Assembly: GCA_963815095.1 (NCBI GenBank)
Contig: CAWFFH010000005.1
Span: 1-64,000 of the forward strand
Length of the DNA stretch: 64,000 bases
DNA from: Candidatus Bathyarchaeota archaeon
GTDB lineage: Archaea; Thermoproteota; Bathyarchaeia; Bathyarchaeales; Bathycorpusculaceae
Direction: 5' to 3'
The translations under genes were made by a program, and so were the position numbers. Position 1 is the first letter of the stretch. The number at the start of each line of letters is the position of its first letter. Positions 1-64,000 of this stretch are shown here, piece after piece. Below the pieces are notes generated by a model. The model did no database searches. It saw only the letters and a list, made by a program, of their open reading frames with translations, and was not told where the DNA came from.

Positions 1-187
1 GGATACGTAAAGCCAATGTGGTTAAGAGATAATAAATAACGGCGCCTATGAAAATGGCGAAGGCTGAGTATACTAAATTTAGCCATGATACGGGAATGAT
101 TCCGTAAGATAGCAAAGTCCTTACTGCGACAGCATAAAGGATTGTAGCAAAAGCCGCTGAGATGGTTTTGGCTAACGACGAAACCAT
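1..187 (-). CDS. Partial hydrophobic membrane protein running off the window start
   Basis: Manual translation from ATG at 187: MVSSLAKTISAAFATIPYAVAVRTLLSYGIIPVSWLNLVYSAFAIFIGAVIYYLLTTLALRI..., open to position 1. Confidence 0.5.
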   Translation of the reverse strand, partial: MVSSLAKTISAAFATILYAVAVRTLLSYGIIPVSWLNLVYSAFAIFIGAVIYYLLTTLALRI

Positions 188-341
188 AGTTACTGTTTGC
201 CTTGAAAGATAATTATAAATCCTTCTAAATTCGCATTTTCCTTTTGAAAGTGCTTTAATACTAAAAACTATTCAATTTTTAAACAACATAAAGATTTTCA
301 ATAATAGCTGGATAGATATCCAAGCGGCTGAGTAATCCTAT

Positions 342-1551
342 CTAAAGCGAGCTGCTGGTTGCGTTTTCCGTTTTCTTTTTTTTATTTATTCTTCCAGCAA
401 GAAAGGGAAGCATTAATGACATTATTAAAGTCGCAAGTATAACTAAAGAAAAGCCTGATTCATTTAATGACCCTTCACTAAAAGCAACCGTTGCTATCAC
501 AATTCCGATAGCGCCTCTCCCTCCAAGAATACCTGCCAATTGCCTAGGCGCTATTTCCATCTTAGACGATAATGCTTTTCTTGAAAATAAATAAGTCAAA
601 GAAACCCCAACACCCAACGCTATTGCAATTAAAACAGCCAAACCTAAATAATATGCGCTATCTATTCCTGCCAACATCACTTCTATGCCGGCAAAACCAA
701 AAAAGAGCGGAACAAAGAAAATACTATTCATAGTCGACAATGTCTGAGAAATTCTATCGCTCGCTTTTCTCCCAATTAACCCGTCATGAACGATTAGCCC
801 GGCAAAGAAAGCGCCCAAAATAAAGCTTAAACCCATGCTTTGAAAGATAACTGAAATCAAAAGTGCAACAATAATCAAAAGTGCAAACGCAAAGTCTGGT
901 CTCCTAAAAAAATGTGATGAACGAAACAAGATCCTCTGAATTACTTTGGGTTTTCTGTTTAAAATAGCATCTAAGATAGCGAATGCAACGATGAAAACTA
1001 TTATTTCTATAACAATGGTTAAAGTGCTTTCTGGGGGATGAACAATTCCTGCTAGAATTATGAAAGCCAATATATCAGATATGGTGACTGAGGCAAGGAT
1101 AATTTGTCCTGTTGTTGTTTGAAGCAGATTGTATTGCCAAATAAGAACGGATATTATTGAAAGTGAGGGTACAGCTATTGCCAGGGCAAGAATGAAATTC
1201 GCCTCAGTTCCAAATGGGAAAAAAAATAAAGCTGCACAATAGCATCAAGGCAAGTGGAACTAGAAAACTGGTAATTGAAAATAAAGAAGCTATGCGAATT
1301 TTGCCTTGAATCATCTGCGTCTTCATTTCAAATCCAATATGAAATATTATGAAAAACAAAGCAATCGATGAAACCGCTTTAAGTGCGTCATCTGCAGTAA
1401 CCAAGCCAAGCAGAGAGGGACCAATTAGCATCCCACTCAATATTTCTCCAACAACTGAGGGAAGATGAAACTGTTCAAAAAGCTCTCCGACTAGAAGCGC
1501 CGCTGCCAACACAATCAAAACATCGGTTATGATACCAAATAATGCCATCAA
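342..1551 (-). CDS. Cation:proton antiporter (CPA2/Kef-type), split by a frameshift in an A-run near 1220
   Basis: N-part has LPSVVGEILSGMLIGPSLLG and C-part has GLSFILGAFFAGL and FFVPLFF, both typical Na_H_Exchanger motifs. ORFs 1204..1551 and 342..1070 are two frames of one gene. Confidence 0.85.
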
Positions 1552-2222
1552 TTTTACAAATATTGCTGTCGTGCAAATATTTCTTTCTGAGGTGATTTTT
1601 TATCACCCGATTTTATAGGTTTAGCGCGCACTACACGGTGTATTCATAAAATTTTTAACTGTTCAAACTAAAGACGCAACAGGGCAGTTATCAACTCCCT
1701 TGTACTTGTCCACCAGAGTGAGAGTAGATTTTAAATGATGAACCTTCAAAGCAAAGAAAAAAAGCAAAAAGGCTACAGTAGGCGTGAGGCAAATTTTACT
1801 AATATTGCCCTATTCAGATAGTTTGAGCAAAGGGACCTGGTGCGAAGAGTGCCGTGTGGTTCTGACGCAGTTTAAGCAAACAAACTACAAATGGGAATAG
1901 CACTAGCGACGGTAGTCTTTTTTTGCTTCTGTTCTTAAAGGAAATTTTAAATCTGCTGTTAATGGTAACGCAGAAAATATTCTTTCAGATGAAAAAATAA
2001 AACGCTCACTTTTAAGTCTTAAGTACTTGTCAATTAATAGCTGAGGGTCTTTTTGGTGCCTTTAATGTTCAACTGATTTAGATAAAAGAGAAGAACTGGG
2101 TAACATAGAGTGTATTGATAAGCTAAAAAAGGAGTTCAGGAGCTAAAAGAAAGAAGACTTTAGAGCCGAGTATTTTTTGTACTAACTTCTCTCACAGGTT
2201 TTTAAAAAGGCCTATTGTGATT

Positions 2223-2519
2223 TTAGTCTTTGCACTCGGCAATTTCTTGTGAGCTTTCCAACTCTTCTATAGTCCTATTGATCGTCACCGTATGTGCGAC
2301 TGCTTGAACCATGCTAACTGGAATGCATATTTTGGAACTTCTAAACCGCTTCTTCATCCCCAAACTCTCAGCAGCATCACCCGTAAGCTTCACATTCAAG
2401 AACTTTATCATCCAAGTCGCGTCATCAAATTTTGCCCCTTTAACTTCTCCAATAATCTTTGCTCCAGAAGTTATTACCTGTAATCCCATAATTTCTTCAA
2501 TATCTTTCAAATAGTTCAC
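2223..2519 (-). CDS. PRC-barrel domain protein
   Basis: IMGLQVITSGAKIIGEVKG...WMIKFLNV...IPVSMVQAVAHTVTI fits the PRC-barrel pattern. Confidence 0.8.
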   Translation of the reverse strand: MNYLKDIEEIMGLQVITSGAKIIGEVKGAKFDDATWMIKFLNVKLTGDAAESLGMKKRFRSSKICIPVSMVQAVAHTVTINRTIEELESSQEIAECKD

Positions 2520-2722
2520 CTTAATTAATATAGATTTTTTTTAAATATATACCTTTTCGTCTCTATTTCTTTTTGTTCTTTTGAAATAAAAACTGATTTT
2601 TTCGTAAGTCTCTGTTTAACTCGAACGCAGAGGGGTTTTTTTGACGCAAAAATTTAAGTATTTTTTGCTTACTGCCAAGGAAGAACTGACTATGTTTTAG
2701 GCACCAAGTTTTTTGAAGTTTT

Positions 2723-3160
2723 TTATAAATGAATAAATGTTCCAAGTATATGGAATACTAATATCAGGTAAAATGCTGTGGTCGTGCTCATATGCAAAAA
2801 TCTGAGATATTTGTACGCACGTTTTGTTGGATAGAACCTCTGCAGAAAACCAGTTGTTACAGGAATAAAAACAGCGGTAAACAATGCTAGCCCTGTTCCA
2901 ATGAAGTAAGCATTACTTATTCTATATGTGAAATGAACGCAGATAAACGTGAAAGCAACCAAGTTTCCCAAAACATGTACACTCAACATCTCTTTTGCAT
3001 AAGTGAGATTTCTGAGCTTTAGAAAAACAAATACGGGTGTAAAGGCGGCAATCCAAAGGCTCCCTATAATACCCATCCAATGTCTGAACGGAAAAGGACC
3101 TAGAAAATAAACCACTAACAAATCCCGTTCAAAATAAGTTAAAACAGACACAAAAATCAA
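2723..3160 (-). CDS. Four-TM membrane protein with His in the helices (ferric-reductase/cytochrome b-like), probably 5'-truncated
   Basis: HWMGIIG, VHVLGNL, CVHF, FLHMS and VFHI motifs. TTG start abuts the divergent ORF. Confidence 0.6.
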   Translation of the reverse strand: MIFVSVLTYFERDLLVVYFLGPFPFRHWMGIIGSLWIAAFTPVFVFLKLRNLTYAKEMLSVHVLGNLVAFTFICVHFTYRISNAYFIGTGLALFTAVFIPVTTGFLQRFYPTKRAYKYLRFLHMSTTTAFYLILVFHILGTFIHL

Positions 3161-3171
3161 CAGGTTACCAT

Positions 3172-3894
3172 TTGACAGATGTTTTGATGAATGGAACCTC
3201 AGTAATGGAAGGCGTTGAAAATAACGCGTACACTGTTTCCACTGTTACTGGAACAACAACTATCTCTGCGAGCTTTGCAACTAACACTTTAACTGCAACA
3301 GTAACCACTACCTTCGAAACCTACCCCATAGAAATAGGCGGAAACATAACTACAGAACAGTTCTCAAACATGACCATTACCCCATATCAAGACACTAAAA
3401 CAACCATAGTAGAGTTTACTCTAACTGGACCCAACGGAACAGAGGGCTTCTGCAATTTAACCCTTCCAAAGATTGCCATACCCTTTGGAACAAACCCAGT
3501 TGTTTACATCGACGGGGTAGTGGCTGAAAACCAATCATTCACTGAAGACTTCGACAACTTCTACATAACTTACACTACTCATTTCAGCACCCACCAAATA
3601 GAAATCTCGTTCACCACTGAATCAAACCCATATATTCCAATACCAATAACCAATTGGGCACCAAGCCAAACCTCAAATACCTCGCCAAATCCAACAACAA
3701 TACCAACTTCTACAATTCCGCCTACACCAACAGCTACACCTAGACCAACTACCAATCCAACCTCAACTCCAACAACAATGCTTGCAACAATGGGCCAATA
3801 CATTGCAATTGCAGCAGCCACGATCTTCCTTGGAGCAGTCATAATTGGGCTAGTGCAAAGAAGAAAGCGCTCAACCAAGGCGCCTTTAAAATAG
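3172..3894 (+). CDS. C-terminal fragment of a cell-surface protein (Pro/Thr linker, C-terminal TM and basic tail)
   Basis: No signal peptide. Frame begins mid-domain (TGYHLTDVLMNG), then YITYTTHFSTHQIEI, a PT-rich linker, a TM and RRKR. Confidence 0.7.
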   Translation: MTDVLMNGTSVMEGVENNAYTVSTVTGTTTISASFATNTLTATVTTTFETYPIEIGGNITTEQFSNMTITPYQDTKTTIVEFTLTGPNGTEGFCNLTLPKIAIPFGTNPVVYIDGVVAENQSFTEDFDNFYITYTTHFSTHQIEISFTTESNPYIPIPITNWAPSQTSNTSPNPTTIPTSTIPPTPTATPRPTTNPTSTPTTMLATMGQYIAIAAATIFLGAVIIGLVQRRKRSTKAPLK

Positions 3895-4503
3895 TAAAAG
3901 CAAAAATCAGCAAACAACTCTTTTTTTATTTTTCCTTTTTTCTAAACAATACTTTGAGGTAGCTTACGCGTGCAATAAGGTGTAAGACAAAATGGTTAAC
4001 GAGCACAGTATAATGCAAATTGGAGGTCCAGACTTCCTAGAAAAAATCGCGTCATAATACTCGGAGAACTCGCTCTTCAAAACCTTCCAACATTTATCAA
4101 TAACGATATTCACTTCTGCCTTCTCCAATTCAATTTGGAAAGCAAACAGCTAATAAACTTCATTCCGTGACCGTACTAACGGCAAACAGCAATCTAACAT
4201 CAGGCATACTGGTTATTCTCCTTTTGCCACTTGCATGTGACTCAACAGCCTGGCAGATTTCTGCTTCTATCCCTCGTTTCCTTTATTGGCTTTCTCGTGT
4301 GGAATTTAAACGTGGTTGTAAATCTAACATCCCGTGCCATTTCCAAATTCGCTTGTTTTTCCAAATAATCGTTTCTTGACCTTTCTCCGTGGAGGTTAGG
4401 TTAATCTTTCTTTAGTATTCCGTTGAGCGGCTATGCTTACCAGAATTTACCACTCGAATGTAGGCGATGTTTTAGGAGTTTTTACCAATAAAATAGGGCT
4501 GAT

Positions 4504-4521
4504 ATCCCACCCTCCGCACCA
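4504..4521 (+). other. Isolated tRNA 3'-end fragment (Leu-like), probable att scar
   Basis: ATCCCACCCTCCGCACCA equals a T-stem 3' strand plus acceptor 3' strand plus ACCA. No 5' half is present. Confidence 0.5.
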
Positions 4522-4762
4522 TTAATTCAGGCCTATTATGAGCTTAATTTAGTGAATAGTCTCCAATTTATGACGATAAAGAATATTGTGAGGGTTGGGG
4601 CTATAACTTAATTGCGAATTTACCGGTAAAAATAATGTGGTCAGAGTTACAGTTCATGTAGCTAAACCAAAGAAGATCAACCAATTTTTTACTGTTGAAA
4701 AAATGGTTTGCAAGTCTAAGATAAACTTTTTTTTGCCTGCACTTTTCAGTCTCGAGTTTTCG

Positions 4763-4791
4763 CGTGGGTTCACATTCCAGCGGGCCCGCCA
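4763..4791 (+). other. Degenerate tRNA 3'-half fragment (GGGCCCG-acceptor type, Lys/Arg-like), probable att scar
   Basis: CGTGGGTTCACATTCCAGCGGGCCCGCCA resembles a T-arm (GGTTCRAATCC) plus acceptor plus CCA. Confidence 0.55.
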
Positions 4792-5070
4792 CTGCAATCC
4801 GAGTGAAGAAGCGCTTTGCTTGCGAAGTATCTGAGAAACGAAAAGAAAGAGTGGAATCCAAGAATAGCATCTCTATTGGCGAAATAGCTTAGTGTACTGT
4901 TTCTTATCGGCATAGGTTGTGTTCAGTATTCTGGGTTCATAACTGACTTATAGTGCCTCCAGGCTCCTCTAGGGTGTGGTGTATGGCTAATACAAACCCT
5001 CAACCAAAATTCGATAGAGGTAGACGCAACTGATTTAGCTGCTGCAAACAAAAAGAGTGTTATACGCGTT

Positions 5071-7719
5071 TTGCATGTTGACGACGATCCTTCAATTCTA
5101 GAGATAACAAAACTCATGTTAATGGACATTGTAAGCAGTTTGTATATTGATAATGTCAGTAGCGTGGATGAAGCCTTCAAAAAACTAACAACAGGCAACT
5201 ACGATATTGTAGTTTCTGACTATGAGATGCCCCAAAAAGACGGATTAGAATTCCTAAAAAAGTTGCGAGAACAAAAAAATAAAATTCCATTCATCCTGTT
5301 TACTGGAAAAGGAAGAGAAGAAGTTGCCATAAGGGCATTGAATCTTGGTGTAGACGGGTATTTTAACAAGCAAGGTTCACCCGAAACAGTCTACGGAGAG
5401 CTTTGTTATGGAATAATCCAAACAGTCGACCATAAAAGGGATGAAGAAGCTCTTAGAAAAAGTGAACACCTAAACCAAAAAATCCTCAATTCTACGCCTA
5501 ATCTCATTTACATATATGATATCGAAGAACACCGCAACGTTTACTCTAATCATGAAATATTCGATTTCTTAGGGTACACGCAAGAGCAAATAGCAGCTAT
5601 GGGTTCAGAGCTGTTCTCTAACATTTTGCATCCTGATGACGCTAATGCTGTAGATGCATATCATGCCCGCTTCATAAATGCTCCCGACAACGTTGCATAT
5701 AACGTTGAGTTCAGAATGAAACATGCAAATGGAGAATGGCGATGGCTACGTAGTCAAGACACACTGTTTTCCCGCAACAAACAAGGCTTGGGTAAACAAA
5801 TACTTCGAATATGCCAAGACGTAACTCTAAACAAACAGAACGAAACTGCCTTGAAAAACAGTGAAGAGCAATATCGAGCTTATACTGAAAATTCTCCTGT
5901 AGCATTCTTTGTAGTTAGTTCTGAAGGCAAATACATCCAAGTAAACGATGCAGCAACCAAGCTACTACTCTACTCCAAAAACCAGCTCCTCAAAATGAGC
6001 ATTGTAGACATTCTCTTTGAGAAAGATATGTCTCTTGGGCTTAAACAGTTTGCAACTCTAAAGGAAACTGGAGAATCTCGATTTGAAATTGCCCTGAAGA
6101 GAAAAGATGGAGAACCTGTTTATGTTATTTTAAACGCTATTAGTTTGCCCGGTGGAAATATGATGGCTTTTTGCGAAAACGTAACTGAGCAAAAGAAAAT
6201 CGAGAGCGAATTGAAAATCGAGAGGAATGCATTAAGACAGTCGGAAGCTAAATTGAGTAGTATTGTTGAAAACTCTACCGATCAAATATTCATGTTAGAT
6301 GAGAACCTCACATATTTATCTGTAAATAAGACCTTGGGAGACGTTTTGGGAAAGACGCCTCAAGAGATTATTGGCAAGTCAGTAAATGAAGTATATGGTA
6401 AAGAAACTGCATCCAAGTTTTCAAATAACATTAAAAATGTTTTTGAAACCGGCAAAAGTATGTTTGTTGAGGAAAAAATGGTTGCTCAGGGGCACGAATT
6501 GTTCATCAGCTCCAGTTTGAATCCTGTTCAAGATGATACAGGAAACGTGATAGCAGTTGCCGGAATTGTTAGAGATATAACACAACGAAAAAAAGCGGAA
6601 GATGCGATTAAGTTTCAGGCTGATTTGCTCAATCAAGTTGGGCAAGCAGTCGTAATGGTTGATGACAACAGAATAATTCGTTTTTGGAATAAGGCAGCAG
6701 AAAAACTTTATGGTTGGCAAGAAGAACAAGCCTTGGGTCATCAGATTACTGAACTAATGAGCGGTATTTCATCTGAAAAAACTGATGAAGTTTCATCAAA
6801 GTTAATGTCGGGTGAAAGCTGGCCAACTGAGGCTAATATTAAGAATAAGGATGGTTCAGTTGTGCCGGTAATACTAAATCTAACACCCATTTTCAAAGAA
6901 GATGGAGAATTTAGAGGCACTGTAAGTATTACCACAGACATAACCTTGCAAAAAAGAACAGAGGCTGACTTGACTTTTTCTTTAGAGTCTTTGTCGAATA
7001 GTTTAGCTAAGATTCAGGAATTAAATGAAAAACTTCGAGTAGTAGGTGGGTTAACTAGGCATGATGTTCGTAACAAGCTTTCAGCGGTGACTGGTTATGC
7101 GTATATTCTCAAAAAGAAGCATGCGGATGAGGCGGATGTTGTTGATGGGCTTGTTAAGATGGAGCAGGCTGTTAAAGATTCGATGAAGATTTTTGATTTT
7201 GCCAAAATGTACGAGCAAATTGGAGCAGAAGAGCTGACTTACGTTAATGTTGAAGAGAAACTGAAGGAAGCAGCTGCTCTTTTTTCGGGACCTATCCCAA
7301 CGATAATTAATGAATGTCACGGGTTAATTGTGCTGGCAGACTCATTCCTGAGACAACTATTTTACAATTTTATCGACAATACGAGGAAGTATGGCAAGAA
7401 AACCACAACCATAAGAGTGTACTTTGAGGAGACTGGCCAAGACTGCTTAAAATTGATTTATGAGGATGATGGTTTAGGCGTGCCTTTGGAGAATAAACCG
7501 AGTTTGTTCAAAGAAGGCTTTAGTACTGGCGGCAGCACAGGCTTTGGTCTTTTTCTTGCCAAAAAAATGATAGATGTTTACGGCTGGACAATAACTGAAG
7601 AGGGCGAGCCAGGCAAAGGAGCAAAATTCACAATAAGTATTCCAAACGATAGAAACGTAAGAATTAACAATAAAATTCAATCGGTGACTAAAGTTGAAGG
7701 TTTAAAAGAGAGGAATTAG
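5071..7719 (+). CDS. Hybrid sensor histidine kinase: receiver, about 4 PAS/PAC, HisKA and HATPase
   Basis: HVDDD...VVSDYEMP...FTGKG receiver, PAS/PAC motifs, H-box TRHDVRNKL, EDDGLG and GGSTGFGL. The frame extends upstream (VIRVLHVDD), so the true start is earlier, possibly ATG 4983 with an indel. Confidence 0.92.
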   Translation: MHVDDDPSILEITKLMLMDIVSSLYIDNVSSVDEAFKKLTTGNYDIVVSDYEMPQKDGLEFLKKLREQKNKIPFILFTGKGREEVAIRALNLGVDGYFNKQGSPETVYGELCYGIIQTVDHKRDEEALRKSEHLNQKILNSTPNLIYIYDIEEHRNVYSNHEIFDFLGYTQEQIAAMGSELFSNILHPDDANAVDAYHARFINAPDNVAYNVEFRMKHANGEWRWLRSQDTLFSRNKQGLGKQILRICQDVTLNKQNETALKNSEEQYRAYTENSPVAFFVVSSEGKYIQVNDAATKLLLYSKNQLLKMSIVDILFEKDMSLGLKQFATLKETGESRFEIALKRKDGEPVYVILNAISLPGGNMMAFCENVTEQKKIESELKIERNALRQSEAKLSSIVENSTDQIFMLDENLTYLSVNKTLGDVLGKTPQEIIGKSVNEVYGKETASKFSNNIKNVFETGKSMFVEEKMVAQGHELFISSSLNPVQDDTGNVIAVAGIVRDITQRKKAEDAIKFQADLLNQVGQAVVMVDDNRIIRFWNKAAEKLYGWQEEQALGHQITELMSGISSEKTDEVSSKLMSGESWPTEANIKNKDGSVVPVILNLTPIFKEDGEFRGTVSITTDITLQKRTEADLTFSLESLSNSLAKIQELNEKLRVVGGLTRHDVRNKLSAVTGYAYILKKKHADEADVVDGLVKMEQAVKDSMKIFDFAKMYEQIGAEELTYVNVEEKLKEAAALFSGPIPTIINECHGLIVLADSFLRQLFYNFIDNTRKYGKKTTTIRVYFEETGQDCLKLIYEDDGLGVPLENKPSLFKEGFSTGGSTGFGLFLAKKMIDVYGWTITEEGEPGKGAKFTISIPNDRNVRINNKIQSVTKVEGLKERN

Positions 7720-7726
7720 ACCAAAA

Positions 7727-9850
7727 ATGAAATTAAATGACCAAAAAAAGCTGCTAATTGCGTTAGCTATTGGCTTTTTGTGTTTCTACTTTGGCAAAGC
7801 TGGTATCGACGCTTTTGTTTTTAAAAGCAATTCATTCTTGGAAGAGTTGACTTTTTCCACTGGCAGCCTTCAAGATATTTTCGTTCATTTACTCGTAATT
7901 TCTGAGTTTGTTGTATTTGGCATATTTTTTTATCGAGTTTTTGTTAGACGCAATATAGCTGAAAATAAGTTGCGTGAAAGTGAACAACGTTGGGCAACCA
8001 CTTTGACAAGTATTGGTGATGCAGTAATTTCAACCAATTTCGTGGGAGAAATTACGTTTTTGAATGCTGAAGCTGAAAAATTAACCGGATGGACTCTACA
8101 TGAAGCCTCATGTAAACCACTGAAAACGGTTTTTAAAATAATTAATGAGTTTACTAGACTGGAAGTAGATAATCCAATTTCAAAAGTTCTTGAGACAGGA
8201 CGCACAGCCGGATTAGCTAACCACACCATTTTGGTTCGTAAAGATGGCACAGAGGTGGCTATCGATGACAGTGCGGCGCCCATAAGAGTTGAAGGCGGCA
8301 AGATCGCCGGTGTCGTTTTAGTTTTTCGTGACATTTCTGAGCGTAGACGTGCCGAGAGAGAGCTGTCGGATTTGAAAGATTTTAACGAGGGTATAGTTGA
8401 GTCAATTTCTGAAGCACTGTTGGTTATTGATCCTAAAGATTATCGAATCATCGCAGTAAATGGTGAAGCTGAAAGAGAATTGGGTTTAAGAGAGGAAGAT
8501 TTGGTTGGGAAAACCTGTTACGAAGTAACTCATAATTTCTCAACGCCATGCGAGGCGCCTCACAATTGCCCCTTGAAAGAGGCTTTAGCAACTGGCAAAG
8601 TCGCAACTGCTAATCATGTTCACTTTGACAAAGACCAGAATAGAACATATGTAGAAATTTCCGTTTATCCAATTAGAAACCAGGATGGCAAGATAACTAA
8701 TGTAGTCCACCTTGCCAGAAACGTTACCGAACGCAAGAGAAGCAGAAGAAGAACTCAAGACGAGCTGCGAACATTTTTGATTTGGCTACTGACTCGATTT
8801 TTGTTCATGACATAGAAGGAAACATTGTCAACTTCAACGAGGCAGCTTACAAGTTACGCGGCTACACAAAAGAAGAAATGGCCAAAATGAATATTCGCGA
8901 CTTAGATAACCCAGACTCTGCTACTCTAGTTGATCCTAGAATCAAGCTGTTGGTTGAGAATAGCAATGTTGTTTTTGAATCTGTGCATGTATGCAAAGAC
9001 AAAACCTTACTACCGGTAGAAATTCATGCCCGCACAATTGATTTGCAAGGCAAAAAATTAGCTCTTGCCGTAGCCAGAGATATATCTGAGCGCAAAAAAG
9101 CTGAAGAAGCATTAGACGAAGTTATGGATCAGTTGGTGTTGGTTAACGAAAAGTTGGGCGTTGTAGGAAGCTTGACTAGGCATGATGTTCGAAACAAGCT
9201 TTCTGCGGTAACTGGATATGCATATTTACTCAAAAAAGAAGCATCGTGACCAGGCAGACATCGTCGAAGGACTTGGAAAGATGGAGCAAGCCGTAGCAGA
9301 GTCGATGAAGATTTTTGATTTTGCCAAAATGTATGAACAACTAGGCGCAGAACAACTAACCCTCATAAACGTAGAAGCCAAACTAAATGAAGCAACCGCC
9401 CTCTTCTCTGGGCAACTCCCAAAAGTTATAAACGAATGCCACGGTTTAACAATTTTGGCAGATTCATTTCTAAGACAACTATTCTACAACTTCATAGATA
9501 ACACCAGAAAATACGGCAAAAAAACCGCAATCATAAAAGTGCACTATGAGAAAACAGACGGCGACAACATAAAGCTCATCTATGAAGATGATGGCGTGGG
9601 AATACCCTTTGAAAATAAACTTAATCTTTTCCACGAAGGCTTTAGCACAGGCGGCAGCACAGGCTATGGACTATTCCTTATCAAAAAGATGATTGATGCT
9701 TATGGCTGGAAAATCGAAGAAAATGGCAAACTTGGTGAAGGAGTCAAATTCACCCTAACTATCCCCAAACTGAATAAATACGGAAAAGAAAACTATCGAA
9801 TCGCCCCATATGCAAATAGACTTACGAAACAGCAAGACATATCAAGTTAA
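7727..9850 (+). CDS. Membrane-anchored multi-PAS histidine kinase, split into three ORFs by two frameshifts (~8745 and ~9235)
   Basis: Two N-terminal TMs, PAS domains, H-box TRHDVRNKL in 8782..9249 and HATPase in 9218..9850. The kinase core is closely paralogous to the upstream kinase. Confidence 0.85.
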
Positions 9851-10019
9851 GGAAAACGCACAAACTTGAGCTGCGTTCCATGGTTGAATTAAGATTAGAT
9901 GATAATTTACTTTTTATGGACGTTTGAAGAAATCGATTTTTTTACGGGTAAATTGGTGCTATGATCCCCTCCCTGCACTGTCACGACTGAATAATCGTTT
10001 AATGTTCCGAACCCATTTA

Positions 10020-10181
10020 CAGACTGCTAATGAGCATTCTGTGGGAGGTCACGTTAAAGTGTATACTGTTTGGTGGATTTGTGGTGATGGGTGGTATGGC
10101 ATTCGAAGTCTTTCTTCTGAATTTATGGACGTTTGCCATTTGGGGAAAATGGCTATGTATTTGTACAATCTGGGAGTCTGA
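10020..10181 (+). pseudogene. Remnant 3' end of a paralog of the membrane protein at 22734..24281
   Basis: VYTVWWICGDGWYGIRSLSSEFMDVCHLGKMAMY aligns with VYTVWWISGDGWYGIRSLPSDFKEVYLSGKMAVY. Confidence 0.8.
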
Positions 10182-10535
10182 GCTAAAGTTGCTTTGGGCG
10201 AATTGACAATTTTCGCTTTCTGTTTCTAAAACATTGAGGCGAAAACGTTAGATCGTTTAGAGTCAAGTCTAAAACGACACAAACTAATTATTTTAGATTC
10301 AAAAGCCTTTTAAGTTATCACAATCGAATAATGTTTAAGGTAGTGAAACGAGTGACGGCAAGAAAGGAAAGCGGCTAATTCTCTATCTGTCGGAACGCTA
10401 ACTGAAGCTAAGAAACTTGCATTAAGGCAACGTGTTTGGTTTAAGCTGTTGTTGCATACGTACAGTCACAAGCCATTAAATACCACTAATTTAGTGAATT
10501 ACTACCTAAGGAAAAGTTAATTTGGAGCATTCATT

Positions 10536-11804
10536 ATGCCTTTTACTATGTCAAAGAAACAATCCATGAAACTAATTACTATAATATTATCAGTAGCATT
10601 TCTGTCAGCAGCGATATTGGCTGCACCCGCATCAGCACTTATTTCTCAAAATGTAACATCTTGGTTTTGGACAGAGTGACACTAATGCTTCGGCAATTGC
10701 AACTGGCGATGTAAACGGTGATGGCAAACCAGAAATTGTTACAGTAGGCTGGTTTAATGACGGTACACGAGCCAACGCTCAACTTGCCGTCTGGAACGCT
10801 TCCACGCTTAGCGCTTGAAAACGTTATATCTTGGTTTTGGACGAGCTGAAACTCAAATTAGCTCTGTTGCAATTGGGGACGTTAACGGCGATGGCAATAT
10901 GGAGATAGTTACTGGCGGATCATATTTTGATGGTACAAATTGGAATTCTCAGTTAGTCGTTTGGAATGGACAAACATTAGGATTGATTAATGTTGTAACT
11001 TGGCATTGGACAGGCGATACACAGATTAGCTCAGTTGCGGTTGCAAACATAACTGGCACAACAGGTCTAAGCATAGTTACTGGAGGCGCATATAACGATG
11101 GGACTCGATGGAACGCCCAGCTGGCTGTCTGGAATGGAGTAACTATGGCACTTCAAAATGTTCAATCTTGGTTCTGGACGTCGAACACCTATATCAACTC
11201 CGTTGCTGTAGCCAACATTACGGGTAGCGCTTCTTTGAGTATAGTAACAGGCGGATCATTTAACGACGGAACCCGACTTAACTCCCAGCTTGTTGTTTGG
11301 AACGCAGCTAATTTAGCATTGAACAACGTTATTACATGGTTCTGGACAGGCGACACAGAGATAAATTCGGTCGCAATCGCAAACGTGACTGGTGGAACTG
11401 CTTTAAGCATTGTAACTGGCGGCTATTTCTTTGATGGCACACGAAACAACGCTCAATTGGCGGTATGGAATGGAACTACTCTCGGCTTACAGAATGTTGC
11501 AACATGGTTCCAAACCTCAAACACAGTAATTAATTCTGTTTCAATTGCCAACTACACCGGAGGAAGCAGCTTAGACATAATTACAGGGGGAGTATTCAAC
11601 GATGTCGTTAAGGACAATGCCCAAATAGTAGATTTTAATGGCGCTAGCTTAACAACCATAACAACAGCAAACTGGTTCCAAACTTCAGGCACCCGAGTAA
11701 ACTCGGTTTCAGTGGCAAATACAGGGTCAGGTAATCGCGTTATCGCTGGAGGTTCATTTTTTGACACAATACGCGACAATGCTCAACTGACTATTTGGGG
11801 ATAA
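10536..11804 (+). CDS. Secreted FG-GAP-like 7-repeat beta-propeller protein, with about 3 frameshifts at 10670-10850
   Basis: Signal peptide from ATG 10536, GDVNGDG..EIVT motifs, and seven ~56-aa W(F/H)(W/Q)T...IVTGG.F.DG...NAQL.VW repeats. Confidence 0.8.
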
Positions 11805-12112
11805 ATTATCCCTCTTTTGTTTTCTTTATCTCGTACGATTTTTTCTATCTTTTATGAATTTCTTTTATGTTCCTTTCTTGATTTTGTTAAATGATTTTTG
11901 TTTTCCTCTATAGACTTTGTTTGAGGCAATTTGATTATCGAAGCAAGTACAATATCCTCGAGTTTTTCTGTATTGAAATTGCTTAGTCGCGGTTCTGCTA
12001 AGGAATCCCAAAATCACGAAATCACTTTAATCCTATCATACCTGAACAGACGGAATACACTAAGTCACAAATTGAATAATTAGAAAAACTGTAAAGTCTA
12101 ACCAAAAGGAAT

Positions 12113-12679
12113 TTAGTAAAACCAACGATTAAATTTCAACTTGTAATCTATTTTGTTGGGTCGAGAGCCAACTACTTTAGCTGGCACTCCAGCGACGATA
12201 ACAAACGGTGGTACATCTTTAGTGACTACACTGCCGGCTGCCACAATAGCACCTTCACCTATTGTTACACCTTGCAAAATCATAGAACGGGTGTAAATGT
12301 GTACATTGTCTTTAACTGTAATGGGTTTGTAAACGGCTTCATTTGTTACGAAATCATGTGATCCGGTTTCCATGATAGTTTCACTGGCAATATTTACGTT
12401 ATTACCTATCTTTATCAAACCACGTCCATTAAGTCTGCAGCAAAAGCCAATAATACAGTTATTACCAACGGTAATCCCGCTTAAACTTTGCAGAAAGCAT
12501 TTTCTAAAAATATTTGTGTTTCTTCCAACTTTCATGCCGTTCTTCCTATAGAAAGCGAGTCTAACGGAATTTGAAAAGATTAGTTGCACAAATTCATTTA
12601 TTACGATGACTTCCCAAAGAATTGAGAATCCGATACGAGCAAGACCTAATCGAGATAATTTCACAGTTTTGTTCCTCAT
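12113..12679 (-). CDS. Hexapeptide-repeat (LbH) O-acyltransferase, maltose/galactoside acetyltransferase-like
   Basis: GVTIGEGAIVAAGSVVTKDVPPFVIVAGVPAKV signature. Confidence 0.9.
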   Translation of the reverse strand: MRNKTVKLSRLGLARIGFSILWEVIVINEFVQLIFSNSVRLAFYRKNGMKVGRNTNIFRKCFLQSLSGITVGNNCIIGFCCRLNGRGLIKIGNNVNIASETIMETGSHDFVTNEAVYKPITVKDNVHIYTRSMILQGVTIGEGAIVAAGSVVTKDVPPFVIVAGVPAKVVGSRPNKIDYKLKFNRWFY

Positions 12680-13203
12680 AAAGTGCCCGCCATGAAATGG
12701 TAAAACATGAATAAGCACTTATTAAATCTACATATTATAATGGCGAGTTGACAAGATGTTGGCTAAATAGCTAAGAAGCTATCGTAAAAGGTAACACATG
12801 AATACTTGCCTGCTCTTTGATTGATATCCTAATATTATTTATTTGTAGAGTTTGTTCTAACTGTAGGTTTTATAAACCAATTACATAGTAGTTCTGCCAT
12901 AAATGAAACAGTTTTCAATAAGAGATCTATTTGTTACAGCTTTCTATAGGAGCTCTCATCGATGGCTCTTCATTCTTTTAATGATTATGACATTGAGATA
13001 ATCATCTGGAAAACTGAGGAATAATAATTTTGTAACCCTGTTATCCTACTAGACTGGTTTCAATTTGTCTTTTTAAAGTCTGACAACTCTCCATTAAACA
13101 TTTATTAATAGAATAGCATTACTGAGGATAAATAGTAAAATTTGGATTTCATAAGAGACAAGAAAAAATGAAAACAGAACACGTAGGTTTTGAGTGAGAT
13201 TAC

Positions 13204-15737
13204 TTGTTCCCGGTTGATCAACTTATTATCCTTACTATTCTATCGTTTGTAGGGGACCCGTTAAGACGGCTGATTTCCAATCGTCTCTCAGCGCTTGGGA
13301 CATTGGACTTATTTCAGATTGTTATCTTTGATTTCTATATGGGAGGGTTCATTTTTTTCATCCTTGCCTCAATACCCCTGGGTTTGTTCACGCCTACTAT
13401 AACGTTTCTTGTTATCGGCGTTTTTTTTGTTGTTTCACTTTTTTTTCTTATTAGAACTTTCATTTTAAAGCTAAAAAATCTACAGCGTAATTTTTCAAAA
13501 GTAGTTTGCCAGGCTGTTAACAAGAAGACGGTTGTCTTTTTTGGAATTGGACTAATTATTATGTTTATTGTCATTTTGTGGATTGAAGCTGATGCAACTT
13601 CCGGGATCCTCTTTGGAAATGTTCATGATGCTTCTCTTTTCTCGATGCTTTCAACGGTAATTTCTCAAAATCGAATGATTCCAGCAACTCTGAGTCCATT
13701 TGAGTCTTCTGGAATAATATATCCCCAAGGATTCACCGTAATACTAACATTCGCATCCTATATCTTAAATTCGGGACCTGAGAACCTGATTCTTGTATTA
13801 GTGCCAATTTTTCAGGCCCTCACAATTCTTGGTGCATATTTTTTTGGCAAAATGTTGTCAGGCAAAATGAGCTATGGTTTTATTTTTGCATTCATTTTTG
13901 CGTTTGTTTCTCGTTGCCCAAACTCTTAGTTTGGGGTAGTTTTGCCTATGTAGCGGCTTTTCCACTTTTCCTAATTGTTTTGAGTCTTGTTTTCTTTATA
14001 TCAAGACCACACAACCAGACAAGAAGAAGCTACCTAACGACACTTATTTTCTTGGGGCTTCTTATTGGCTACCTCGGTGCGATACATATGGTCTTTTATG
14101 AAGTAATAATAGCAGCAATGTTTCTTTTTTTTGTTGGCAAGTTAATTCGTAGAAGACAACAGGCGATCCGTGAATTCTTTAGCTTCATTATTATGTTTAT
14201 TTTTAGTTTAATTCCAATTAGTCTGTTTCTTTTTCGTTTTGTTCTTTCTGCATCGGTTCCTGGGCAAAATGTAGGCTTACCAAATGATATAATTGCGCCA
14301 CAACTCTTCTCCATTCGTGAGAATTTCAATTTTTTCATTGAGAGTTACTTTAGGTCGGATTGGATAAGCCCATATCCTATTCTCATGGTTGCCATTGAAA
14401 TTTTGATTGTTTTATCAATTGTATTACTTATCATTGGATGGAAATTTGGCTGGATGTCCAAATCAAACGAAATTATCAAAATAACTCTTTGCTCAATTCT
14501 CGGTTCAAGTGTTGTTATCTTAATTGGTTCGAGAGAACTTGGTTTGACTTTTTTAGTGTCGGCTATCAACATTTCTGAAACTTCGATCGTTTTATTTATT
14601 TCTCTCTTATTCTTAGTTTGCATAGTTATAGCGAAACTTTACGAAAGGATTTTTGAGCATCTGAAAAATAGATTCTCAAGAATAGCTTCCTTTGGAATAA
14701 TTGTTTTGCTTTTCTTCTCAATTTTTTCACCTTTTATCTACTATACAATCTCCTCTGACGAACAGTACTGCAGGGGAACGTATAATTTTCTTTCCGTTGC
14801 TACTGCCGACGACTATGCAGTCATGCAAAGTATGCAAAACAAATTACCTAGTAATTCAATAATCCTCATAAACCCTGATGATGCTGGAGGTTTCATACCC
14901 ACAATTGCTGGATATAAGGTAGTTCTACCTTTTACGGGAAGCAGGAGTTCTATTTCATATGGCAACCTTTGCAATCTCATTCTCGATGGGAATTTGAACA
15001 AAACTGCATATGATTTGATGCAGTTTTTCAATATAACTCATGTCTTCATAGGTTCCAGAGCAACTGCTTATAATGGACCTAGTGCTTGGAATCCATTGTT
15101 ATTTCTAGGAAATCCACATTTTAAGCTCCTTTACAATGTGGGCGGTTCATATCTGTTTGCTTTTGTCCCTGAAAATAACAACTTAGCTTTTTTCGACAGC
15201 TTTGAAAACCCAGATTTATCCTATGAAGGTTGGAAAGTTGTGTCTTCACCATCAGTGGAAGGAACTTTCAACATTTCGCTCTCTTCCGACCCATTTTACA
15301 ACTTTGATGGCAACTATAGTCTGAAATTGGACGATTTAGCTAATTCAAACTACGTGTCGTTAAATTGGTTTCAAAGGGAAATCTATTTGCCAACTACTCA
15401 AAATTCAAACTGCAGTCTTAGTTTTTACATTAGTTCTCCAACAGCCTTCAAAGATTTTGAAGGATTAACTTTCATCATATCAGATCAAAATTTTTCACGT
15501 CAACTTTTCATTTCCACATGGCTTAGAAGTGATGCTTTTGAATTTCAACCGTTTCATGTTTCCGAAGAAACCCTTCGGTTAAAATCTCCTGGTTTCTATG
15601 ACTTTAATTTATCTTCGTTATGGTTAGCAAAATTTAATGCTTCTCTACCTAACAGCATTCTCCTTCAAGTGGAGTTATATAACTCAGATGGAAAAGCAGA
15701 GGCATTCTATATTGACGCTGTTGGTATTAGTTACTGA
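13204..15737 (+). CDS. Large multi-TM membrane protein with extracellular C-terminal domain (GT-C-like), frameshifted near 13915
   Basis: Many TMs, NVHDASLF and IIYPQGF loop motifs, and FNITHVFIG. ORFs 13204..13929 and 13914..15737 overlap in different frames. Confidence 0.65.
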
Positions 15738-16219
15738 AGGTGAACCATTTGAAATGGCTAAAAGTCGTCATTAAAATAAATTGCCATATTGTAATTAAAA
15801 TGCAGGATTCATCGTTAACGGATAGAGTTGCAATTGCTTTTACTGGTGTTGCAAAAGTAAAAATGTTTTTATTGAAAACTATAGCTAACGTGGTATCGAA
15901 ATGATAGACTATTAGAACATCTTGAAACGGAGATTTTATCTGAAAAACCATCGAGCCTTCGTTACTTAATGATTTTTTTAGTTAGCCTTTTTATATTATT
16001 CCCCTCAAGAACATTTTTTACAAGCGATTTTCAGATCTATTTTAAACTGTTGAAATGGCTATAGCCAAAAAAGTCTATAAAGAAAATGGAAATAATCCAA
16101 GATATTTTGTCATATTTCGCAATAGACTCCTGAGTATCAAACATTTATTATTTGAATATTAGTCTTCTTATGTCAAGTGAATTAACACTATCTCAATTGG
16201 AGAGAGATCAAAAACAGCC

Positions 16220-17323
16220 ATGAAAATTGTTCATGTTTCAGCCCGATATTTTCCAAGTATGGGCGGCGTAGAAATCTTCACAAAAGAGTTATGTGAAAAG
16301 CTTTCTAAAAAAGGATTTGAAACAGTAGTGTATACCTTGGATTTAGGCAATAACGTCCATTCGAGAGAGTCCATAAATGGCGTTTTGGTTAAAAGATATC
16401 GCGCTGTTTTGGGAGACCCATTTTTCTTACCTCCTTTAATGTTCCTTAGGGATCTGAGAAAAGAATATCCTGCAATTCTTCATGTACATAATCTTCAAAA
16501 TTTGTTTCCCATCTTTGTATCTTTAACCAAGAAGCCAAAACAACTTTTTGTATTGCAGCCTCATTACCACCGCTACGGACAAACAATACCCCGGCATTTA
16601 CTTTTGACTTTTTACAAGCTATTTATTCCTGAACTAATTCTGAAAAGAGCTCAAATCATTATTGCCAATACAAACTTCGAGGAAAGAATGCTGAAGAAAG
16701 ATTTCTCAAATAGTGGAAACATTCTAACGATTCAAGAGGGGCTGCCTTTGCATGAGCTAAGAATTGTCAAATGGTCCCCTGAATTTCCAGAAAGAATTTT
16801 GTATATAGGTGCATTAAAAAAATACAAGAAAGTGGACATTCTTCTCAAGGCTTTCAAAATTGTTTTAGACCATGAAAAAAAGCTTCTCAAATTGGTAATC
16901 GTGGGCGACGGTCCAGAAAAGTCAAATTTGATGAAATTGTCAATTGAACTTGGGATATCTGAATTCGTCGAGTGGAAGGTAAATTTAGACAGACAGCAAT
17001 TACTTTCAGAGTATTCTAAAGCAAGGGTTTTTGTTTTGCTTTCTCTTCTTGAGAGTTTTAGTAGAGTTGTGAATGAAGCTGTAGTTATTGGAGTCCCAAC
17101 GGTTGTGTTAAGGAGCGAAGTTTTCTCGGATTTAATTAATAAGGGTTTAGTTGAAGTTGCACTCTCAGAACGACCTGATAGTGTGGCTGAAGCAATCTTT
17201 AGAGCGAAGAGAAAAGTTTTAAGCCATAATGAAAAGGAGAACCTTTGTTTGAATGGCAAACAAGAATATTCTGATAGAATTGCTTCTCTTTATCGTTCAT
17301 TAGTAAGTAGATATAGCAGGTGA
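16220..17323 (+). CDS. Glycosyltransferase family 4
   Basis: MKIVHVSARYFPSMGGVE, LVIVGDGPEK and ESFSRVVNEA motifs. Confidence 0.9.
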   Translation: MKIVHVSARYFPSMGGVEIFTKELCEKLSKKGFETVVYTLDLGNNVHSRESINGVLVKRYRAVLGDPFFLPPLMFLRDLRKEYPAILHVHNLQNLFPIFVSLTKKPKQLFVLQPHYHRYGQTIPRHLLLTFYKLFIPELILKRAQIIIANTNFEERMLKKDFSNSGNILTIQEGLPLHELRIVKWSPEFPERILYIGALKKYKKVDILLKAFKIVLDHEKKLLKLVIVGDGPEKSNLMKLSIELGISEFVEWKVNLDRQQLLSEYSKARVFVLLSLLESFSRVVNEAVVIGVPTVVLRSEVFSDLINKGLVEVALSERPDSVAEAIFRAKRKVLSHNEKENLCLNGKQEYSDRIASLYRSLVSRYSR

Positions 17324-17846
17324 GGTGCTATGGTTTTTTTGCTTCCCTAAATATTTTCTTAATACGATAGAAACTACCAGAATGTTCTCCATGTAGAGAA
17401 TAAAATAGCGATAATAATCAAAATTATTAACAATATTTTCGGATTTTTGGGTTTTTAACCCCCATCTTAGCACCTATCCAACAAAGAGGCAAGTTAGAAT
17501 TGCATATCTGCACATATTAGAGGCTATGGAGTAAAATAATATCGTTGCCAAAATAGCCGAAGAAAAAACCCAATATTTCAAATAAAGACGCTCAGAATTG
17601 GGGCCTAAAAAAACCACTAATTGTTATTTTCTCAGAAAATATGAACCATCCAAAGGGAATAAACAACCGAACAAGTGACTATTAAGAGACTTTATGATTA
17701 ATTAAATACATCAATTTTAAAATAAGCAATTTATCAATAAATAGATTACATTTTTACCATTGATTTGCAAGTTCAAGAATCTGGATATGCAGTTCTCATG
17801 CAATACATGAAAAAGCTAAAAAGCTTCTAATCCTAATAGAAAAGAC

Positions 17847-19003
17847 ATGGAAAACCGACCACCTAATCCCGCTGAATCAAAAAGAATTATTTTAATTGAA
17901 GCGGGTCACAGGTGTAGCTCGATTGTGAGAAGCAAAAAGACATATTATTTTTTAGTAGCAGTTATACTGATTGTTTCTTTCAGTATTAGATATGCGAGTA
18001 TCAATTCGCCTCAATATGTAGATGAAAATACTTATTTGACCCTCGCCAATTCTTTGAAGAATGGGCATCTCGCAGCTCAAAGTAGCTATTGGACAGTTTA
18101 TAATTCTACAGGAGCGACTCTTATTTGGGGTAACCATGGACCAACAGTTGAGCCTTGGTTTGACCATCCACCCTTTTTCGCTATTCTGGATATCCCCTTT
18201 CTCATTTTGGGTTTTCCAAGGCTTCTGCCAATTATACTATAGGTACCCTTTCTACAGTTCTAATAATGTATTTATTAAGAAATAAACCGGCAGAATCCAT
18301 AATCGGTGGGCTTATTTTTGCAGTTTTTCCCTTTGCGATACAGTTTAACTCTATGATGTTTATTGACAACGGCGCTATTTTTTTTCTTTTATTGACTATT
18401 TCATTGACATCAATGTTTGAAGAGAAAAAACAAGAAAGAATATTAGTTATCGCTGGTATCTCAGCTGGTCTTTCATTTCTAAGCAAAGAAATGGGTATTT
18501 TTGCAATTCTATATTTTCTGTTATACTTGCTATTTAGTCATGGTCTCAAGAGATATTATAAGTGGCTAATTTTAACAATTGGAATAGCTCTCTCTTGGTT
18601 CGTATTTAGTCTGATCATAGATAACAAACTGTTTCTTGCAGTCATAAGCGCTCAAATTGGAAAAACGAATGGAGATATTAACATTCAATACATGTTTACT
18701 ACGGCGGTAAGCAACTTTACCTATAATTTTGACGCGTTTTATGTAGGAAGTGTCAACTCTATTCTCATTCTATCATGGGTTGCAATAGGTAGTTTTGCCT
18801 TTGGAAAAACGCACAAATTAGTTAAGCTTGGTCTTTTGAGCCTGATAACTACTTTGGCGGTTCTGAGATATGCTTGGTTTTATACATGGATTGCAATTTA
18901 CCCATTTTTCGCTATCGCTATAGCATATTGCGTTTACGAAATCGCTATTTATGCAAAAAATAGTTGGGATAACTTCAATCGCTTAAGAAGGTCTGGTGGA
19001 TAA
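17847..19003 (+). CDS. ArnT/PMT-like (GT39/GT83, GT-C) membrane glycosyltransferase, frameshifted near 18240
   Basis: YVDENTY and WFDHPPF motifs in the first ORF. GLSFLSKEMG and multiple TMs in the second. Confidence 0.8.
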
Positions 19004-19579
19004 TGCGGGTCTGATTGAAAAGGAGACATAACTCATAAAAGAGATTACCTAAAGTGTACATTAAACACGGGAATAGAGAAAACGGTACGATAGCTGTTAA
19101 GTGCGATAGTAGCGTAAGCTCTTACGTCTCATCGACTGAAAAGGTTTATGATAGGAGGTTGACGTTTCATGAGAGGCCCATTACCGGGCACCGATGCTCT
19201 GGATCCGACGATTATTAACCCTATTACTGCCGGAAGAGAAAACAACCATTCTTTGAAATTAGTCCATTAAAAAGACCTTTCCATAAATAAAGTTAAACCA
19301 ATGACTATTTTTTCAGGAACTGATTTTTCGCAAATCACCAATGCATCCAACTGACCAAGATTTGAATCCAGATTTATGGTTTAGTCTGCATGCAATTGAC
19401 TTATAGATTATAAAAAAAGTTCAGTTACCAATTTTAGCTTCAGTTTAGGGTTTGGAAGAAACCCAAGAACTACTTATGCTAAATTCTGTTATCTTTCTAA
19501 TCAATAAAAATTCTTCGCGATAACAAACTTTTGCTCTTTTTATTTCAGAATATATCCATTATTAAAGATTAATAACTCT

Positions 19580-20497
19580 TCAAGATTCTAAATTGATAGT
19601 TCTTTTTGTTGAGGCTGAAATACTCCATACTGAATGTGACTTGCCACGGGCAGAATCTAACATAACAACTGAATTCAAGATAAGTTCAATCCAAATAAAA
19701 GTTAGGAGAACTAAAATGTTATATTCAGTAAACAGCGAGTAGAATAGGCTCTTTTTTCTTTTTAAATCTAAGCGGATCAATGGAACAAAATATTGAGGCG
19801 TTTGTCCTGTTAGTTTCTTAACTTGATGATGTCCGAATATTACTCTTCTTCTCTGTTTAAAATAATCGTTTAAAGTTTCGGGTCCACGAATCGAGACACG
19901 CGACTGGGGTTCATATAATATCATCCAACCTTTATTCGCGACTGTGAGAGCAATGTAAGCGTCATCATTTACGGTTCCTGTTGGAATTGAATCAACAATG
20001 CCTCTACGAACACAATATACTTCGCTTGCATGTCTTGCAAGGCCAGCCTCGTTTACTTCCCTGAAAACTTGATCGTGAAAACTCCATAAGATATGCACTA
20101 ATTTACCCGCCAAAGATTTCGAATTGTTTGTCGGCAAAGGATAAGCACAAACGAGTCCTGCGTTTGGAACTTCAATTTTGGAAATTAAATGAGCAAAGCA
20201 ATCAACGTTAGGCAAAGTATCTGCCGAAATGAAAATAATAGCATCTCCAATTGCTTTCTTCAAAATTTGATTTATTGCCGAGGCTTTTCCTGCTCTTTTA
20301 GCCTCTATGAGTATTTTCACTACTACATTTTTTTCAGCGTACTGCTGAACTATTTCTACGGTGTCGTCAGTACAGCCCGAACAAACTACTAAAACCTCAG
20401 ATCCTGCAGGAAGATTCTGTTTATATAGTATGTTGTTAAGGAGTGGTCCAATATTTGTGCCCTCGTTATATGCACATATTCCGACTGTGACCCGCAT
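19580..20497 (-). CDS. Glycosyltransferase family 2 (processive-like)
   Basis: VGICAYNE, GKASAIN, ISADT, VNDD and KQRRR motifs. Confidence 0.88.
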   Translation of the reverse strand: MRVTVGICAYNEGTNIGPLLNNILYKQNLPAGSEVLVVCSGCTDDTVEIVQQYAEKNVVVKILIEAKRAGKASAINQILKKAIGDAIIFISADTLPNVDCFAHLISKIEVPNAGLVCAYPLPTNNSKSLAGKLVHILWSFHDQVFREVNEAGLARHASEVYCVRRGIVDSIPTGTVNDDAYIALTVANKGWMILYEPQSRVSIRGPETLNDYFKQRRRVIFGHHQVKKLTGQTPQYFVPLIRLDLKRKKSLFYSLFTEYNILVLLTFIWIELILNSVVMLDSARGKSHSVWSISASTKRTINLES

Positions 20498-20883
20498 AGA
20501 AAACTTGAACCTAATTATAGTGTTTCGTTGTCCCAATTAAGCTTTGAGTTAACCATTGAGTTATTATTCATTTTCTACAGTTTGGCGATATGTGAGGTCA
20601 ATTTCAATTGGTTTTTTTATTTGATACATGGTATCTATTTCCTTCTTTTTTATCTCGTTCGGATGAATAAAGTCTGAACAACAACATTACTTTAAAAATG
20701 TTTTGAGTTCTATGTTGTACTAAAAATTCTTTCTGCAGTATCTTTATTGTAATTAAAGTAATAGATTATACAAACCGGAATTGATTCTTTAAAAAAAGGA
20801 ATCCACTAAATCGCATGCAATTTCCTTTTTAAGGAAGAAGAGCAATAAGAAAGATAATTGTAGAAAAGGGTGAACACCCGTTT

Positions 20884-21732
20884 ATGTCTGATTCGCGTGC
20901 AATGAAGGAATTTTGGAACAAAACAGCTCGAAAATTTGGTGAAACAGAGAATTACGCCCCTGTTCTTATGCCTAGTTCGAAGGGTTTGCTTAATTGGTAC
21001 ACTGATTTTCTTCAAAATCGTGCTTTGAAAGAACATTTAGAGGTTCTTTCAGGAAAGTTCGTTTTGGATGTAGGTTGCGGCGTCGGTAGATGGAGTCCTA
21101 GATTAGCAGCCAATGGTTCATCTGTAGTTGGCGTGGACTTATCGCGGGAAATGATTAAACGAGCCAAATCAAGGCTAAGAAAACGGAAATTATCGGGCGA
21201 TTTTGTTGTTGCAAGCGTCGAAAAGCTTCCGTTTGTACCAAATTTATTCGATGCCATATTGAGTGTTACCGTTTTGCAACACAATGTGGTGAAATCTTCA
21301 TTTGATTCGGCTGTATCAGAACTTTTGCGCATTACAAGGATTGAAGGGTGCATTGTTTTATTGGAATATACTTATGATTCTAGTGGAAATTACAGTTTGC
21401 ATTTCCCAACTGTGGCTTACAATTATAAAGAGGCCTTTACAAGCAGTGGAAAATTAAATTTAACAGACATACAGGGTGTCGATTTGTCCTTGTTCCTTAA
21501 GCCTTTTAACCGCATGGTTAAGAATCGTGGAAAATATAAAGAAAATATTGAAACTAACAAGCCTTCATCGAAGTACCGTTTGTTGGCTTCGTCTTTCTAT
21601 TTCTTTCCTAGCGCCGCATGTCTGCTTTCGTTGCCTTTAGATTTGCCTTTAAGAAATGTGCTGAAAAAGTACTCAGAACACACAATTTTTATTTTTAATG
21701 CAAGCAAGAATTTAAAGGTGAAGAGGAGTTAA
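20884..21732 (+). CDS. Class I SAM-dependent methyltransferase
   Basis: VLDVGCGVGR motif I, VGVDLSREMI and FDAILSVTVLQH. Confidence 0.9.
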   Translation: MSDSRAMKEFWNKTARKFGETENYAPVLMPSSKGLLNWYTDFLQNRALKEHLEVLSGKFVLDVGCGVGRWSPRLAANGSSVVGVDLSREMIKRAKSRLRKRKLSGDFVVASVEKLPFVPNLFDAILSVTVLQHNVVKSSFDSAVSELLRITRIEGCIVLLEYTYDSSGNYSLHFPTVAYNYKEAFTSSGKLNLTDIQGVDLSLFLKPFNRMVKNRGKYKENIETNKPSSKYRLLASSFYFFPSAACLLSLPLDLPLRNVLKKYSEHTIFIFNASKNLKVKRS

Positions 21733-21765
21733 AATAGAGATCTTTTATAAAAATAGGAGTTCAAA

Positions 21766-22506
21766 ATGATTAATCAGTTAGAAGGTAACTTGTCTTATAG
21801 AGCTCAAGTTGGCGTTTTGCTAGCTACTTATTGTGAGTCTTCAAATATTGAACGTTTAGTCACAGAGATAGAAAGTCTGAGGTTGGATTCTCAGATTCTT
21901 ATTATGGATGATAATAGTCCTGATGGAACTGCTGAACTTGTTAGATCTTTACAGAAAAAATATCCAGATATTTTGCTTTTCGTTAGACCGGGAAAATACG
22001 GTTTAGGTACTGCTATTACTGACGGCTTTAAAATATTTTTATCAACAAAAAACCCTCCAAAAAAAATCGTAGTTATGGATGCTGATTACTCGCACGACCC
22101 GCAAAATATACCCTCACTTTTGTCAAATTTGAACTTTGATGATGGTCTGGTGATTGGTAGCAGATATTGTAAGGGAGGCAGAATTGTTGGTTGGCCTCTC
22201 ACTAGAAGGATAATCAGTCGCGTGGCAAATACTGTAGCTATTTCTCTGATTCGTTTAAAACTTAAGGACTGCACAAGCGGTTTTCGTTGTTATTCCACTG
22301 AGTTCTTAAAGGGGGCAATAGATAATCTGCATTCTACTACATACGAAATTCAGATTGAAACTGCAAAACAGGCTCGTATGCAAGGGTTCGGAATCAAAGA
22401 AGTTCCCATTCTTTTTGTCAATAGAAAACGAGGAAAATCTAAAATGTCTACCAAGGAAATTAGGGGATTTTTCTACTACATCTTCAAAGCAATAAGTGCG
22501 AAGTAG
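21766..22506 (+). CDS. Polyprenol-monophosphomannose synthase (DPM1-like GT2)
   Basis: DDNSPDGT, GLGTA, MDADYSHDP, GSRY and DCTSGFR motifs. Confidence 0.9.
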   Translation: MINQLEGNLSYRAQVGVLLATYCESSNIERLVTEIESLRLDSQILIMDDNSPDGTAELVRSLQKKYPDILLFVRPGKYGLGTAITDGFKIFLSTKNPPKKIVVMDADYSHDPQNIPSLLSNLNFDDGLVIGSRYCKGGRIVGWPLTRRIISRVANTVAISLIRLKLKDCTSGFRCYSTEFLKGAIDNLHSTTYEIQIETAKQARMQGFGIKEVPILFVNRKRGKSKMSTKEIRGFFYYIFKAISAK

Positions 22507-22733
22507 CTAATTTATCTACTAAACTGTGATGTCGCAGTATGAAGAGGCTTATATCGAGCTATCCTGATTTGATGATTATGAACAAGAGCGCGCATACAAC
22601 CATCAGATTCTTGGTATTGGTGAGTTGCTTAGGAGAATAGGAGTCTTTGGTACGTACAACCGTCGATGCCCTGTATCTTTGAAAGAGTCAATCATAGTAG
22701 CGAAATCACACTTTACTCTTCGAGGGCGATATT

Positions 22734-24281
22734 ATGATTAACAATTTAGCAAAATTACTAACTCTGCTCAGAAAGTACTGTTATGTTATAGCGGCGTTCT
22801 TTATTCCGTTGATAATCAGGAGTATACCTGAGCTTCTATCGTGGCCTTATCCTTTGGGGCTTGATACATTAAGTTTTATGCCGCTAATTCAGCATGGTTA
22901 TGTATTCTCTCTAGGTCCTGTAGGGTTTTTGCAATATACAAATTTGTTTTTTTTGGTTTCAACGTTGCTTTACGGCTTGATTCCTAATGTAATTGTAGTT
23001 TTGAAGATTTTGGGACCTGTTTTGCTGGCTGTTTTGTCTTTAACTATGTATCTTTACGCTCGGAAGGGACTTTGTTGGAACAACCGAAAAGCCCTCTTTG
23101 TTTCTATTTTGGTGGCTATATATTTTGTTTCTTTACGTGATTCTTGGGATTTGTATAGGCAAATGCTTGGACTTGCATTTTTGATGGCTACACTCATCTC
23201 ATTTAAGTCGATTAATTCGCCTCAAAAGTATTATGCTGCTTCTTTTTTCATGGCTTTTACTGTTATTAGTCATGAGTTTGAGTCTGTAATATTGTTCGTT
23301 ATAGTGGCGATAGAGGCTGTACGTTTTTTGAAAAAAAGACTTAAGAAAGATTCGGTTTATATGTTGGCTTCGGCTGCTTTACCCGCCGCTCTGTTCATAT
23401 TTCAAAGATACTCGCCGCAGCAAGGTACCCTAACCATCCCTCAAAATTTTACTGCTTCAGGACCCTCTGTCAATTTAGCATTGTACATGGCAGGATTGCT
23501 AATTTATTGCTATGCCATTATTTTCCCATTAGTTTTTCTTGGCGTAAAAGGACTAAAAGACCGGTTTCTGAAATATTGGGTTTTGTTATGCATAATTATT
23601 GTGCTAATAGAGATGTTTTACCCTAATGCACCATTTTACTATTGGAATCGTTGGGTTCTTCTACTTGTTTATCCACTCCTATTTTTTACAGTTCAAGGGA
23701 TAGAAAGGCTTTGGCGTTTCGCCCGAGACTCAAAACGGAAAGTCAAACGCTTGATACCTAAGATTTTCGCCATAATCTACTGTATTTCACTTTTAGTGCT
23801 TTCTGGATATTATTTGTCCACAACCCCGGAAAACGCGTTCCCATATTTCTCCCAATATAACCCGTATTTAGCTGAGATTCCCTCGTCTATGCTTCAGAAT
23901 ACTGTGTCAATTAATGACAATCCAGACTTGGTTTCATGCTTCGATTGGTTAAATAATAATACTGATTCTAGCTCCGTTGTCGTGTTGCATTACGCATTGT
24001 ATTATTTGGGTGTTATTTACATGCCGAGTAGCATTATAGTGTCTGTTGATCAGAATCAATCTATGTATGCGAACATCCAGAATGGAACGATACTTGCAGA
24101 TCAAATGTTATCAACATCTAATGAATATTCAGCAGGGGGTCACAGAGTGTACACCGTTTGGTGGATCAGCGGGGACGGATGGTACGGAATTCGAAGTCTT
24201 CCATCAGACTTTAAGGAAGTTTACCTGTCAGGAAAAATGGCTGTGTACTCATACAGTCCCGGAACTTTAATCCACGGGTAG
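22734..24281 (+). CDS. Multi-TM membrane protein (GT-C-like)
   Basis: About 12 TMs, YPLGLDT and SWDLYRQMLG loops, located in a glycosylation cluster. Confidence 0.6.
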   Translation: MINNLAKLLTLLRKYCYVIAAFFIPLIIRSIPELLSWPYPLGLDTLSFMPLIQHGYVFSLGPVGFLQYTNLFFLVSTLLYGLIPNVIVVLKILGPVLLAVLSLTMYLYARKGLCWNNRKALFVSILVAIYFVSLRDSWDLYRQMLGLAFLMATLISFKSINSPQKYYAASFFMAFTVISHEFESVILFVIVAIEAVRFLKKRLKKDSVYMLASAALPAALFIFQRYSPQQGTLTIPQNFTASGPSVNLALYMAGLLIYCYAIIFPLVFLGVKGLKDRFLKYWVLLCIIIVLIEMFYPNAPFYYWNRWVLLLVYPLLFFTVQGIERLWRFARDSKRKVKRLIPKIFAIIYCISLLVLSGYYLSTTPENAFPYFSQYNPYLAEIPSSMLQNTVSINDNPDLVSCFDWLNNNTDSSSVVVLHYALYYLGVIYMPSSIIVSVDQNQSMYANIQNGTILADQMLSTSNEYSAGGHRVYTVWWISGDGWYGIRSLPSDFKEVYLSGKMAVYSYSPGTLIHG

Positions 24282-24402
24282 TTTTGATGGAAACTTGCGC
24301 TCTTGGACCCAGTTTTGTAACAATTTTTGCGGCGATAAACTTTAATGCCATCGGCAAGTCTCATGTACTTTGAAGATCGTTTGGTGTTGAAGTGGGTTAA
24401 AC

Positions 24403-25863
24403 ATGAAAGTTAAAACTAAGCATTTTGCAGGGGTTTTTCTTATTTTCATGTTTTTGTTGGGGATCGCTCAACTATTCGTGCCGATAACTGAAGGTCAACA
24501 AAGTAGCTTGGTGGTTGATCGATCATATTGGTTGCGTTTGGCTAATAATGCTTGGAACTATTTTCAGCCGGGCGTTGGTGTAGATTCCTCGACAGGGCTT
24601 CATAGTGCTGGTTTGGGGTATCCTTATTTTACTGATTGGGATTTGGGTGTTTACATTCAAGCCATCATAGATGCTAACCAGTTAGGCATTTTAAGTAACA
24701 GCGGGACATGGGGAGCCGATGCAAGATTTAATCACATTTTGACGTTCCTTCAATCTCGCCAGCTTTCTACTAATGGTTTGCCCTATGTGTGGTACCAAGC
24801 GGCTAACGGAAATCCATATGTGACTGACGAACAAAACGCCGCTGATGCTGGCCAGTTGCTAGTAGCCCTTAATAATTTAAGAGTTTTCAGACCTGACTTC
24901 GCAGATTCAATTAACAACATTGTGTTGAATCGAACCAACTATGAGCCCTTAGAGCAAGCAGTTGATGTCTTAGCGAACTCAAAGAATCTCTATGATTATT
25001 ATGTTGCAAGTGGCTTTGCTAGTTTTTGGCCGAGCCGATTCTCAACGTTGGCAAGTTCTATTTTGAATAATATCGTGTCTGCCCCTACTGTTTCAACCTA
25101 TGGTGTAACGTTACCTTCCGCAAAATTAACAGGTGAACCTCTGCTTCTCTCAATTTTTAACCTCGCTCCAAACGCTAAGCTCAATGGCTTGGCTAACCAA
25201 GTCTATTCAGCTCAACAAGCAAGGTATACTGCAACAGGTAAGTTTGTTGCATTTAGCGAGGGGAATACTGGTTTGGATAATCCTTCATATGTTTATGAGT
25301 GGGTTGTGAAGGATGATGGTTCAACATGGTCAATCGATGATATTTCTCAGGTCCCAGTGGCTATTTCGCCAATGATTTATTTCAAAATAGCGGTTGGCAT
25401 GCTTGCTGTGAATGATACTTCTTTCACTGAAAACATGGTTTCATACATTGAGTCTCGCCTTCCTAATCCAAGTAACGGATATTCAGACGGAATTGATGAG
25501 AGCGGACGTGTTGATACTTCCAACATCGACAAAACCGACGGGATGATTATTGGCGCCGCTCTATACGCAATTAATAACCTGCCAAACACTAATCCATCAC
25601 CCACTCCAGTGCCAAATGGCCCTTCTTCGTCGCCAAGTATTGCGTCTTCTCTTAAAGATCAACTTACAAGTTGGGGCGTTTTAGTTTTTCTCGTCTTAGC
25701 CCTTGCCGTTTGGTGTCTACGCATTGCCCAAATAGTGATTAATCCAAAAGAAATAACAAGGCATAGAATGTTTTCTTTTTATCATTATTCAATTTTTTCT
25801 TTGCACAAGTTTAGACTTAGTCTGGTTTGGAGATTAAAAGTCCATATATATGACTTATCTTGA
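24403..25863 (+). CDS. Secreted, membrane-anchored DUF3131-like (alpha/alpha)-barrel glycoside-active protein
   Basis: Signal peptide, ANNAWNYF, FTDWDLGVY, GLPY..Y, ADAGQLLVAL and FVAFSEG motifs, and a C-terminal TM. Family assignment is from recall. Confidence 0.65.
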   Translation: MKVKTKHFAGVFLIFMFLLGIAQLFVPITEGQQSSLVVDRSYWLRLANNAWNYFQPGVGVDSSTGLHSAGLGYPYFTDWDLGVYIQAIIDANQLGILSNSGTWGADARFNHILTFLQSRQLSTNGLPYVWYQAANGNPYVTDEQNAADAGQLLVALNNLRVFRPDFADSINNIVLNRTNYEPLEQAVDVLANSKNLYDYYVASGFASFWPSRFSTLASSILNNIVSAPTVSTYGVTLPSAKLTGEPLLLSIFNLAPNAKLNGLANQVYSAQQARYTATGKFVAFSEGNTGLDNPSYVYEWVVKDDGSTWSIDDISQVPVAISPMIYFKIAVGMLAVNDTSFTENMVSYIESRLPNPSNGYSDGIDESGRVDTSNIDKTDGMIIGAALYAINNLPNTNPSPTPVPNGPSSSPSIASSLKDQLTSWGVLVFLVLALAVWCLRIAQIVINPKEITRHRMFSFYHYSIFSLHKFRLSLVWRLKVHIYDLS

Positions 25864-25904
25864 AACAATGTAGGTATTGAGCTGTTTGGGTTTAGGTTAA
25901 AACT

Positions 25905-26552
25905 TTGGATGTTGTAATAGTTACTCTATTGAGGGAAACATTAGGTAATACTGTAAAGTCCATAAACGAAGTTATTCCTAACCCGAACATTATCCTCATA
26001 ACTGGAAAAGGAACCATTGGTGATTTGCGGAACAAGGGCTTGCGCCAATGCCGTTCCAATTTAATGTGTTTTGTTGACGACGACATAGTTTTGAATAAGA
26101 GCTGGTACAAAAAGTGCATGCAAGCACTCCAAGACAACCCTGAAGTTATCGCGGTAGGCGGAAAAACGTCAATTCACCACACCCTCGGCTGCATGATCTG
26201 CAGAACAAAAGAATTCAAAGCTGCAGGAGGTTTTCCAAAACTTGACGACCAAGTTCTAAGAAAACTCGGCTCAAAAATAATAATCCTCGAAGATGCAATT
26301 TGTGAACATCTAATCAAAAGAGGAGTTGGACCCATTCAACACAATCTACATTTTCTATGCCATGGTTTCCAAACTACCCAAAGAGCCGGTTGGTGTTATA
26401 ATCCCAAAAAACAGCTTTTGATGATCTATTCCTTTTTTAAAGCAGGATACCCTGATTATGCTGTTGGATCCAGCGTGTGGCTAATTAAACCAATCTTTGT
26501 TTTTCCCTTCGTCATTGAAGATTTAATAGATCGCAAGAAAAAAGGAGGTTGA
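25905..26552 (+). CDS. Glycosyltransferase family 2
   Basis: LRNKGL...CFVDDDIVL (DxD) motif. Confidence 0.8.
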   Translation: MDVVIVTLLRETLGNTVKSINEVIPNPNIILITGKGTIGDLRNKGLRQCRSNLMCFVDDDIVLNKSWYKKCMQALQDNPEVIAVGGKTSIHHTLGCMICRTKEFKAAGGFPKLDDQVLRKLGSKIIILEDAICEHLIKRGVGPIQHNLHFLCHGFQTTQRAGWCYNPKKQLLMIYSFFKAGYPDYAVGSSVWLIKPIFVFPFVIEDLIDRKKKGG

Positions 26553-26556
26553 AGCT

Positions 26557-27789
26557 TTGAGCACACGCAATATCTGGTCACTTAACCTACGGCGAAGAGC
26601 ACCAAAAAGCGAATATAACCTACCCAATCTGATAACAAACGACAAAACAGGCGTGCGAGTATGCTTCATCTCTTCCTACCCCCCAAATCACGCCAGATTA
26701 AGTGAGTACGCACAAAACTTAGTTACCGAATTGGCCAGTAGACCCACAATTAACCAAATGAACGTATTAACAGATCAAACCTCCAACACAAAAAAAGAAT
26801 TACCGAAAAATCCAAAAATTAAGGTAGTGAGGGTTTGGAAACAAGATCGCCCACTATCAATTCTCGGTGTCATGGTTCAAGTCCTAAAAATCAAGCCAGA
26901 TGTGGTTCACTTTAGCATAGGATATCAAAGTTTTGGAAAAAGCAGAATTTCCAACTTCACAGGCTTATCACTAGTTTTTCTATGCCGACTTTGCGGTCTC
27001 AAAGTTATAGTTATTCTACACAATTTAGCAGCACTCGTTGATCTTAAGAAAGTTAACCAAAAACCAAGCTTCACAAACAAAGCAGGCATCATGGTAGCAA
27101 CTAGGTTACTTCTATCTGCCTCAAGAGTCGTCGTTATGGTAAAATCTTACGAAGCCTACCTAAAAAAACACTACAACAACAAAGGAATACTTTTCATTCC
27201 ACACGGCAGCATGAGCCAAAACTGCAAATCAATAGATCCAGAGGACAAAATAATTTTGATGTTTGGCCACATGGGACCCTTCAAAGGACTCCCAACCATG
27301 CTCAAAGCCTTCGAAAAGATTACCAAAGAAAGAAATGATGTTCAACTCATCATCGCCGGCACAAGTCACCCCAACTTTCCAACATACCTAGACGAATTCA
27401 TCAAAAACGCACCGCCAAAAGTTGTTTTCACGGGGTATGTGCCTGAAAAAGATCTATGCAAAATCTTCGGAATCGCCGATGTCGTAGTTACTCCCTATTT
27501 ACTTGCAACAGGGACCAGCGGTGTGTTTCATTTGGCTTGCGGGTTCGGAAAACCCATCGTATCTTCAGATCTGCCGGAAATCAGAGAATTAGTTTCCAGC
27601 GGCGCCACGGCGCACTTAGTCACCCCTGGCGATGCAGACGCCCTCAAAAACGCAATCCTAAAAGTTCTCGACAACAAAGAAGCAGCCACCAAAATGGCCG
27701 AGCAGAACCTAAAGTTTGCTCAAAAAGAACGCTTAAGCCTCATAGCGCAGACCTACGAAGAAACCTATCTGGAACTCCTTAAACCATAA
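26557..27789 (+). CDS. Glycosyltransferase family 4
   Basis: ISSYPP, FGHMGPFKG, FTGYVPE and TSGVFHLACGFGKPIVSSDL motifs. Confidence 0.9.
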   Translation: MSTRNIWSLNLRRRAPKSEYNLPNLITNDKTGVRVCFISSYPPNHARLSEYAQNLVTELASRPTINQMNVLTDQTSNTKKELPKNPKIKVVRVWKQDRPLSILGVMVQVLKIKPDVVHFSIGYQSFGKSRISNFTGLSLVFLCRLCGLKVIVILHNLAALVDLKKVNQKPSFTNKAGIMVATRLLLSASRVVVMVKSYEAYLKKHYNNKGILFIPHGSMSQNCKSIDPEDKIILMFGHMGPFKGLPTMLKAFEKITKERNDVQLIIAGTSHPNFPTYLDEFIKNAPPKVVFTGYVPEKDLCKIFGIADVVVTPYLLATGTSGVFHLACGFGKPIVSSDLPEIRELVSSGATAHLVTPGDADALKNAILKVLDNKEAATKMAEQNLKFAQKERLSLIAQTYEETYLELLKP

Positions 27790-27959
27790 CAAATCAGCTG
27801 TTAGCTCCAAAATCCCGCTCATTGTTTCAAAAATTTTTTTCAGCCATAATAGAGCCAGAGAAGTTGTTGCTGCTGCTGCTGCAACAGGATTTCACACAGA
27901 GTTGCAACAACAATCAAACACTAATCCCCATCAAAACTAACGGCAAAATTGGAAAAAAA

Positions 27960-28008
27960 TTGTGTCGTCACCATTCTCCAAAATGTTGGGGTTGGCAAGC
28001 ACCTAAAC
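27960..28008 (+). repeat. Hairpin repeat copy 1 of 4
   Basis: TTGTGTCGTCACCATTCTCCAAAATGTTGGGGTTGGCAAGCACCTAAAC. Confidence 0.85.
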
Positions 28009-28112
28009 TTAACTCCGTTTTAATCATTGAGTCATTGCCCTTTTTATTTAGCCCAAAACGGTGGCAAAACATATATAATTACATTTGATATATACTGTAT
28101 TACGTGTAGGTT

Positions 28113-28412
28113 ATGTCCGAGTCTGAAACAATCTGTCTAAGACTATCCAAAGAAACAGCAAAAAAACTTCGGGAAATAGCTAAGAAAGAAGAAAAAGACC
28201 GATCAACTTTGATACGCGAAATTTTAGAAGAAGGTCTCGAAGAAAAAAACATAGAGCATGCCATAGAACTATACCAAAAAGGGCGTATAACAGGCTGGAA
28301 AGCAGCTCAGTTAGCAAACATTTCGCTGTGGAACTTCTATAAACTCTTAGCTGAAAAAGGTATCTTGCTACAATATTCTCAACAAGACCTCGAAGAAGAC
28401 CTCAAACCCTAA
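28113..28412 (+). CDS. UPF0175-family antitoxin (RHH plus HTH)
   Basis: ICLRL...DRSTLIRE RHH, then AIELYQKGRITGWKAAQLA. Confidence 0.85.
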   Translation: MSESETICLRLSKETAKKLREIAKKEEKDRSTLIREILEEGLEEKNIEHAIELYQKGRITGWKAAQLANISLWNFYKLLAEKGILLQYSQQDLEEDLKP

Positions 28413-28423
28413 AGGAAGAGACC

Positions 28424-28954
28424 TTGCCCGTAATCTCAGACACCAGTCCCCTGATATGGCTTGCGAAGGTGGGTAGAATAACTCTGCTAAAAGACCTTTT
28501 TGGGGAAGTCATTGTACCTCAAGAAGTGTACCTAGAAGCCGTAGAAAAAGGCTTACAATTCGGATTCACCGATGCCCAAGTCATAAAAGAATGCATAGAT
28601 GAAGGCTGGATAAAGCTCGCCAAACTAAACTCCAACGACCAAAGTTTACTCCAAAAGATCTCTGAGCATGCCTTGGAAATTCACTCAGGGGAAGCGCAGG
28701 CAATAGTTTTGGCTCGGGAAATGAAATTGCTGCTGCTGATGGATGAATCAGCTGGACGCGCATTCGCAGAAGCTTGGGGGCTAAAAGTAAAGGGAACAAT
28801 CTACGTGATCATATCAGCCCTCAGACGCGGTCTTATCACAGAAACCCAAGCTAAAGAAACCGTGTTAACCATGGTGACTAAGGGTTTTCGTTTAGAACCA
28901 ACTCTACTTGCGAGGTTAATTATCGAAATAGAAAAGACTCAGCTCAAAAAATAA
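28424..28954 (+). CDS. DUF3368 PIN-domain toxin
   Basis: VISDTSPLIWL, GEAQAIVLA, LLMDE and GTI motifs. Confidence 0.88.
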   Translation: MPVISDTSPLIWLAKVGRITLLKDLFGEVIVPQEVYLEAVEKGLQFGFTDAQVIKECIDEGWIKLAKLNSNDQSLLQKISEHALEIHSGEAQAIVLAREMKLLLLMDESAGRAFAEAWGLKVKGTIYVIISALRRGLITETQAKETVLTMVTKGFRLEPTLLARLIIEIEKTQLKK

Positions 28955-29007
28955 TCACTCCTCCATTCGCCATTTTTCTGTAAAAATAATAAAGCAATTA
29001 GAAAATA

Positions 29008-29055
29008 GTTGTGCCGTCATCATTCTCCACATTTGGGGTTGGCGAGCACCTAAAC
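29008..29055 (+). repeat. Hairpin repeat copy 2 of 4
   Basis: GTTGTGCCGTCATCATTCTCCACATTTGGGGTTGGCGAGCACCTAAAC. Confidence 0.85.
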
Positions 29056-29098
29056 ATGATTAGATCCAGTAAAACACAAACATCAAAATGAAATGGAC

Positions 29099-29443
29099 CT
29101 ACTTAAAGTCGCTATCGAGCACTTCTTTAATTAACGGCTTTAAAACTGGTAAATCTAAACACACGGCATCCCAGAGTATTTCTAGTTTAATGTAAGAATA
29201 TCCGTGAATTATTTTGTCTCTTATTCCAGCCATTTGTTTCCATGGGATTTGAGGATACATTTTCTTGGTTTCTGCTGGGATATGTTTGGTGGCTTCACCT
29301 ATGATTGCAAAATCCATTGTTACAGCTCGAATTGCCATCTTATTTTTGGTGAACTCTTCGAAAGTGGTGTTTTTGGTGAATTCTTCTATTTCTTCGATTG
29401 ATTCAAGGATGTCCACAAAATAGACTCGAAGTTGCTTGGTCAT
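29099..29443 (-). CDS. hepT: HEPN (DUF86) ribonuclease toxin
   Basis: IIGEATKHIP and PWKQMAGIRDKIIHGY (Rx4H motif). Confidence 0.92.
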   Translation of the reverse strand: MTKQLRVYFVDILESIEEIEEFTKNTTFEEFTKNKMAIRAVTMDFAIIGEATKHIPAETKKMYPQIPWKQMAGIRDKIIHGYSYIKLEILWDAVCLDLPVLKPLIKEVLDSDFK

Positions 29444-29739
29444 ACGTAAACAACTTCACTTAGTATTTGGTCTTTGAGAGTTGGTTTCAAACCGCCCCTT
29501 GCAACCAAATCTACCTTTACCCCAAGATGCTTGCTTAAAAAAATCTCCAACTCTACATACCTTAAAAGTCCCAAGTGGGCATTGTTTGAAAACTCGACTA
29601 GTACGTCTACGTCACTTTTCTTGGTTTGTTCTCCACGAACATAAGAACCAAAGACTCCTATGGTTTCTACTTGAAATTTCTCTTCCAGGATCGGCTTTAG
29701 CTCTTCTAGCTTCTTTTTGATGTATTTGGTGCTCTTCAC
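29440..29739 (-). CDS. mntA: Minimal nucleotidyltransferase antitoxin
   Basis: FGSYVRGEQTKKSDVDVLVEF and GVKVDLV. Likely GTG start at 29739. Confidence 0.9.
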   Translation of the reverse strand: MKSTKYIKKKLEELKPILEEKFQVETIGVFGSYVRGEQTKKSDVDVLVEFSNNAHLGLLRYVELEIFLSKHLGVKVDLVARGGLKPTLKDQILSEVVYV

Positions 29740-29854
29740 TTTGGTCCTGTTACAATAGGGCTTTAACCTTTTTAAATTCGTCGTCGGTCCAATTCGGTTT
29801 GGGCAAAAACTCGCAGGCAAAGACAGCTGACAGCCATTAGTTGATATGGAAAGT

Positions 29855-30038
29855 GGTTGTGCCGTCATCGTTCTCCATTAGTCTGGGTTTGGCGCGCACT
29901 TAAACCTGATTACGTTTTTCTCATATAACGGAAACTTCAGTATCCATAAGTTCTTGTTTTCAGCAGCCGGAACGTGACATATGCAAACGCATTCAAAAGC
30001 CCTTCAAAGCCTGTGCAACAAAAGCAACCCAAAACAAA
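29855..30038 (+). repeat. Hairpin repeat copy 3 (29855-29906) plus ~130-bp extension shared with copy 4
   Basis: GGTTGTGCCGTCATCGTTCTCCATTAGTCTGGGTTTGGCGCGCACTTAAACC, then TAACGG...TATGCA...CTGTGC...AAAGCAACC.AAAACAAA. Confidence 0.8.
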
Positions 30039-30074
30039 CCCCACCACAAAGTGCAAACACATATTCTTCCCCTG

Positions 30075-30293
30075 TCACTGGGTAGGCTGATTTAGCTTTT
30101 GATTTAACAGATGATCTTTGTGGACGTACTGCAATGAAACGGTTATTCGGTTTCTACTGAGGCTGTTTCGTATTTCATTGTTTATTCTTGCATTGCTTTT
30201 TCCTTTGCTTGCATGTCCAAAGCGAGTTATTTCCCAATTTTTCATGTCGCCTCTGATAATCTGAGGGTTACTTGTCAAGATGTAGAAGGGCAT
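30075..30293 (-). pseudogene. Probable C-terminal remnant of a larger protein (possibly GNAT-like)
   Basis: PFYILTSNPQIIRG..WEITRFGH reads like real protein but lacks an N-terminus. The family call is recall only. Confidence 0.35.
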
Positions 30294-30455
30294 TTTTGTT
30301 TGTGAACAGAAGTCTAAAGGGTTGGCCCTTTGTAATGAAAGAGGAGAAGATTATTTTTGGAAATCGAATCATAATATACTCTTAACCAAGTAAGAGTTTA
30401 ACAGGCGTTAATTTAAAAGAATAAATCACGAAATATCTGTATCTCCTGGCGGGGG

Positions 30456-32090
30456 TTATTGGAATCGAGTGACGTGCTTTCTAGCTAACAAAGTAAGCGC
30501 GACCATGACTAAAGCTAACGGTAAAATGAAGACGGCTGGAATTTCTGGTATCGGAGTTGGGGATGGAGTTGTATCGAGACTACTATTTTGGTTTGGAGTG
30601 TTGGTTGGTTGAGGCGTTTGGGGTAAAGAAGTTGGAGTTGCTGTTGGATTCGAAGAGGGATTAGATGTTGGGTTAGTTGTTGGCGTAGCTGTTGGGGCAA
30701 GTGTAGGTGTTGGTGTTGGAGTTGGAGAAGCAGTTGGAGTTGGCGTGGGCGTTGGTGTTGGGGTCAGATATGGCAAGCCTGGAATGGAATATGGGGTCAT
30801 CAGCGGAAAACGGTCCTCATTGCCTGAGTTAATTACATAGGGAGCATCGCCTATTCCATCCTTGTTGAAGTCTAAGCCTGCATAGTCTCCCCAGTAATTT
30901 CCGCCAGAGGGATAGCCGTTGTCCCAGTTATTGGTAATGTTATCAAAGAATTGGGTTGGCTTAAACACTATATTGTTGTGGAAAAATGTGTTGTTCCAAG
31001 AAGAAATAATTGATATAGTTTCTCCAACCCATCCAGTAGTATTAAAGTTGTTTCCCGTTATGCTGTTCTCGTAAATCAAACTATTATTAGAGTAAGCAAT
31101 GTCTAAAGAAGTAACCGGGTTGTTTACCATGTTGTTCCAATATATTTTGCAACTTAAAGAATCAACTATAGCAATGCCGCTCCATAAGCTATTTGTCACG
31201 GTGTTGTTAAAGACTGTAATGTTTGAAGAGAAGTAAACACCAATTGATGCATCTCCCCATCCAGACCGGTTAAGAAAGTTGTCGTAAACAATGATGTCGT
31301 TTGAGCTTTCGACATCTATTCCATCGGTCTCGCAGTTTGTGACCGTATTTTGAAAAATGCTGTTGTTAGATGTTACAAACAGCTTTATTGCCGTGGAGTC
31401 GTTGTTTGCGGTATTTCCGTAAATTTGATTGCCGGTGGAAGAATACCATAGGTAAATGCCGTCTAGAGTGTCGTTGACGCTATTGTTAAAAATCTGGTTG
31501 TTTTGAGAAATTTGAATAACTATCCCAAAGGTTTGGGATTCTGATCCTTGTCCAACGATAAGATTGTTTGAAAAAATACTGTTGCTCACGGTGTAACCAT
31601 AGATGGCATAGCCATTGTTGTTGGTGATTTTGTTTCCAGTTATAATTTCTGCGGATGAGTGATCTATTAGAATACCTTGATTGAAGTTGGTTATGGCGGT
31701 GTTTCGCACTGTTACATTGTTAGTTTGAGTTATGTTGATTCCTACTCCAACGCCTGATCCTAAGAGAGAATATCCTGACCCATCAATTACTATGTTATTT
31801 CGTTGTATACAAATTGAGGTTGAACTAATATTATTGGTGAAATTGTAAATGTTCCCGTTATGATTAATGGGTGCTGATGAAGGATCTACGCTTCCGTCGG
31901 CTCGGATATAGATTGTTCCGGAGTCCTGTGAAGCTACTGATTTGATAAAGGTCAGCGACAAGAAAGTTATGCATATTATAAGCAGTATCGCTATTGTCTT
32001 TGTCTTTTTCAAGCAAATCCCGTTTGCTAGGTAACTGAGAGGTTCTAATAAGAATTGTGTATTGCGATACAACGCGTTGACGGTGGTCAT
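30456..32090 (-). CDS. NosD/CASH right-handed beta-helix surface protein with PT linker and PEF-CTERM-like anchor
   Basis: IYIRADGSVDP, Asn-rich beta-helix repeats, GNYWGDY...DGIGDAPY...DRFPL, and IPE-TM-RK tail. Confidence 0.88.
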   Translation of the reverse strand: MTTVNALYRNTQFLLEPLSYLANGICLKKTKTIAILLIICITFLSLTFIKSVASQDSGTIYIRADGSVDPSSAPINHNGNIYNFTNNISSTSICIQRNNIVIDGSGYSLLGSGVGVGINITQTNNVTVRNTAITNFNQGILIDHSSAEIITGNKITNNNGYAIYGYTVSNSIFSNNLIVGQGSESQTFGIVIQISQNNQIFNNSVNDTLDGIYLWYSSTGNQIYGNTANNDSTAIKLFVTSNNSIFQNTVTNCETDGIDVESSNDIIVYDNFLNRSGWGDASIGVYFSSNITVFNNTVTNSLWSGIAIVDSLSCKIYWNNMVNNPVTSLDIAYSNNSLIYENSITGNNFNTTGWVGETISIISSWNNTFFHNNIVFKPTQFFDNITNNWDNGYPSGGNYWGDYAGLDFNKDGIGDAPYVINSGNEDRFPLMTPYSIPGLPYLTPTPTPTPTPTASPTPTPTPTLAPTATPTTNPTSNPSSNPTATPTSLPQTPQPTNTPNQNSSLDTTPSPTPIPEIPAVFILPLALVMVALTLLARKHVTRFQ

Positions 32091-32220
32091 AATAACATTT
32101 GTTATGGCATCGTTAAAAGTTAGGGGTTGACTGCTCTCGCCTGTACTCCATGTTAACTGAGGCGTTTTGAAGTCACCGAAGAAAAAAAGTTGTGCAGGTG
32201 ACGTCTTCCATTTGGAACAA

Positions 32221-32243
32221 GTTCAAATTCCAGTCGTCCTCCA
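32221..32243 (+). other. Possible highly degenerate tRNA 3'-end fragment
   Basis: GTTCAAATTCCAGTCGTCCTCCA resembles GTTCAAATCCC...CCA. Confidence 0.3.
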
Positions 32244-32350
32244 TTTCAATTTTGTTGCCAAAACTTTAGTTAAGAAACTTTGATATCAAACCTTTTTAGT
32301 ACAGAAAATTTTATTAGGTTTTGAGTTGCAGACTCTGACTCAGGGATGGC

Positions 32351-33760
32351 ATGATAAACTCGATTTCTAAAAGCGCCTTTGGAATTGTCACAGCGTTTAT
32401 TTTTTGCTTGCTTATTTTGTCTCCAATCATAAGTGCAAATACTTTACCAGCATGGGTCAAGACTTACGGGGCTCCAGAGATCGATAGTTATCCGATCAGG
32501 AATTTTGTCTTTCAGCGAAGTGAGGGCGGGTATGCTTTGTTTAGAGATAGCGAGCAAGAGTCTAACAACACGGTAATTCATCACCTTTGGTTCTCTGAGG
32601 TTGACATACAAGGAAAAACATTATTGGAAAAAGAGATTCTCTTGAATTCAGGTTACTCCCAAGTAATTCAGTCATCAGATGGTGGCTATGCAATTTTGGT
32701 TACCGGTGGGCTTGTCAAGCTCGACTCTGAAGGCAACATCCTATGGAGCCAAACATATGAAGGCGAATACACACTCGTTTTTTTGGATTCAATTTGCCAG
32801 ACAAAGGAAGGAGGCTTTATGATAGGCGGCATTATCAGTGGATATACTGGTCATTCAGAAGTAATCGGCAATACAAGAACTACTTACGAGTACCCTGAAC
32901 AATCTTGCCTAATCAAAGTGGATTCTACGGGTAAATTTGAATGGAACCAAACTTTTTCCATCGAGGACATGCCTACGCATCTGGTATCGGTGGTTCAAAC
33001 AAGTGATGGCGGTTACGCTGTAGCGGGAACGAGTGATGGTCAATATACGTCTTCTATTGCGCAGATTTTTTTTGCTAAAACAGACAATTCAGGAAACGTT
33101 CTTTGGGACAAATTGATCGGGGTAGAAAACGTCCAAGAGTATCCGACTTCGATGTTTCAGACAAGCGACGGCGGCTATATTATTGCAGGCGTACTGGCGA
33201 AGAATTCTTCTGCGAGTGCGCCGGAGTTGGTTAAACTTGATTCGACTGGCAATATTCAATGGCAACAACTATACGGTGGAGACCTAACTGCAGTAATTGC
33301 TTCGGTGATTCAAACAAACGACGGCGGTTACGTTTTTGCAGGAGATAAACAAGCGAGCGACACAAGTGACAACGTTTATGGATTTAATTTCTGGTTAGTT
33401 AATGTTGATTCTAAAGGCAATACACAGTGGGAACACTTATTTCCACTCTCAAGCTACGACTTTACTAATCAAGTTATTCAAACCAATGACAACGGATACC
33501 TTATAACAGGATACACCAGCCCTGATAGCAATTCTTTGTTGATTCCTTGTTTGATAAAGACTGATGAAAACGGCAATACATCCGACTTGTCTTTGCAGGA
33601 TGCTTCTAATCCTTCACCATCCATCCCAGAGTTAGCGTTATGGATAATTCTGCCCCTATTCATGGTAGCAACATTACTGACTTTGGTATTTGTTAGAAGA
33701 AAAACCCCAAAAACACCCTATTCACCCAAAAAACACGGAACAGCAAATGGTTGTGCCTAA
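32351..33760 (+). CDS. Secreted beta-propeller repeat surface protein with PEF-CTERM-like anchor
   Basis: Repeated QTSDGGY...G...K.DS.GN..W units, signal peptide, and IPE-TM-RRK tail. Confidence 0.85.
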   Translation: MINSISKSAFGIVTAFIFCLLILSPIISANTLPAWVKTYGAPEIDSYPIRNFVFQRSEGGYALFRDSEQESNNTVIHHLWFSEVDIQGKTLLEKEILLNSGYSQVIQSSDGGYAILVTGGLVKLDSEGNILWSQTYEGEYTLVFLDSICQTKEGGFMIGGIISGYTGHSEVIGNTRTTYEYPEQSCLIKVDSTGKFEWNQTFSIEDMPTHLVSVVQTSDGGYAVAGTSDGQYTSSIAQIFFAKTDNSGNVLWDKLIGVENVQEYPTSMFQTSDGGYIIAGVLAKNSSASAPELVKLDSTGNIQWQQLYGGDLTAVIASVIQTNDGGYVFAGDKQASDTSDNVYGFNFWLVNVDSKGNTQWEHLFPLSSYDFTNQVIQTNDNGYLITGYTSPDSNSLLIPCLIKTDENGNTSDLSLQDASNPSPSIPELALWIILPLFMVATLLTLVFVRRKTPKTPYSPKKHGTANGCA

Positions 33761-33928
33761 TAGTCTCCATTTATCTGAGGCTGGCGAGCACCTAAACCTG
33801 ACTATTATCTTATTTAACGGCAACTAAAACATCCTTCGCTCTTGCCTTCAACAGACGGAAATCGACCTATGCAGATGCATCCAAAAAAATCCTCTAAAGT
33901 CTGTGCGGCTAAAGCAACCTAAAACAAA
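33749..33928 (+). repeat. Hairpin repeat copy 4 (33749-33798) plus extension shared with copy 3
   Basis: GGTTGTGCCTAATAGTCTCCATTTATCTGAGGCTGGCGAGCACCTAAACC, followed by the same downstream blocks as copy 3. Confidence 0.75.
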
Positions 33929-34028
33929 GAAACCAAAAAACATCACCCACCCACCAATTTTATTAAATCAACCCTTCAAAGAAAAGTATAAATGGATTTT
34001 TAGCCTTATGTCCATATGGTAATATGCC

Positions 34029-34163
34029 ATGTCTTTGAGAGTTCAAATCGACACCAAATTGGAACGCAAATTCAGAGAAGTTGCTATGAAAAAATACGGC
34101 TACACAAAAGGCGCTTTAAGCAATGCTTTTTCTCCACTTCACATAGCAAGTTTAAATGAGTGA
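34029..34163 (+). pseudogene. Truncated RHH-type antitoxin
   Basis: Manual translation MSLRVQIDTKLERKFREVAMKKYGYTKGALSNA..., 44 aa, with no partner toxin. Confidence 0.55.
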
Positions 34164-34186
34164 TTGTCCCACTACATATTGGTGGG

Positions 34187-34435
34187 ATGATGGAACATAT
34201 TACGCTCAAAATAGATTCAAAAGGCAGACTTTGCATTCCAGCAGAAGTCAGGGAAGAAATCGGAGACACAGCTACGCTGAAAAAAACACCCGAAGGTTAC
34301 CTCATAATCCCCGGCAAACAAGAAAATTTTCTGACAGAATTCCAGAAAGTCATCGAATCAAAACACAAAAGAACAGGAAAACCGGAAAACTGGTCACCTG
34401 AAAAAATGAAGTCAATCTGGAGCCAAACTAAATGA
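34187..34435 (+). CDS. AbrB/MazE-family antitoxin
   Basis: KIDSKGRLCIPAEVRE motif, overlapping the downstream PIN gene (ATGA-type coupling region). Confidence 0.88.
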   Translation: MMEHITLKIDSKGRLCIPAEVREEIGDTATLKKTPEGYLIIPGKQENFLTEFQKVIESKHKRTGKPENWSPEKMKSIWSQTK

Positions 34436-34866
34436 TTTTTGGCTTAGATGCCAACATAATCTGCTATGCCCTGGATGAAGAATATCCTGAACACAAAAAA
34501 GTTAGCAATTTGCTCTTTAATTTATCTGATGAAAACAAAATTGCCCTAAACCCAACCACAATCCATGAAACATACCATACGCTTGTTTTTGGGCAGAAAT
34601 GGATTCCACAAGACGCGGCTGAAACACTAAAAATGCTGCTAAAGCATCCTTACATTAAATTTCTAAATCAAACAATGAAAAGCACAACAATTGCTTTAAC
34701 CTTGTCTGTGAAGCATGGGCTCGGCGGAAGAGATGCACTCATAATAGCCAACTTTTTAGCAAATGAGGTACCCATCATGTATACTCACGATAGGGAAATC
34801 TTGAAGATTCAAAAAATCTTATGGAAAAAATCCAATCTAACATTCAAGGACCCTCTAATCAAGTAA
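34432..34866 (+). CDS. vapC: VapC/PIN toxin
   Basis: LDANII, IHE, RDALIIA and THD acidic PIN residues. Confidence 0.85.
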   Translation: MIFGLDANIICYALDEEYPEHKKVSNLLFNLSDENKIALNPTTIHETYHTLVFGQKWIPQDAAETLKMLLKHPYIKFLNQTMKSTTIALTLSVKHGLGGRDALIIANFLANEVPIMYTHDREILKIQKILWKKSNLTFKDPLIK

Positions 34867-35129
34867 ACCGCTGCTCCCCAGAAAAGAACAACTTTTCCCT
34901 TGAAGCCTAATTTGTCATTTACAAACTTTTTTCAAAAACCTTTGCCTCTGGCATTGTGTTTGGTACTTTTAGCTTCGTTAATCCACTATTGTTTTAACCT
35001 TTAAATTAACTTCAATTGGAAAACTGACAACGATTGAAGTCGGATAAATTATGGCCCTTGAAATAGGAATCATCTTTGATCCAGCAACAATTATATTCTG
35101 GATTATCCAGATAACTTAAGTGATCTGTA

Positions 35130-35402
35130 ATGGCAACAATTCTAGTAAAAAATCTGCCAGAAGAACTACTAAGAGAACTAAAACGGCTCAAGGTAGAACT
35201 AGGCTGTAAAACCTGGGCTAACCTCCTTTCCGAACTAGTTGCCAGCGAAAAGATTCTGCTCAATGAAGAAAAAAATAACCAGACTGACACTGGCGTCCAG
35301 AATTTTCTAAACCTAAGGACAGCAGTCTCAGCCAAATGGAATAGCGGTCCCACAGTACTGGAAGAAACACGCAGGTCTAGAAAACATGAAACAATCAAGT
35401 AG
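35130..35402 (+). CDS. Putative antitoxin (RHH/FitA-like)
   Basis: MATILVKNLPEEL N-terminus. Overlaps the downstream PIN gene. Confidence 0.75.
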   Translation: MATILVKNLPEELLRELKRLKVELGCKTWANLLSELVASEKILLNEEKNNQTDTGVQNFLNLRTAVSAKWNSGPTVLEETRRSRKHETIK

Positions 35403-35832
35403 ACTTCTTACTTTAGATGCCAATGTCCTTATCGCCGCATTAAAGGCAGATGAACCTTACAGCGAAAAATGTGCCGAAATACTTTCTAAAGTCCCAAACC
35501 AATTTCAGCTAACAGAACCAAGCATAATCTACCAGGAAGTATGCGGAACTCTTGCAAGAAAAACAAGCCTGGAGATAGCCAACGAAGCAAGAAAACAAAT
35601 GGACCTTATGATTAACCCAAAACTATTGACCAATTGTGACAAAAACCTTTGCACATCAGCATTTTGCCTATGCTCAGAATACAACACATACTCAATCGAT
35701 GCACTCTACCTACAAGTAGCTCTAAAAAATAAAGCAATCCTTGTTTCATTAGACAAAGAAGACTTCATAGATAGAATAAAAAAGAAAAAACCACCCATCG
35801 AAGTTTACAATGTCTCCGAATTTCCCTACTGA
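35386..35832 (+). CDS. vapC: VapC/PIN toxin
   Basis: LDANVLI, QEV, IDALYL and LVSLD motifs. Confidence 0.85.
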   Translation: MKQSSRLLTLDANVLIAALKADEPYSEKCAEILSKVPNQFQLTEPSIIYQEVCGTLARKTSLEIANEARKQMDLMINPKLLTNCDKNLCTSAFCLCSEYNTYSIDALYLQVALKNKAILVSLDKEDFIDRIKKKKPPIEVYNVSEFPY

Positions 35833-35857
35833 ACAGCAAAACCATTATTTTCAGATG

Positions 35858-36163
35858 TCATGGCTTGAAATTTGTTGAGGCTGTAAGGCTTTCGTTGTGA
35901 TTTAGTTGGGTTCTTTTGCTTTTGATGAAAATCATAATTTTGGCGAAATCCCGCTTCACTGTCCGCTCACTGACATGAAGCTGCCGCGCGATTTGTTTGA
36001 TGCCCAAGCCTTGATTTTGCAGCTCCAGGGCTTGTTTGCGTCGGTTCGTTTCTGCTTTGAATTTTTCTAAGCTTTTGTAGTACTTGCCAATTCGCCGATA
36101 CCTCGCTTCCCTTTTCACACTATTGTGTTTTTTTGTGTCAAAAACTGCATTGCGCATGCTCAA
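35858..36163 (-). CDS. Basic HTH DNA-binding protein, possibly a mobile-element remnant
   Basis: RRKQALELQNQGLGIKQIARQLHVSERTVKRD HTH. Confidence 0.7.
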   Translation of the reverse strand: MSMRNAVFDTKKHNSVKREARYRRIGKYYKSLEKFKAETNRRKQALELQNQGLGIKQIARQLHVSERTVKRDFAKIMIFIKSKRTQLNHNESLTASTNFKP

Positions 36164-36637
36164 ATAGCCCCCAAACGTGCGATAACGGATTTTTTATGTT
36201 CCCTAAAAACCTCAAAAAACAACCCAAAACACCAAATATCCTTGAATTTTCGACTTTTCATCCATAAATCACTCTTAAATTTTTTGAGTCCCAATGATTT
36301 GTGACAAAAGTGCCATATTTTATCAAACCAAATATAACCTTTAACACATCACTTCAAGGCAGCAAACAACTTTTTGCCACCACCCAAACCCCCCAAAATA
36401 GCCCTCAAGCCAATCAACGCAACCCCTTTAAGACCAGCGAATGGTCTAAGAGACGAAGGTTGAAAAATCTGCTCTTATGTTATGTCTTATCTTTTTTATC
36501 AGCTACCGCAACCTCTACAGGTAACGCAGGTTTTTTTGCAACAAAAATTTTTTCGCTAGCAGAGCTTCATTTACTATCTCTATGGTTAGGTGCAATAATA
36601 ATTAAATAGGGAACGAGCCAATAGATATTGAGAAGAC

Positions 36638-36832
36638 ATGACGATTGAAATTGAGTTAAAGGAAATAAAAAGTCTGCTCTCAGAGTTGAAACAGAAAATG
36701 GATATTCTGATTGAAGAAAAAGAAACTTCAACAATGATGGGTTTATCCGAGAAATCGCTTAAGGACTTCTTTTCAAAAGAACCTGAAATTTACACAATTA
36801 AAGATATAAAAGCTAAGGTTAACTGTGTTTGA
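36638..36832 (+). CDS. Putative antitoxin
   Basis: Small ORF with LSEKSLKDFFSKEPEIY that overlaps mazF by 4 nt. Confidence 0.7.
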   Translation: MTIEIELKEIKSLLSELKQKMDILIEEKETSTMMGLSEKSLKDFFSKEPEIYTIKDIKAKVNCV

Positions 36833-37155
36833 AAGGAAAAATAGTCCTTATACCTTTTCCGTTCACAGACCTAACAGCAACCAAACTAAGGCCTGCACTT
36901 GTTCTTTATGAAGGAGAAAAAGATGTCGTAGTGGCTTTCATTTCCTCCAGAACGGACAAGCCAAAACCCGTTGACATCATCATCAACGAAAAAAATGTTG
37001 AATTCAAACAAACAGGACTCAAACTAACCTCAACCATAAAACTCGACAAGGTCGCAACAATATCAAAAGATCTCATTATAGGCGAAATCGGTGAAGTAGG
37101 ACCTAAACTTAAAAAAGAAGTAAACCGCAAAATCACGGAAATCTACAATTTGTAA
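36829..37155 (+). CDS. mazF: PemK/MazF-family toxin
   Basis: GKIVLIPFPFTDLTATKLRPALVL, VVAFISS and TGLKLTSTIKLDK motifs. Confidence 0.9.
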   Translation: MKGKIVLIPFPFTDLTATKLRPALVLYEGEKDVVVAFISSRTDKPKPVDIIINEKNVEFKQTGLKLTSTIKLDKVATISKDLIIGEIGEVGPKLKKEVNRKITEIYNL

Positions 37156-37386
37156 GTTGGCATTGACTGTGACAGTTAACAATACAAAAAGTGAAAGTCC
37201 TTGCCTAAAATTCCACTTGTAGATTCCAATCAGTTAAACCGATAGTTTTCTCAAAGAAGAAGATTGCTACAGGGCACTTCTTCTATTGGAGCTTTTTTCT
37301 TGTTGGCCGTAGGTGCTAAAGAAGTTGTTATTGTGCAACTTTGTGTGGTATGTGGTTGCAACGAAATTATTGTTGGTGGACAAAAG

Positions 37387-40300
37387 TTATAATGTTGCTG
37401 TTACACTCGCGCCGTTAGCTCTTGGACTTGGATCTCTAATGATCACGGTAGGAGCCGAAGTGTAACCGCTGCCTGGATTTGTAAGCACTATGCCGATAAT
37501 TACGCCATTTGAGACTCTAGCTGTTGCCGTTGCGCCTGTTCCGCCTCCGCCTGTGATGATTATAGCCGGAGTAGTATAGCAGCTACCGCCACTCTGAACA
37601 ACAAAACCTGTAATTGATAATGTTCCAACTGTGATTGTTGCATTGTTAGATTGGGCAGACCCAGTGTTTTTGTCTGTAACTATTAGGTAGATAGTTGAGT
37701 TTCCAGAAGATGTTGGGGTGAAAGTCCAGCTGCTTTCATTGGCATTTGAAATTTGGGTCCCGTTGAGGTACCACTGATAAATGTATGGTTGTGCCCCCCC
37801 AGAAACGGTACTGTTGAATGTTTGCGGTTCTCCTATTGTCATGTTACCGGATACGGGATTGATTGAAACGATAAGCTGAGAATAAACTATGATGTCTGTT
37901 ATGATGTTTGATTGAGTTTTGATGCCAAAAGCATCAGTGATGTTTAGGTAGATTTTGTAGTGACCCTCTAAAGTTGGCGTGAAAGTCCAATTCTGGCTGT
38001 TTGCTCCCGAAACAGCGGTGTCGTTGAGATACCACTGGAAAGAATACGGAGTTGTGCCTCCCGAAACTATAGAATCAAACGTTTGCGACTGCCCAAGGTA
38101 CATTCTAACCTGCACAGGCGAGATAGTTACATTTGTTAAAGATTCAACCATTAAGGTCGCATTATTTGACTGAATCATTGCAGTGTTATTATCTGCGACG
38201 ATAAGGTAGACACTGAAATCTCCAGATGATACAGGAATGAACGTCCAGGTGCTAGAGCTTGCATTTAGAATTGGACTGCCATTAAGGTACCATTGATAAC
38301 TATAAGGTTGGGATCCACCTGTCACGATACAGTTGAATAGCTGTGGTGTTCCAATGGTCGTATTAATTAAAGCAGGACTTATCGAGGCTGAAAGTAAGGG
38401 GTAAACTGTTATGTTTGCTTCAATGTCTGATCGAGCAATTATGTTGAATGCGTCAGTGACCTTTAGGAAGATTCTGTAGGTTCCAGCAGAGGTAGGTGTG
38501 AAGATCCAGTTTTCACTGGTTGCGCCCAAAATTGCGGAGTTATTTTGGTACCACTGGTAAGAATATGGAGCGGTTCCTCCTGATACGGTTGAATTGAAAG
38601 TTTGGGATTCTCCAAGGTACATTTTTTCTTTAATCGCATTGAAACTAACAACCAAAGGCGTTTCAACCAATACTGTTGCATTATTGGATTGTGCGGTGAA
38701 AATGTTGTTGTCAGTTACTTTTACATAGATTTTGTAGGGTCCTATTGATTGGGGAATGAATGTCCACGAGCTGTTGTTTGTATCTGGAACTGCATTGTCG
38801 TTGAGGTACCATTGATATGTATAGAGTTGGTCCCCGCCGGAGACGATGCTGACGAAGGTTTGTGGGGTTCCAACTGTGGTGTTCATTGAGGTTGGACTGA
38901 TTGAAACAGCTAATTGGGGATAAACCATGATGTCTGCTACTACATTGGATTGAGTTTTGGTGTTGAGAGCATCTGTTATGTTGAGGTAAATGTTGAAATT
39001 TCCAGTCTGAGATGGGTTAAAATTCCAGATTGAGTCGGCTGCACCAGAAACAGCGGTTCCATTCAATACCCACTGATAAGTGAAAGGTGCCACACCGCCT
39101 ACTACAGTTGAGTTAAACTGTTGTGATCCGCCGAAAACTATGTTTGCCGAGGTTGGGCTAATTGAAACTGACAGTTGAATGTAAACCAAAATATCGGTCA
39201 AAATGTTAGATTGAGCTTGGCTGTTGAGGCTGTCAGTAACATTGAGATAAACGTTGTAGTGACCTGTTTGTGTTGGTGTAAAGTTCCATGTCGAACTATT
39301 CGCCCCAGTTACAGCAGTGCCGTTAAGGAACCATTGGTAAGTTAAGGGTTGAGCTCCTCCTTGAACAGTAGAGTTGAACGTTTGCGTGGTCCCAACGATC
39401 ATATTAACCAAAGTGGGGCTGATTGAAACGGTCAATTGGGGATAAACAGTGATGTCTATGACAATGTTAGATTGGACTTTGAAGTTTAATGCATCGGTTA
39501 CATTGAGATAAATTCTATAGTGTCCCGCAACTGTTGGGGTGAAGTTCCAAACGCTAGAAGTAGCTCCTGTCACAGCGGTATCATTGAGGTACCATTGGTA
39601 GGCATAAGGAGTGAGGCCGCCTACTATGGTCGAATTGAATTGTTGCGTGTCCCCAACGGTTATGTTCACTGAATTGGGATTGATTGTTGCAGATGGCTGT
39701 GAATAGACGTTGATAGTAGCCATGTTGGATTGGACTGTGCAGTTTAAGCTGTCAGTTGCATTAAGATAGATACCATAGGACCCTGTGAAGTTTGCTGTGT
39801 AAATCAAAGTCGAGGTTGTTGAGCCTGATATTGCAGTACCGTTCGCATAACACCATTGATAAGTATACGGGGCGAGGCCTCCAGTAACTGCAGAGTTGAA
39901 TTGCTGATATCCGCCTAAAGTTATGTTTGCGAATAATGGGCTAATAGAAACCGACGGCGGAGCATAAACTTCGATATCGTTAACAACATTGGATTTCGTT
40001 TGATAATTGAGACTATCAGTAACATTTAGGTAAATGCTGTATTGTCCACTTTGAGTTGGAGTGAAAGTCCAGTTAGCGCCTGTGGCAGCTGAAACTGCAA
40101 TTTCATTCAGATACCATTGATAAGCATAAGGCGGACTGCCTCCTGAAACTGAAGAATCAAAAATCTCAGACTTTCCCAGACCAATTCTAACATTAGTTGG
40201 AGTGATATTAACGGTAGGAATTGACGTTAGATTAGCTGAAAAACTAAAAGAGTCACCCGAATCCGTAATCCACAAATCATCCCAAACCGAATACGTTGAA

Positions 40301-43086
40301 ACAGCAACCGTTTGACTATTCAAATCAAAAGAATAAATCCTAACTGAACACGCACCCTGCAAATCATCCGTTTCTTGCCGATCATATTCTATTTGAGTCC
40401 TGCCATTAACTTCGTTATGAACATTAACCGCTGGATCACCACCACAGTGCCCATTAAGAGTCATGAACACATTCGGATATTCATTGAGAAGATTTTGCAG
40501 TTTAACTTCCCACGTACCATCTCCAATACTATTAGCAAAGTCACCATTGGGAGAAGATAAGTAAACGTGAGTCGCAACAATGATGTTATAACTTAAGTTA
40601 GAATAGGTATTCAATAATCCCCTCATCCAACTGAGCGTAGAATCGTTGGCAAAAGCCTCTATATCAATTACCAAAAAATTGTAATTTCCCACTGAAAACT
40701 TTGCAGCAGTATTCTTTCCTTCAAAACAATCCCCCGCCCAATAACTATCGTTCACAAAAGACAATGAATTAAACGCCGAATACTGCTCTCCAACCCAACC
40801 ACTATTTGGATCACCGCTCCAACCATCATCAGTCGTCTGATCATGATTCCCTGCACACCAAACATAAGGAACGCCATTGTTTGCTAAAATACTCATACCA
40901 GTGTTCGCATCTTGCCACTGTGAAGCATCCCAATATTCGTTAATTATGTCTCCAGTATGCACAACCATCTGCAAATTGTACATTCCAGAGCTATTCACAA
41001 TCCAATTGCACAATAGACTATACAAATCAGGATTATCTGGAAGATAAGCAGAATTCAAAGTTTGAGTGTCCGTTATTTGCATTATCGAAAAATTGTAAGC
41101 CGGCGGATTAACTGTTACGTTTGCGATGTTGGATTGGAATTGGTTGTTCAAATTATCGGTTACATTTAGGTAGATTTTGTAGTTTCCAGTTGAGGTTGGG
41201 GTAAACGTCCAGCTTTGGCTAGTTGCTTTCAAGACAGCCGTATCATTTTGGTACCACTGATAGCTATAAGGAGCGTTTTCTATGGAAATTGATGAACTGA
41301 ACGTTTGAAACCGTCCCAAATTCATCCCAACATGGGTTGGACTTATTGCCACCGGAGGGCGAGTGGTTACGTAAATCCCAATTGACCACCAATAATCTCC
41401 TCCACCATCCACAGCAACTATCCAATTGGTACCATTCCACCAAGGATCAATAGTGTGCATGGCCCAACTATTCCAGCCGGTACCGCTAGCACTTATTAGT
41501 GGGCTTTCAGGAATTTCATGTTCAGCATAATAAGTTTCGTTAAGTACATCAACCTGAAAAGCTCGATCAGCTTCACCATAAGCCACATCGCCCTTCTGAG
41601 CAAACCTTATGATTTTGTCAGAATCAAAAACTGTAACTCTTCCTCCTCCACGCACTTTAGATGAGTCATTCGTGATTAGAGGACTCATCGGATGCTCATG
41701 CCAAGAATCAGGGTTCGCGAGATTAAAAGAATAGAAAAGACGAAGATCACTATCCGTTCCAGTAAACATCCACCACTCACTATTGTAACGGAAAATTGAA
41801 GCATCAGCAGGTATGAAATTTTGATTCGAAATCAAAGTACTAACAAGGGTCCAAGAGTAAGGAAAATTCGTAGCTTTGTACAGAGTAACCCCCAAGGGAA
41901 AAGAATTCGGAATCATATAGTAAATTCCCTCCCATTTGAACACGTAAGGATACGACAGATAAGAAGACGAATCAGAGATCACAATTTGATTATAAGTCCA
42001 GCTTAAGCCATCACCACTTGTAGCAACTCCAATTTCCTGAGCCGAATCTGTTTCCACCTCAAAAAACATGTACCAGGAACTTCCTTCATGAAAAATGAAA
42101 GGGTCAGCAACAAAGTTGGCGTTTCTATCAGTGACATCTGCCGCTGTTAGAACAGGATTCACTGCACCAGGAATAAGATCAAAGAAATCTTGTGTAACAT
42201 TTGACCAATCGGGCGATAATAAATTGGTTACAGACTGATTATAAACTACGATATTATTTGCTATGTTGGATTGGACTTGGTTACTTTGACTGTCGACTAC
42301 AATTAGATAAATTTTGTACGTTCCTGCTTGGGTTGGAGTAAAGTCCAAATTTTGATCCGTTCCCCCCGAGGCTGCTGTATCATTAATATACCATTGATAA
42401 GAGTAGGGTGACGAGCCTCCATTCACAGTTGAAGAAAATTGTTGATAACCACCAAGAGGTATGTTCACCGAGGTTGGACTAATTAACGCGGACAACTCAG
42501 AATTATCCAGATTTTCACTTGCGTAAATACTCATAGCTCCAATTGGATCTGGACCACCCCATTCTGGACCGAACGGATCGCTAAACCCCTGATCATATGC
42601 ATTTCCATTGTGGACTCGCACGCCCGAATCAAGCACTATACGAAGATTCAAAGACTCATCGCTACAAATCGAGAGCCAATAAACCGAGCCGGAAGTTACC
42701 ACCTCAGGCGTTTGCAATGGAAAGTCCACCCATAAAAAAGATGTAGTCACAATTACTTCGTTCGATTGCGCAATTAAATCGCCAGGTTGACCTGAATCGT
42801 CAGCATAAATCGCTACTCTGACGGGTCCGGTTGTGTAGGCCCGCGAGATATAGGCATATATGTCTGTTACTTGTCCATCGCTACCACATATAAAAGAAGA
42901 AGCTGATTTAGCGTTAGGATCATTCTGATCAGAAAAGGAGCCGATTGAAGTATTTCCGAAAGTGAACGAGCTAGAATTCAACAGATTTTGCGAAAAACCA
43001 GGTGAGCCACCAAAAGACAAAGGAAAACTTACAGTCACCAGCAAAAACACTACAAAAAGAGTCAATGCTTTTAGCTGTAAATTCAT
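37387..43086 (-). CDS. 1899-aa secreted multidomain protein: N-terminal beta domain, five-bladed GH43/GH130-like propeller, metallophosphoesterase, 12 PKD/Ig-like repeats and a Gly-rich C-terminal domain
   Basis: Signal peptide, FVADPF/LSYPYVF/DASIF propeller motifs, ITDTQ/HTGDI/AGNHD/ATH/NGH phosphoesterase motifs, and 12 S(I)SP...GG..PY.YQWY repeats. Confidence 0.85.
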   Translation of the reverse strand: MNLQLKALTLFVVFLLVTVSFPLSFGGSPGFSQNLLNSSSFTFGNTSIGSFSDQNDPNAKSASSFICGSDGQVTDIYAYISRAYTTGPVRVAIYADDSGQPGDLIAQSNEVIVTTSFLWVDFPLQTPEVVTSGSVYWLSICSDESLNLRIVLDSGVRVHNGNAYDQGFSDPFGPEWGGPDPIGAMSIYASENLDNSELSALISPTSVNIPLGGYQQFSSTVNGGSSPYSYQWYINDTAASGGTDQNLDFTPTQAGTYKIYLIVVDSQSNQVQSNIANNIVVYNQSVTNLLSPDWSNVTQDFFDLIPGAVNPVLTAADVTDRNANFVADPFIFHEGSSWYMFFEVETDSAQEIGVATSGDGLSWTYNQIVISDSSSYLSYPYVFKWEGIYYMIPNSFPLGVTLYKATNFPYSWTLVSTLISNQNFIPADASIFRYNSEWWMFTGTDSDLRLFYSFNLANPDSWHEHPMSPLITNDSSKVRGGGRVTVFDSDKIIRFAQKGDVAYGEADRAFQVDVLNETYYAEHEIPESPLISASGTGWNSWAMHTIDPWWNGTNWIVAVDGGGDYWWSIGIYVTTRPPVAISPTHVGMNLGRFQTFSSSISIENAPYSYQWYQNDTAVLKATSQSWTFTPTSTGNYKIYLNVTDNLNNQFQSNIANVTVNPPAYNFSIMQITDTQTLNSAYLPDNPDLYSLLCNWIVNSSGMYNLQMVVHTGDIINEYWDASQWQDANTGMSILANNGVPYVWCAGNHDQTTDDGWSGDPNSGWVGEQYSAFNSLSFVNDSYWAGDCFEGKNTAAKFSVGNYNFLVIDIEAFANDSTLSWMRGLLNTYSNLSYNIIVATHVYLSSPNGDFANSIGDGTWEVKLQNLLNEYPNVFMTLNGHCGGDPAVNVHNEVNGRTQIEYDRQETDDLQGACSVRIYSFDLNSQTVAVSTYSVWDDLWITDSGDSFSFSANLTSIPTVNITPTNVRIGLGKSEIFDSSVSGGSPPYAYQWYLNEIAVSAATGANWTFTPTQSGQYSIYLNVTDSLNYQTKSNVVNDIEVYAPPSVSISPLFANITLGGYQQFNSAVTGGLAPYTYQWCYANGTAISGSTTSTLIYTANFTGSYGIYLNATDSLNCTVQSNMATINVYSQPSATINPNSVNITVGDTQQFNSTIVGGLTPYAYQWYLNDTAVTGATSSVWNFTPTVAGHYRIYLNVTDALNFKVQSNIVIDITVYPQLTVSISPTLVNMIVGTTQTFNSTVQGGAQPLTYQWFLNGTAVTGANSSTWNFTPTQTGHYNVYLNVTDSLNSQAQSNILTDILVYIQLSVSISPTSANIVFGGSQQFNSTVVGGVAPFTYQWVLNGTAVSGAADSIWNFNPSQTGNFNIYLNITDALNTKTQSNVVADIMVYPQLAVSISPTSMNTTVGTPQTFVSIVSGGDQLYTYQWYLNDNAVPDTNNSSWTFIPQSIGPYKIYVKVTDNNIFTAQSNNATVLVETPLVVSFNAIKEKMYLGESQTFNSTVSGGTAPYSYQWYQNNSAILGATSENWIFTPTSAGTYRIFLKVTDAFNIIARSDIEANITVYPLLSASISPALINTTIGTPQLFNCIVTGGSQPYSYQWYLNGSPILNASSSTWTFIPVSSGDFSVYLIVADNNTAMIQSNNATLMVESLTNVTISPVQVRMYLGQSQTFDSIVSGGTTPYSFQWYLNDTAVSGANSQNWTFTPTLEGHYKIYLNITDAFGIKTQSNIITDIIVYSQLIVSINPVSGNMTIGEPQTFNSTVSGGAQPYIYQWYLNGTQISNANESSWTFTPTSSGNSTIYLIVTDKNTGSAQSNNATITVGTLSITGFVVQSGGSCYTTPAIIITGGGGTGATATARVSNGVIIGIVLTNPGSGYTSAPTVIIRDPSPRANGASVTATL

Positions 43087-43419
43087 TATTCCCGTCTCCC
43101 ACTTAAGCTCCCATGTCCAATTGCCTGCTTATCTTGCTAGCTTTCTAATTCAAATCTCTGCAAAATTCATATCAAGCAACTCAATAGATAAACTAGACAT
43201 GAATTAGCAAAATAAAAACGAATATTTCCATATTTGGAATGTTCCGAAACATAGACTATGGCTCCTTTACGTTCATTAAAAAATTATAGCACAAATTGTC
43301 ATATCAAGTTGGATAACAATTCTTTTTAAAATTGTTAGCGGAATCGCTTTGAAGAACTAAAAACGGTCCATTGGTCTAAAAACTTTAGCTACTCAAGAAA
43401 AAGAAAAAAGAAAAAAAGG

Positions 43420-44268
43420 CTAGGTTGCTGGATAGAAGATCGAAGTCATGTAGACATAGTACATGTCAGTTGGTTGTAGAGCTGTCATTTGCCATGCGTT
43501 TGCACAGAAATTATAGTTGCTACCTTCAGTTACAGGGACCACCGCTTGGAGTGTTATGGGGTAGTAGGTTGTTTCACCTTCATTATTGGCGGGGCCGGCA
43601 TATGTGTGGCAAAGGGTTGGATAAGCATCAACTGTTGTTCCTAAGCCTAAAGCTTGAATTGTTGTGTCTTCAGTTATTTTTGCCATGGCGTTAACGTTGA
43701 GGACAACGTATCCGTTTGAGGGTGCTGTGAAGGATATGTTGGAAACTGTTTTGTAGTCAGTAGATAAACGAACCCAACTGTTAGCGTAAGTATCATTGTA
43801 GCTGACTATTACTCCTGTTCCGGCTGGTCCTGTCGGTCCAGTTGCGCCTGTGGCTCCAGTTGCACCCATTGCTCCCGCCGGGCCTGTTGCACCCGTCAAA
43901 CCAGTTTCGCCTTGAAGTCCTTGCGCCCCAGTTGCTCCGGTTGCGCCGGCTGGTCCAGTGGCACCAGTCGCTCCTGTCAAACCTGTTTCGCCAGTCAAGC
44001 CGATTTCGCCTTGAGGTCCTTGAGCTCCCGTTTCCCCGGTTGCGCCAGTCGGTCCAGTGGAACCGATCGCTCCTGTCGCGCCCGTTAAGCCAGTGTCTCC
44101 GATGAGACCCTGCGGACCCATTGGTCCTGTGTCCCCTTTAGGTCCTACATCACCTTTGGTTCCAACCGAGGGATGAGTCATAACACCTGCTGTTACAGCA
44201 ACTAAAGTTACGCTTGCAAACAAAAGTAGGATAACAAAAACTGTTTTTGACAAAATTATTTTATTCAT
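43420..44268 (-). CDS. Collagen-like surface protein
   Basis: N-terminal hydrophobic segment, about 38 uninterrupted Gly-X-Y triplets (many G-X-T), and a beta-rich C-terminal domain. Confidence 0.9.
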
Positions 44269-44540
44269 TTATCTCATTTCTCCAAATCTTTAATTAAATT
44301 CAAGTCAAAGCTTTATTCTGATAATTTTAAATTAAATGCTTTATGAATTCAGAATCCATACTAACAAATTATTGCCAACATTTTTACAGACTTAAACAAT
44401 AACCCTTAAAATCATCAACCAAAAGCTAAACAGCAGAGTCTTCAAAAGACAATTTTGGATACAACAAACATCGGCGACTTTAGTTTAGACGACAACTCCC
44501 CTTGATTTATCTATTTAGTTCAAGTGGAAATTGTAAACGA

Positions 44541-46262
44541 TTATGATGCAGACAGCACTGCAGTTGCAACTGCACCTTTAGCTCTTGGACTTGGATCTCT
44601 CAAAGTAACTGTGGGAGCCGAAGTATAACCAGTCCCAGCATTCGTCAAAACCAAACCCAAAACAACCCCATTTGAAACTCTAGCAGTAGCCGTCGCACCA
44701 GACCCACCACCGCCAGTCAAAACAACCGCAGGAGTGGTGTAACCGGTCCCGCCGTTTAGGACATTAAAACCTGTGATTGTGAACGTTGTCGGAACCAAAA
44801 CAGTAACTCCTAACGTCGAATTATGATTCAAAGAACCACAGGAGCCTGCCACCGAAACATTGTAAGTTCCTGCACCAGCTGAAGACGCAGCTGTCACTGA
44901 AAATACCGATCGATTTGAACCCCCCAAGGGAACAACAAGCGAGGATAAACTAAAAGAAGCATTCCAGCCAGAAGGAACAAAAGATGAAAGTGAAACACGC
45001 CCAGAAAATCCATTAACAGATGAGACTGTGACATTTGTGCTTCCCAAAGACCCATTCTGAACGGTTATGGTTGAGGGCGAGGTCGAAATAGAATAGTCAG
45101 ACCCAATTCCAGTTGTAAAGTTCCAAGTTATAGGGCTGCCCAAACCAGTCACAAGATCAAAACCCGGACCCGCAAAATATTTTCCATTCGTTCCCGAAGT
45201 TATATCTCTAAAATACGTGGGACCACTCCACTTTGCATCCTGATACAAATTGTTGCCAGAAACAGAAAACCCAAGTGACTGAATCGCAGCCCATTGAGGA
45301 CTCCCTGCACTCGTGCCGCCTACTAAAAACCAACCAGTCTGATTGTTAAAAGCAGTTGTATCGTATATTGGAACACCCGTGGCTGGATTTGCATCATAGG
45401 AAACATCGGGAACTGCACGTTTCCCGTTTGCCTGCAGAACATTGTAGGCTATTTGGTATTGGGGCTCAGCATTATAGGCACTAACGCCGCCGCCACTGCC
45501 AGCCCAACCAGTCTCCGAAGCCACCGACCCATCAGAATTAAGGGTTAAAGTTGTTCCACCAACCGCAACCACATTCGACGAAGTTGAAGGCCAGCTTACC
45601 CCAGCTCCAGCATCACCCGTAGAAGAAAAGAAAACAACTCTATGATTGCTGGTAAAATAGGAATCGTAAGAACTTTGTCCCAAAAATTCAGTACCGCCCC
45701 AACTCATGCTCACTGCCACAACATCAGAGCGGTGAGCAGCATAAGAAATCGCATTTAAAAGACTATTCAATGAACTGTCTTGCGCTTCCACAAGAAGAAT
45801 TTTTGCGTTTGGAGCAATGGCATGAGCCCACTGAACATCCAAAGATATCTCAAGAGCCCATTCAGAATTCACATCAATGTTCGGATGCATCATGTGCTTT
45901 TCAAAATTTGTTGTGGGCAAACCGAATTGCTGGCTGAAAGTTACAAAGTCGTTTTGGACGGTGGGGCAATCGTAGGCGTCGACTATGGCGATTGTTCCGG
46001 AGCCGCCGGAAGTTGGAAGATTGTATGCGTTCTTAATCTGCGTAGGTGTCAGGCCAATTGGACCAAGATTCTCAGATGATGTGCTTTGGAGCGATTCATC
46101 TGGGGGTGAATAAACATGGAACCACGGGGTAGCATACCAGCCTTCACCGGGATATGTTGATGATGCAGGATTCAATTCCACAAATAATACAGCAACTAAC
46201 AAAACTAAAAGAAAGAAGCCAACACTTCTCTGCGCTCTCTTAGACAGAAACAAAATATTCAA
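44541..46262 (-). CDS. Secreted sedolisin (peptidase S53) with Ig-like and Gly-rich C-terminal domains
   Basis: [25 protein letters not shown] and GGTSAGSP catalytic motifs, plus [11 protein letters not shown]. Confidence 0.9.
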
Positions 46263-46303
46263 CTCCCAAAAAATTCTACAAATCTAACAAAGCTTCCATA
46301 ATC

Positions 46304-46975
46304 CTAGTAGGAATCAACTACCTTTCCGTCACTTATAACATACGTTTTATCCGCCAACTTGGCCAAATTAGACGCATGCGTCGAAATCAGTATCGTTTTT
46401 CCCTCATCCCTGAGCTTTTGGAAAAAATCAGTTATTGTCTTAGCCGAAGCGTCATCAACAAATGTTAACGGCTCATCAGCAACAATTATTTGTGGCTCAG
46501 TTATCAACGCCCTCGCCACCGCCACCCTCTGCTGTTGCCCACCCGAAAGCTGTTCCACATTAAAGTACGCCCTCTCCGACAACCCCAATTGATCCAACAA
46601 ATCAAGAGCAGCAACCTTGTAATCTGCTGGATCAACATCATGACAAAGAAGCGGAGCCATCACATTTTCCAAAGCATCAAAGTTAGGCAAAAGATTGATA
46701 TGTTGAAAAACAAACCCCATGTTTTCCCGCCTAAAAACCGCTTTCCAACCATCAGAATAAGCCGACACGTTTTCATTATCAATTAAGACTTTGCCTTTTG
46801 TAGGCGTTAGCAATTGGCCTATCATGCTCATGAGCGTAGTTTTTCCGCAACCGCTAGGTCCAACCAACACAGTTATCTCTCCACTTTCAGCAGTCAAATT
46901 AGCGTCAGTCACAGCTTGAACCTGATGTTTTTTCCCCTGATTGTAAATTTTAGTCAAGTTTACAGCTTCAATCAT
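46304..46975 (-). CDS. ABC transporter ATPase (LolD/MacB-type)
   Basis: GPSGCGKT, GFVFQ, LSGGQQQRVAVARAL and ADEP motifs. Confidence 0.93.
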   Translation of the reverse strand: MIEAVNLTKIYNQGKKHQVQAVTDANLTAESGEITVLVGPSGCGKTTLMSMIGQLLTPTKGKVLIDNENVSAYSDGWKAVFRRENMGFVFQHINLLPNFDALENVMAPLLCHDVDPADYKVAALDLLDQLGLSERAYFNVEQLSGGQQQRVAVARALITEPQIIVADEPLTFVDDASAKTITDFFQKLRDEGKTILISTHASNLAKLADKTYVISDGKVVDSY

Positions 46976-48237
46976 GCACGAGCACCTCTCATAGAAATAT
47001 CAGGATCAACAGTCGCGTTAAGCCAAGAAGGTATTACAGTGGCAAAAAGAAGAGGAACAATCGTAACAGCAAACGTGAAGAGCACCGTTTGGGCGCTAAT
47101 ATAAACAGGAACTGGAAAACTCGGATAGAGGTTAGCCCAACCCAACATGAAATCTCTAAGCACAGGGGCACCCAAAACACTATCAAACAAAATACCCACC
47201 GTCAACCCTATTGCGCCAGCCAAAGTTCCAAGCACCAAACTCTCCACCAAACGAACCTGAATAACATCAGACGTAGAAAACCCAAGCGCCTTAAGCAATC
47301 CAACCTCAAACTTTGATTCATGACCAACCACAACAGTCTGGTTAAACGCAATTATCGCAACCGCAATTAAAATTACATACCAAACAACCGAAAAGAAACC
47401 CGATCGGTCACCGTACGTCTTCTCTTGAGCACTAAGAAGAACATCCTTTGTAACCACACGACAATTAGGCAACCCAGAAATCGATCGAGCAACCTCATTC
47501 ACCAAAGCCGATTTCGTTTGAGCATTAACCGGAGTCACATACACCATTAAATCAGTCACTTTATCATCCGGCAAATTGAAAAACGCTCTAGCATCATTGA
47601 GATTCATCAAAATCATATCAGCATTATAGATACTCGATTCACTATTGAATATCCCAACAATAGTATACTGCTTAATTTCATTAGACTCTGTAAGTATCGA
47701 CAATTCAGTTCCAACATGAGCACCGAGCAATTCAGCAACACCTTTTCCAATCACAACCGTTCCATTCAACTGCGGATCAAGAAACCGACCCGACTCCAAA
47801 GGATAAGCTGCCGCCTGATCCACATTAAAGGTACCCAACTGATGCGACGTCTGATTAACAGTAGCCGCATTACCCACATCAATCCCCATAACAACAATAA
47901 GGGTATTTCCAACATTTCCATATCCCCAAATCCGCTCAGAAATTCCACTAACCCCAGACGCAGAACCCAAAATACTACCCACATAACTAGTCGAAATAAC
48001 CGTTTGTCTTCCAGCCTGTATTCCCTGAACGGTTAAATCCGGAGCATACTTCAAACTCAACTCACCCTCTCTCACAAGCCCATCCGACATAAATGCAACA
48101 GCAGAAAACATGGAAGCGGCAACAATGAGGCAAATTAGAATTACAGCTGTTCGCAACCGATATCTCTGTATACAATTCAAGGCATAATTCAAAAGATTCT
48201 TAAAGCGTTTCATTTCACTTTCCACTTCCACTCTCAT
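46972..48237 (-). CDS. ABC permease (FtsX/MacB/LolE-type)
   Basis: One TM, large extracellular domain, then three TMs, with EVGLLKALGFS motif. Likely start is 48213. Confidence 0.9.
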   Translation of the reverse strand: MRVEVESEMKRFKNLLNYALNCIQRYRLRTAVILICLIVAASMFSAVAFMSDGLVREGELSLKYAPDLTVQGIQAGRQTVISTSYVGSILGSASGVSGISERIWGYGNVGNTLIVVMGIDVGNAATVNQTSHQLGTFNVDQAAAYPLESGRFLDPQLNGTVVIGKGVAELLGAHVGTELSILTESNEIKQYTIVGIFNSESSIYNADMILMNLNDARAFFNLPDDKVTDLMVYVTPVNAQTKSALVNEVARSISGLPNCRVVTKDVLLSAQEKTYGDRSGFFSVVWYVILIAVAIIAFNQTVVVGHESKFEVGLLKALGFSTSDVIQVRLVESLVLGTLAGAIGLTVGILFDSVLGAPVLRDFMLGWANLYPSFPVPVYISAQTVLFTFAVTIVPLLFATVIPSWLNATVDPDISMRGARA

Positions 48238-48538
48238 TGAAACTGTTAACTATAGTAAAGCTCGTTGGCGCACTGAAATTGGTGGACGGAACCCCCAAGG
48301 TGAAATAATTACAGTAACCGCCCGGAACGTCATAGAGCCCCGGACACAGTAACTCAACGCCAGGGTTTCTCGCCGAAGGATTAAGATTCCCAACAGCCAA
48401 GCTGGGCAACCCCACCATCTGACGCAAAGAATCTGGAGCATTCTCCTTTTCCGACCAAGAAATTTGACTAACCACACAAGACCCAAAAACAAACACAAGC
48501 AAAAGAAAAATAAGAATAATCATAACTCGTGACTTCAT
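48215..48538 (-). CDS. Small membrane-anchored Cys-containing protein
   Basis: N-terminal TM and VGLPSLAVG...LLC...YDVPGGYC, co-oriented in the operon. Confidence 0.7.
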   Translation of the reverse strand: MKSRVMIILIFLLLVFVFGSCVVSQISWSEKENAPDSLRQMVGLPSLAVGNLNPSARNPGVELLCPGLYDVPGGYCNYFTLGVPSTNFSAPTSFTIVNSFNESGSGK

Positions 48539-48539
48539 T

Positions 48540-49055
48540 TCATCTACTTCCTCGAATATTTACTTGATAACTAAAACTACCTTCAAACCCACCATCTTGC
48601 GGCGACACAAAGGAAATTTCATTCCCATAAGTAAATACAGAAGACACAGCAAGTTTTGATGGCGGCGGCTTCACCAAGTCGAAACCCGAAAAAGTTACCG
48701 TCGTAGACTCAACCGAAGGATTACTTGGATTAGCTTCAAACGTATCTATCAATATACCATTACAATACATAGATAAGATCCCTGACTTTTGCCAATCTTT
48801 GAAAGCTAAATCGACAACTAAAATTGCAGGATCATAAGTTGTATAATTGAACATTGAACTTACACTTTGAGCCTGCTCAAGAGTCACCGTGTTTTGAGCG
48901 TACAATCGTTGATTGTAGACTCCAATTTGACCAGTCTGATTGGAAACCGCCAGAAAAGGGGAAATTTCAACAAAAACAGCCACTACTACTATGACTAAAA
49001 CGATAATCGCAATTTCGGCCACAAAAAGTTTCTTAAGATTCAAAAAATTCCCCAT
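48540..49055 (-). CDS. Membrane-anchored hypothetical protein (extracellular beta domain)
   Basis: N-terminal TM, co-oriented in the operon. Confidence 0.7.
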   Translation of the reverse strand: MGNFLNLKKLFVAEIAIIVLVIVVVAVFVEISPFLAVSNQTGQIGVYNQRLYAQNTVTLEQAQSVSSMFNYTTYDPAILVVDLAFKDWQKSGILSMYCNGILIDTFEANPSNPSVESTTVTFSGFDLVKPPPSKLAVSSVFTYGNEISFVSPQDGGFEGSFSYQVNIRGSR

Positions 49056-49111
49056 TTAAACTCACAAAAACTAACACAAAAGAATACACCAATGAACTTA
49101 GAGATGCAACA

Positions 49112-49906
49112 TTAAACATGTCTAAAATTCCCCAAACCGACCTGCATAACCAACAAAAATGTGCCCACAATCGCTAAAATCAGACACACGAGCATAATTT
49201 TCCGAAGCAAAGGAGACATTTCTGATTGAACCTCCGGATTTTTGTTTGAGGATCTCCGAAACAGAAAACTCCAAACTAATAACGCCCCTGAAACGGAATA
49301 AGCTGCAATAACACCCCAAAGCAGAGGATACTGATAAGTTATAAAACAAAAAGGACATCCAATATTAAACAAGCCAGGAACCGTATTCGAATAAACCACC
49401 ATGCAGCAAGGAACAACCAACGGTTTTAGTCCCCCAAAAAAAGAAATATCCAACAAAGCATCTAAGAACAAAAGCGGCATAAGCAAAACAAAACCACGCG
49501 AGAGCGAAGCCATCATATTGGAACTTTTCAGTTTTCGATTCATAATGTCAAAGAAAAGCCAACCCCCAAACGCAAACATCGTAAAAAGCTTCAACCCCAA
49601 GTCAGCCCAAGACCACGGAGCTCCAGCTTGAAAAACACCAAATTCACACATAGCCCCCGGAACAGCCGGAATTAACGAAATTACAGTGAGCCAAAAAAGT
49701 GGAATAGCCAAAAGTCTAGTTCCAAGAGTCATCCAGCCTACAGTTGAAACTAGAGAAAAATCCTTTTCCAATTCATAACGTTGGTCAGCTGATGCACCTT
49801 TTATGCTTGTCTCTATTTTGTATGCTTTAAATGCGGCAAAGCAACCAACAGCTAATGCGAATAGTGCGATGGCTAAATCGACTGCGGCATACAGGTTTAC
49901 AATCAT
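49112..49906 (-). CDS. Multi-TM membrane protein with PGAMC and CC/CxxC motifs
   Basis: VPGAMCEFG, VPCCMVVY and GCPFC motifs, about 6 TMs. Confidence 0.8.
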   Translation of the reverse strand: MIVNLYAAVDLAIALFALAVGCFAAFKAYKIETSIKGASADQRYELEKDFSLVSTVGWMTLGTRLLAIPLFWLTVISLIPAVPGAMCEFGVFQAGAPWSWADLGLKLFTMFAFGGWLFFDIMNRKLKSSNMMASLSRGFVLLMPLLFLDALLDISFFGGLKPLVVPCCMVVYSNTVPGLFNIGCPFCFITYQYPLLWGVIAAYSVSGALLVWSFLFRRSSNKNPEVQSEMSPLLRKIMLVCLILAIVGTFLLVMQVGLGNFRHV

Positions 49907-49939
49907 CCGTTATTCCTTCTGTTCTATTATTTGTTTAAC

Positions 49940-51187
49940 TTATGTACTTTTCAGTTTTTTAAATGCCAAAGCTGAGCCTGCAATGATAACAACTCCAACA
50001 ACCAAAGCTAGGGCAAGCATTAGAGATGTAGGTGCAGCTGTCGCATCAGCTTTGGCGTACCAAGTGTTAATTGCATCGTTCACTAATTTAACTTGAGTTG
50101 TTGAGGGCAAAGAGTACTGTTGCTCGGGCGAGGTATTTTGGGAAAATCCGTTAACAAGAAGGTTGTCGGCAGCTGTCTGATTATAAGCTGCTCGAGCGGT
50201 AACGCAGCTTCCTCCGCGCAGAAAAATCGCGGTAGAAGGACTAATGGAAACTGTTTGTCCGAAATTAGAAGTATCTATGGTTATTGGGTAATTTGGTCCA
50301 TACCAGTCACAGTATGTTGCGATATGCAAGGTGTTGTAGTCATTGATGAGTTGCATGGCGCACATGAAGCATTCAACGTAGTGGACGTTTCCGGTTCCAT
50401 CAGTTACCACGTATCTTGCTTGAGATTCAGCAGTTACATCCATCCCGCATACTTCGCAGACCTGATTGACCAAGACCGTCGTTGGCTTGGGTGATGGTGT
50501 GATTGTTACTGTTGGGGAAACTGAAGGGGTCGGCGTTGAAGTCACAAAAGGTGAGGCACTTGGATTTGGCAAAGGAGATGGAGTTGGGGTTAAAGTTGGA
50601 GTTGGGGTTGGCGAAGGCAAACCGGCACCGTTGATGAGAGCTGCTTGAGCTACAGTCATCCTTGTGGCATTAGCAAGCACTGTGGCGTTTGTTAATGGGG
50701 AAAGCCACTGTGAAGTGCCATTATTTGGAGAAGCGAGCAAAGCATCCGCCGCAGAAGAATTGTAAACCAACCTGTTCTTTAGGCAACTGCCGGCAGCTAT
50801 GATTAAAGCATCAGGGGGATTAACAGTTACAGCTGTCCCATTATTCCTCGAGACTATGGATATGGGATAGTTTGGCCCATAATAATCGCAGAAAGAAGTA
50901 ATATTAAGGTCTCCGTGAACTCGCTGAAGTTTGAGAGCACATATTGGGCAACAAGCAAGGTACTCAACCCCAGAGGCATCAACAATTCTATAACGTGCTT
51001 GACCTGTCGCATCTATATCCATCCCGCATTGACTACAAGATAGCGTTGTTACTTGACTTTGCGTTAATGCAGAAAGGCTGGAAACAAGTAATAATGTAAT
51101 TAACAATATGTTCGCTATATTTTTGACATTATGCATGAACATTCTAAAACACCTTGCCCAATGCTCCATCATTAGCGTTTGCTCCAT
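49940..51187 (-). CDS. Surface protein with two tandem Cys-rich TRASH/NosL/MerB-like metal-binding domains and a C-terminal TM
   Basis: Twice CxxCGMD...C(C/F)xxC...CD(Y/W)YGPNYPI...GSC, separated by a PT linker. True start is probably downstream of 51187. Confidence 0.75.
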   Translation of the reverse strand: MEQTLMMEHWARCFRMFMHNVKNIANILLITLLLVSSLSALTQSQVTTLSCSQCGMDIDATGQARYRIVDASGVEYLACCPICALKLQRVHGDLNITSFCDYYGPNYPISIVSRNNGTAVTVNPPDALIIAAGSCLKNRLVYNSSAADALLASPNNGTSQWLSPLTNATVLANATRMTVAQAALINGAGLPSPTPTPTLTPTPSPLPNPSASPFVTSTPTPSVSPTVTITPSPKPTTVLVNQVCEVCGMDVTAESQARYVVTDGTGNVHYVECFMCAMQLINDYNTLHIATYCDWYGPNYPITIDTSNFGQTVSISPSTAIFLRGGSCVTARAAYNQTAADNLLVNGFSQNTSPEQQYSLPSTTQVKLVNDAINTWYAKADATAAPTSLMLALALVVGVVIIAGSALAFKKLKST

Positions 51188-51253
51188 TTGAAAGTTTGCT
51201 CTAGTTACGGCACAGCTACAACTTCCATTGGCGCGTTAAAAAATCTTTTGAAA

Positions 51254-52147
51254 TCACAAAAGGTAACGTTTGCAATGGGGACAATAAGACTGATTTTCCT
51301 CTATTCCAGAGTTGCAGAACTTACACTTCGAGGGAGAAAGCCATTTTGACAACATGGCTTGAGAGTCACCATCGCCCTTTCTTTTCTCAAACATTTTGCC
51401 TACAAATACGCTAGTTTCAACTAATGCGAGAAGCGCTACAAATAAGTACAAATCGCCAATCGGTGTTGCGCCTGGCGAGATTAGCATTGCAGCTATTGCA
51501 AGGCCTGCCCAAATATACTTGCGTTGCTTGGTTACCATCTTGGTTTTCAAAATACCAAACCTGACCAGCAATACAAAAAACGCGGGAATAGTGAAGATTA
51601 CTCCGCTTATTATTACGGTGAAGAATATTGTGCTGTAGAAATCCATTATTGGAAATAACTGAATTGCATTAACAGCATTATAGAAGGGTAGAAAGCCTTG
51701 GATAAATGAGGGTGCTAAAACAAAGAATCCAAAGACTGCTCCAATTATGAAGAGGGCGGTTGAGATTGTGACGAATGGAAAAATCATTCTGCGTTCATGT
51801 GAAAGCAGTGCGGGATCGACGAATTTGTAGGCTTCATATGCAAAAACCGGCAGGGTAAATGCAACCGAAAACATTACTGCTGCATACGCATAGAGTGTGA
51901 TGGGGTCTGACATGGAGTTGGCAAATAGTGTTGCGCCTGATGGCAAAAACATGTTGCCAATGTACACTAAAAGAACCGACATCAACGGTTTATAATTATT
52001 GGTGGTTGCAAAAAAATCGCTGTTGCCGGGTAAAACAAGCATGATGAATAATGAGACTACAAAGACGGCGAGTACTATTTTCATGCGTTTTATGAATTCT
52101 TCTACATGGCCCCAAAATCCTGAAAAAAAACTTTGTCCGTCTGGCAT
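51254..52147 (-). CDS. tatC: Twin-arginine translocase TatC with a C-terminal zinc ribbon
   Basis: FWGHVEEF, YKFVDPAL..HER, RKY and AMLISP motifs. C-terminal CKFC...CPHC. Confidence 0.88.
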   Translation of the reverse strand: MPDGQSFFSGFWGHVEEFIKRMKIVLAVFVVSLFIMLVLPGNSDFFATTNNYKPLMSVLLVYIGNMFLPSGATLFANSMSDPITLYAYAAVMFSVAFTLPVFAYEAYKFVDPALLSHERRMIFPFVTISTALFIIGAVFGFFVLAPSFIQGFLPFYNAVNAIQLFPIMDFYSTIFFTVIISGVIFTIPAFFVLLVRFGILKTKMVTKQRKYIWAGLAIAAMLISPGATPIGDLYLFVALLALVETSVFVGKMFEKRKGDGDSQAMLSKWLSPSKCKFCNSGIEENQSYCPHCKRYLL

Positions 52148-52252
52148 TTTGTGTTCTTTCCATGTAGTTTAGAGTGTTTGCTGTTTCTCTTCGCAATTAA
52201 ATTTTAGAGTTTGATCTGTTTTTGCCAAGAAAGAATAAGGGCTATGTTGCCT

Positions 52253-52582
52253 TTATTCGGCTGCGCCTAAAATTTTGACTTTTATGGATATTTCTTCGGA
52301 GAGTTGTTCACGTGTTTTTCCTTCTGTTGCGATTCCTAGTTTTTGGGCGGTTTCTAGTAGCATTTCGTCTTTTGTTTTTATGGCGGGTTTTGTGGTTGTG
52401 TTGGCTGCTGGTTTTGTTGGTGTGTCTGAGTTTGCTGCGTCGTTGAATTCTTTGGATGCTTTGCTGAATTCGCCTTTTGCTTGTCCTAGGGCTCGGGCAA
52501 ACTGGGGGATTTTTGCTGGACCCCACATTATGATGACGATGGCGACAACGCCGATAATAATCCATTCCCAACCTTCAAGCAT
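52253..52582 (-). CDS. tatA: Twin-arginine translocase TatA
   Basis: EWIIIG...WGPAKIPQFARALGQAKGEF, next to tatC. Confidence 0.92.
   Translation of the reverse strand: MLEGWEWIIIGVVAIVIIMWGPAKIPQFARALGQAKGEFSKASKEFNDAANSDTPTKPAANTTTKPAIKTKDEMLLETAQKLGIATEGKTREQLSEEISIKVKILGAAE
52326..52582. repeat. 257-bp direct repeat, copy A (tatA coding sequence)
   Basis: Identical by eye to 54068..54324. Confidence 0.92.
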
Positions 52583-53007
52583 GTTCTTAACTTCCAATTA
52601 TTTATTATATCTATATTCTAGTTTGTTTGATTAAAAAGCTTACTATCCATTGCGCTCTTAAGTTGAACCGCTCTATCAATATGGTTTTTGAATCAATAAG
52701 CAACCATTTTATTGGAAACAGAAATATTTGTTTTTCAGCCTCAAAAAGTAAATTGCGTCCAAAATTAGCTTATTTTTGTTTAAATAATGTCTATTAAAAA
52801 ACGCATTCTTTTGAACAGATTTTTCACAAAAAATGATATAACTATATTATTACTCGGTTACGATGATTTCTAAATTTCTTTCCATAATTACCTTAAGATG
52901 CCGTTGGGGCTTGTAGTTGCTCGGAACCGTCACAAAATCTTTAAGAACATTAAACCTTAAACAAGTAAGCGTAGACTCGCAAACCCGCATTTTAGGAAGG
53001 TTAGTCG

Positions 53008-54081
53008 TTGGAAAAAATATTTACTGCAGACCAAATGATTTCTCCCAAATACAAACGGGCCACTGGAAAAGAGGTTTGGCGAGAAAACTTACGCACAACC
53101 ATCTATGCAGCAGACAAAATCCGAAGTAATCTAGGCCCAAAAGGAGCCTACAAGCTGATAACCTACAACCGAGGCACCGAAAAAGTCATCAAAATTACTA
53201 AGGACGCAATCGCGATTCTAAGTGAACTGGCAATACAATATCCCCCAGCCATCATAGTTTCTGAAGCTGCGAAGTTGCAGCGAGAAGAAGCCGGCGACGG
53301 GGTAACAGGCTTTGTCATCTTCTTGTCAGCACTTCTCAGAAAAGCAGACAAACTCCTATCCACGAAAATCCATGCAAACACCATCATTCACGGCTACCAC
53401 CTTGCAACAGAAAAATCCATCAAGATACTTGAAAACCAAGCTACCCCATTAAATGGCAAGACCCTCTACATCTTAGACATAGTTGACTGCAAAAGAAACA
53501 TTTTAACACCGCAGATTCGCGCGATGATTCAGCAAGCCTACCCATTAGCGTTGTCTAATGGCGTTCTTGAACGGGAAAACATCAGGTTTCTGAGAAAAAC
53601 CGGCGGTAACCTGCAAGATTCAAGTTTAATCCACGGAATCGTCATAAAAAAACAGAAAGCACACCCCAACATGCCTGACAAAATCAAAGACTTGCGCATC
53701 GCAATCACAACTGAACGACTAGGAATTAACCGATTAGAAATAAAAATGCCCGGACAAGGGCCATACCACATCAATCTAAATGTAAAAAAACCACAGCAAA
53801 TTCAAGCCTACAACGAAACAATACAGAAAATAAAAGATGAACCAATAAAAAAACTAAAACAATTAAACGTCAACGTTTTGATAAGCGAGCAACCCCTTGA
53901 AGAGCAATCAAAAACTGCGTTATTGGCAAACGGCATTTTCGGTCTCGAAAGCGTCGACAAAAAAGATACGCAGGCTTTGGCAAAAGCCACAAGTGCCAGA
54001 GTTGTTGGTAGCTTATTTGAACTTGAAGAGAAAGACATCGGTACTGCAGAAGAACTCTCAACTGGTAGTTGCGATTCCTAG
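53008..54081 (+). pseudogene. Divergent group II chaperonin (thermosome-like), C-terminally truncated
   Basis: LGPKG, ITKDA, GDG, IHANTIIHGY and HPNMP motifs. At 357 aa it ends where the tatA duplicate begins. Confidence 0.8.
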
Positions 54082-54324
54082 TTTTTGGGCGGTTTCTAGT
54101 AGCATTTCGTCTTTTGTTTTTATGGCGGGTTTTGTGGTTGTGTTGGCTGCTGGTTTTGTTGGTGTGTCTGAGTTTGCTGCGTCGTTGAATTCTTTGGATG
54201 CTTTGCTGAATTCGCCTTTTGCTTGTCCTAGGGCTCGGGCAAACTGGGGGATTTTTGCTGGACCCCACATTATGATGACGATGGCGACAACGCCGATAAT
54301 AATCCATTCCCAACCTTCAAGCAT
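54058..54324 (-). pseudogene. tatA: Second tatA copy lacking its C-terminus (repeat copy B, 54068..54324)
   Basis: Identical to tatA from ATG to LGIAT, then runs into chaperonin antisense sequence. Has its own GGAG upstream. Confidence 0.8.
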
Positions 54325-54550
54325 AGTTTAAAAATCTCCAAGTATTTCTAAGACTAACTATAGGCTGTTTATTTTCTTAAATAGATTTGTTGGTGTACCG
54401 AGGCAATCACAACCGCTTGCTTGTGTGTTGGTTCGATTTTTGGGTGTTTAGATTTTGCAGGGCCAAGATAGTAGATAAATACGCGATTGCTTTAATCTGT
54501 GAAACAACAAACTTCCAATTATTAAACGTCGTTTTAAGTTGGTGACATGG

Positions 54551-55765
54551 ATGAAATATGTACTAATCATCGGGGACGGAATGGCAGATTACCCAATTCC
54601 AGAATTAGGAAACAAAACCCCTCTCCAAGCAGCCCACAAACCAAACATGGACTCCATAACGGCCAGAGGCAGGAGTGGCTTAATAAAAAACGTTCCTGAC
54701 GAATTAACGCCAGGCTCAGAAGTAGCCATATGCTCCATTCTAGGTTACGACCCAAAAGTTTACTGCACAGGTAGAGGACCCTTGGAAGCGCCATCAAGAG
54801 GGATAGAACTGGGCGAAAACGATGCAGCCTACAGATGCAATTTGATAACAGAAAAAGACGGCGTCATAGCTGATTACTCGGCGGGACACATAACCACACC
54901 AGAAGCAGCCCAACTTATCGAGGCATTGAAAGCGGCTTTTGATAAACCCAACCAAATTGAATTCTACAGCGGCTTAGACTACAGACACTTTTTGATCCTA
55001 CGCAACTTTTCCAACCCCGAACAAATCCAATGCACTCCTCCACACGACGCTATAGGCATAAAAGTTTCAAATGTTTTGCCAAAAGCAAAATCAGCCAAAG
55101 CAGAAAAACAAACCCAACTCCTAAGAAACCTCATTGAAGGCTCCAGAGACATACTGCGCAATCACCCAGTCAACATTGCACGTGAAAAGGCAGGGAAAAA
55201 ACCAGGCAATTTGATTTGGCTTTGGGGCGGCGGCAAAAAACCTTCCATGCCCAAACTAAAGGAAAAATATGGGGTAACGGGAGCGGTTATTTCAGCAGTT
55301 GATCTAGTGAAGGGAATCGGTACTTACGCAGGAATGGAAATCATAAATGTTCCCGGCGCAACAGGTTTAGCTAATACGAATTATGAAGGCAAAGCGGACG
55401 CGGCTCTAAATGCACTTGAAACCAACGACCTTGTTTGTGTGCATGTTGAAGCCCCTGATGAAGCCGGTCATTGCAGGGATTATGAGTTAAAAGTTAAAAC
55501 TATTGAGGACTTAGACAAAAAACTCCTAGGCAGACTCCTCAAAGGCCTAAAGGAACCATACGCGATAGCGATCTTGCCTGACCATCCTACGCCCATAAGC
55601 ATCGGCACGCACTCAAGAGACCTTGTGCCATTCACAATTGCCTCAGCCAACATAAAGCCAGACGGCGTTAAGACCTTCGATGAATTTTCTGCAAGAAAAG
55701 GAGCGTTTGGTTGTGTTGAGAATGATTATTTGATTTCGCTTCTTATTTCTTCAGACAAAACCTAA
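54551..55765 (+). CDS. apgM: Cofactor-independent phosphoglycerate mutase, archaeal type
   Basis: IGDGMAD, KTPL, PGSEVA, HVEAPDEAGH and PDHPTP motifs. Confidence 0.92.
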   Translation: MKYVLIIGDGMADYPIPELGNKTPLQAAHKPNMDSITARGRSGLIKNVPDELTPGSEVAICSILGYDPKVYCTGRGPLEAPSRGIELGENDAAYRCNLITEKDGVIADYSAGHITTPEAAQLIEALKAAFDKPNQIEFYSGLDYRHFLILRNFSNPEQIQCTPPHDAIGIKVSNVLPKAKSAKAEKQTQLLRNLIEGSRDILRNHPVNIAREKAGKKPGNLIWLWGGGKKPSMPKLKEKYGVTGAVISAVDLVKGIGTYAGMEIINVPGATGLANTNYEGKADAALNALETNDLVCVHVEAPDEAGHCRDYELKVKTIEDLDKKLLGRLLKGLKEPYAIAILPDHPTPISIGTHSRDLVPFTIASANIKPDGVKTFDEFSARKGAFGCVENDYLISLLISSDKT

Positions 55766-56067
55766 GTTGGTAAGCAGTCTTGCTTTGAGTCGATGGCTTT
55801 TATGCGTTTGTTAATGACGGTTTTTATTTCCGGGTCATCCTCGCTGTGCGATGCGTCAACTAAGAGTTTTTTTGCTAAGCAGAGACTTTTTTCTCCGAAG
55901 AGTTTGGCGAATTTACTGGAGCGTTTTTCCAGTATGCGAAAATAGCGGGGGAGAACGCAGACGAAGTTTAAGGGGTAGCGTTTGCTTTTGTCGAGGTCGA
56001 CTACAACTAGTTGGACGCGGTCGGATTGTTGGCTTGCGTTTTTGATTGCGTAGAGTTTTAAGTTCAT
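55762..56067 (-). CDS. Hypothetical protein
   Basis: 101-aa ORF preceded by GGTGAGG RBS. Confidence 0.7.
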   Translation of the reverse strand: MNLKLYAIKNASQQSDRVQLVVVDLDKSKRYPLNFVCVLPRYFRILEKRSSKFAKLFGEKSLCLAKKLLVDASHSEDDPEIKTVINKRIKAIDSKQDCLPT

Positions 56068-56264
56068 TTTCCCCTCACCTATAGCTAACTTGCTAAGTTA
56101 GTACTGATTACAAGTTCAACTTTCTGTCATATCTTACTTAAATTCTGGATCATATTAAACCTTCCCAAAAAATAGCCCATAGCAAAACAGAAAGAATCTA
56201 AAACAAAAAAATTAAGAAAGAATAAACTAATTTGGGGGAAAGAAAAGAGGTTGGATAGCTCTTC

Positions 56265-56489
56265 TTAGTATGGCTCTTTTTTGCCAGACATGTATGCCCA
56301 AGCGCCGACGATTGCAACGGTTAGGACTGCACCTGCAAATCCTGCAACCATGAAGCTTGTCAAACTAGCCAGCGATGGTAAAACTACAATCAGCCAAGGG
56401 ATAAGATATGTTGCTGTGACTTGTGCAATAACGCCTGCTACGAATCCTAAAAGAGCTATTAAACCGAATATTTTAAATCTGCTATTCAT
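56265..56489 (-). CDS. Small two-TM membrane protein divergent from the cdv locus
   Basis: Two hydrophobic helices and AGGTGA RBS. Confidence 0.75.
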   Translation of the reverse strand: MNSRFKIFGLIALLGFVAGVIAQVTATYLIPWLIVVLPSLASLTSFMVAGFAGAVLTVAIVGAWAYMSGKKEPY

Positions 56490-56715
56490 TCAATTCACCT
56501 TTTTATTTTAGCAGTTAGTTGGCGCACCTTTTTAGTCTAACTTACACGTTTCTGTATAATCCCTCAAGCTCCAACACCATGTTTAACGTTTCTAGTTAAA
56601 GGCTTAGCGCAATTTTGCCATCACGTATATCTGTACATATATACGAGCATATTGCCATCATATTAACAATCTATAAGATTATTTTCTGCATGTTAGGCTT
56701 GCAGAGGTAATCAAA

Positions 56716-57375
56716 TTGTCAGAAAGATTCGCTAAAAAGTGGGAAGCCAAACGGGAAGATGAACCATTAACAAACCGCATTAGAGATACAGTAAAACCAC
56801 CAGGACCACTAAAACCACGTCTCGACTTCGCAGTAAGAAGAATCGAACTCCAAGTACAAAAACTAGACCAAGCCACAGACAGATTTAGCCAAAGAGACAA
56901 AGCAATCTTCGCCAGAATAGTCGATGCATACACAAAACATGACAGTGCACGCGCAAACGTATTCGCTAACGAACTAGCTGAAGTCAGAAAAATGTCAAAG
57001 TTGATAATGAACGCTAAACTTGCTCTCGAGCAAATCACATTAAGATTACGAACAGTTTCCGAACTAGGTGACGTTGTTTCAACTCTCGGGCCAGCCGTGG
57101 GTGTTCTTCGTTCAGTCAAAGCGGGCTTAGTCAGTGTGTTCCCAGAAGCAGAAAGTGAACTAGGTGAAATCGGCAACATGCTAAGCGGAATCATGATTGA
57201 AGCAGGTCAAGGCAGCGGAATGACACTGAACTTCGACACAGTAAACGAAGATGCATCAAAGATTCTAACCGAAGCAGCTACAGTTGCAGAGCAGAAGATA
57301 AAAGACAAGTTCCCAGATCTACCCCCAGGAATGCCATCAACCCCAGCTTCTCAAGCAGAGAAGACAACCTTCTAA
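56716..57375 (+). CDS. ESCRT-III/Snf7-family protein (CdvB1/B2-like paralog without winged helix)
   Basis: Snf7 core ANELAEVRK...LEQITLRLRTV..LGD, KILTEAATVAE, C-terminal FPDLPP (MIM2-like) and GAGGT RBS. Confidence 0.9.
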   Translation: MSERFAKKWEAKREDEPLTNRIRDTVKPPGPLKPRLDFAVRRIELQVQKLDQATDRFSQRDKAIFARIVDAYTKHDSARANVFANELAEVRKMSKLIMNAKLALEQITLRLRTVSELGDVVSTLGPAVGVLRSVKAGLVSVFPEAESELGEIGNMLSGIMIEAGQGSGMTLNFDTVNEDASKILTEAATVAEQKIKDKFPDLPPGMPSTPASQAEKTTF

Positions 57376-57392
57376 GATAAGGAGAAAAAGAA

Positions 57393-58109
57393 ATGTCTTC
57401 CTCCAATCTTTTTCTTTGTATTGGTAAACCAATCAAGAATGAATATGGACGAGTAATTGGTAAAGTTGCCTCTTTTGCATTAACTCCAAATGGAAAATTT
57501 GACGCAGTATATGTAGAATTTGGCGATGGACAATTCACAAAACAGCCCATGGAGAGCCTAAAATTCAATGGTGCCGAAGTCACATACATATCTAAAATTA
57601 AAAACCAAGCCGGCACCCTCTGCGATCACATCCCCTTAATCTGGCGCAAAGATGAAGCCCTAAAAGACCTGGTGGACAAGAAAAAAATCACAAATGAAGT
57701 CTATCAAGACCTCCACAACAGCTTCTCAAGCGTATTGACCCAACTCAAAAAAGATGCCCAACTCATCGTCGACGAATCAGCCGTAGAAATCGACCGATGC
57801 CAAGATGAAATAACTTCTCTTAGCTATGCAATCGCAAACCTAGAAATTGAACATGAAATAGGAAAAGTCGACGACGAAAACTACCGCACGGCATTCGCTT
57901 TACTACAAGACACCCTCAGACGAGCAACCAGCGAAAAAACCGATTTCGAAATCACAAAAAGCAGAATCTCAAGCGTACTGCTAGGCGACCAATCTGCAAA
58001 TTCAATGAAAACCAACAAAGTCTACGCAGAACAAGTAAGCAACGCTTCGAAGCTTCCAGAGCCTCCAGTAGTTGTCTACGTTAAAGAAATAGGAAAAGCT
58101 GGCATTTAA
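57393..58109 (+). CDS. cdvA: Cell division protein CdvA
   Basis: PRC-barrel-like N-terminus (IGKPIKNEYGRVIGKV), coiled coil, and C-terminal PEPPVVVYVK peptide. Sits upstream of cdvB and cdvC. Confidence 0.85.
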   Translation: MSSSNLFLCIGKPIKNEYGRVIGKVASFALTPNGKFDAVYVEFGDGQFTKQPMESLKFNGAEVTYISKIKNQAGTLCDHIPLIWRKDEALKDLVDKKKITNEVYQDLHNSFSSVLTQLKKDAQLIVDESAVEIDRCQDEITSLSYAIANLEIEHEIGKVDDENYRTAFALLQDTLRRATSEKTDFEITKSRISSVLLGDQSANSMKTNKVYAEQVSNASKLPEPPVVVYVKEIGKAGI

Positions 58110-58137
58110 TCCGGATTAACACTTGAAAACGTTGGGT

Positions 58138-59042
58138 ATGGAGGGCTAAAAATAAAAAGCTTAACTAATCAATCCCCTCCTCCCATCCGTGAAGTTGCCA
58201 CAAAATCTATTTGTACCCTAAAAGTCCAGCAGAATAAGCTGGAGCAGGCGAGTTTTCGTTTAAAAGAGCGAGACCGCATTCTTTTTGAAACATGCATGTT
58301 TGCATTAAAAAAGAATAACAAAGAAAAAGCCGCAATGTGCGCCACTGAAATTGCGGAAGTCCGAAAACTCGTAAAGTTTCTCTATAACGTCCAATTAGCA
58401 ATTGAACGAGTCGTATTACGCCTTGAAACCATAAAAGAACTCGGCGACATCGTGGCCGACCTCAAACCGGCATTAAAATTGCTACAAGGCGTTTCTCAAG
58501 AGCTATTCCAGGTGTTACCTGATGTTAGCTCAGAACTAAGTAACGTTAATCAAACAATCCAAGACACCCTCCACGCCACAAAACTCACGGCAGATGAGGC
58601 TGTAATTCCAGTCGGTAAAAAGACAGAAGCCGGCGAAGAAATCCTAAAAGAAGTATCATGCTTCATGGAGCAAAAACTGGCCGAAACCCTCCCAGAGCCA
58701 CCTAAGGCGCCAGTAAAGGAAAAAATGCCCATAAGAGAACTTGTTGCGTTAACGGCAAGTTCCTCTGAGGTTTTTTCTCGTCAAACGGTAGAGGCGTCAG
58801 GGTTTGATCCAGAAAAAACTCTGTTAACTTACCGGAAGTCTGAGGTCAAAGAGTTCTCTCTTAAAGTTGACAAGCCCTGTTTGGAAGATGTACTAATGGA
58901 ATACGTCCGGAAGACTAACGGCGAAATTGATTTGGGTCGATGTTCCAGCGAGCTAAAGACATCCAATGAAGAGATTGAGCGTGCCCTCGAAACCTTGGGA
59001 ACTAAGGGCAAAATAAAAATTGAATTACGATCGCCAGAATAA
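58138..59042 (+). CDS. cdvB: ESCRT-III CdvB with C-terminal winged helix; start uncertain
   Basis: ATEIAEVRK...IERVVLRLETIKELGD, LPEPP, and C-terminal wH-like LMEYVRKTNGEIDL...LGTKGKIKI. Homology extends upstream of ATG 58296. Confidence 0.85.
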
Positions 59043-59064
59043 CAGAGAGAAGGAGAGAAAAAAA

Positions 59065-60249
59065 ATGAGCGCATCAAGTGAACTTGAAAAAGGAGCAACA
59101 GCTTACGCCCTAGATGCTGTAAGACTAGATAAGCAAGGGCAGAAAGGAAGAGCCATTACCCTCTATCAAAAAGCAATCGAAAGCCTACTGCAACTTGTGC
59201 AATTATATCCGGAGTACGGCTTAAACAAGGTGTACGTGCAGCGTGCGATTGCCTATCAGGAGCGGATTAAAGCGCTTCAGGGAACAGTTTCCTCTAACGA
59301 GATGAATGAGGCAGCTAACAATAATGGTGGCGGTGGAGGTGCAACCATGGAGGGAAATGGAAACGGCGCGAATGGAAAACCCAACGAAGAACTTGTAATG
59401 ACAGAAAAACCAAAAGTTAACTGGGGAGAAGTCATCGGCTTAGATACTGCCAAAAAAGCAGTCAAAGAAGCCATTGTATACCCTGTTCAACGCCCCGATC
59501 TATTCCCGCTTGGTTGGCCACGAGGCATTTTGCTATTCGGTCCTCCTGGTTGCGGCAAGACCCTGTTGGCGGCTGCAGTTGCCACAGAAATTGACGCCAA
59601 CTTCTATTCAATAGATGCAGCGTCAATTATGTCAAAATGGCTTGGGGAAGCTGAGCAGAATGTTGCAAAACTATTCGGAAGCGCCCGCAAATCAGCAACT
59701 GATGGAAAACCCGCGATTGTGTTCGTGGACGAGTTAGATTCACTTATGGGAAACCACAGCAACGAGGTTGGCGGAGAAATCCGAGTCAAAAACCAATTCC
59801 TCAAAGAAATGGACGGCATCGTGGATAAAGGAAAGGCACTTCACGTCTACGTGATTGGAGCAACAAACAAACCCTGGGATTTGGATTGGGCTTTCATTCG
59901 GCGTTTCCAGAAACGCATTTTGGTACCGCTTGCAGACCACGCAACACGCTTAAACATGCTCAAACTCTATTCAAGTAACCTACAAATCTCTGACGATGTT
60001 GATCTCGGAGAACTTGCAAGGTTGGCTGAAGGATTTTCAGGAAGCGATATTCGCGACGTTTGCCAATCTGCACAGCTGAGCTTAATAGGTGAGTTCTTTG
60101 AGTCTGGAAAAGCTATGGACAAAGAAGCTAAACCGCGATCACTGACAATGGCGGATTTCCGGCAGATCTTCGAAGAACGCAAGCCATCAGTGTCATTGGA
60201 TATGCTCTCACAGTACAACCGATGGTTCGAGGCATTCAAAGCGCTATAG
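59065..60249 (+). CDS. cdvC: Vps4-like AAA ATPase CdvC (MIT plus AAA)
   Basis: MIT domain AVRLDKQG...YQKAIE, Walker A GPPGCGKT, SKWLGEAE pore loop, VFVDELD and ATNKPWDLD..FIRRFQKR. Confidence 0.93.
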   Translation: MSASSELEKGATAYALDAVRLDKQGQKGRAITLYQKAIESLLQLVQLYPEYGLNKVYVQRAIAYQERIKALQGTVSSNEMNEAANNNGGGGGATMEGNGNGANGKPNEELVMTEKPKVNWGEVIGLDTAKKAVKEAIVYPVQRPDLFPLGWPRGILLFGPPGCGKTLLAAAVATEIDANFYSIDAASIMSKWLGEAEQNVAKLFGSARKSATDGKPAIVFVDELDSLMGNHSNEVGGEIRVKNQFLKEMDGIVDKGKALHVYVIGATNKPWDLDWAFIRRFQKRILVPLADHATRLNMLKLYSSNLQISDDVDLGELARLAEGFSGSDIRDVCQSAQLSLIGEFFESGKAMDKEAKPRSLTMADFRQIFEERKPSVSLDMLSQYNRWFEAFKAL

Positions 60250-60499
60250 GAGGCAAAAAAGAAACCGATTTGGCTGGGTAATGTGGAAAGGTTTGGAGAA
60301 CCATTAATTTTTTACTCTCTCTCCCTTCTCCCCTCAAACAAAATCTCCAGACCCCACAAAACCACCCAGACCAAAACGGCTTGTCTTTTCGCCCCTAAAG
60401 TGAGTTTTTTTTTACTCATAATGTTTAGGGTGATGTTTGGAGAGCGGACTCGTTAGGAGTACCCATGTTTTATTGATAGACGCTTCCAACCCGGAGGTG

Positions 60500-61318
60500 T
60501 TAAACTGGTATCCTTGACCCGTCAAACCCCAGTTTCGAAATTCCCAGTTCCTCTTGGACCTCGCGCAGTTGCGCAGCATTGAAAACGGGTCCATCCCTAC
60601 AAACACGATATTTGCCTATTACGCAGCTTCCACATAATCCAATACCGCAGCGCATTAGCCGCTCTAAGCTGGCTTCTAAGGGTAATTTTCGTTTCTCGGT
60701 CATTTCAAAGATTTTTTTAACCATTACTTCTGGTCCGCACACGTATATCATATCGAATTTTTCTTTGTCAAGTAGGCTCGATAGTGGCTGAGTTACTAAG
60801 CATTGTAGTCCTGCGGTGCCGTCTTCAGTGGTGGTTGTTAGGCTTTTTTCGTTGCATACGCTCTTGAGTTCTTGCACAAAGAGTAGTTCATCTTTGGTTT
60901 TGGCGCCTTCCACAAAGGAGAGCCTTTCCGTTTTAGCAGCTAACTGTTTTGCAAGGAAAAGTAAGGGTGCCGTGCCGGTTCCTCCGCCGACCAGCAGTAC
61001 TCTGCCGCGGCTTTCCGTGAAACAGTTGCCGAATGGACCACGCACCCCAACAGTTGCGCCCGTTTCTAACGAATGCAAATGTCGTGTGGCGTCTCCAACA
61101 GCTTTAACGGAAACTGAAACCAAATTGTCCCCAGCATCCAATATGCTTAGGGGAATCTCGTCTACGCCTGGAATCCAAAGTATCAAGAATTGTCCAGGTT
61201 TTGCTTTCGCACACAACTTATCGGTTAGAGTGAAGGTTTTCACGGTTGGGCTTTCAGTTCGGATTCGAACTATTTGGCTGGTTCGCATAGTATTATTTGC
61301 GGTGAGCGAGGCCGACAA
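60500..61318 (-). CDS. pyrK: Dihydroorotate dehydrogenase electron transfer subunit
   Basis: PGQF, RGPFGN, GGGTGTAP, CGP and MRCGIGLCGSC...VCRDGPVF motifs. Confidence 0.93.
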   Translation of the reverse strand: MSASLTANNTMRTSQIVRIRTESPTVKTFTLTDKLCAKAKPGQFLILWIPGVDEIPLSILDAGDNLVSVSVKAVGDATRHLHSLETGATVGVRGPFGNCFTESRGRVLLVGGGTGTAPLLFLAKQLAAKTERLSFVEGAKTKDELLFVQELKSVCNEKSLTTTTEDGTAGLQCLVTQPLSSLLDKEKFDMIYVCGPEVMVKKIFEMTEKRKLPLEASLERLMRCGIGLCGSCVIGKYRVCRDGPVFNAAQLREVQEELGISKLGFDGSRIPV

Positions 61319-62213
61319 TCTCTTTTACACTCCCATAATGTTTTTTTCGCAAATATGTTTCTACTCCTTTGGTTACTGATTGAAAAATCTCTGTGTTCTC
61401 TGCGACGGCGGTTCCGATTTGGACTGCAGATGCACCTGCCAAGAAAAACTCGACGGCATCCTGCCAATCTGTGACTCCGCCGCACCCAATAATGGGTACA
61501 TCACTTAACGCTTCATGAATATCATAAACGCAACGTAATGCCACTGGCTTTACGGCAGGACCAGATAACCCGCCTTTCACATTGCTAAGAATAGGCAACA
61601 TGGTTTCTGTATCAATCGCCATCGCCTTGAGCGTATTAACCGCAGTCAAGGCATCAGCGCCAGCTTCAACCGCTGCCCGAGCTAAAACAGTTATGTCTGC
61701 AACATTTGGAGACAACTTTACAATCAACGGTTTATTGATGCCTGACTTAACTTGCTGCACAACTTCAGAGAGAAGTTTTTGGCTCTGACCAATCTCAGCA
61801 CCTGTCTGCTTAACATGCGGACACGAAACATTCAACTCTACTGCATCAGCGCCTGCAGCAACCGCCTTCTTAGCCACAGCAGCGTAATCCTCAGCAGAAT
61901 AACCAAAAACACTCACGATGACAGGAACACGCAAAATCGTCTTAGAAAATTTGATTTCCTCGGAGTAAACGTCAATCCCCGGATTAGGCAGCCCCATCGC
62001 ATTGATAAGTCCACTTTCTGCTTGAACCACTGTCGGGTTTGAGTAGCCCGCTCGAGGTTCGGTGCCCACAGATTTAGTAACCACTGCTCCAGCGCCACCC
62101 TTTACAATTCGGCGGAAGGATTCGGCGGAATAACCCAAAATCCCTGAAGCCAAAATCGTTGGGTTCGCCAACGTCAAGCCGGCAAAGCTTATGCCTAATG
62201 GATTGCTTTCCAA
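61293..62213 (-). CDS. pyrD: Dihydroorotate dehydrogenase family 1B, catalytic subunit
   Basis: ASG, NAMGLPNPG, ELNVSCPH, VKLSPN and GGLSG motifs. Confidence 0.95.
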   Translation of the reverse strand: MESNPLGISFAGLTLANPTILASGILGYSAESFRRIVKGGAGAVVTKSVGTEPRAGYSNPTVVQAESGLINAMGLPNPGIDVYSEEIKFSKTILRVPVIVSVFGYSAEDYAAVAKKAVAAGADAVELNVSCPHVKQTGAEIGQSQKLLSEVVQQVKSGINKPLIVKLSPNVADITVLARAAVEAGADALTAVNTLKAMAIDTETMLPILSNVKGGLSGPAVKPVALRCVYDIHEALSDVPIIGCGGVTDWQDAVEFFLAGASAVQIGTAVAENTEIFQSVTKGVETYLRKKHYGSVKEIVGLAHRK

Positions 62214-62398
62214 ATAAATTCACCGTACAATCTAGGTTAATACTTTTAATAAGATAAAGCTTCTTTTTGCTGATTTCGCGGGTTTGTTTTTGGACCTAAT
62301 TTTAATCGTTTTTATGTTAATTTATGAAGCATTGAAGAAAATGACTGTATTTTGGGTGAAAAAAAGAAAATGAGGGTTTAGCCCAACTTTAAAGCGGT

Positions 62399-62449
62399 TT
62401 ATTTCTTCTTTTTAGCTTTTTTATCTTCTTTCTTTGGAGCTTTCGCCAC
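62399..62449 (-). CDS. Putative 16-aa Lys-rich micropeptide (MAKAPKKEDKKAKKKK)
   Basis: GTG start preceded by GAGGT RBS and a TTTTAAATA box at about 62487-62495. Confidence 0.5.
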   Translation of the reverse strand: MAKAPKKEDKKAKKKK

Positions 62450-62829
62450 GCTAATAACCTCAATGTTCTATTTGGCTTCAATTTGTATTTAAAATTTGCT
62501 TAAGGCTACATAGGCTGCCTTAACCAACAAATCGACGTAAAAATAGGCGATATAATCAAAATAAGCCTAAAACTGAGTAAATCATTGAGTCATTTTCAAT
62601 GGGGTTGTATGGCTGTACAGTTTTTACATTTTTATGTTAATACCTACGGCTCGATTTTAGATGGGTGGTTGTCGAGAAAAGTCTTTTATATCAGCGCGAT
62701 GTAAAAAATTACATAGGTTTGAAAAAATATTCAAACCAACAATAGAAAACTGGAACAGTTCAATAGCTAAACACGTGTTTCTTCCGACAAAAAGGTATCC
62801 AAGCCTTTCGGACAAAGAGGTAATGAATT

Positions 62830-63594
62830 GTGAAAGACGTCCAGAATGAAAAGCCTGAAAATGAAATTGAATTAAACAAAGTTGGAGTAGAAGGCTTAAG
62901 AAAATATGTGATAGTTAAAAACCCCACAAAAAGCTATCACACAATCGTCACCATAAATAGCTACATAAAATTGCCTTCCGACCGCCGTGGAGTCCACATG
63001 AGCAGGTTTGCGGAATCCATCGACGAAATTCCAGAAGAAACAAGATCAATTGAAGATTTAGCCGAAAAAATCTCTGAAACATCACTTGCAAAACACCGCC
63101 TTGACTGTTGCACCAAAGTGTTCTGTGAATTTCCATTTGAGCGAATCCGACCAAATGGCGAAAAAGAGAATGGTATAGGTAAAATGTTTGCCAAATACTC
63201 AACTCATAGCAAAAGAAAAACCCTCGGAGTCTCCATTAACGGCGCCCTGGCTTGCCCTTGTTCAAAAGAAATGTGCAGCGGCTTAACACATAACCAAAGA
63301 GGAAACCTTAGCGTTGAGATAGATGTTTCGAAGGGCAATGTCGAATTATCCGACATAACTAATGTTTGCAGCGAAAGTTTTAGTTCTCCAACATTTTCAA
63401 TTTTGAAAAGACCTGAAGAAAAGAAGCTAGTCGAGCAGATGCACCAGAATGCAAGGTTTGTTGAAGATGTTGTGAGAAAATGCGTTAGTTCTCTTAGAGA
63501 AAAGTATCCAAACAGGTACTGTGCCGTAAAATGCGTCAGTTTTGAATCCATCCACGATCATAATGCCTACTCTGAATGGCGAGGAACCCTGTAG
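62830..63594 (+). CDS. mptA: GTP cyclohydrolase FolE2/MptA family
   Basis: MKDVQ, RGVHMSRF, CPCS, HNQR, LKRPEE, FVEDVVR and ESIHDH motifs. Confidence 0.9.
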   Translation: MKDVQNEKPENEIELNKVGVEGLRKYVIVKNPTKSYHTIVTINSYIKLPSDRRGVHMSRFAESIDEIPEETRSIEDLAEKISETSLAKHRLDCCTKVFCEFPFERIRPNGEKENGIGKMFAKYSTHSKRKTLGVSINGALACPCSKEMCSGLTHNQRGNLSVEIDVSKGNVELSDITNVCSESFSSPTFSILKRPEEKKLVEQMHQNARFVEDVVRKCVSSLREKYPNRYCAVKCVSFESIHDHNAYSEWRGTL

Positions 63595-63608
63595 ACGGTA
63601 ATGCTAAA

Positions 63609-63971
63609 ATGTATCGATTAAGAATCGAATCTGAATTCGACGCTGCACATAAAATAGAAGGTTATGAAGGGAAATGTGCCCGCCTACATGGCCACACTTA
63701 TAAAGTTGAGGTCTTCGTGGTTGTCAAAGAGGTTGGTCCGATTGGAATTTCTTTCGACCTCAGGTTGCTAAAGGAAAAGCTGTTTAAGATAACTGAAAGG
63801 CTGGATCATAGTTACCTCAATGAACTAAAAGAACTGGGTAATCCCTCTGTGGAGAACATTTCTAAATATATTTTCCAAAACATGAAGGGCGATTTACCTA
63901 ATGGCGTCACATTGGAGAGGGCAAGAGTTTGGGAGACCCCAAAGAGCTGGTGCGAATACTTTGAAGGATAA
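63609..63971 (+). CDS. queD: 6-carboxy-5,6,7,8-tetrahydropterin synthase (QueD/PTPS)
   Basis: FDAAH, CARLHGHTY, LDHSYLN, PSVEN and VWETP motifs. Confidence 0.92.
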   Translation: MYRLRIESEFDAAHKIEGYEGKCARLHGHTYKVEVFVVVKEVGPIGISFDLRLLKEKLFKITERLDHSYLNELKELGNPSVENISKYIFQNMKGDLPNGVTLERARVWETPKSWCEYFEG

Positions 63972-64000
63972 GGTCTTTCTCAAGAATTTAGTTTTACCCT

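Follow-up and report, generated by a model that had tools for sequence, protein, structure and literature searches.

The question raised by this locus is whether a short bulged hairpin, recurring between toxin-antitoxin (TA) and surface genes of an archaeon, marks the sites of a cassette-capture system. A preliminary description of the window (the whole stretch analysed, 64,000 nucleotides from a Candidatus Bathyarchaeota contig) had claimed four co-oriented copies at module boundaries and proposed such a system or an insertion hotspot. Archaeal cassette arrays have so far been described with canonical attC sites only (PMC9668308). No description of the present repeat was found in the openly accessible literature. 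The features between 26557 and 37155 are as follows.

26557..27789, + strand: GT4 glycosyltransferase, last gene of the glycosylation cluster preceding the array (Pfam PF00534/PF13692)
27960..28007, + strand: core of repeat copy 1, with a weaker tail motif ~13 bp before it and a head motif ~12 bp after it
28008..29008, + strand: module A, an RHH/UPF0175 and DUF3368 pair with its own promoter-like region
28113-28412, + strand: antitoxin-like gene of module A, RHH/UPF0175 (Pfam)
28424-28954, + strand: toxin gene of module A, DUF3368 PIN-like (Pfam)
29009..29054, + strand: core of repeat copy 2 (HMM/covariance model)
29055..29856, - strand: module B, MNT and HEPN, inverted relative to the repeat (Pfam PF01909, PF01934)
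about 29440-29739, - strand: MNT gene of module B, start placed from 99-aa homologues
29099-29443, - strand: HEPN gene of module B (Pfam)
29857..29904, + strand: core of repeat copy 3 (HMM/covariance model)
29919..30077, + strand: EXT, an AC-rich non-coding stretch (sequence comparison)
30118..30311, - strand: gene fragment with homologues elsewhere in the genome (blastn/tblastx)
30456..32090, - strand: secreted beta-helix/NosD-domain protein with a Pro/Thr linker and a PEF-CTERM-like tail (Pfam; tail read directly)
32351..33760, + strand: secreted repeat protein with a PEF-CTERM-like tail, stop codon inside copy 4
33751..33796, + strand: core of repeat copy 4, 2 nt deleted from the 5' arm (HMM/covariance model)
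33806..33929, + strand: second, shorter EXT copy (sequence comparison)
34160..34866, + strand: MraZ/AbrB-like antitoxin and PIN toxin, no adjoining repeat copy (Pfam)
35130..35832, + strand: RHH antitoxin and PIN toxin, repeat-less here (Pfam)
36638..37155, + strand: small antitoxin-like ORF and PemK toxin, repeat-less here (Pfam)

The four copies are real, and their cores (46-48 bp) all lie on the + strand; that of copy 4 shares sequence with the final codons of the ORF before it. A search with the 20-nt 5' arm gave three matches in the window, missing copy 4, versus none in 100 shuffles. Profile HMM and covariance model searches of the source genome (2.69 Mb) returned just these four copies, within one 5.8-kb stretch and with no genome-wide scatter; the next-best matches were non-significant (E 0.18 and 1.56). 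Rfam gave no match over the repeats at 27700-34200, down to E 5, and inspection by eye revealed no archaeal promoter motif in the core. A decayed gene was ruled out as the origin of the core because it holds no consistent open frame. Copies 3 and 4 have a further ~190 bp in common (74% identical), a likeness that the preliminary description left unmentioned; it is non-coding relic DNA of a D5/AbrB-like element. EXT is what remains of the interval separating a D5-type primase-helicase gene from a small AbrB-like gene in a plasmid-like element.

The module content was as earlier described: Pfam identified the UPF0175-DUF3368 pair and the inverted HEPN-MNT pair, followed by the two PEF-CTERM-like genes and then the PIN/PemK pairs. 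Both secreted proteins end in P-E-x-P/A, a transmembrane segment and a basic tail. The NosD-domain gene has no close DNA homologue in the arrays fetched for comparison, and the secreted repeat protein has no Pfam family above the cut-off. After the shorter EXT comes the beginning of a TA module, cut short and 97% identical to the module 3' of a repeat in genome G011.

The proposed fold is that of the + strand: the basal helix, which contains a bulged A, does not vary and neither does the unpaired 3' tail, whereas the two inner stems and the loop are free to vary. The terminal GTT/AAC pair, presented earlier as part of the fold, is not a fixed feature: both triads occur in 78/202 copies, and the outer G and C are part of the flanking modules rather than the core, the length of which varies from 46 to 51 across copies. 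None of the four window copies folded more stably than its own shuffles (DNA z -0.1 to -0.8, RNA z -0.2 to -1.0). Among 178 copies, the mean z was -2.1 on the + strand versus -0.7 on the - strand with RNA parameters, and -1.0 versus -0.6 with DNA parameters. Covariation was absent in 84 mostly close copies (122/500 shuffles). However, 18 hand-picked divergent copies scored 0.222 versus 0.155 +/- 0.017 (0/500 shuffles), and in divergent solitary copies from four other genera the basal box is invariant and the inner stems have changed in a compensatory way. These comparisons support conservation of the putative hairpin as a structure once divergent copies are included.

Several matches to a relaxed pattern were left out before the covariation count as probable chance. 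Those in G338, G376, G390 and G400 are one orthologous stretch between divergent genes, with an interior z of about 0; those in G038 and G068 and one in G103 lie inside ORFs. The inner stem of the G038 match is perfect. Matches in G015, G144 and G120 are doubtful, and the covariance model failed to recover those in G120 and G144.

The repeat is present in 33/119 genomes of the same genus, typically as same-direction arrays in surface/glycosylation islands, and neighbouring copies are co-oriented in 142/143 cases. Solitary or array-edge copies lie 0-150 bp after co-oriented genes, and in three genomes of two genera this gene encodes an exosortase. Solitary copies in other genera are found among host genes. 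Viral contigs contained no strict match and no D5 relative; their 107 relaxed matches are about the chance level by estimate (interior folding z -0.3).

The gain, loss and reordering of modules at the repeat were confirmed by homologous rows in related genomes and by flank sharing: among pairs of the 202 copies, 78 share the upstream flank only, 283 the downstream flank only, and 8 both. The copies are therefore supported as module boundaries of a cassette-like, TA-rich array. Minority alleles track the upstream module as far as the last base ahead of the core (0.28 versus 0.11 in the control), and from the first base past the core they track the downstream module (0.21 versus 0.11). Core alleles follow neither flank, and flank inheritance ends at both core edges. 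No single crossover point was found in the repeat; some near-identical flank pairs break to the left of the loop, others to its right. Loops from one array resemble each other more than loops from different arrays do (0/2000 permutations), as expected from conversion, and adjacent cores show no greater likeness than the other cores within their array (p 0.13). Joining of the repeat to cargo is imprecise, with truncated genes and even mid-gene joins, and tandem duplications in G011 end away from the repeat. Modules are 84-93% identical between species.

TA genes occupy 67/102 short modules, and 4/102 units are empty (~250 bp). Arrays also contain single surface-glycan genes, relics of plasmid-like and provirus-like elements, and many TA pairs without a repeat. 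Homologues of module A form 14 rows in other arrays, in 13 of which the repeat lies 5-14 bp before the module; the repeat is 13-222 bp from the gene upstream of it and is absent in 6/12 scorable rows. Among six homologues of module B, a repeat is present on both sides in two, on one side in two and on neither in two. Homologues of the RHH-PIN pair at 35130..35832 adjoin a repeat in 6/9 rows. The repeat precedes both homologues of the PemK module (2/2), and a related-strain contig also joins the repeat to this module. A survey of sequencing runs listed no RNA holder and gave a best share of 0.09; the contigs obtained stem from related strains and so do not bear on excision in the source genome.

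We tentatively favour, at somewhat less than an even chance, a structured cis-element that originally stood directly behind surface-locus genes, was multiplied, and today provides the homology joint for host recombination, like the PeSLs of phage T4. In the ancestral solitary state, the repeat would have stood just downstream of co-oriented exosortase, small membrane protein, glycosyltransferase and epimerase genes, probably with a role at the 3' end of the RNA or as a boundary bound by a protein. In one genus, it may then have been multiplied by duplication and deletion. Co-oriented copies would offer short homology to the host recombination machinery, so that DNA between two copies is excised, duplicated or replaced by DNA of related species; the exchange itself is shown, and the host machinery would be its agent. 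TA pairs, which in superintegrons are known to resist deletion, would pile up for that reason together with surface-glycan genes and element relics. Reshuffling at the repeat, two-sided breakpoints, loop likeness within arrays, imprecise joints and the lack of a linked recombinase favour this reading, as do the better folding of the + strand with RNA parameters and the location of solitary copies 3' of co-oriented genes. However, 23 of the 67 TA modules are antisense to the fold, and a repeat fixed to the downstream module but variably spaced from the upstream gene is ill-suited to a 3'-UTR element. Furthermore, the variable loop leaves just two ~20-bp identity blocks, which are short for strand-exchange proteins.

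Modules also bear head and tail motifs of their own, with an enrichment of the tail in cases where a further copy is located upstream (p 5e-5). This pattern counts against the homology-joint reading and is predicted by an independent archaeal cassette system, which we regard as possible but somewhat less likely. Here, a recombinase acting in trans, encoded elsewhere or supplied by passing mobile elements, would recognise a folded single DNA strand by its base and excise or insert circular modules; tail, core and head would form the complete site, and solitary copies would be primary insertion sites. The attC-like logic of a basal box invariant across genera with covarying inner stems, the free loop length, the unpaired bases on the 3' arm, co-orientation and the empty units are consistent with such a system. 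A divergent tyrosine-recombinase subfamily occurs in 10/33 repeat-bearing versus 4/87 other genomes, although kin among these are not independent. However, this subfamily lies at unrelated, repeat-less sites, was not found with the query used in G011, G028, G001, G043 and G092, and has no close member in 5/5 repeat holders of other genera. A member 5.6 kb from the G087 array was rejected as the enzyme because the same site is occupied in G042 without repeats. Also unfavourable are the breakpoints on both sides of the loop, the weak folding as DNA, the loose cargo fit, the many repeat-less TA pairs and the ends of 88 modules, which in 14 registers showed no circle-form complementarity beyond shuffles.

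Most arrays have no enzyme inside or beside them, and no tyrosine, serine, HUH, Cas1 or IS110 enzyme convincingly tracks the repeat. The IntI model TIGR02249 stayed below the cut-off in 5/5 genomes (best 47.9 versus 265 bits), PF00589 had no match inside the arrays of 10 genomes, and serine recombinases (PF00239) were found in 0/5. Serine recombinase att/res sites were rejected because the fixed arm spacing is lacking and loop length varies. Y1 HUH enzymes (PF01797) occur in 10/33 repeat-bearing versus 32/87 other genomes (p 0.67), and none was found in G000, in which the tyrosine recombinases, either fragments or of the tRNA type, are located far away from the array. None of 20 integrase loci of other genomes has a repeat or EXT, and no XerA-like gene common to array genomes was seen. 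An IS110 target repeat was rejected since a fixed insertion position is lacking; in G071, a single IS110 was found within EXT, at ~130 bp from a repeat copy, and the family occurs in 23/121 genomes but is absent from G011 and several other array genomes. Of the proposed capture system or hotspot, the modular boundaries stood; the analysis did not show a dedicated enzyme, with no linked IntI, serine resolvase, intact Cas1 or Y1 HUH.

EXT follows 58/202 copies (about a third), which suggests that the repeat may serve small integrating elements as their attachment site or form one of their ends. These would be integrase-less D5 plasmid-like and terminase-bearing provirus-like elements, the repeated insertion and decay of which would leave ends and addictive TA genes. 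The close AbrB-like subfamily is found in 9/33 repeat-bearing versus 0/87 other genomes, and the close D5 subfamily in 6/33 versus 1/87. D5 elements lie between repeats in five genomes (G028, G042, G063, G078 and G092), and in G039, G085 and G099 the ends of provirus-like relics lie 14-130 bp away from a repeat. We nevertheless consider this origin unlikely. The same D5 lineage is repeat-less at three loci (G043, G092 and G009), its wider relatives rely on an integrase together with a tRNA site, and EXT and the AbrB-like gene occur genus-wide (64/120 genomes) without the repeat. The absence of the repeat family from viral contigs and the host-gene setting of solitary copies in other genera also argue against it. 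For one element protein, ESM Atlas gave weak hypothetical/HTH matches only.

The termination of flank inheritance at both core edges would also be expected if a Cas1-type (CRISPR/casposon) enzyme duplicated a 47-bp core target at each module insertion, and the length and end letters presumably resemble those of long CRISPR repeats. This explanation is largely refuted and we give it very little credence: adjacent cores are not more alike, core length is not constant, module ends are not inverted repeats, and Cas1 is represented by partial matches alone in 3/5 genomes and by none in G011 or G042.

The repeat represents another family of sites, around which tens of kilobases of TA and surface-glycan genes are organised in a single abundant uncultured lineage. 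Should there be a dedicated enzyme, the integron would no longer be the sole recombination system that reads structure, and the shuffling of TA and surface-glycan genes as circular cassettes would diversify the cell surface. If there is no enzyme, a chromosomal cis-element would have been co-opted as a shuffling joint, as PeSLs were in phages. The invariant basal box offers a defined bait for finding the binding protein.

REP/REPIN elements with RAYT (Y1 HUH) and IS200/IS605 ends carry a bulged hairpin, at the 5' foot of which is a GTAG-like tetranucleotide, and CT shortly 3'; the present repeat, in its proposed fold, shares all three. However, it is not dispersed and never forms inverted doublets, its GTAG is part of the upstream module and reaches a conservation of only 44-71% per base, and Y1 enzymes are missing from most array-bearing genomes. 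With no linkage to a cognate Y1 HUH and no dispersal, membership among REP/TnpA substrates fails. The 3' edge can also be read as TAA, six bases and YTA, as in Xer/dif sites, and pdif modules likewise carry TA pairs. Xer/dif sites alternate in orientation, whereas the present sites are all direct, and the six-base spacer varies between copies.

The array resembles a bacterial integron array, but with different sites and no known enzyme. Like integrons and CALINs, it has co-oriented putative hairpin sites delimiting exchangeable ~1-kb modules with TA-rich cargo, and sites more alike within a genome; the proposed fold also has unpaired bases on one arm and a variable terminal stem-loop. In attC sites, RYYYAAC and GTTRRRY boxes close the hairpin (PMC5027507). 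These boxes occur in 0/200 copies on either strand, and bare AAC..GTT triads in 8/200 per strand; the repeat is therefore not an attC site. It also differs in lacking a 5-6-nt unpaired central spacer, in its short (<57 bp), sequence-conserved core, and in the absence of IntI, of a single crossover in the R box and of closely fitted cargo. In T4-type phages, PeSLs are conserved stem-loop cassettes of hypervariable regions that have no dedicated site-specific enzyme, and circles are expected (PMC2839356). Unlike PeSLs, the present repeat lies on a cellular archaeal chromosome, has no evident promoter, forms a bulged hairpin without a following U tract, and accompanies TA and surface-glycan genes. 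As with PeSLs, modules are shuffled by recombination between repeat copies.

The hairpin repeat is real and lineage-restricted. The preliminary description claimed four copies in the same orientation, and all four were recovered, with cores at the following window positions:

27960-28007 (+), copy 1
29009-29054 (+), copy 2
29857-29904 (+), copy 3
33751-33796 (+), copy 4

The 5' arm of the repeat had three matches in the window and none in 100 shuffles. The gene content assigned to the modules was confirmed by Pfam. Copies 3 and 4 have a further ~190 bp in common. Searches of the source genome G000 (2.69 Mb, 98% complete) with a profile of the four copies and with a covariance model built from 84 copies detected no further copy. 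A second short repeat, of a CTG-run type, was noted just 5' of copy 1 (27837-27936). About 10 relatives of it are scattered through the genome, and in the compared genomes G028 and G071 it is directly fused to the start of the hairpin repeat.

Allowing up to 2 mismatches, a two-arm pattern was present in 33 of 119 genomes of the same genus (the match in G015 looks like chance), the one sister-genus genome (1/1), and 1 of 80 genomes of other families; its reversed control gave two matches in 201 genomes. An exact pattern was present at 42 loci in a 185,579-genome collection, every one labelled Bathyarchaeota or Bathyarchaeia, and in 39 metagenome stretches. A relaxed pattern in which just the basal box is fixed (TGTGCC, 24-48 free bases, GAGCACCTAAA) occurred in 9 of the 212 genomes from the family's other genera, against 2 in 301 for the control. 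Five of these matches, from four genera, were accepted (G238, G246, G343, G419, and G423) and four were dropped. With a slightly stricter form, none of the 252 genomes from outside the family in a class-wide sample gave a match.

Together, about 30 genomes and the metagenome contigs yielded 202 distinct copies, and the main arrays were fetched. Genome G011 carries 22 copies in 47 kb. Neighbouring copies less than 10 kb apart were co-oriented in 142 of 143 cases, and the median spacing was 1.6 kb (150 intervals). Among 102 modules of up to 2.5 kb, 67 contained a Pfam-labelled toxin-antitoxin (TA) family gene (44 on the same strand and 23 on the opposite strand) and 4 were empty units of ~250 bp. 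The remainder were mostly single flippase, epimerase, glycosyltransferase, NUDIX, GDSL, or small exported-protein genes. Glycosylation genes adjoin most arrays examined, and many TA pairs within arrays have no adjacent repeat. G000 also has a second TA-rich cluster, without the hairpin repeat, on contig C3 near 1,499,000-1,503,000 (stretch L234); its modules are 77-87% identical to array modules of other genomes, and a broken integrase adjoins it.

The evidence for modular exchange is strong. When copy pairs were classed by flank similarity, leaving out intermediate pairs, 78 were similar upstream only, 283 downstream only, and 8 on both sides. We then used cross-genome pairs, which are not independent (41 upstream-only and 122 downstream-only, after removal of pairs in which both copies carry the AC-rich extension considered below). 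Minority alleles tracked the upstream module as far as the last base ahead of the core (0.28; matched controls, 0.11) and the downstream module from the first base beyond the core (0.21 versus 0.11), and core alleles tracked neither flanking module. Modules are exchanged within the core. The reordering of modules at the repeat, as originally proposed, is thus borne out by copy pairs that share one flank and by flank inheritance. In 22 near-identical flank pairs, breaks lay before the loop in some and after it in others. Loops were more similar within arrays (0/2000 permutations), and adjacent copies were no more similar than other copies of the same array (p 0.13; 17 arrays).

Module A, a UPF0175 antitoxin-like gene and a DUF3368 PIN-like toxin gene between copies 1 and 2, had 14 homologous rows at 84-93% identity (two rows represent one locus). 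The repeat lies 5-14 bp upstream in 13 of them; in the 14th, a copy at this place was missed by a stricter scan. The upstream neighbours of the rows differ; past the opposite end of the module, the repeat follows at 13-222 bp or is missing. Contigs of related strains link the repeat to other window modules, the PemK pair included.

Across 164 copies, conservation increases abruptly with the core's first T and drops after its last A. The core is 46-51 bp, its arm positions are mostly 90-99% conserved, and the loop is free. Weaker motifs flank it: a 5' A-rich tail of ~13 bp ending in GTAG-like letters and a 3' head of ~12 bp. The mean tail score was 7.0 at 95 sites with a copy at most 2.5 kb upstream versus 1.7 at 40 sites with none within 6 kb (p 5e-5); the head motif showed no such difference by upstream copy. 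The extended site meets cargo at variable points, also mid-gene. Near-perfect tandem duplications of 1.5, 7.0, and 5.0 kb in the G011 arrays (L067:7620-10940; L067:17764 to L068:11200; L070:7485-14241), which are either real amplification or an assembly effect, end away from the repeat. These joins and duplication ends speak against a neat cassette model.

Read on the + strand, the fold of the core starts from a basal helix of 4 bp, continues through a bulged A, a helix of 5 bp, a short bulge on the 5' side, and an inner helix, and closes with the loop; the 3' tail stays unpaired. The GTT/AAC triads named in the preliminary description are both present in 78 of 202 copies. Single window copies folded no better than shuffles. 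In 178 copies, folding was modest and best as + strand RNA (mean z -2.1; - strand RNA, -0.7; DNA, -1.0 for + and -0.6 for -). The suggested covariation check had a divided outcome. In 84 mostly close copies, covariation was not above shuffles (122/500), whereas in 18 hand-picked divergent copies both sides of the middle and inner stems change (score 0.222 versus 0.155, 0/500 shuffles; pairs with two-sided change, 8/500). Five basal pairs never vary in these 18, partly by construction of the pattern. Since selection and relatedness inflate the test, this result backs the fold without proving it. It is consistent with a protein that recognises the hairpin base. The repeat is a conserved and probably structured site.

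The extension, an AC-rich non-coding stretch 3' of copies 3 and 4, follows 58 of the 202 copies. It corresponds to the spacer that separates a D5-type primase-helicase gene from a small AbrB-like gene. Wider relatives of this D5 element have an integrase and a tRNA at their end. An integrase-less D5 lineage lies between repeats in five arrays, but is repeat-free at three loci. Provirus-like relics abut the repeat in three genomes. From the D5 and provirus-like relics, we therefore consider that arrays trap several element types. The reading of the repeat as relic element ends fits less well, and we regard it as unlikely. The following features were also noted:

L073:2341-7013, L088:4271-8917, and L285:2067-7147, integrase-less plasmid-like element (HTH, two small ORFs, D5 primase-helicase, AC-rich spacer, AbrB-like gene)
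L100:4550-6070, intact IS110-family transposase gene inside the AC-rich extension, ends clear (G000 has four copies of a distant IS110)
Window 35858-36420 (-), HTH ORF together with the DNA upstream of it, a relic of a dispersed element that has at least 6 genomic relatives; one of these (contig C3 near 1,342,000-1,344,400) adjoins a terminase-large-subunit-like ORF and a HEPN-MNT pair
Window 52326-52582 and 54068-54324, two 100% identical copies of 257 nt lying 1742 bp apart, perhaps the ends of an element or else a recent duplication
Window 37387-43086 (-), 1899-aa secreted protein of ~87-aa repeats; the first 229 nt of its gene recur at 44559

Solitary or edge copies, which probably show the ancestral setting of the repeat, lie 0-150 bp 3' of co-oriented genes. 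The upstream gene encodes an exosortase in G246, G099, and G092, a small membrane protein in G085, G088, G091, and G096, and an epimerase or glycosyltransferase in G002, G055, and G006. The upstream flank of these copies is pyrimidine-rich and without the tail motif. The GC-rich stretch after the solitary hairpin of G246 (L300:1240-1420, -) looks like a structured RNA gene, perhaps SRP RNA.

The linked tyrosine or HUH recombinase envisaged earlier did not appear: PF00589 had no match within the arrays of 10 genomes, and Y1 HUH was not associated with repeat-bearing genomes. A scan of 118 near-array proteins, a subset of 1446 ORFs made up of long ORFs and representatives of families, showed no recombinase-type families other than one IS110, one IS66, and one DDE transposase. 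IntI was under the cut-off in 5/5 genomes and serine resolvase was found in 0/5. Cas1 gave partial matches in 3/5; Cas1-type duplication fits the repeat less well, and appears very improbable. A divergent tyrosine-recombinase subfamily was enriched (10/33 repeat-bearing versus 4/87 other genomes), with one member 5.6 kb from the G087 array, and is a weak lead as the enzyme. Its loci are without the repeat, and it was not found in the genome with the largest array. In the first catalytic motif, six of eight aligned members carry Leu and the other two Arg, at a position that we take to be the first catalytic arginine. Pfam misses or barely matches members at L096:6960-8063 (-) and L220-L228; neighbours of the subfamily are RNase Z-like or HD-domain genes, not tRNAs.

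What recombines the modules, and what the site itself does, we can infer only. With neither a crossover point nor an enzyme in evidence, and given the loose architecture, we tentatively favour, at somewhat below even confidence, host recombination that would act between copies of a functional hairpin. A dedicated recombinase acting on a single strand accounts better for the fixed tie of the repeat to its downstream module, for the head and tail motifs, and for the invariant hairpin base; we consider it somewhat less likely.

Features of REP/RAYT, dif/pdif, CRISPR, and casposon systems were used for comparison. No description of the repeat was found in the literature searched. "Bathy" occurs 0 times in the main text of the archaeal-integron paper (PMC9668308), the supplements of which may list such genomes. 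We reject membership in the integrons: the repeat lacks attC boxes as defined in PMC5027507, IntI was under the cut-off in the five genomes searched, and no single crossover was found. In its working, the repeat array resembles an integron array and a PeSL region (PMC2839356), PeSLs being stem-loop cassettes of T4-type phages.
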